A stretch of DNA of 27,310 nucleotides, taken from positions 1 through 27,310 of IMG/VR virus record IMGVR_UViG_3300025141_000598; one strand, 5' to 3'. This document shows, piece after piece, positions 1 to 27,310 of this stretch. The notes beneath the pieces were generated by a model. It ran no database searches. It was not told where the DNA came from and saw only the letters and a list, made by a program, of their open reading frames with translations. Position 1 is the stretch's first letter. Every line of letters begins with the position of its first letter. The stretch is from a virus. Taxonomy: Duplodnaviria > Caudoviricetes. The translations under genes were made by a program, and so were the position numbers.

Positions 1-190
1 TTCTAGTCCACTGAAAGCCAACATTTTCATAGTTTCTTGCTTGAGCTATCGCTTGCATTTGAAACTTGCCTCTAGCGATTAAAAGTTTTTGAGCCTCTTG
101 TTTTGCTCTCCTACTTTCAGCCCAAACTGTTAATAATCCACTTAACAATGTTGATCCCAGCATCGTTATTATTTCAAACGGAAATCCCAT
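1..190 (-). CDS. Partial (runs off window) membrane protein, possible holin
   Basis: Not in ORF track. ATG at 190 gives MGFPFEIITMLGSTLLSGLLTVWAESRRAKQEAQKLLIARGKFQMQAIAQARNYENVGFQWTR..., with a hydrophobic N-terminus followed by a charged helix. It starts 1 nt after the upstream stop. Confidence 0.6.
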   Translation of the reverse strand, partial: MGFPFEIITMLGSTLLSGLLTVWAESRRAKQEAQKLLIARGKFQMQAIAQARNYENVGFQWTR

Positions 191-191
191 A

Positions 192-317
192 TTATTTCTT
201 CTTTTTATAACCGCTTGCATAAATCGCTTTTGCTTGTCGCTTTGCTTTCGCTTTCGTTTTGTAAGTCTTGCCCGACTTACCCCATTTGTAACCGCCTTTT
301 ACTTTTTTAATTGGCAT
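192..317 (-). CDS. Small very basic protein (41 aa)
   Basis: Not in ORF track. MPIKKVKGGYKWGKSGKTYKTKAKAKRQAKAIYASGYKKKK; tightly packed between its neighbours. Confidence 0.75.
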   Translation of the reverse strand: MPIKKVKGGYKWGKSGKTYKTKAKAKRQAKAIYASGYKKKK

Positions 318-1617
318 TTTCTTCTTCCTTCAATAATCTTGAGCCAACAGCAAGTGCGCCTGTACCAGCCAACAATCCAGCAGATTGAGCTTTGTTTGGA
401 TCAAACTTAGCAGAGGTTGATCTGACTTGATTAGGCTCGAACACAATGAAATGCTTTGTGTCATCTGGTATGTTTTTCATGTTTTTGAATGTGTCAGAAG
501 CATCCATTATTACGCCATCAAATCCAGCATCTTGATAAATTTCTTTAATGACTTGATTGCTTGCATAATTTCCAGCATCATCGGCTACGTCTAACATTTC
601 ATCGGATGCTCTTATTGCATCGTCAACCTCTCGAAACGACTTATAATCGTAAAGCTCTAAATCATTAAATAACTTTTGCCCATCAAAATCATATTTATTA
701 GCGACTCGCATAATTGATTCATATAAATCAATAGCGTTGCCTGTTTCATCGACATAATCACCAGCTTCGTCATATTCGGTTATCAGCTCCCAACCTTTGT
801 TTTTGTTTGTTAAGTCGATTGGATTTTCCATTTTTAAATATGCTGGTATGACATTATCAGCACCGCCAGATAATTCTTTTCTAGCTATTGCCATAAAATA
901 CTGATCCATGTCATCAAAATCTTCGGGCTTTATATTTAAATCCTTTCCGTATTTTTTAGCACCTTTGAAAGGTTCCATTTTCTTGTTAGATGCACCTGAA
1001 GCCCAATCATTTATAAGTTGCTCTTGTCTGCTAAAAATTCTTGATGTTAAATCTGGCCCTACGCCAGCATAGTTCTTAGAAGCATCTATTGGTGAATCTG
1101 TAAAATAGATTGCATCACCATATCTTCCTTCTATGTTTCCTTTGCTTGGATCAAATGCTTTGATGTCATGTGTCGTACCATGAAAAACACGATTATCAGT
1201 ATCAAAACCCATTTCCTTTGCTCTTTGCAATCTTGCGTTTGGCGTATTCTTCATAACAGTCGAAGCAACACCAGGCACAAAGGGCAGTAAACCAAGACCA
1301 CTCATTGCGTAATTGCCCGCTGATCGCATTTCAGGATTCTCTTTATACATTTGCACATCGCCAGCTAAGCCAATCGCATCTGTGAATGGAAACCCAATAG
1401 GAGACATACCCACTTTCTGAGCTGGGTTTAATGATTGCCAAAACTTCTTTGCTTCTTCTATCATTGCTTGTTCTTTTTGTTTTCTGATCATTTCGCGTTG
1501 CTCATACTCAGCAATGCGTTGTTGTCTTTTTAAGTTTTGCTCTTGAGGTGTTTCAGGCAACAAAAGACCCGCCGCTTGCATTGGTGCTGGGTTAAATAAA
1601 CTGTAGTTGTTTGTCAT
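307..1617 (-). CDS. ADP-ribosyltransferase-like (ART-PolyVal-type) effector with an N-terminal Gln-rich/hydrophobic leader
   Basis: Motifs RAKEMGF..VFHGT, GDAIYFTD, NVIPAYLKMENP, GFDGVIM and FIVFEPNQVRS..AKFDP fit the ART-PolyVal pattern of phage polyvalent proteins. Confidence 0.75.
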   Translation of the reverse strand: MTNNYSLFNPAPMQAAGLLLPETPQEQNLKRQQRIAEYEQREMIRKQKEQAMIEEAKKFWQSLNPAQKVGMSPIGFPFTDAIGLAGDVQMYKENPEMRSAGNYAMSGLGLLPFVPGVASTVMKNTPNARLQRAKEMGFDTDNRVFHGTTHDIKAFDPSKGNIEGRYGDAIYFTDSPIDASKNYAGVGPDLTSRIFSRQEQLINDWASGASNKKMEPFKGAKKYGKDLNIKPEDFDDMDQYFMAIARKELSGGADNVIPAYLKMENPIDLTNKNKGWELITEYDEAGDYVDETGNAIDLYESIMRVANKYDFDGQKLFNDLELYDYKSFREVDDAIRASDEMLDVADDAGNYASNQVIKEIYQDAGFDGVIMDASDTFKNMKNIPDDTKHFIVFEPNQVRSTSAKFDPNKAQSAGLLAGTGALAVGSRLLKEEENAN

Positions 1618-1619
1618 AA

Positions 1620-1808
1620 CTAATGTATTGTTGTTTCCTCATGCGATAACAGCTCTGAGTCTTCATTGATAACATCTGCAAGAAAACACAAAACAAGCTC
1701 TTTTGCGTGTTCTAAGTCTCTCGCTTTTATGCCTTGAGCTGTATAGATCATGTCGTCTTCTAAGAACTCAAGATCGAAATATGAAAATTTATCCGTTTCC
1801 CGAACCAT
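1620..1808 (-). CDS. Small acidic hypothetical protein (62 aa)
   Basis: Start reassigned to ATG 1808 (MVRETDKF...EETTIH), which removes most of the overlap with the portal gene. Confidence 0.7.
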   Translation of the reverse strand: MVRETDKFSYFDLEFLEDDMIYTAQGIKARDLEHAKELVLCFLADVINEDSELLSHEETTIH

Positions 1809-3954
1809 TGAATAGTCCTTGCGCTTGAGCTTTTGCGATTTGTCTGATCGTTTCTCGATCACGCTCCATGAGTGCGTTGATCTCTGCGACATTGACTTGA
1901 GCGCCATATTTAGCATTTAGTTCAGCGGCTTTCAATCGAATGTCTGCTTCAGACTCATCGCGTTTGAAGTCATCGTCCATGATGATTTTGAGTCGATCAT
2001 TTTCTGCGTCAATAACCGCTTTCTCAGCTTGTACATTTGCTTTATGAATCTCAGCTTGAGCCAACATCTCTGCTGGATCAGCCTTTTTCTCTTCTTGCTG
2101 TGGCGGCATAGGCGGTATATCAGTATTGATAAACGCGTTGACATCTTTGAATCCCGCCATTTCTATGACTTTTGCTAATGTGTTTGCGTATTGATTCATT
2201 GTGACCATTGGGTTGTTGGGTCCGAGCATTTGCAAGATCTGCTCTTGTTTTCCAGCGACCATGCCTAAGACTTGCATCTTCTCTTCATCACTGCTTTTGC
2301 TGATCGCTACATTTACAACTAGGTCTTTGTCCAGCTCCCAATATCTCGGGTCCACTGCAACAAAATCATTGTTTAATCTGACAATCTCTTCTTTGTCAGC
2401 GTATTTAATAATCAAATTATTGACGAGTTTGAAAAGCGTTTTCATGCCACCTTCTGCGAAGTGACGACAGATTAGCTCGACTCTGCCTTGGGCGCCTGAC
2501 ATTGTTGCTGAGACTGCCGCTTTTGTTGAAGATTGCAACGCATCAGCATTTAGACCTGCGCTTGCTTTAGAAACGCCCGTACGGTTCTCTTTGGCATCAT
2601 CCAGATAGGAGAGTACAGGAAACGCCTCTTTCCCGACGAAGGGGATCGAGAAGGGTTGAACCATGCCGGGCGCTCTCATGCGAATGGGTTGACCGATGTC
2701 AGTGTTCAAAACATCGTCAATGTTTACTTGTCCTTCTACCACCGCCATCCGAGGGAATATCGAATGACCGAGAGAGTCAAGTGTGTCGCGCATGATTTGT
2801 GATTTTGCAGTTTGTATTGGAATTAAATAATCTGAGACACAGCTTCCGATCGCTGTATGCGGCTCAGGATCCATCGAGAACATAACGATAGGAAGTTCGT
2901 CCCATTGATCGTAGTTGACGATGTTTAAGCCGTTGCCGACTGTGCAGACTCGGACACGCTCTGCGATTCCGTCTTTGTCTAAGTCGTAGTTGACGTAATG
3001 TTCGATGTATAAAACTTTTTTATCATACGCATTGTCAGCGTCAGGATACATTGAACTATCAAGTGGGCTTCTTGCTTCTTCTTCTTCATATGTTTCTGCG
3101 TCAAAAGTTGAGCTTGAGCCTGCGTGTTCTTGTATTTCATCTTCATCGTAGCCCATTGCAACGAGATCGCTCACTGACTTGATCATACGATGTGCAACAT
3201 AGCTTGATGTCTCTAAATCTCTTGCATTGCGAGCAATCAGCACTTCTTCAGGCGGAACACTCTCAATGCACACTTTGTTATTCGCTGTTACTCTGCGAAC
3301 AGTCAAATCATAAGACACAGGTGTTTCTTGCGTCATTTCTTCGCCTGTCATTTCGTCAACAATCGTCATGCTTTGCATGTTGATTGACTCTTCAACAATC
3401 TCGACATCTTCATCGAGCAATAGAGCTGTGTACGCTTCTTGAGACAAATCAGAGAAATGATGCGTTGTCGCTTTGATGCTGTCATCGTAATACGCTTTGA
3501 CGAAGCCAGTCTTACGGACAAGCGCATCTTTAAACGCATCGTAGAGTACGCTGAAACCATTGCTTCTTTCAATCGTGTAGTTGACAAAATCTGTTTGCTG
3601 TTTTGCCAACTCAATATCATTCGCATCATGCGGTATAAACTCGACTACTTTTTTTGTGCCGAAAAATGTTCGCATGATTGAAGGCATCAAAAATAAAACA
3701 CTGTCTCGCAAATCTGTTGAGACAAATTCTGATTGCAAAGACGATGTTGCATTGGGTTTCTTGCCCAAATAATAATTTGTTGCTTCAGCTCTTTCTTCGC
3801 CAATCTGATCGATGAAATCAGACGCATCATCAAGCTCTACTTTTAGAACACTTTGTAGATCTTCAATGTCTGTTTCTTCTATAGAATTTATTTCGTCACT
3901 TACAACTTCTATATCTACTTCTTCTAATAGACGTTTGTTATTTGTATATGCCAT
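1789..3954 (-). CDS. Portal (head-tail connector) protein
   Basis: 721 aa acidic protein directly after TerL. Motifs YYLG, KDALVRKTGFVKAYYD, IESVPPEE and ENRTGVS, plus a Gln/Ala-rich coiled-coil C-terminus as in P22-like portals. Confidence 0.9.
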   Translation of the reverse strand: MAYTNNKRLLEEVDIEVVSDEINSIEETDIEDLQSVLKVELDDASDFIDQIGEERAEATNYYLGKKPNATSSLQSEFVSTDLRDSVLFLMPSIMRTFFGTKKVVEFIPHDANDIELAKQQTDFVNYTIERSNGFSVLYDAFKDALVRKTGFVKAYYDDSIKATTHHFSDLSQEAYTALLLDEDVEIVEESINMQSMTIVDEMTGEEMTQETPVSYDLTVRRVTANNKVCIESVPPEEVLIARNARDLETSSYVAHRMIKSVSDLVAMGYDEDEIQEHAGSSSTFDAETYEEEEARSPLDSSMYPDADNAYDKKVLYIEHYVNYDLDKDGIAERVRVCTVGNGLNIVNYDQWDELPIVMFSMDPEPHTAIGSCVSDYLIPIQTAKSQIMRDTLDSLGHSIFPRMAVVEGQVNIDDVLNTDIGQPIRMRAPGMVQPFSIPFVGKEAFPVLSYLDDAKENRTGVSKASAGLNADALQSSTKAAVSATMSGAQGRVELICRHFAEGGMKTLFKLVNNLIIKYADKEEIVRLNNDFVAVDPRYWELDKDLVVNVAISKSSDEEKMQVLGMVAGKQEQILQMLGPNNPMVTMNQYANTLAKVIEMAGFKDVNAFINTDIPPMPPQQEEKKADPAEMLAQAEIHKANVQAEKAVIDAENDRLKIIMDDDFKRDESEADIRLKAAELNAKYGAQVNVAEINALMERDRETIRQIAKAQAQGLFNGSGNG

Positions 3955-3960
3955 GTATGT

Positions 3961-5493
3961 TTATCCCACTCGTATAATTTTTGATTTTATAGGCTTCTTC
4001 CAGTTGTAACCCATTTGATTGAAGTTGCTAGAGAAGCTCGCGGCAGAACTAGCCATGGTTAATGCAAGTGCGTCAGCTTTGTCAGGAGATTTGACTCCTC
4101 TTTTGCGCATTGATTCCTTGGCTTCTATCTTTATCTTGCCTGTGCTTGTGTAAGTATAAGACGGACTGACTAATTCTGCAATCAGCTCGTCATCATTAGG
4201 CAATCGGCAATCGCGAGCAGAGAGCCAGTCTTTGATTTTGAACCATAATTCTGCGCGAAGATTCAAATAATTTTTCTTGCTTGAAGGCGATTCTGCGACA
4301 TTAATCCCACGCACAGGTAGATCTTGTTCAGCTAATCGATCTACGACACCGCTTCCGACACCGATGACATCGACTAAAATCTCTTGCGGTCGATTCATTG
4401 CAGTTGCATCGTCATAAAGATTTTTAATTGCGCCGCAGAGTTGCATGAGATCCATTGATTTGAATGTTTTTATTTCAAATACTGTGTTGCCTTGTCTTAT
4501 GCAGAGCGCTGAATTGTCAGCGCCGAAACGAGCGACATCGAGTCCCCATATTATAGGCTCACTTGCTGTCAACGTGACTTCTCTATCGACTGCTGATCTC
4601 GCTAACTCGATCGGAATAACAGTGTCATCGTCAGCGCTAGGAAATTGACCCAACACTTCGACTCTTGCGACTGTTGAATCAGCTCCGTATTGTTCGAGCA
4701 TAGTGTTGAAAAGTTTTTGATCTGTGCCTTCAACGTCACGCGAGTCGATTTGTTCTGTTTGCCAGAAAGATCTGTTTGCATGAAACGAGTCATAGAAAGG
4801 ACCCGTATTTCTTCGTGGATTCGAAAACGCGAACCAAAAACGATTTTTCGTTGGCTCTGTAAAAAAGCCTTCGCTGACTGAATAAATTTGATGTGGTATT
4901 CCCGATGCTTCATCGCATACTAGGGTGACTCCGTGCGAGCTGTGGATTCCCGCAAATGCGTCGGGGTTTTCTTCTGACCAGAGACTTGCTTGCGCGTAGT
5001 AGTAGCCGCAATCGATGCTTAAATCTCTGACAAGTAGTTCTTCGAACCATGCTTGTGGCTTTAACGCTGTCGCTGTTTTGTGAAACCAATGTCCGTTTAT
5101 GGCTAAGCTGACCCATTTTCCGAGTTCTGCCCATGTTCTTGTTCTGAGCTGTGCTTCTGTGTTTGCTGTGACGATGACAGTTGAGCCGAGTCGCGTTGAT
5201 AGCATGAACAGAATGATCCACGCTACGAGTGCTGATTTACCGATGCCACGTCCTGAAGCGACTGCGAGACGATACATCTCAGGCAAATCAATCATTTCAT
5301 TGCGTTGTATATGCGTTGCAATGTCTCGTAAAATTTTTTCTTGCCACTTACGCGGACCCGTGAAGTCTTCGAGGGGGGTGTTTTCTTGCCCCCACGGAAA
5401 CGCATAACGTACAAAGTTCAAAGGATCATCTTTGATCGTAAGCGACCAGAGCTGTGTCATGAGTTGTTCTTCTTGTTCTGCTGAGTATTTCAT
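3961..5493 (-). CDS. terL: Terminase large subunit
   Basis: Q motif PRKWQ, Walker A ASGRGIGKS, Walker B LVCDEASGI, coupling motif FSNP, RNase H-like nuclease motifs WGLDVARFG and KSPDKADAL. Confidence 0.96.
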   Translation of the reverse strand: MKYSAEQEEQLMTQLWSLTIKDDPLNFVRYAFPWGQENTPLEDFTGPRKWQEKILRDIATHIQRNEMIDLPEMYRLAVASGRGIGKSALVAWIILFMLSTRLGSTVIVTANTEAQLRTRTWAELGKWVSLAINGHWFHKTATALKPQAWFEELLVRDLSIDCGYYYAQASLWSEENPDAFAGIHSSHGVTLVCDEASGIPHQIYSVSEGFFTEPTKNRFWFAFSNPRRNTGPFYDSFHANRSFWQTEQIDSRDVEGTDQKLFNTMLEQYGADSTVARVEVLGQFPSADDDTVIPIELARSAVDREVTLTASEPIIWGLDVARFGADNSALCIRQGNTVFEIKTFKSMDLMQLCGAIKNLYDDATAMNRPQEILVDVIGVGSGVVDRLAEQDLPVRGINVAESPSSKKNYLNLRAELWFKIKDWLSARDCRLPNDDELIAELVSPSYTYTSTGKIKIEAKESMRKRGVKSPDKADALALTMASSAASFSSNFNQMGYNWKKPIKSKIIRVG

Positions 5494-5583
5494 ATCAAAA
5501 AAATTACAAAAAATTAGTTACACGTCTGCAAAAACAACGCACCCGTGTCGCAAGCGAAGGGGGGGTATGCCGAGCGTTTTTCA

Positions 5584-6102
5584 CTATGAGTTATCATCAT
5601 CATTCAGTGTCAGCTTCTTAGAGAGAAGTTGACTATCGCTTTGTCCATTGACGTTGCGAGCTGTTTCAATCTTGCGAGTCGAAGTAGGTTCTAAATCAAT
5701 GATGCGTTTTTGTGCGTTCTGCAAAACTTTATTCAAACTGATCTGATGCTCGACAGTCTCATGAACTCTGTCTTTCCAGTTGTCTGCGTCTCTATTTTTT
5801 AAGAAAAACACTTGAGCAGTCACGTTAGGGTCTTTGCCAGCTCGACCTGTCGCAGAATCGAAGAGAGCAGAAGCGACCTCGTCAATGGCTTTTGTCTTAC
5901 CTCTCTTTAATGCTGTGTCAAATTTCTTAGAATCACGCTTTCGTCTCGCGATTGTAGATAGCGAAACCCCAAAGGATTCAGCGATTTTTGATTCAGAAAT
6001 GCCAAGTCCAGCCATTCTCGACACTTCTCGTAAATCATCGTCATTAAACTTTATTCGCTTCCTTCCGGCGCCTTTTGGATTCTTTTCAGTCTTTTCTGCC
6101 AT
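5584..6102 (-). CDS. terS: Terminase small subunit
   Basis: N-terminal KGAGRKR, HTH (SESKIAESFGVSLSTIARR), helix NVTAQVFFLKNR; immediately upstream of terL. Confidence 0.85.
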   Translation of the reverse strand: MAEKTEKNPKGAGRKRIKFNDDDLREVSRMAGLGISESKIAESFGVSLSTIARRKRDSKKFDTALKRGKTKAIDEVASALFDSATGRAGKDPNVTAQVFFLKNRDADNWKDRVHETVEHQISLNKVLQNAQKRIIDLEPTSTRKIETARNVNGQSDSQLLSKKLTLNDDDNS

Positions 6103-6106
6103 TTAA

Positions 6107-6292
6107 TTACTCACAAACCTTACAAGCATCGTTTGAATCATCGATCAACTCACCTAGAGCTATCGTTTCTTGTATGCGATACGCTAACTCTTTACCGACA
6201 AAGCCGCGATGACTCCAATACTTTGCTACTGTTTCAATGCTCATATCTTGTTCGACTTGTTCTTCGCTTTCTTCTTCGCTTTCTTCTGTCAT
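6107..6292 (-). CDS. Small acidic hypothetical protein
   Basis: ORF track gives 6107..6325. ATG 6292 (MTEESEEES...) has a GAGGG Shine-Dalgarno upstream; the protein ends CKVCE. Confidence 0.6.
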   Translation of the reverse strand: MTEESEEESEEQVEQDMSIETVAKYWSHRGFVGKELAYRIQETIALGELIDDSNDACKVCE

Positions 6293-6325
6293 GATTATAT
6301 ACCCTCTGTTATTTGTAATTTTCAT

Positions 6326-6733
6326 TTATTCTTTTAGATCAATCAATAGTTGTTCAAATGTTTTCTCTTGCAACGCTTCGCAATAATCGATGACTTTCAC
6401 TCCTTTCTGGCGTTGACCTTTGTTTTTGAGAAAGTAAATGCAGTTCGATCTCAAACAAACAAGTGCAAACACTTGACACACATCTTTGCTGTAGACTCTT
6501 TTGCCTTTCTTTACGAAGTTAAACTTGTATCGCTCATGTGTTCTGCTTTCTTCTTTTTGTGCGTTATAAGCAGATTTAACTTGTACTCCGTAGAACTTGT
6601 CATCAATTTGTATCACTAAATCTCGATTGCTGTTAATAGTAGAGGGTGAGAAGCAAGGAACACCCTTCATCATGAAGAATATTTCTACTAGCTTTTCGCC
6701 TGCGCTTCCACGCTGATTTTTATAATGTGCCAA
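6326..6733 (-). CDS. PD-(D/E)XK endonuclease (PDDEXK_5 / intron-associated-like)
   Basis: GSAGE..., RDLVI, GVQVKS motif order; TTG start. Confidence 0.75.
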   Translation of the reverse strand: MAHYKNQRGSAGEKLVEIFFMMKGVPCFSPSTINSNRDLVIQIDDKFYGVQVKSAYNAQKEESRTHERYKFNFVKKGKRVYSKDVCQVFALVCLRSNCIYFLKNKGQRQKGVKVIDYCEALQEKTFEQLLIDLKE

Positions 6734-7315
6734 TCAAACTACCTCATCTTGTAATGCAACACCCTCTATATCTTTATCTGTTATTGGTTTTCTCGATTTA
6801 ATTTCAACATTGCCAAAACTTTTGAATCTCTTTTTTAAATCAAAAACATCTTCATCAATTAGTGCAAGCAACTCTCTTATGCTGAAATATAAACTCGGTT
6901 TCTCTTTGTGTGACATTGCACACGCTTTCGGTAACTCTTCTGCGTTCTCTACAACAATAATCTGCAAATCATTGTGAGGGTGTTTAACAACCCACATAGC
7001 TGGACTCAGCTCATCGAATCCTCTGAATTTTGCATAATCAATAAACTTATCAAAGCCACGAATCATGCTTTCGCTGTAAGTCATTATCTTCTCATCATCA
7101 AACTTAGATCGTGCATCATCGAGCATTTGTATTAAACGCCTCATGTTCTTCTGATCATCGATTGACTGTATTTCAATTAGACGCTCAAAACCCCAATCAC
7201 AGCTCACTTGAACTTTTCGCTTCAAATAGTTTGTATATGCTTCAGTCGATTTATTCTTCAGATCTTGACTGACTTTACGATACATATCAGGTTGAACTGT
7301 TTTCTTCTTATACAT
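6734..7315 (-). CDS. Hypothetical protein (193 aa)
   Basis: Long ORF abutting the next gene; no motif recognised. Confidence 0.75.
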   Translation of the reverse strand: MYKKKTVQPDMYRKVSQDLKNKSTEAYTNYLKRKVQVSCDWGFERLIEIQSIDDQKNMRRLIQMLDDARSKFDDEKIMTYSESMIRGFDKFIDYAKFRGFDELSPAMWVVKHPHNDLQIIVVENAEELPKACAMSHKEKPSLYFSIRELLALIDEDVFDLKKRFKSFGNVEIKSRKPITDKDIEGVALQDEVV

Positions 7316-7360
7316 ATAAAAGACTCAAAAAGAATAAATAAAAAATACTGACAAAATGGT

Positions 7361-7554
7361 CACGACAACGACTACGACTCTTATAGAGTCTGTCGTAGTG
7401 TCGCTGTGTCGGCGCAATGTCGCTGTCGATGTCGCAACTATGTCGCAAACGCTTGAAAGCACTGATTTTACTGAATTCATGATGTCGCAAGTGGTGTCGC
7501 AACTCATGTCGCAAGCATTTTGAAACTGCACTGAAAAAAACACGTTTTGCGACA
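7361..7554. repeat. Iteron-like TGTCG(CAA) repeat cluster, putative replication origin
   Basis: TGTCG at 7391, 7399, 7407, 7418 and 7424; TGTCGCAA at 7430, 7441, 7483, 7495 and 7507; inverted TTGCGACA at 7547-7554; near-palindrome GACTCTTATAGAGTC at 7376-7390. Lies directly downstream of the primase-helicase. Confidence 0.75.
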
Positions 7555-7604
7555 CGCTTTTGACGTTATTTTGCTCTATTTTGTTGTTTTTGGACAACAT
7601 ATCA

Positions 7605-9404
7605 CTAAAAAGGTGGTTCTTCATCAATCAGTTTATTGCTCTTTGCATAAGCAATATCACGCTCAATTGTTCGAACTGAGACGCCTGTTTTGCTTGAAAT
7701 TGCATCTTTGTCAGCTCCGTCATTGATCATTTGTGCAACGACTTCACGTCTCATCTCAAGATCGTCTTTGTCTTTTGACATGATTCCGTTTGAGTAGAGC
7801 CACGCAATTGGTAAAGCATCTTTACCATAGAAATGACGCGTCTTTTCAAATGACCACTTAAATGACGTTTCATACGTTTCAGCGTCAATGTCGAGTAGAG
7901 CGTCTGAATCGTTGTTTGCCAGCTCTGTCTTGATAACGCCGTCAAGCACTACGGTCTTACTCATGCTTCCGAGCTGGGTGCCTGCTTTTGATGAATGATG
8001 AACGAACCATGCACAGCGATCTTGTTGACGCAACTTAAGTAATAACGGTTGCACGTCAGATACCCATTCGTCTGCCTGATTCGAGTCGGTCATAGAAGTT
8101 AGAGTGAGGAGATTATCAAGAACCACTACGGAAGGATCTATCTTCTCGATCATGTCCCAGAACCATGTTTTTCCTTCTTCTGTATTGAGTGGTAACAATC
8201 CATGCTCTTGATCGTGATGCGACACGATAAATAAGTTCTTTTCTACGCGTTGTATAAGCTCTTTTCGTCTCTCGAAAGACTCAGCACTGAACATGTTGAG
8301 TTGTTGATTCAGACGTTCTTGCATCGCGTTTGGTGGCATTTCTGCATCGATATAAACGACTTTGACAGCGTTCGGTATCTTGTAATGACCGAAGTTGTAG
8401 CCTGACGCGAGTGCGATTGACATGACAGACGTACTCAGAGATTTGCAATGACCGGGAGCGCCGTGAATCATGAAAAGATTTGATCTCGCCATGAGATTCT
8501 CAATGAGCCATACTTTCGGTGGATACTCAATGTCTTTAAACGCTTTGTAATCGTGATAAACGACAGTGTGTGACGCTTCTTTGTGATATTCGTTGTCTCT
8601 CGCATACTTAACGACATCAAAGTATTCTTGTCGCTCATAAGCATCGTATAGATCGTCTTTTTCGTTCCAATGCGTTGGCGGTTTTACAATGCTCGTTTTA
8701 ATGTTCAACGATTCGAGCTTTTCTTTTAATGCGATAGCACAATCGAATCCCGCCTCGTCATTGTCAGGAAAAACAATCACTTCATTAAAGTCTTTGAGCT
8801 GTGTCCAGTTGCTTTGCTCTAGTGCTGAGACTCCGCCGTGCCATGCACAGATGATGTTCTCTTTTGCGAGTTCTTTTGCACCGAGAAACGCTTTTTCGCC
8901 TTCAACTACGATGACGGGCTTTGCTGAATCGCCTTCACTTAATAATAATGGCATCAATCCAGTTGGGCGCTTCATGATCCAGTTATTTGAATCAATGCGA
9001 CTAAAAGGACGATAAATCTTACCCTCGAATCGCATTGTGCAGAACGCATCATTAAAGCGTGAATAGATCTCTGCTTTGCTTGCAAGCGCTCTCATTTCGT
9101 CTGAGCTGTATTCTTTGCTTTGTATCTGTGTGTCGTTGTTTCTCACTGGCGGTAGTTTTTGTTCAGTGATACCGAGTGTTTCTAAAAATTCTGTGATGCT
9201 TGATTCTCCTCGCTCTCTTTGTATGAGTGAGAGCATGCCACCGCCTTCTTCGTTTTCGTGATCGTAAAATGTGCCTTTTGAGAGATCTATAGAGAGTGAG
9301 CCTTTGCGTCCGAATCTTAGTTCTCTGTCGCTACTGAGCTTTTCGTTGGGCGAACCCAACAATGCAATCGCGATCTGTTCTGCGTGTAGTGCTACATCGA
9401 TCAT
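7605..9404 (-). CDS. Primase-helicase (TOPRIM + RecA-like AAA_25 helicase + C-terminal HTH)
   Basis: TOPRIM motifs IVVEGEK, FPDNDEAG and KDDLYD; Walker A HGAPGHCKS; YIDAEM; Walker B VVLDNL; VHHSSK; terminal HTH ISSKTGVSVRTIERD. Confidence 0.92.
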   Translation of the reverse strand: MIDVALHAEQIAIALLGSPNEKLSSDRELRFGRKGSLSIDLSKGTFYDHENEEGGGMLSLIQRERGESSITEFLETLGITEQKLPPVRNNDTQIQSKEYSSDEMRALASKAEIYSRFNDAFCTMRFEGKIYRPFSRIDSNNWIMKRPTGLMPLLLSEGDSAKPVIVVEGEKAFLGAKELAKENIICAWHGGVSALEQSNWTQLKDFNEVIVFPDNDEAGFDCAIALKEKLESLNIKTSIVKPPTHWNEKDDLYDAYERQEYFDVVKYARDNEYHKEASHTVVYHDYKAFKDIEYPPKVWLIENLMARSNLFMIHGAPGHCKSLSTSVMSIALASGYNFGHYKIPNAVKVVYIDAEMPPNAMQERLNQQLNMFSAESFERRKELIQRVEKNLFIVSHHDQEHGLLPLNTEEGKTWFWDMIEKIDPSVVVLDNLLTLTSMTDSNQADEWVSDVQPLLLKLRQQDRCAWFVHHSSKAGTQLGSMSKTVVLDGVIKTELANNDSDALLDIDAETYETSFKWSFEKTRHFYGKDALPIAWLYSNGIMSKDKDDLEMRREVVAQMINDGADKDAISSKTGVSVRTIERDIAYAKSNKLIDEEPPF

Positions 9405-9424
9405 AGTTGTCCTTGTTGTTTTGA

Positions 9425-9472
9425 GTGTAGAGAGCCGTGGAGGATCAACATGTAATAATTGGCTCTCTACAC
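9425..9472. promoter_or_regulatory. 12-bp perfect inverted repeat (RNA hairpin) between the SSB-like and primase genes
   Basis: GTGTAGAGAGCC (9425-9436) and GGCTCTCTACAC (9461-9472), 24-nt loop, no U-tail. Confidence 0.6.
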
Positions 9473-9487
9473 CATTCGAGGGTTAGT

Positions 9488-10099
9488 TCAGAACGGAATT
9501 TCTTCTGTCTCTTGTTGCTCATCGACAGAGCCATTCGTTTTGCTCTCATCAAGCGCTGTCTCTTCAAACGTATCTACTGTCGCTTCGAATGAATCGTCAG
9601 CTCGCCAACCTTGAATTTCAAACTCAGGTATTCTTGAACTACCTTTGCCGTAAGTGACTGCTTTTGATCCTGTGTATTCTATGACTGCAACTTTGCCTGC
9701 ATTTTCAGCAATTTGAGGATGCAACGCTGTATATAAAGCAAGAAAGCCTTGAGAGACGCCTTTTGCGTTTGATGACCATGTTCTTACACCGAGATCTTTT
9801 GTATAAATATCAATAGAAAAGCCTCTTTTGTATTTGAGTTTTTCATCTTCAGTGAGAAGGGTCCCATCATTGCGCTGTGTCGGAAGCGATTTACGAATTC
9901 CTACTTCATCGTCCCAGTGCCAGTCGGGTGAAAATCCCTCTTGAATCCAGCCCCAACCGCTTTTGATTGAGTTCGGATCAAGTAAGAATTTATCAATCGT
10001 TACTTCATCGTCACCTGCTTTCCAGCCGTTGACGCTGGGCATAAATTTGATGTATTTTCGTCCGTCCATATTGTCCTCTAGTCCTAGTAAATCACCCAT
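9488..10099 (-). CDS. Putative single-stranded DNA-binding protein
   Basis: Aromatic-rich beta protein with an acidic tail ending EEIPF (SSB-like C-terminus); upstream of the primase; AAGGAG RBS. Confidence 0.7.
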   Translation of the reverse strand: MGDLLGLEDNMDGRKYIKFMPSVNGWKAGDDEVTIDKFLLDPNSIKSGWGWIQEGFSPDWHWDDEVGIRKSLPTQRNDGTLLTEDEKLKYKRGFSIDIYTKDLGVRTWSSNAKGVSQGFLALYTALHPQIAENAGKVAVIEYTGSKAVTYGKGSSRIPEFEIQGWRADDSFEATVDTFEETALDESKTNGSVDEQQETEEIPF

Positions 10100-10112
10100 A
10101 GTTTTTCTCCTT

Positions 10113-10199
10113 TTAGTGAATAGTTATTATTAAAATGAAAACGACTGAGACTGTTATGATCGCAATCAGTTTTTCAAAATCATTGTTGTTGTAATGCAT
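10113..10199 (-). CDS. Small single-TM peptide (28 aa)
   Basis: Not in ORF track. MHYNNNDFEKLIAIITVSVVFILIITIH; starts 1 nt after the upstream stop and fills the gap to the next RBS. Confidence 0.5.
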   Translation of the reverse strand: MHYNNNDFEKLIAIITVSVVFILIITIH

Positions 10200-10200
10200 G

Positions 10201-11406
10201 TCAGTTCAAACTCTCAAATAAATCTTCTTGTAAATCTTTAATCTTCACTTTGCGAAGCGATGGATCTTTCGTCTTGTTGTTTTCACCCATGAACTCATGT
10301 GAATAGCAGATTCTTGAATAGTCATGTGTTAGCGTTGCAAAAGCGTGTCCGTTTCTTGCGTTGTTTCTCTCTTTTTCGTGATTTGCTCTGTCTCTCAGAT
10401 CTTTCATGTTGCTTGAGGTGGCTCTCCAGATCTTTGACTTTTCACGATATGCACCCATTCTCATATGTGCTGTTTTTGAATAGACTCGATAGCCTTCTTC
10501 TAATGCTATGTCTGCAATTGTGTCTGAGAGTCTTGCTCCTATGCCCAGACCTTGATAGTCGGGCAAAACAACTGTTCGACACAATCTGACAGCAGTGCGA
10601 TCATCGTTCTCATAATGAGGCGGATACCAACCCGGTTGTGGCATATAAGAGCTGAAGCCGACGATGTTGCTGTTCCAGATTGCTGTGTAACAAACAGCGC
10701 TTGTCGGTATTTCAGACGTTAAATAATGATGTTTCGCAAACATGTTCCATAAAGTGATTGGTGATTTGTAGACTTCAATATCAATTCGTGGTCGCCGAAG
10801 TGACCTCCTAGACAATCTTTGAGCGTCAGTGTCATAAACCCAATCGGGTTCTAACCACTCAAGTATGTCTTGATGACAGCTCGCGAGTACAACTCGTTTA
10901 AGCTGTTTTCTTTTAATGTATTTAGAAAATGCAACTGAACACGATTTTGCGACAGCTCTATTGACGACAGAAGAGTATTCATCAATGACGCAATTGTCTT
11001 TCAGTCGTCTTGCGAGATCAGCTCTGAAGCCCTCGCCATTTGAAAGTACATTTCTCGGCTTCGCCCAAGTCGGGATTGAGTTTAGTCCGACAGCTCCGAG
11101 TCTTTCTACAGCGTCATCTTCGTTTTCAAAGTGTGACGCAACAGATCGATTTCTGTGCCATGTTAATTGTTCTTCTTCACCGAATCTTTTGAGTAGGGTG
11201 CTTTTACCACTGCCGCTCGATCCGAAGATTATGCCCAATGTAAAGTCTTCTTCGATCTCTGGCATATCAGGCACAGTGAACTGTGTTGTGCCTGAAAATT
11301 CGAAGTCAAAATTTTTGTAGATCGTTTGATCAATCTCAGTCATTTCGATTTCACTGCTGAGAACTTCTTGCTCTTTCACAAAACTTGTTTGTCTAGCGTC
11401 AATCAT
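10201..11406 (-). CDS. ABC-type ATPase fused to a GNAT acyltransferase (soluble; candidate DNA-modifying enzyme)
   Basis: Walker A GSSGSGKS, ABC signature LSNGE, Walker B VIDEYSS, H-loop ASCH; C-terminal FAKHHYL and acetyl-CoA motif RTVVLPDYQGLGIG; no TM segments. Confidence 0.88.
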   Translation of the reverse strand: MIDARQTSFVKEQEVLSSEIEMTEIDQTIYKNFDFEFSGTTQFTVPDMPEIEEDFTLGIIFGSSGSGKSTLLKRFGEEEQLTWHRNRSVASHFENEDDAVERLGAVGLNSIPTWAKPRNVLSNGEGFRADLARRLKDNCVIDEYSSVVNRAVAKSCSVAFSKYIKRKQLKRVVLASCHQDILEWLEPDWVYDTDAQRLSRRSLRRPRIDIEVYKSPITLWNMFAKHHYLTSEIPTSAVCYTAIWNSNIVGFSSYMPQPGWYPPHYENDDRTAVRLCRTVVLPDYQGLGIGARLSDTIADIALEEGYRVYSKTAHMRMGAYREKSKIWRATSSNMKDLRDRANHEKERNNARNGHAFATLTHDYSRICYSHEFMGENNKTKDPSLRKVKIKDLQEDLFESLN

Positions 11407-11582
11407 CAGTGAATCACTCGCTCATGAAACTCAACACACAATTGCTCGAAGCGCTCATTGATGTAATCTTCGTATTCGAGATGTTCTTTCTCGTTTGATT
11501 TGCAATACTTGACATATTCTTCGTGCATCCATTTGACGAAGTCTAAGAACTCATCGAAATGTCTGTTCTTAATATCAGACAT
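11406..11582 (-). CDS. Small hypothetical protein (58 aa)
   Basis: Start reassigned to ATG 11582 (MSDIKNRHF...HERVIH), overlapping the end of the resolvase gene. Confidence 0.7.
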   Translation of the reverse strand: MSDIKNRHFDEFLDFVKWMHEEYVKYCKSNEKEHLEYEDYINERFEQLCVEFHERVIH

Positions 11583-12009
11583 CACTACGAGCTTTAATGA
11601 AGCCAATGAATAGATAAATAAATTGATCAAAGTGCATACGAGCAGGGTATTCGCTGAACTCGACATCGTAACTTTCATCGACAAAGTTAAACATCATCAC
11701 AGGAAACTGAACTTGTATGTCTTGATAGTCGTACTTGTAAATCAGAATCGGTATCTCTTGTCTCTCTTCACAGACATCACAGACTTGTTTCCACCATTCG
11801 TTGCGTGGTAAATCATTCGCTTGTTTCGCATATCGCTTACATTCTATTTGAAAATTATCAAGCCCAACGAGATCTGCGCCGCCATCTCTTGTTTGATTCA
11901 GATTGCGCTCAAGAGAGTAGGGCAGATGATAGTTCTCAAGCTCACGATTGATCATGTTCTTGATCGTGTTTTCAAATGAATGTCCTTTTACTCTACTAGC
12001 TTTCGACAC
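11575..12009 (-). CDS. Holliday-junction resolvase-like PD-(D/E)XK nuclease
   Basis: SRVKGHSFE, GGADL, IECKR, WWKQ and PILIYK pattern; GTG start; in the replication module. Confidence 0.8.
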   Translation of the reverse strand: MSKASRVKGHSFENTIKNMINRELENYHLPYSLERNLNQTRDGGADLVGLDNFQIECKRYAKQANDLPRNEWWKQVCDVCEERQEIPILIYKYDYQDIQVQFPVMMFNFVDESYDVEFSEYPARMHFDQFIYLFIGFIKARSDV

Positions 12010-12154
12010 GTTCTTTCTCTTCTCTTAATGCTCTGCGCAACATGTTACTGATAAGATCTTTAATCTTCTGTTGCTTGAAATCCGCCAATGCGCGGACTTC
12101 TTGATGTAATTCTTCATCGATCCACAGTGCTTTTTTTGTTTCTTGTTCGCTCAT
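11996..12154 (-). CDS. Ribbon-helix-helix (Arc/CopG-like) regulator, 52 aa
   Basis: Not in ORF track. MSEQETKKALWIDEELHQEVRALADFKQQKIKDLISNMLRRALREEKERVES; first gene of the leftward operon. Confidence 0.7.
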   Translation of the reverse strand: MSEQETKKALWIDEELHQEVRALADFKQQKIKDLISNMLRRALREEKERVES

Positions 12155-12351
12155 CTTTTGCAAGTCAATAAATTCAGTATCAAACAGACGTATGTTATTA
12201 GTAATGTGTCAATATTAAATATATATTTTTATATATTACAATTTGAATATAGATGATGAACAGATGACAGAATGATAAATAATGATTGTTTACAGATAAC
12301 AGCCGTGTATTATTATATATATTAATAATTAGTTTTTTATAGGAGAACGAA
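12155..12351. promoter_or_regulatory. AT-rich divergent control region
   Basis: Transcription diverges here. Rightward TTTACA (12289-94), 16 nt, TATTAT (12311-16); leftward TTGACA at 12212-12207 with no well-spaced -10; CAGATRACAG repeated at 12261 and 12293. Confidence 0.6.
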
Positions 12352-12639
12352 ATGGAAACACTCAACAAAAAAATAGAACCTTTTGTCTTTATATCTGCGG
12401 ATGAATGGAAAAAACAGTTAGAAAAAAACAATGCTCATATAATAGAAGAAACTGGTGAACATTTTATTATGGGATGGAATCCAAAAACCTGTAGTAATTT
12501 TGCTCAAACTGTAGAGATTCATCCAGTATTAAGAATGAATTACATGAGACCCAAAATCGGTTCCATGAAGGATTGGGAAGAAAAAACTTTAAGAGCAAAA
12601 TTGGAAGAACATCAAACAAACAACAGGGCAGCCAATTAA
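12352..12639 (+). CDS. Early hypothetical protein (95 aa)
   Basis: Strong AGGAG RBS; followed by a terminator. Confidence 0.8.
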   Translation: METLNKKIEPFVFISADEWKKQLEKNNAHIIEETGEHFIMGWNPKTCSNFAQTVEIHPVLRMNYMRPKIGSMKDWEEKTLRAKLEEHQTNNRAAN

Positions 12640-12652
12640 GGCTGCCTTTTTT
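12627..12652 (+). terminator. Rho-independent terminator
   Basis: GGCAGCC-AATTAA-GGCTGCC-TTTTTT. Confidence 0.75.
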
Positions 12653-12665
12653 ATAGGAGAACGAA

Positions 12666-13193
12666 ATGAAACTAAAATTAGAAACAATGAAAAACAGTCC
12701 TTTTTATATATCAACGGAGAATCTGATATATGACGAGTGTGATAATTACAAACAATCTCTGACAGCAAAAAACAAAATTGCTAAAGCCAGACTTATTAGA
12801 GTCAACAAAATGATCACCGAAGAAAGAAAAAGAATCAAAGCGATAATTGATGAATTTGGTGAAAATCACGATATGGACATTAAAACAAGGATAAATGATC
12901 TTGTTCGTTATCGTAAAGAGTTCAAGAAAGAAATTGAACAGGTTGCGACTGAGTATAGCTTCAGAAGAAAAATCAATGCATTACTTAAAAAGCATAGCTA
13001 TTTATCTGTGCTTTGGGATGGTGATCACGATGTTTTTACTACTTGGGTTTACTCAGATGATTTCGATGCTGAGAAAGACTTTGAAGGTGATCCATTTCAA
13101 GCCGAACACTTTTGCGATGATTATGAAGAAGCATACGAAAGATGTTTGGCCTACATTGAGCATCATGAAACCAAAAACAGGGCAGCCAATTAA
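12666..13193 (+). CDS. Early hypothetical protein (175 aa)
   Basis: AGGAG RBS; basic helical N-terminal half, acidic/aromatic C-terminal half. Confidence 0.8.
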   Translation: MKLKLETMKNSPFYISTENLIYDECDNYKQSLTAKNKIAKARLIRVNKMITEERKRIKAIIDEFGENHDMDIKTRINDLVRYRKEFKKEIEQVATEYSFRRKINALLKKHSYLSVLWDGDHDVFTTWVYSDDFDAEKDFEGDPFQAEHFCDDYEEAYERCLAYIEHHETKNRAAN

Positions 13194-13194
13194 T

Positions 13195-14022
13195 ATGCAC
13201 GCAACATATAGACATTATTACATAACAACAGGCGCTTCTGCGAAGCTCTACACATTGCGCTGTCATGAGCGTTTCACAGTAAGTCTACCAACTGGTGGCG
13301 CTCGACAACATGAGACTGACTATCACATTAAAACTCTTTGTGCTGACTCAGATCGTGCGATAAAGAAAGCACACGAATACGTTGACACTAAACACGCAGA
13401 CGATGAGACGAAACCGAAACTTATGACTGAAGGTGCAAAACAGAAAACATACAAAATCACGCACAGAAGCCCAGAAGTGATCGAGCGCATCAGAACAAGA
13501 AAAGCGTTTTCTGAAGGCATAAGAAAAGGACTCGCATTCAAAAAGTGGACAATCGAAGCACACAAAAAACTCGATGACGAGATTGTTCCATTCGGTTACT
13601 GGAAAGATGTAAAGATCGAAGAAATGCCAATGAAGAACATTCAATACTTTGCGAGTCTGACTGAGTACAAAAGCGAGATACATAAAAGATTGTCAGATCT
13701 TTGTAAGCCACACTGCAAAGATGTGTTTGAAGATCGCAACAAGCATTTTGCAAACATCAATGAAAAGAAAAACATCAAAGCAATGATTGTGAAAATTGAT
13801 CGTTATGAAACTGATTACGGTGTTCATACTTCAGTGCATTACATCACAGAGCAAGGTCAAAGACTCAAAACATTCGGATCATGCACTACAGCGTTTAATA
13901 GAGCGCTTGTCGATGATTACAGCGTATATGACATGATTGAGTTTGAAGCGACAGTTAAAGAACACAAAGCTTTTGAGACGTATAAATCTACAAAATTAAT
14001 ACGACCAAAATTAACAAAATAA
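13195..14022 (+). CDS. Early protein (275 aa) with a PFG-type motif and probable C-terminal OB fold
   Basis: Start reassigned to ATG 13195 (TAA-T-ATG coupling). VPFGYWKDVKIEEMP resembles DUF3820/QSregVF-like PFGKYKG modules; the C-terminus IEFEATVKEHK...TKLIRPK looks OB-like. Confidence 0.7.
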   Translation: MHATYRHYYITTGASAKLYTLRCHERFTVSLPTGGARQHETDYHIKTLCADSDRAIKKAHEYVDTKHADDETKPKLMTEGAKQKTYKITHRSPEVIERIRTRKAFSEGIRKGLAFKKWTIEAHKKLDDEIVPFGYWKDVKIEEMPMKNIQYFASLTEYKSEIHKRLSDLCKPHCKDVFEDRNKHFANINEKKNIKAMIVKIDRYETDYGVHTSVHYITEQGQRLKTFGSCTTAFNRALVDDYSVYDMIEFEATVKEHKAFETYKSTKLIRPKLTK

Positions 14023-14045
14023 TTTCACATACATAGGAGAACGAA

Positions 14046-14231
14046 ATGGAAACGAAAAACAATGAAGAAAGGCTTGTGCAAGATATAAAAGGAGTCTTAG
14101 AACTTATCAATTTTGAACTTGACTACCCTAATAAAAATTCTGTTCATTCGCATCAGATAAGCCTTCATCAAAAAGTATCGGAATTAAGGGAATTATTGAT
14201 TCGGTTAGATTTCGAATATCAAGAAGAATAA
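14046..14231 (+). CDS. Hypothetical protein (61 aa)
   Basis: Same ATAGGAGAACGAAATG leader as the upstream early genes. Confidence 0.75.
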   Translation: METKNNEERLVQDIKGVLELINFELDYPNKNSVHSHQISLHQKVSELRELLIRLDFEYQEE

Positions 14232-14254
14232 TTAATTTTACATAGGAGAGAGAA

Positions 14255-14998
14255 ATGAAACGCAAAAAGCGTTCACAAACGCACGGGAAAATCGTCACAC
14301 TCATTCGACTCAATAAATATGAGAGTGAACTGTCTTTAGCTGAGAGAAGAAAGCTATTAAAAAAACAACGCGCAGAGATCGAAGACTATCTCGGATCAGG
14401 CGCACACAAACACAAAGAAAGAAAGTGGCATTACGTTGAGTTGCATCACAGTAACCCTTATAAAATGCCTGAGTTTGAGAAAGCGATCAAACACGCAATA
14501 CGCAAAAGAGCAGACATTGTTCTGAATCGTATCGGCACACGCATGAAGAATCTCAAGTTCATCGATCTCGTTTATGACGCGAGCGAGAATCATAGCGTTA
14601 ATTTTTATGTGTGCTATCAGAGCGAAAAACCGATCGATGCGAGCGTTCTAGTTGCAATCAGTAATGAGCATAGAGCAGAAGTGTCTCGCAACACGAAATA
14701 CGCACTCGCAAAGCTCAAACGCAAAGGAGTAAAGCTCGGATCAAAAGACATCGACAAGCTCACTGAACACGCAGTCAAGTCGCACACAGACAAGCGCTTA
14801 GAGTTTGCTGTGAAGATGCGACCTGTTGTTGAAGAGATACAACAATACGGCGCAACAACGCTCACAGAGATTGCGAAAGCGCTCAATAATCGTGAGATTA
14901 AAACGCGATACAAGTCACACAAGTCGAGCTGGCACGCTTCAACAGTCAGCAACTTACTTAAAAGCATAAAAGAACTGAAAGAGGGAGAGAAATCATGA
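14255..14998 (+). CDS. Serine recombinase/resolvase homologue, catalytic motifs degenerate
   Basis: MPEFEKAI, VSRNTKYALAKLKRKGVKLGS and TTLTEIAKALNNREIKT...WHASTVSNLL match resolvase plus recombinase-type DNA-binding domain. YxRVS appears as LIRLN. Confidence 0.8.
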   Translation: MKRKKRSQTHGKIVTLIRLNKYESELSLAERRKLLKKQRAEIEDYLGSGAHKHKERKWHYVELHHSNPYKMPEFEKAIKHAIRKRADIVLNRIGTRMKNLKFIDLVYDASENHSVNFYVCYQSEKPIDASVLVAISNEHRAEVSRNTKYALAKLKRKGVKLGSKDIDKLTEHAVKSHTDKRLEFAVKMRPVVEEIQQYGATTLTEIAKALNNREIKTRYKSHKSSWHASTVSNLLKSIKELKEGEKS

Positions 14999-15546
14999 GA
15001 GGAAGTAAACGATATGAGAGCATCGATGCGTTGATTGAGTCCTCACCTTATCGAGATGAGCCCGACAAAAATGAAGTTTTAAAACTGTTTTCAGGCGCAA
15101 TGCTACTAAGAATGCTTCATCACGATGTGAAGAAAATAAACGGAAGCAAAGAGGCGATTCAGCTGGGAATGTTTGTGAGTGAGAGTGGATATCTAGCTGT
15201 ACAACTGCTCGTCTCAGTGATTCTTCTGCGCGGAGCCAGCAAGAAGATTTCATCCTCAGACCTGTTCCTTAGTATGTATGCGCTGGGAATAGCCGCTTCT
15301 AAAAGCAGTGTGGATAAGACGCTCAAATCAGCAGTCGATCATGATGTCTTCACCAAGCATCAGGGCACCGATAAAAGGTCGTATCACTACGATCTGAATC
15401 ACGACATGATTGAGCCGTTTAATCGATTCATGACCGATTACTTTTCACGCATAACCAATCTTAGCCCAGAGGACTTTGATGAAGTTCGACAAGGCGTGTT
15501 TCCAGCGAGTGAAGTGCCCAAAATGTTTAAGGCACTGCTCAAATAA
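14995..15546 (+). CDS. MarR-like winged-helix DNA-binding protein
   Basis: SKSSVDKTLKSAVDHDVFTKHQGTDKRSYHY fits a recognition helix plus DxR wing; ATGA-coupled to the upstream gene. Confidence 0.65.
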   Translation: MRGSKRYESIDALIESSPYRDEPDKNEVLKLFSGAMLLRMLHHDVKKINGSKEAIQLGMFVSESGYLAVQLLVSVILLRGASKKISSSDLFLSMYALGIAASKSSVDKTLKSAVDHDVFTKHQGTDKRSYHYDLNHDMIEPFNRFMTDYFSRITNLSPEDFDEVRQGVFPASEVPKMFKALLK

Positions 15547-15564
15547 TAAGGTTAAAAAATGAAC

Positions 15565-15608
15565 CGTAAATTACAACGTAAATTACAACGTATATTACAA
15601 CGTATATT
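15565..15608. repeat. 12-bp tandem repeat CGTAWATTACAA x3.7
   Basis: Units at 15565, 15577, 15589 and a partial unit at 15601. Confidence 0.9.
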
Positions 15609-15660
15609 TTAATGCAATTGTTCTTGCAATGATGAAAAGGGTCTATAAATTAATGATGAA

Positions 15661-15990
15661 ATGAAGATGAAAGAAAGAGACGAAATAACACCAAGCTGGG
15701 CATACTTAGATATCAAAGAGACGTGTCAAACAAACGGAAAGCTGAAAAAGCAAGCAAAAGGAAAGCGAATACACGCACGTCTAGCGAGCAGAGCAGACGT
15801 TATTGACTTCGCAACAGTCTTAGAAAGTTTGTACGAGCGAGTGTTGCATTATCTTAGAACGAATGACTCGAACGATCTCTGGCTCGTCTCTGACGTAAGA
15901 AAAGCGATGGAAGACGCAAACACAAATCACGAAACGCTCATAGAGAAGCGTTTGATCAAAGAAAAGAACAAATACAGCGACAACGAATGA
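15661..15990 (+). CDS. Hypothetical protein (109 aa)
   Basis: ORF with core-genome codon style; exact start uncertain (MKMKE). Confidence 0.7.
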   Translation: MKMKERDEITPSWAYLDIKETCQTNGKLKKQAKGKRIHARLASRADVIDFATVLESLYERVLHYLRTNDSNDLWLVSDVRKAMEDANTNHETLIEKRLIKEKNKYSDNE

Positions 15991-16271
15991 ATCAACGATT
16001 GGTAAAAGAAAGCAGAACAGCGTTTGATAATCGTAATGTTACAAATAACGAGTTTCAGCAATCGACTCTGATTGCGAAAAATCAATGAAAACCAATAAAC
16101 ACAGCGAAAGCGGGAATATGAACAAATATAGACATATGCGTATAATATATATTAATTTTCCTATTTTAAGAGAGATAAGAGCTTTAAAACTTTTTCTTCT
16201 TCTTAATACAATAGAAAATCCACGTCTGTTATTCGTATTCTTGCAATCGCTCTTTACTACAGGAGAGCATT

Positions 16272-16520
16272 ATGCAAGCACTACAACAATACAGAGATCG
16301 TGAATATCACACTTTCATACTTTTAGATCAGAAGAATGAAGTCGGTGGAAACACCATAACTGTCAGAAAAGACAGCATCTATTCGTATTTTGCAGATCGT
16401 TCAGATTCGTCAGCTACGATAACAACACCTGAAGGTACGTTCACTGTAACGATGTCGCCTTATGACATTCAAAAGATGATCACGAAGCACATCACATGGA
16501 GACAAACCAATGGTCGGTAA
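16272..16520 (+). CDS. Hypothetical protein (82 aa)
   Basis: AGGAG RBS; overlaps the start of the next gene. Confidence 0.75.
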   Translation: MQALQQYRDREYHTFILLDQKNEVGGNTITVRKDSIYSYFADRSDSSATITTPEGTFTVTMSPYDIQKMITKHITWRQTNGR

Positions 16521-17469
16521 AGTAACAGACGATGGCGGTGCTTCTGCAAGCGGTGTCTCAGCGCTTCTTGGTAACAATCCTTACAAGTCAAGAACTGAAT
16601 TGCTTGACGAGAAGATCAGAGCGCGAGATGGTGAAAACATAAGACTAGATGAACAGCCATCTATAATGAGAATGGGTGACGTTCTTGAAAACACTGTGCT
16701 TGATGAAGCGTGTCTCAGAATGGGTCTCGATAATGTCAGATTGAATATTGATGAGCCACTAATACATGAGCGATTACCGATACAGGGAAGTCCTGATGGG
16801 ATTGCAAGTGCTGGAGCCAATAACACAATCGTGATAGGCACTGATTACGACAAATGCATATTTACGCCTGATAGTGACATTGTTCAACTCAAAGGCGATG
16901 GCATCTTAGAGTGTAAGTGTACGAGTGCATTTCCTGAAGATGTGCTTCCTGCATGGCGCGGTAAAGATCAACTCTTCGCAAACATGGAGTGTGCAAACAT
17001 GACATGGGGCGCTGTTGTCGTACTCTATCAAAGTGTTTTCTTAAAGATATTTGTGTACACGCGAAACGAAGATTGGGTCAAAAGATTCGAGTCGGCTGTG
17101 ATTGACTTTGAGAGACGCATCGTTGAGCAAGATTATTATGATCCTGAAAGTTCTGAAGATTGCGACATTTTATATCCGAACGATGCTGAAGAAACAATCG
17201 AGCTTGAAGACGATCTTGAACATCATTTTTCTGAGATCTTACATGCGAAGAGTCTAATCAAGAACGTTCAGCAATCAATCAAAGATCATGAAGCTGTGAT
17301 TAAAGAACACATGCAAGAAAACAAACACGCATTATGTGGCACACACAGAGCAACGTGGGGAAGTCGTACATATAAAGCACAAAAAGAGAAGATTGTTCCT
17401 GCTAAAGAAGCGTACACAATTCGATCTAAAACATTATCAATCAGAGAGGAAGATTATGGACTTGACTAA
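16510..17469 (+). CDS. YqaJ-like viral recombinase / lambda-exonuclease family nuclease
   Basis: SASGVSALLGNNPYKSRTEL, MRMGDVLE, GSPDG and ILECK motifs. Confidence 0.9.
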   Translation: MVGKVTDDGGASASGVSALLGNNPYKSRTELLDEKIRARDGENIRLDEQPSIMRMGDVLENTVLDEACLRMGLDNVRLNIDEPLIHERLPIQGSPDGIASAGANNTIVIGTDYDKCIFTPDSDIVQLKGDGILECKCTSAFPEDVLPAWRGKDQLFANMECANMTWGAVVVLYQSVFLKIFVYTRNEDWVKRFESAVIDFERRIVEQDYYDPESSEDCDILYPNDAEETIELEDDLEHHFSEILHAKSLIKNVQQSIKDHEAVIKEHMQENKHALCGTHRATWGSRTYKAQKEKIVPAKEAYTIRSKTLSIREEDYGLD

Positions 17470-17707
17470 AAAATATGTTGGCAAAGTTGCATACAACAGA
17501 CAAAAGAACATGACTGAAACTTATGAAGCAATCAAAGTGTTTGCTGAAAAGACTGGACACACACCAACGCGTGTTGAGCTTGCAAAGCACATGAGCATCG
17601 GTCTAGGCGCAATAGACAAGCGCTTACAGCATTTGTTTAATCACTGTGAGTTTGTCGATAAAGACGAGAAGAACGGGCAAATAGTTCTCTATAACGAAGA
17701 TGTGTAA
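17456..17707 (+). CDS. LexA-N-like winged-helix protein (83 aa), no peptidase domain
   Basis: Start reassigned to ATG 17456 (GAGG RBS); TYEAIKVFAEKTGHTPTRVELAKHM resembles the LexA DNA-binding domain. Confidence 0.7.
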   Translation: MDLTKKYVGKVAYNRQKNMTETYEAIKVFAEKTGHTPTRVELAKHMSIGLGAIDKRLQHLFNHCEFVDKDEKNGQIVLYNEDV

Positions 17708-17870
17708 CAGTAGAGATAATGAGCCTTTTAAAGCATTTGTGAGTCGCATGTATTACAGAAACATATTAGAAAGAGCGCGACACGATGAAAAGCCTTATAA
17801 AAACCTATTCCGCTATTACAGGAAAAACTATGATTTTATACATGATAAATACAGAGAGGGTAAATCATGA
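17700..17870 (+). CDS. Small hypothetical protein (56 aa)
   Basis: Not in ORF track. MCNSRDNEPFKAFVSRMYYRNILERARHDEKPYKNLFRYYRKNYDFIHDKYREGKS; ATGA overlap with the integrase start. Confidence 0.65.
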   Translation: MCNSRDNEPFKAFVSRMYYRNILERARHDEKPYKNLFRYYRKNYDFIHDKYREGKS

Positions 17871-18952
17871 AATCTGACACACAAAACAAAAGAATTAAAA
17901 TTAAAACGCTGAGTAATCAAGAGCAGTCGTTTTATCTGTATTACTACAGAAACAACAAAGCACATTTGATGAAGATAGCAAGTCAAGGAACTGACATCGA
18001 TACTGTGAGACGCATTGCAAGCGATATAGAGAGTCGTATGAGTGTTGATGCACATTATGATCCGTTGCTTGAGAGACAAAAATCAAGACGTGAGATTAAA
18101 CGTGTTGATATAACTCTTCATCAGTTATTCACAGACTATTTAGATGACATCAACAAGAAGAAGTCACACGATAAGATTCAGCAGATTTACAACAACAACA
18201 TCAAAAACGTGCTAGGAGACAAAAAGATCAGCACGATTGAGAAAGCAGACATTGTTGAGCTGAAGAGAAAGATCAGCAAGAGAGCGCCTTACGTTGCAAA
18301 CTCTGTCATCACATATCTGCGTTCTGCGTTTAACTTCGCAATTGAAAGCGATCTATTAGAGAAGAATCCTTGCAGTCGCATTAAAAAGCACGAAGATGTT
18401 GAGCGTAATCGTATTTTGTCAAACGATGAGCTGAAGCGTGTTTTTGAAGTATTAAACGAGAAAGCGAAGAATAAAAACAATCATCAAAGCGTTGCATTTA
18501 TCAAGCTATTGATCTTCACAGGTGCAAGAGTTTCAGAGATTGCAAACATGCGTTTCAGCGACATTAAAGATCGTGTCATAAGACTGTCTCAGCACAAGAC
18601 AGATCATCTAGGACAAGACAAAATAATCTATTTAAACGATCACACATTGTCGATCATAAACGCTTTAAAACGCACGCATGAAAAAGCAAGAATTATCGGT
18701 ATTAAAAGCCCGCGTCATTTGTGGGATTCAGTCAGAAAAGAAGCAAACATCGAAGACGTGAGACTACATGATTTGAGACACACATACATCTCATTCGGCA
18801 TCAATACTCGCACTGTGTCATTCGATGAAATGAAAGATCTAGTCGGTCACAAAGACGCTAAATCAACGCAACGCTATTTAACGAGATCAATTGATACAAA
18901 CTTAGCTAACGCTGATGCTGTGTCGAATGAGCTTTTAAATCTAATCAACTAA
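17867..18952 (+). CDS. int: Tyrosine integrase
   Basis: Catalytic residues in TGARVSE (R), QHKT (K), HDLRH, VGH and TQRY (Y); N-terminal arm-binding-like region. Confidence 0.95.
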   Translation: MKSDTQNKRIKIKTLSNQEQSFYLYYYRNNKAHLMKIASQGTDIDTVRRIASDIESRMSVDAHYDPLLERQKSRREIKRVDITLHQLFTDYLDDINKKKSHDKIQQIYNNNIKNVLGDKKISTIEKADIVELKRKISKRAPYVANSVITYLRSAFNFAIESDLLEKNPCSRIKKHEDVERNRILSNDELKRVFEVLNEKAKNKNNHQSVAFIKLLIFTGARVSEIANMRFSDIKDRVIRLSQHKTDHLGQDKIIYLNDHTLSIINALKRTHEKARIIGIKSPRHLWDSVRKEANIEDVRLHDLRHTYISFGINTRTVSFDEMKDLVGHKDAKSTQRYLTRSIDTNLANADAVSNELLNLIN

Positions 18953-18967
18953 AAAAAAGGAACTAAA

Positions 18968-19225
18968 ATGAGTGAAAACACTGAAACAATCACGTTTGAC
19001 AATGAGCAATACAACGTCTCAGCTCTAAACGAGCAAGCAATTCAGTATTTTAATATTTTGATGAAACTGCAAAACGAATCAAACGAGCAATCGTATCAAT
19101 TAAGCAAAACAAACATTGCGATTGAAACAATGTCTGATCGTTTTAAAGCATTGCTTGACGAGCTTGATATAAAGCCTATCGAAGAGACTGTTATTGACAC
19201 AGAGACTAAAACGATAGAGCAGTAA
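18968..19225 (+). CDS. Hypothetical coiled-coil protein (85 aa)
   Basis: AAGGA RBS; TITFDNEQYNV followed by a long helix. Confidence 0.75.
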   Translation: MSENTETITFDNEQYNVSALNEQAIQYFNILMKLQNESNEQSYQLSKTNIAIETMSDRFKALLDELDIKPIEETVIDTETKTIEQ

Positions 19226-19274
19226 TTTGTTTGTAAAAACAATTTTGCTTTTGTTTATATTTAAAGGAACAAAC

Positions 19275-19721
19275 ATGCCAATAATCAACATGAAAGGACT
19301 TGATCTGATCAAAGAGTTTGAAGGTCTAAAAACAGACGCTTACAAAGATCGAGCTGGTGTCTTAACAATCGGCTACGGAAGCACAAAAGACGTAAAAGAA
19401 AATGATTCAATCACTGAACAGTTTGCGACTGCAATGCTTGATAAAGAGTTGCGTGAATACGAAGGCTACATTGATAATCTTGTAAATGTTCCTTTAAATT
19501 CTAATCAACATTCAGCATTAGTAAGTCTGATTTATAACATCGGGCCCACGCACTTTAAAGACAGCACTCTTTTGAGAAAACTCAATGAAGGTAAATACGA
19601 TGAAGTGCCTTATCAAATGAAGCGTTGGAACAAAGCAATAGTGAACGGAGAGCTAACAGAGCTTGAAGGACTAATTAGACGCAGACAAGCAGAAGCAGAT
19701 CTATTTAATGAGGACTCGTAA
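19275..19721 (+). CDS. Endolysin, GH24 lysozyme
   Basis: Start ATG 19275 (AAGGA RBS). LIKEFEG..AYKD..GVLTIGYG carries the E/D/T triad; STLLRKLN, GLIRRRQAE. No SAR segment. Confidence 0.95.
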   Translation: MPIINMKGLDLIKEFEGLKTDAYKDRAGVLTIGYGSTKDVKENDSITEQFATAMLDKELREYEGYIDNLVNVPLNSNQHSALVSLIYNIGPTHFKDSTLLRKLNEGKYDEVPYQMKRWNKAIVNGELTELEGLIRRRQAEADLFNEDS

Positions 19722-19978
19722 TGATTGAAAATGAATTTCAAGTTGACGAGCTAATACATAAGAAAGGTCAAGAATATGGGCACCCAATGAGATTTTTTCG
19801 TCAGTTATCGAAAGTGTGGAGTGGAGTGCTTGATGTTGAAATCACTCCTCAGAAGGCGGCGATTATGATGCTACTGTTCAAGTCAGTTCGATTGTATAAC
19901 AACTCAAACAAAGCTGACACTCAAGATGACATTCAGGGTTATCTTAAAATTGTCGATATATTGAATGATTTTAAATAA
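19721..19978 (+). CDS. DUF6378-like protein
   Basis: Pattern KGQEYGHP..FF...W...L...ITP..AAIMMLLFK..R......D...DI.GY. Confidence 0.7.
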   Translation: MIENEFQVDELIHKKGQEYGHPMRFFRQLSKVWSGVLDVEITPQKAAIMMLLFKSVRLYNNSNKADTQDDIQGYLKIVDILNDFK

Positions 19979-20165
19979 CCATTAAAAACCCCTTTTGTTG
20001 TTTCGCAACAAAAGTGAAAGCCTTAACCTATTAGAGATTTTTTAGAATCATTCTAAAGAATTGGGCTTCTATGTCATCAAAATAACCCATAATTCACAAT
20101 TACTCGAGTTTATGAATTACTAGGAATTACAAAAAAGATAGTAAAATCAAGCACTTACAGAACTA

Positions 20166-20174
20166 TGTTATAAT
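20166..20174 (+). promoter_or_regulatory. Extended -10 promoter TGtTATAAT
   Basis: Exact TGnTATAAT about 90 nt upstream of an RBS-led gene; an IHF-consensus AATCAAGCACTTA lies at 20145-20157. Confidence 0.65.
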
Positions 20175-20264
20175 ATAAGAGTAGCAAGAACAGTGACAGT
20201 AGCGATCTTTAACAACTAGATGACAACGAGCAAAACTTTAATCTTAATAAAAAGGAGAAAAAAT

Positions 20265-20441
20265 ATGAGCAACTATAAAAATGAAGAATTTACTCTTCGA
20301 CTAACAGAATCTCAAATACTAGAATTAAGAGATGTATTAGAAGATCATATAACCTTTCTTGCCATAAACGAAATGGAAGAACTAGAGTGCATGGAAGATT
20401 TGCAAGATAGACTTCATAAAATTAACATATGTAACTGGTAA
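20265..20441 (+). CDS. Moron-like small acidic protein (58 aa)
   Basis: Start ATG 20265 with AAGGAG RBS; has its own promoter and terminator. Confidence 0.75.
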   Translation: MSNYKNEEFTLRLTESQILELRDVLEDHITFLAINEMEELECMEDLQDRLHKINICNW

Positions 20442-20454
20442 AAACAAAAACAAG

Positions 20455-20487
20455 AAACCCACATCATTCATTTGGTGTGGGTTTTTT
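20455..20487 (+). terminator. Rho-independent terminator (possibly bidirectional)
   Basis: AAACCCACATCA-TTCATT-TGGTGTGGGTTTTTT at the convergence of the two transcription arms. Confidence 0.8.
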
Positions 20488-20653
20488 AATACTTATAAGC
20501 AAAATAATATATAATATTTGTAAATTCCTAGAAACCCCAAATACATGAATATCAGTGAGTCAAGAGGAGCGTCAAAGATTAACAGCACAAGTCGAGCATT
20601 TTCGTATGCAATATCGAATTGCATTGTGCGGTCTAGTGATTCAAACGATACTT

Positions 20654-22939
20654 TTAATTTTGATTTAGTTGATATCCAATATTTCCCGGTGTTGTACCTA
20701 GTGTTGTAGGCGCAGGATTTGGGGTAGCATCAACAGATTGTTTTACTTGACTTGCTCTAAATCGTGTTGAAATAGCTTTCAATCCGGGTATTGCCGCAAA
20801 CCATTTGTTTGCATTTTTGATTCCTAGAACAGCAACGACATTTGTCCACATGTTTTGTAAGGCGCTTATATTAGCCGCGCTAGTATTAGAGAAATTCTGT
20901 GTCGTATTGAGCGTTCTGTTTGCGACTCTTGCAAACTGCTGAAGCAAAGCGATCTCTTCTTGTGTATACAGAGCGCTCATTAACGGTTTATTGTCTTGCA
21001 ACACTTTATTCACATTTGTCAGTAATTTTGCACCGCTCAAGCCTTCTCTTTGTGCGCCTCTACTTTGATTCATTATTTTTAGATAAATTTCTTGTCTGAG
21101 CCCATTCCATGAATCTGGAGATAAATTTTCTTTCATTTTAAGCAAGTCACGTTGTAAATTTGCTTTATTAATAAAGCCCAAATTAGAGCTATTAAATATG
21201 TAATTCGATGCACTTTCAGGCGCAACAACAAGCTCTCTATTTCCTGATTGTTGGTTGATTTTTGTTAATCGATCCATCAGGTTTCCAGACTCCCATTTTT
21301 GCTTGTAGTCTTTATATCCCTTGATTGCGTCTCTCCATGTTTTTATTACAATGTCGTCTCCTTGCAATAGAGCTGTTTCGAGCAAGCTGTCTATTTTATT
21401 ATCAAGTTGTGTTTTCATTTTACCCAAAGCAACTGATGATTCGTCTCCTTTTCCGCTTCTTATTTTTGAGTTTAGTTGCTTTCTTAAATCAAACAAACCT
21501 CTGACTGAAACACTAGAGTCTTTTGCGCCCAGTTCTGTAAAGCGCTTTATAAAGTTCTGCACAGGCAATAAATCATCAATCGCATGATCTTTTGTTATTA
21601 CTGTTTTTACATCATCGCCGAAACCTTTAAAGATGTTTGATGGCAACACTGTTCCTGATTCTTCTGAAAGCTCTCTTGCTGTAGTAAACGCTTTGTTTGC
21701 GTCTGTTTTTGCGACTTGTCTTGCCGCAGACAGTTCAGCTTGAGCTAAAGATCCGCCTTCGCCTCTACTTATTGTTGGCGCTGATCCAGCTAGAATTTTT
21801 TGTATTTCAGACATATTGCTTGTAATTGCTTGTTCTTGATCTGCTCTTGCTTGATTCATTATTTGTCTTGCATCGTCTCCGTAGACTCCTTTTCTTGCTT
21901 CGCCTTCAATAATTTGTGCTTGTTTGTTTCCTGTTAGTGTTCCTTTCGTCTGTGGAACTTTAACTGGTAAAGATTGTGCTTCAGAATATGCGATCGCTTC
22001 TTCTGTAGATGCTGGCTTTAACTCGCCTGAAACAAATTGATTTCTGAGTCGATCTTTAAACTCTTTTGTCATTGCGCTCCATTCAACACCCAATTGTTTT
22101 AGTATTTGTTGTCCTTGTGCGGTAAGCTCACCACCAGCGCCAAACATAGAATCGTCTGTTGCTCCCAATCTGATTTGCGTGTTTCTTAAAGCGTTAGCAA
22201 GAGAAGGAATCGCAGAGAATAATACATCAGCGCCACCCTGAAAGACGCTTGTGAGCGCGGCTGTTCCAACAGCTTTTGGTATATCAATACCCAAATCTGT
22301 ATCTGTAACTCCAAGAGATGATAAAGCGCCACTTCTTTGAGCGCCTGATGCTTGTGAAGCAACATCTTCACTAACGCTTAATATTCCACCTGTTCCGCCA
22401 GCTCTTACCATGTTGCCACCTATTCCAACACCCTTGTTGCCAACTCCAAGTTTTTTTCCTATACCGAGAAAGCTCAATAGTTTAAACACAGCGCTCATTG
22501 TGTCTTGAGTAGACCAGCCTGGCTTGTTTATATAATAATCTCTCCCACCTAATGCGACAGTTGTGTTTCCGTATTGGTCTTGTTTTATTTCTGCATCAGG
22601 AAGATTATTTTTGATTATGTTTACAGCATCTTGACCATGACCGCCAGAAGTCAATAGACCCAGAGATGTGGTCCAGGGCGCTGATCCTTTCATGCCTGGT
22701 CCTACACCTATGTTTCCTCCTGGGTATAGCTCTGGAGCTGTTGCTATTTCGGGCAATGCTGGATCGTATCTACCTTCTGCTGTTATTGCACCTCTTATTT
22801 TGGCGCCTGTTGCTGACCATGTTTCGGGATCAGCCCAGTTTTCTCTTTTTGTCCAGTCACCACCTCTGAAAATCAGGGCGCCTGATTCAAGATTGTATTC
22901 TTTACCTACTGCTGGCGGATTTTGCTCTGTAAATTTCAT
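20654..22939 (-). CDS. Large internal virion / DNA ejection protein
   Basis: 761 aa; last gene of the structural arm; Gly/Ala-rich amphipathic segments and YYINKPG motif. Position matches P22 gp16/gp20-like transfer proteins. Confidence 0.7.
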   Translation of the reverse strand: MKFTEQNPPAVGKEYNLESGALIFRGGDWTKRENWADPETWSATGAKIRGAITAEGRYDPALPEIATAPELYPGGNIGVGPGMKGSAPWTTSLGLLTSGGHGQDAVNIIKNNLPDAEIKQDQYGNTTVALGGRDYYINKPGWSTQDTMSAVFKLLSFLGIGKKLGVGNKGVGIGGNMVRAGGTGGILSVSEDVASQASGAQRSGALSSLGVTDTDLGIDIPKAVGTAALTSVFQGGADVLFSAIPSLANALRNTQIRLGATDDSMFGAGGELTAQGQQILKQLGVEWSAMTKEFKDRLRNQFVSGELKPASTEEAIAYSEAQSLPVKVPQTKGTLTGNKQAQIIEGEARKGVYGDDARQIMNQARADQEQAITSNMSEIQKILAGSAPTISRGEGGSLAQAELSAARQVAKTDANKAFTTARELSEESGTVLPSNIFKGFGDDVKTVITKDHAIDDLLPVQNFIKRFTELGAKDSSVSVRGLFDLRKQLNSKIRSGKGDESSVALGKMKTQLDNKIDSLLETALLQGDDIVIKTWRDAIKGYKDYKQKWESGNLMDRLTKINQQSGNRELVVAPESASNYIFNSSNLGFINKANLQRDLLKMKENLSPDSWNGLRQEIYLKIMNQSRGAQREGLSGAKLLTNVNKVLQDNKPLMSALYTQEEIALLQQFARVANRTLNTTQNFSNTSAANISALQNMWTNVVAVLGIKNANKWFAAIPGLKAISTRFRASQVKQSVDATPNPAPTTLGTTPGNIGYQLNQN

Positions 22940-22946
22940 TGACTAT

Positions 22947-24254
22947 TTAAAAAGGATCTGAGATTGGTTCAGAGCCATAAATTCTCATCTTCTTGGCTTT
23001 TCTGTCGTAATAAAGATCGCCTATTTTAATGTCTCCGTTTGCTACTGCTTGCTGAAAGTCTGTTGCGCCTGTATCTTCATTTGTTTCCATATCAAACTTT
23101 CTAAACAATTCAGCTTCAACATATCCTGAGTTTTCATCTCTTAAAGCGGCATTAAATCCGAGTATTTCGCCATGTTCTGCAACATATCTTTTTTGCAGTT
23201 CGAGCATTTTTCGATCACGCTCAGTTGTTGCTAACATAAATTTAACAATCAGTCTGTTTGCTTCTTTTGTTTTACCTAGACTTGCGATTGCTTTTTGATA
23301 AAGATTTGCTTCAAAGTCTGATGTTGCACCCGATCCGACTGCTCTCATACGAGGAACAATATAAGAGCTTAGAGCATCAAAAAGCTGTTGAGCGCCTAGA
23401 TTTTCAACATACGCTTGATCCTTTCCTCCAAATTCTACGAGCCATGATTTGATTGGCAAAAATGCTTCAGTCATAGCGCCAGTCTCAAAGTCTGGATCAT
23501 CGAGTAAAGTGTCCATTAAATACAGTCTGTCAGTCACATTTTGATTGTCTATCAATCTTTGGTCGCCCTTTGTGAGAGCATCGTACGCATATTCAATACC
23601 CATTTGTGATTGTATAGCTGGCATGTTTATCTGTGTCGCTCCTTGCCTCGTTTTTCGTTCTAAAAACTTAGCATATTCAGGATCAGTAGGAGAATCGTCA
23701 GTTCTTATATATTCTTCGTATGAAGTAGGGCCCTTTACTGGCGTCATTTGATTTTTGTAAATCTCACCTAAAATAGAAGGATCAGATTTTGCGTATTCAC
23801 CCATTGCTTCTGACATTTGATTTGTTGAGACAAGTTGATCTATTTGCTTATTAAGACTGGCTCTTTGTTGCTCTTTTCTAGCCCTCTCATTGGTTGCTTC
23901 TTGAGCTTGTTGCATAGCAAGTTGATTCGCTTGTCTTTGTTGAGCTTCAGCGCCTATGTTTCTTCCTGCAAATGCGTCACTGAGAGAGTAGAGCATGTTT
24001 CCTAGTCCTACGTTACGAGCGTTTCTTTGTTGTTTCTCATAAGTGTCTGCGCCAGCTTGCGTTTCAAAGAAGCCACGTTTTAATGCTTCTTGCTGTGCTT
24101 GATCAGGTGTAAAACCGCCGCCTCTTGCGAAGAAAGAGTTGATACGTCTAGGCTCTTGCACTGCAACACGATTCTGCTGTTGAGCTTGTTGCTGAGCTTG
24201 TTGCTGAGCTTGTTTCTGCATTTGCTCTAAATATTTTATGTATTCAGGTGTCAT
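22947..24254 (-). CDS. Internal virion / DNA ejection protein
   Basis: Gln-rich N-terminus and GSGATSDFE motif; between two other ejection-type genes. Confidence 0.65.
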   Translation of the reverse strand: MTPEYIKYLEQMQKQAQQQAQQQAQQQNRVAVQEPRRINSFFARGGGFTPDQAQQEALKRGFFETQAGADTYEKQQRNARNVGLGNMLYSLSDAFAGRNIGAEAQQRQANQLAMQQAQEATNERARKEQQRASLNKQIDQLVSTNQMSEAMGEYAKSDPSILGEIYKNQMTPVKGPTSYEEYIRTDDSPTDPEYAKFLERKTRQGATQINMPAIQSQMGIEYAYDALTKGDQRLIDNQNVTDRLYLMDTLLDDPDFETGAMTEAFLPIKSWLVEFGGKDQAYVENLGAQQLFDALSSYIVPRMRAVGSGATSDFEANLYQKAIASLGKTKEANRLIVKFMLATTERDRKMLELQKRYVAEHGEILGFNAALRDENSGYVEAELFRKFDMETNEDTGATDFQQAVANGDIKIGDLYYDRKAKKMRIYGSEPISDPF

Positions 24255-24263
24255 TTAATTTTC

Positions 24264-25064
24264 TCATTTGTTAAAGAAGCCGCCAGCAAATGCTGAACCG
24301 AGCAAGCCTACGCCTGCACCAAGCATGTCTCCGAAACCTACTTTTTGTCTTTGTGTTTCATTCGTAGATGAAGGCAAGAAACTGACACCAGACTTGAGAC
24401 GATCTAGCTGTACGTCAGGATATCCTTGCGCTCTCATGAACTCGCTGAAGTTTGCGTCAAGTTGAGCTTGTTGCATTTGTCTGTTCATTGCGCCGACATT
24501 TCCGAGCAGTCCAAGCGTTTTGTATTGGTCTGATAAAAGCCCACTTTGAATTCCTGTTCTGTACGAGCGGTCATCTAGTCCGAGCTGGGTTGCTGTGTCG
24601 AAGCCCGATTTTCTTAGATCTGAGACTGTGCGACCTACAGCGTCATAGTAACCACGATCTGCGTCTCCTTCTAGTAGAGCTGAACGAGATCCACCGAAAG
24701 CGCCCGCACCGATGGCTCTGTCTTGACTGTCTGCAATTTGTAATTGTCTCGCTCTGTCGAGATCTTGTATTGAACGATCAATGACTTCACTCTGGTACGG
24801 ATTCATATAAGGCGATATATCAAGTGGTGCGCCACCCATGTTTGCTAGTTGACCTCTAGGGTTATATCCCATTGAGTCACCGAACATGCCTCTTGTTGCA
24901 TCAAACGCAGTAACATCGTCAGGAGAGTATCCCGCAACAAGCGGATCAGTATAAGGTTGGAAAGGTATATCAGCCGCAGATTTAGCGCCTGAATAAACTT
25001 CTTTATACATAGCAAGAAGTTCGGGGTTTATTTCTGTGTTGGTTGTCTGGCTGCCCTTGGACAT
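24264..25064 (-). CDS. Internal virion / DNA transfer (pilot) protein
   Basis: MSKGSQTT start, YMNPY, AGAFGGSR and a Gly-rich hydrophobic C-terminus typical of podophage pilot proteins. Confidence 0.7.
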   Translation of the reverse strand: MSKGSQTTNTEINPELLAMYKEVYSGAKSAADIPFQPYTDPLVAGYSPDDVTAFDATRGMFGDSMGYNPRGQLANMGGAPLDISPYMNPYQSEVIDRSIQDLDRARQLQIADSQDRAIGAGAFGGSRSALLEGDADRGYYDAVGRTVSDLRKSGFDTATQLGLDDRSYRTGIQSGLLSDQYKTLGLLGNVGAMNRQMQQAQLDANFSEFMRAQGYPDVQLDRLKSGVSFLPSSTNETQRQKVGFGDMLGAGVGLLGSAFAGGFFNK

Positions 25065-25074
25065 GAATTTTTAC

Positions 25075-25476
25075 CTATATTTTTTTACTAATTATATTTT
25101 CAGCGTGGAAGCCGAGATGTTGAGCTTTTTTTACCCAACCTTTTCTTCCACCGCCATAGAGTTTTGTTGCACCGAAATGACGAGCAAAATTCTCAATGCT
25201 CGGCAACATTTCTTCTAAATCATCAAAGCGCCCAGCGCAGAAGATTAAATTCAATGCAGTCGATTGAGGATAAACAACCAATTCTGTCACAAAACAAGAT
25301 TGCTGGTTGTGGTGCGGAAATAACTGAAAACGTCCAGTTTCGATAAGCTCACGCACGTCACTAATATTATACATATCTTGATATCGAATACATTTAGAAA
25401 TTAAAGGCTCGCACCAACTCCACACGTTTTCTGACAGTTTATTAGACTGTCGCTGTTGTAGAGAGTACGCCTGCAT
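25075..25476 (-). CDS. GNAT-fold-like virion assembly protein (start uncertain, possibly GTG 25425)
   Basis: GGRKGW motif; position between tail and ejection genes as for T7 gp13/P22 gp14-type proteins. Confidence 0.6.
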   Translation of the reverse strand: MQAYSLQQRQSNKLSENVWSWCEPLISKCIRYQDMYNISDVRELIETGRFQLFPHHNQQSCFVTELVVYPQSTALNLIFCAGRFDDLEEMLPSIENFARHFGATKLYGGGRKGWVKKAQHLGFHAENIISKKI

Positions 25477-25666
25477 CGCTCACTTCTAGTTTGTATTTTG
25501 TTCCGTCAGGTGACACTAAGACGACTTCTGTTTGATCGCCTCCATTTGCTTCAATGCGTTCACCTTTTTTGAATGATAGTCCGTCTCGTTGTTCGACTTC
25601 AGCGACAAGATAATTCATATATTTTTGATCGTATTCGTTCTTTGGCTTCGTTAGTGCTTGTCTCAT
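25442..25666 (-). CDS. Small tail-associated protein (74 aa)
   Basis: LVSPDGTKYKLEVSDAGVLST motif; TAATG-coupled to the upstream tail gene. Confidence 0.7.
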   Translation of the reverse strand: MRQALTKPKNEYDQKYMNYLVAEVEQRDGLSFKKGERIEANGGDQTEVVLVSPDGTKYKLEVSDAGVLSTTATV

Positions 25667-27174
25667 TATCTGCGACCTCCATTTTTTAGGTCGAGCCTTA
25701 TGTCACCGAGCGAAAATGATTGATCAGTATCACCTTCAATTGTCATAGATATTTCTCTTGCTGAGATACGACAATCAGAGTAGCCATCGTTTTCAAACGT
25801 GACACTACCGAAATCCGTTTGAGCGCCGAGTGGTGTAAAACGACCTTTGAAACTTAGAGTCACTCCCGGCAATGTAGTCGCCTCAGAATCAGGTATCACT
25901 TGCGTTGCGTGTATGTAGTTGTCTCCTTTTGCGAGTTGTATTGCGCCTGAAGTTGCTGTTGGTTTAGATGTGCCTAGATCTTTGCTGTTGAATAGACTTC
26001 CTTTCTCTTGATAGTAAACGAAACCATTTTCGTCAGAAGCAATCGGATAATCAAAAACGCCTGCATCGTGATAAGCGCTACGATTTAGCTCACCGATTGC
26101 CCACGTGTTGTCGATGTAGTTCCATAAAACGTACTTGTCAGGTGTTTTGCTCTCACCACTAGGGAAAAAGAACCAAATTTCATTGTTTGAGCTGTTATGA
26201 CCTGCACATGTTGCTTTACGATATAAATAATTGATGTTGTCGAATATGTATGAGCTGACAGGACATTTCAGCTCTTGCACTGAGCCATCGTATATAAAGA
26301 CTGAGCTTTCACCAAGCCACGCGATGAAGTTTCCAGCGCTTGCTATCGCTCGCGGTGATATAGCTTTACAATTTGTGCCGGCATCAGATATGCCATAGAT
26401 GAAAGGAGATCCTGTGTAGTATAGACGAGCCAGCCCTGTATCTGTCCATACCAAAATGTCTGTTTGCCATTTGAGTGCTGTTAATGCACGACCGCCTGTT
26501 GGTATTTGCAGATCGCCAGCTGTGTTTGTAGAAGCCGCAGTCCATGTCGTATTTGCTTCTCTTGATGACCATGAAACTTTGCGTGGATCACTGCTTGATC
26601 CAATAGCAACTAAATGTCTTTCGTTGCTGACAACAAGTGATTGACAGCCTGTTGGCGCATTAGTGATTGCTGTCGCAGTTGCATCAGGTGAGCCGCTTCC
26701 TGCGTCGGGTCTCCACTGGTACAGTTTGCCGTCTGATGAACAGCTAAAGATTAAGTGTTCGCCCCAGTTGTCAAAAGAATAACTGTGTGCGTTTAAGCCT
26801 AAGCCGGATTCTGATCTGGCATCGCCATAATCTTCCACGTTGTAATTAAATGCGCCGTATCCGAGCGGTGAGGTGCTGTCTGGAGTTACAAAGCCAGAAG
26901 GAGTTATATCCCGCCATACAAAGTTATAAAGCGTGTAAACTTTTTGATCAGTGCCGATGACTAGAATTTGATCTCCGTCATTTTTGTTGTATGAAAAAAT
27001 GCCAATTGGAATACCAGTCAAAGCTGTACTGCGAAGCAAATCCCAGCCTTTTATTGGTACTAAAATCCCGTCTTTGAAGCGAATCAGATTGCTAGTGATC
27101 CAGCGACCACGATTCTGATAATCAGTGCCGTTGGTGTATACACCGCTTTTGGGAGTTATAGGCAATAGAGCCAT
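25666..27174 (-). CDS. Tail tubular / packaged-DNA stabilisation protein (P22 gp10-like beta-propeller)
   Basis: 502 aa, beta-rich with Trp/Gly repeats (FDNWGE, VSWSSRE, EIWFFFPS); position in the tail module. Confidence 0.75.
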   Translation of the reverse strand: MALLPITPKSGVYTNGTDYQNRGRWITSNLIRFKDGILVPIKGWDLLRSTALTGIPIGIFSYNKNDGDQILVIGTDQKVYTLYNFVWRDITPSGFVTPDSTSPLGYGAFNYNVEDYGDARSESGLGLNAHSYSFDNWGEHLIFSCSSDGKLYQWRPDAGSGSPDATATAITNAPTGCQSLVVSNERHLVAIGSSSDPRKVSWSSREANTTWTAASTNTAGDLQIPTGGRALTALKWQTDILVWTDTGLARLYYTGSPFIYGISDAGTNCKAISPRAIASAGNFIAWLGESSVFIYDGSVQELKCPVSSYIFDNINYLYRKATCAGHNSSNNEIWFFFPSGESKTPDKYVLWNYIDNTWAIGELNRSAYHDAGVFDYPIASDENGFVYYQEKGSLFNSKDLGTSKPTATSGAIQLAKGDNYIHATQVIPDSEATTLPGVTLSFKGRFTPLGAQTDFGSVTFENDGYSDCRISAREISMTIEGDTDQSFSLGDIRLDLKNGGRR

Positions 27175-27176
27175 AC

Positions 27177-27310
27177 TTAACCGCCTATCGTTTTCGTTTC
27201 AGTCGTAGGCGTGATCTGCTCAGTGATATTAGCATCTAATTCATCTTTCATTGCTTGCACTTCATCTTCGCCCATGGCTGTTTCAGTCCAGCCTTCAACG
27301 ATTGACTCAG
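27177..27310 (-). CDS. Partial (C-terminus only) tail-region protein
   Basis: ...ESIVEGWTETAMGEDEVQAMKDELDANITEQITPTTETKTIGG*, ending 2 nt before the next ATG. Confidence 0.7.
   Translation of the reverse strand, partial: ESIVEGWTETAMGEDEVQAMKDELDANITEQITPTTETKTIGG

Follow-up and report, generated by a model that had tools for sequence, protein, structure and literature searches.

Purging of CC/GG from the genome of an integrase-bearing phage lineage, with restriction-type words spared beside the sites that remain

Phages are known to avoid restriction sites, and in the window described here (the whole stretch of viral DNA that was analysed, 27,310 nucleotides) the words GCWGC, CGWCG, GWGCWC, GAGCTC, AAGCTT and others are likewise purged. 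The main target, however, is a two-base step whatever its context, with longer words spared beside it. Depletion of CRISPR PAMs (PMC12174588; PMC4246573) concerns the same dinucleotide, on both strands, and is attributed to selection, but it amounts to about 5%, whereas the loss found here is 4- to 50-fold and is accompanied by amino-acid changes and by spared sites. In the portion of PMC7824862 used for comparison, the ABC-ATPase-GNAT fusion is treated together with Mu Mom and is predicted to acylate a DNA base. The same domain fusion (phrog_11143) is present in the window; that portion gives no substrate or motif, and here the presence of the gene does not predict CC/GG depletion. The systems built on a C5 methyltransferase, TET and a glycosyltransferase (bioRxiv 2023.12.21.572611) and on CmoX/CmoY (PMC12783734) are similar in having a dinucleotide-specific handle with swappable decorations, a TAGT glycosyltransferase being found in two relatives of the window phage. 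They differ in using a C5 methyltransferase-type writer in a GpC/GC context; here GC is enriched (1.32), not purged. The DpdA 7-deazaguanine systems, as in CAjan (PMC7544227), modify guanine in a short motif and guard against restriction. In contrast, no TGT-family match was found in five records (G001, Aeh1, PX29, pT24 and VmeM-32; PF01702, E<=1), in which a DpdA is possibly too divergent to be recognised, or among the 37 window proteins.

Avoidable CC/GG sites were counted against a codon-aware null with the protein sequence kept fixed. At the level of genes this null over-predicts: undepleted relatives score 0.72-0.77, so that a fair baseline is about 0.75 and not 1. The features of the window are as follows, with avoidable CC/GG sites given as observed versus expected.

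1..27310, unstranded: whole contig, a podovirus-like, integrase-bearing phage with CC/GG low throughout
1789..6102, minus strand: portal and large and small terminase genes, milder depletion (0.26-0.31); portal, 37 versus 118
6326..6733, minus strand: PD-(D/E)XK endonuclease-like gene, 4 versus 17.6
6734..7315, minus strand: 193-aa protein, matching no known family and conserved in G000, G001, G006 and G009
7605..9404, minus strand: Toprim and AAA_25 primase-helicase, 17 versus 94.4
9488..10099, minus strand: 203-aa protein with an acidic tail, downstream of the slot
10201..11406, minus strand: ABC-ATPase-GNAT fusion (ABC-GNAT), occupying a swappable slot
11575..12009, minus strand: RusA-like/PD-(D/E)XK nuclease, upstream of the slot, 3 versus 21.4
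12352..13193, plus strand: two small ORFs, variable and hardly or not depleted (ratios 1.06 and 0.70)
13195..14022, plus strand: early gene (phrog_3628), no function assigned, 1 versus 35.2
14255..14998, plus strand: resolvase/invertase-like gene (weak matches), 3 versus 40.6
16510..17469, plus strand: YqaJ/RecE-like exonuclease, 5 versus 45.1
17867..18952, plus strand: tyrosine integrase, 1 versus 51.5
18968..19225, plus strand: 85-aa protein gene, no function assigned, 0 versus 8.1, containing a 216-bp stretch free of CC/GG
20654..27174, minus strand: ejection and virion genes, milder depletion (0.24-0.39), with one 74-aa gene at 0

Over the whole contig CC/GG has a rho of 0.60 (0.52-0.60 in this lineage), and 319 avoidable sites remain where 1193 are expected. 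Only adjacent bases are affected, C-N-C standing at 1.02 and gaps of 1-7 at 0.92-1.14. Both strands are purged: 313 of 2030 free CC sites and 280 of 1628 free GG sites are left, with coding-strand ratios of 0.15 and 0.17, respectively. All 16 four-base contexts formed by the flanks are depleted (0.05-0.37), as is CC before each following base (CCA 0.16, CCC 0.20, CCG 0.17, CCT 0.13), which leaves the Ssp CCA system suggested in an earlier note unsupported as a sole cause. Non-coding DNA has a rho of 0.57-0.68 versus 1.16-1.32 in outgroups. A translation-level cause was rejected in view of the equal loss of CC and GG and of the effect on non-coding DNA. The early and replication genes (0.14 and 0.08) are more strongly depleted than the virion genes (0.29 and 0.21), and the small ORFs in 12352..13193 are read as recent arrivals.

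The earlier note had placed the signal at 13195-19225. It is present there, although it extends over the whole contig and three subregions within that interval show little or no depletion (14046-14231, 7 versus 6.8; 14995-15546, 21 versus 32.6; 17700-17870, 4 versus 6.5). The near-absence of CC/GG reported for the integrase and for the genes at 13195-14022, 14255-14998 and 11575-12009 is real; in the stretches 3000-3950 and 8200-9400 CC/GG is also low (gene ratios 0.31 and 0.18), though the loss is not almost total as had been claimed. The integrase, for which 12 CC/GG had been counted in a one-for-one match to its Gly, Pro and Trp codons, contains 14 (5 CC and 9 GG). Twelve do lie within such codons, and two more lie at codon junctions. 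The protein itself imposes a minimum of 13, and the codon-aware expectation of 64.5 +/- 6.1 agrees with the 60-70 estimated previously. The depletion extends into the proteins, which contain fewer Gly, Pro and Trp residues: these account for 3.3% of the integrase versus 7.8-10.7% of three distant orthologues. A search of 185,579 species genomes with the integrase gave one match, at 34%, and nine phage-like metagenome loci were also matched. No tRNA or Rfam match marking an attachment site was found, nor a recognisable prophage junction in the contigs of four runs.

The depletion is lineage-specific. All 23 terminase relatives at 74-83% identity are undepleted (0.97-1.15), and of 160 further loci three score under 0.8, each carrying this replication module. 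The deeper relative G009, which has a methyltransferase in the slot, is depleted (532 versus 1114 overall), its replication operon standing at 0.06-0.35 and its virion genes, like those of the outgroups, at 0.4-1.3. Judged by these virion genes, the gradient between early and late genes could reflect time of residence. The CC/GG junctions shared by G000 and G001 were dropped as evidence, unavoidable junctions having been included among them.

Words of the restriction type have been removed except where they touch a CC/GG. Under the codon-aware null, the observed and expected numbers of non-touching and touching sites are 0/62.9 and 6/15.7 for GCWGC, 2/76 and 5/14 for CGWCG, 0/10.8 and 8/5.3 for CAGCTG, 2/30 and 8/16 for GYGCRC, 0/32 and 3/8 for CWCGWG, and 2/16 and 5/3.8 for GATATC. 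Relative to composition, the window has GCWGC at 4/56, CGWCG at 4/34 and GWGCWC at 0/23. In a further test of sparing, words were picked on their total depletion, in place of an earlier pick on non-touching counts that was biased towards the result. Nine of ten survivors in the window touch CC/GG, against an expected share of 0.22 (P=1e-5), as do 7/11 in G001 and 7/11 in G005 and L052 together, counts that are small and come from genomes related to one another. None of 17 outgroup sets shows sparing (lowest P = 0.28), and outgroup G002 spares the word CAGCTG (0/6.3 versus 4/2.6). The spared contexts include CCA, CCT and CCG, and sparing is seen whichever base pair of the step a word contains. 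Sparing is not seen for GWGCWC (1/16.5), GAAGAC (1/5.7), GAATGC (1/7.5), GAGCTC (0/5) or CTGCAG (0/4.3), and GGCC, GGATG, CCWGG and CCTC are avoided although each contains CC/GG. Restriction at GGCC, CCGG or GGNCC, an earlier suggestion as to cause, receives no support, with CCGG (21/20.3), GGNCC (25/24.1) and GGWCC (19/18.0) at codon-aware expectation. A literature search found no paper on a CC/GG purge or on the sparing of sites.

The slot lies in the replication operon and holds predicted DNA-modifying enzymes, namely ABC-GNAT in the window and, in relatives, either an amino-methyltransferase or an 86-aa protein with a TAGT glycosyltransferase. The ABC-GNAT protein (phrog_11143, E 4e-107; PF00583) has the P-loop GSSGSGKS and is a candidate writer or decorator of a mark on the DNA. 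Its C-terminal end, QEDLF, resembles a sliding-clamp motif. In the Mu-like phiE255 and in Komp_PAO1_1, ABC-GNAT follows the tail-fibre genes and adjoins a formyltransferase, a position that we take to be that of mom in Mu. TAGT is present in L050 (PF20691, E 4e-45) and L066 and absent from the window itself. According to published descriptions, such enzymes modify a hydroxyl or sugar that is already present, and no enzyme making this handle was found among the window proteins or in searches of the genes shared with Aeh1. Neither a C5 methyltransferase nor a TET/JBP dioxygenase was found among the 37 window proteins or the scanned G001-specific proteins, a set that leaves out about 7 kb of the incomplete clade genomes; two scans yielded no clade contig spanning the missing capsid region.

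ABC-GNAT is neither needed nor sufficient for depletion. The earlier note had proposed that the two might go together, but G001, L050, L066 and G009 are depleted without the gene in their slot, and 17/17 more distant ABC-GNAT relatives are undepleted (0.88-1.30). Together with these 17 marine loci, pT24, P12024S, TR-TP2 and LE4 are undepleted carriers. The relatives at 55-61% to the window gene, which are closer to it than that of PX29 (42%), show neither depletion nor sparing, and of 17 cultured phages with ABC-GNAT or TAGT only 3 reach P<1e-4 for sparing; the slot genes are thus not sufficient. Of the neighbouring products, the 193-aa protein (22 relatives at 50% clustering, no informative Pfam family) is a candidate specificity factor. 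The 203-aa protein is likely to bind single-stranded DNA, as judged from its acidic tail and a low-confidence model with a best fold match of E 0.014, and has no match to a modifying enzyme. The ART-PolyVal gene of the window has no counterpart in G001.

The Aeromonas phages Aeh1 and PX29 resemble the clade in both signals and in the exchange of TAGT (Aeh1) for ABC-GNAT (PX29) in one and the same slot. Sparing is 5/399 non-touching versus 58/192 touching in Aeh1 (rho 0.80) and 5/418 versus 43/180 in PX29 (rho 0.77). The two differ in the words spared (GAGCTC 10/12 versus 0/9, CTTAAG 5/10 versus 0/8). Unlike the window phage, they are lytic, T4-like, 220-230 kb in length and more mildly depleted. 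Beyond the slot, a tail fibre and one weak match of the gene at 13195-14022, they share no convincing gene with the clade. VmeM-32 also shows sparing, whereas phage 65, whose host belongs to the same species as that of PX29, has neither signal. The p090 methyltransferase of Aeh1 was rejected as the writer, being present in phage 65 and not found in VmeM-32. Ten Aeh1 genes are common to PX29 and VmeM-32 and not to phage 65; they include no evident base modifier and have no convincing homologue in the clade, and one of them looks to us like an Alt-type ADP-ribosyltransferase. No report of DNA modification in Aeh1 or PX29 was found in a literature search.

These observations can be accounted for, with a probability that we put at about one half, by a phage-made mark on CC/GG that blocks some nucleases yet costs something at each site. 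The phage would place a bulky covalent mark on the CC/GG of its own DNA, and some host restriction enzymes would be blocked by it. Such a mark would be bulky or lie between the two bases, since it makes no difference to sparing which base pair of the step a word includes. ABC-GNAT, TAGT and the amino-methyltransferase, as the enzymes of the slot, may write or decorate it in the wake of the replication fork. Each marked site would probably carry a small cost, arising from host enzymes hindered in reading marked DNA or from attack by modification-dependent nucleases, and weighing most on the genes that are read off the genome as it enters. The lineage would then be selected to reduce its CC/GG steps to the least that its proteins permit. 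A base modification at CC/GG, already proposed as a cause in the earlier note, thereby gains indirect support from the spared sites, which that note lacked. More tentatively, an undescribed CC/GG mark may be present in unrelated phages (the marine clade of small phages, Aeh1, PX29 and VmeM-32), made by interchangeable, clamp-tethered acyl, sugar or methyl enzymes, shielding neighbouring sites and rewriting genome and proteins through its cost.

A host defence might instead read unmodified CC/GG directly, through a two-base nicking or base-modifying enzyme, the spared sites then having an origin of their own or resulting from constraints that collide in Gly/Pro/Trp codons. We regard this as unlikely, and we know of no two-base defence of such a kind. 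A host shift would be expected to confine depletion to one lineage, G009 has the depletion and not the sparing (5/107 versus 3/46, P=0.45), and avoidance rules do collide, as in the Ala-Ala pairs (31 seen versus about 108 expected, with 0 as bare GCWGC). However, G009 keeps GCWGC (43 sites in L264), so that its host enzymes differ, and the purge nevertheless persists with the replication module. Sparing also remains when proteins are held fixed under the codon-aware null, G004 avoids 23 words without it, and Aeh1 and PX29 have both signals while phage 65 has neither. The difference between PX29 and phage 65 despite a common host species weighs against the idea that the mark is real but host-installed, for example as a phosphorothioate or by a CC/GG methyltransferase, with the slot enzymes as unrelated passengers. 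Protection by both base pairs of the step is what a backbone mark would give, and beyond the slot no phage writer common to the clade and Aeh1 was found. The phosphorothioate motifs CCA and GGCC, on the other hand, are narrower than the spared CCA, CCT and CCG contexts; a host-installed mark seems rather improbable.

Escape from CRISPR with a CC or GG PAM (type I-F, or Cas9 NGG) agrees in its motif, in affecting both strands and in its indifference to flanks, and CC depletion has been reported in phages targeted by the type I-F system of P. aeruginosa (PMC12174588). The published effect is 8.27% versus 8.74%, whereas here avoidable sites are down 4- to 50-fold and proteins are altered; since the spared restriction sites are also left unexplained, this cause, suggested in the earlier note, is very improbable in spite of the matching motif. 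That note had left selection and mutation side by side, and of the two selection is favoured. Decay by deamination of methylated C in CC, by UV lesions at CC or by oxidation of GG is already largely refuted, despite the rise of TC/GA to 1.13-1.23 in the clade compared with about 1.0 in relatives. Where a four-fold site precedes G, A is at 0.23 (0.20-0.24 elsewhere) and G has dropped to 0.05, so A has not taken the place of the lost G; nor has NCT taken that of the lost NCC, the NCN boxes having no excess of T. C-ending codons are commoner than in the outgroups, TT and TC are enriched rather than lost, and the marine sister phages are undepleted. This redistribution of bases fits selection and not deamination.

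If the proposal of a costly phage-made mark is correct, sequence alone would have exposed a hidden DNA modification together with its cost, and the CC/GG-free early genes would be united with the restriction sites spared beside CC/GG. For the ABC-GNAT family, and for TAGT enzymes that have no TET partner, it would be the first indication of a substrate context. A DNA acyl- or glycosyltransferase specific for two bases would serve as a labelling tool, and Aeh1 and PX29 are cultured phages in which the proposal can be examined directly.

The dinucleotide ratio rho(CC/GG) is 0.60 over the whole contig, and the depletion is limited to adjacent CC. For each gene the lowest CC/GG count that its protein permits and a codon-aware expectation were computed, sites above the minimum being termed avoidable. 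This null over-predicts, giving 0.72-0.77 in undepleted relatives versus 0.21-0.27 in the window's clade, which includes genomes G001 and G005 and loci L050, L052, L063 and L066. The per-gene check proposed in the earlier note leaves a strong signal. The integrase is nearly purged of avoidable sites, as had been claimed, but its CC/GG count is 14 and not 12 (minimum 13, expected 64.5). The same pattern, also described earlier for 13195-14022, 14255-14998 and 11575-12009, holds in all three (1/35, 3/41 and 3/21 avoidable sites). The primase retains 17/94 and the portal 37/118, and four small window genes show little or no depletion (0.64-1.06). Ten early, replication and lysogeny genes stand at 0.14 in the window and 0.08 in G001, eight virion and packaging genes at 0.29 and 0.21.

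The window, an entire virus record of 27,310 bases, encodes an SU10-type portal, terminases, podovirus-like ejection proteins and a lysozyme, together with a Toprim/AAA primase-helicase, an ABC-ATPase-GNAT fusion (ABC-GNAT), a RusA-like nuclease, a YqaJ exonuclease and a tyrosine integrase. A relative's contig has 36,041 bases, and about 9 kb is therefore absent from the window; 1.6 kb of this, in the tail fibre region, was seen in locus L064. Marine metagenome contigs from four runs match the window in long pieces at no less than 99%. No host was found among integrase relatives in species genomes or among metagenome contigs. Several other features were observed.

307-1617, minus strand: 436-aa protein with an ART-PolyVal ADP-ribosyltransferase-like domain (PF18760); counterpart absent from G001 and the undepleted outgroup genomes G002-G004
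9488-10099, minus strand: likely single-strand binding gene; its structural model is matched best (E 0.014) by a phiC31 integrase-RDF fusion chain, and a second role as recombination directionality factor is possible
12328-12360 and 12640-12675: near-identical leaders, ending in ribosome-binding sites, upstream of two variable AT-rich ORFs that share the terminal residues NRAAN, which suggests cassette exchange via short homology
14995-15546, plus strand: 183-aa undepleted gene, which short look-alike contigs cover several times more deeply than the adjoining genes, consistent with a gene common to other phages

The depletion is confined to one lineage. Among 26 terminase loci, the three at 90-100% identity have a rho of 0.52-0.59 and the 23 at 74-83% one of 0.97-1.15. 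For ABC-GNAT (18 loci), rho is 0.53 at the one locus of 94% identity and 0.88-1.30 at the other 17 (35-61%); 15 YqaJ relatives (32-38%) give 0.94-1.03. Two further scans, each covering the best 80 of about 590 loci, have a median of 1.00, and the three of these 160 loci below 0.8 all carry the window's replication module. In the deeper relative G009 (terminase at 80%, primase at 59%), depletion is strongest across the replication operon, at 0.06-0.35, and weaker in virion genes, at 0.4-1.3. The early/late gradient may thus partly track a gene's residence time in the lineage.

The loss of CC/GG is a selective, two-base effect at the DNA level. At synonymously free sites on the coding strand of three clade genomes (G000, G001, G005), 313/2030 CC and 280/1628 GG remain; each of the 16 four-base contexts falls between 0.05 and 0.37, and rho in non-coding DNA is 0.57-0.68 versus 1.16-1.32 in three outgroup genomes. 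The earlier note had left selection and mutation side by side. Mutational decay is the least probable of the readings considered here: a hypermutable C in CC would turn a lost G before G into A, and a lost NCC into NCT. T, C, A and G occupy 0.43, 0.29, 0.23 and 0.05 of four-fold sites before G, against 0.35, 0.25, 0.20 and 0.19 before T, by our arithmetic roughly a proportional rescaling without gain of A, and NCN boxes have no T excess. This redistribution fits selection. Protein composition has shifted as well. Gly+Pro+Trp makes up 8.3% of clade portals versus 10.3-11.1% elsewhere, and 3.3-3.8% of clade integrases versus 7.8-10.7% of distant orthologues; a comparison of the portal, the terminase and a virion protein finds 52 of these residues in the outgroup G004 alone and 21 in the window alone. 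The drop is absent from one ejection protein. Ala-Ala pairs, whose codons necessarily contain GCNGC, number 31 against about 108 expected from Ala frequency, with no bare GCWGC; outgroups have 140, with 107 bare.

Those restriction-type words that survive do so mostly beside CC/GG. Against a codon-aware null that was fitted to the CC/GG penalty, observed/expected counts for words not touching versus touching CC/GG are 0/62.9 vs 6/15.7 for GCWGC, 2/76 vs 5/14 for CGWCG, 0/10.8 vs 8/5.3 for CAGCTG, 2/30 vs 8/16 for GYGCRC, 0/32 vs 3/8 for CWCGWG and 2/16 vs 5/3.8 for GATATC. The same null gives no sparing for GWGCWC, GAAGAC, GAATGC, GAGCTC or CTGCAG, and GGCC, GGATG, CCWGG and CCTC are avoided despite containing CC/GG. 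When words are picked on total depletion, 9/10 of the window's survivors touch CC/GG (P=1e-5 against an expected share of 0.22), as do 7/11 in G001, 7/11 in G005 with L052, and 3/3, 1/2 and 2/3 in L050, L066 and L063; the lowest P in 17 outgroup sets, many with few or zero survivors, is 0.28. With homologous sites merged, the touching share is 9/13 for GCWGC, 6/8 for CGWCG and 15/17 for CAGCTG, the last being spared in outgroup G002 too. Sparing applies whichever base pair of the step the word contains (touching 22/73 and 11/44). Survivors in G009 show no excess beside CC/GG (5/107 vs 3/46, P=0.45), showing that the purge can arise without sparing. Outgroup G003 (L058, L059) has the inverse pattern: GATC occurs 64 times non-touching and 0/25.7 touching, GGCC, GGATG and CCWGG are all zero, and CCGG and GCSGC are enriched.

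A swappable slot is flanked by the RusA-like gene and the likely single-strand binding gene. It is occupied by ABC-GNAT in the window and G005, by an amino-methyltransferase-like gene in G001 and G009, and by an 86-aa protein with a TAGT glycosyltransferase in L050 and L066, where a cupin gene and one resembling a nucleotide-sugar epimerase/decarboxylase lie nearby. The slot genes are themselves depleted (0.08-0.40) and have therefore long resided in the clade's gene pool. The last residues of ABC-GNAT are QEDLF and those of the G001 methyltransferase QVSLF, both of which we take to resemble a sliding-clamp motif. In the test suggested by the earlier note, depletion does not follow ABC-GNAT: the gene is neither necessary for the purge, being absent from the slot in depleted G001, G009, L050 and L066, nor sufficient, its 17 distant loci being undepleted. 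Its predicted activity is acylation of a DNA base (PMC7824862). According to published descriptions, TAGT enzymes transfer sugar to a pre-existing hydroxymethyl or glucose (bioRxiv 2023.12.21.572611, PMC13390438); no gene making this handle was seen in the protein annotation. A glycosyltransferase gene (PF11397) between the terminase genes, and cytidylyltransferase-like, nucleotide-sugar epimerase/decarboxylase-like and cupin genes, are variably present around the primase in clade members (L055:7328-8377 and L055:4860-5366 in G001; L050:4443-5405 and 7182-7538).

ABC-GNAT and TAGT-containing modules are interchanged in two unrelated cultured pairs (L096:23454-24653 in Aeh1 and L097:23141-24319 in PX29; L093:16313-17452 and L094:16409-18674). 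The swap occupies one syntenic position in Aeh1 (TAGT) and PX29 (ABC-GNAT), and also occurs between Nonlabens phages P12024S and P12024L; pT24 and PTm1 have one module each. Seventeen phages were chosen from 61 ABC-GNAT and 25 TAGT records, and 36-229 kb of each was analysed. Sparing was found in three: Aeh1 (5/399 non-touching vs 58/192 touching; rho 0.80), PX29 (5/418 vs 43/180; 0.77) and VmeM-32 (3/159 vs 13/69; 0.91). PTm1 and P12024S have P=0.03, and sparing is absent from the remaining 12, including phiE255 (rho 0.71 at 63% GC). The spared words differ between Aeh1 and PX29, for which different decorations might be the source. Gene-content comparison found no writer common to the clade and the sparing cultured phages beyond the slot. 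In Mu-like phiE255 and Komp_PAO1_1 (L127:2234-3966, L129:2393-4122), ABC-GNAT follows tail-fibre genes and precedes a formyltransferase, an order that suggests acyl-then-formyl DNA modification. The pT24 match (L098:22067-23239) contains one in-frame TGA, and in TR-TP2 ABC-GNAT is divided over two frames.

We give a probability of about 0.5 to the reading that the phage puts a bulky mark on CC/GG in its own DNA, which would block some restriction enzymes at a small cost per marked site. The cost might lie in impeded transcription, integration or replication of incoming DNA that carries the mark, or in vulnerability to modification-dependent nucleases and glycosylases, as noted for hypermodified DNA (PMC13326640). 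The data show the purge, its confinement to the lineage, its selective pattern, the sparing and the slot; the mark, its chemistry, its writer and its cost are inferred from these. That a host defence instead recognises bare CC/GG appears unlikely, and a mark installed by the host is improbable. Escape from CRISPR PAM recognition is more improbable still, the published effect being 8.27 vs 8.74% (PMC12174588; compare PMC4246573).

Both motif avoidance and post-replicative marking at specific sequences belong to known kinds (PMC12783734, PMC7544227). In a limited collection of papers, no report was found of a genome-wide CC/GG purge with spared adjacent sites, or of DNA modification in Aeh1 or PX29. 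What is new is the combination of purge and sparing within one small genome, the protein-level cost of the purge, the swappable slot, and cultured phages in which the model of a phage-installed mark is testable.
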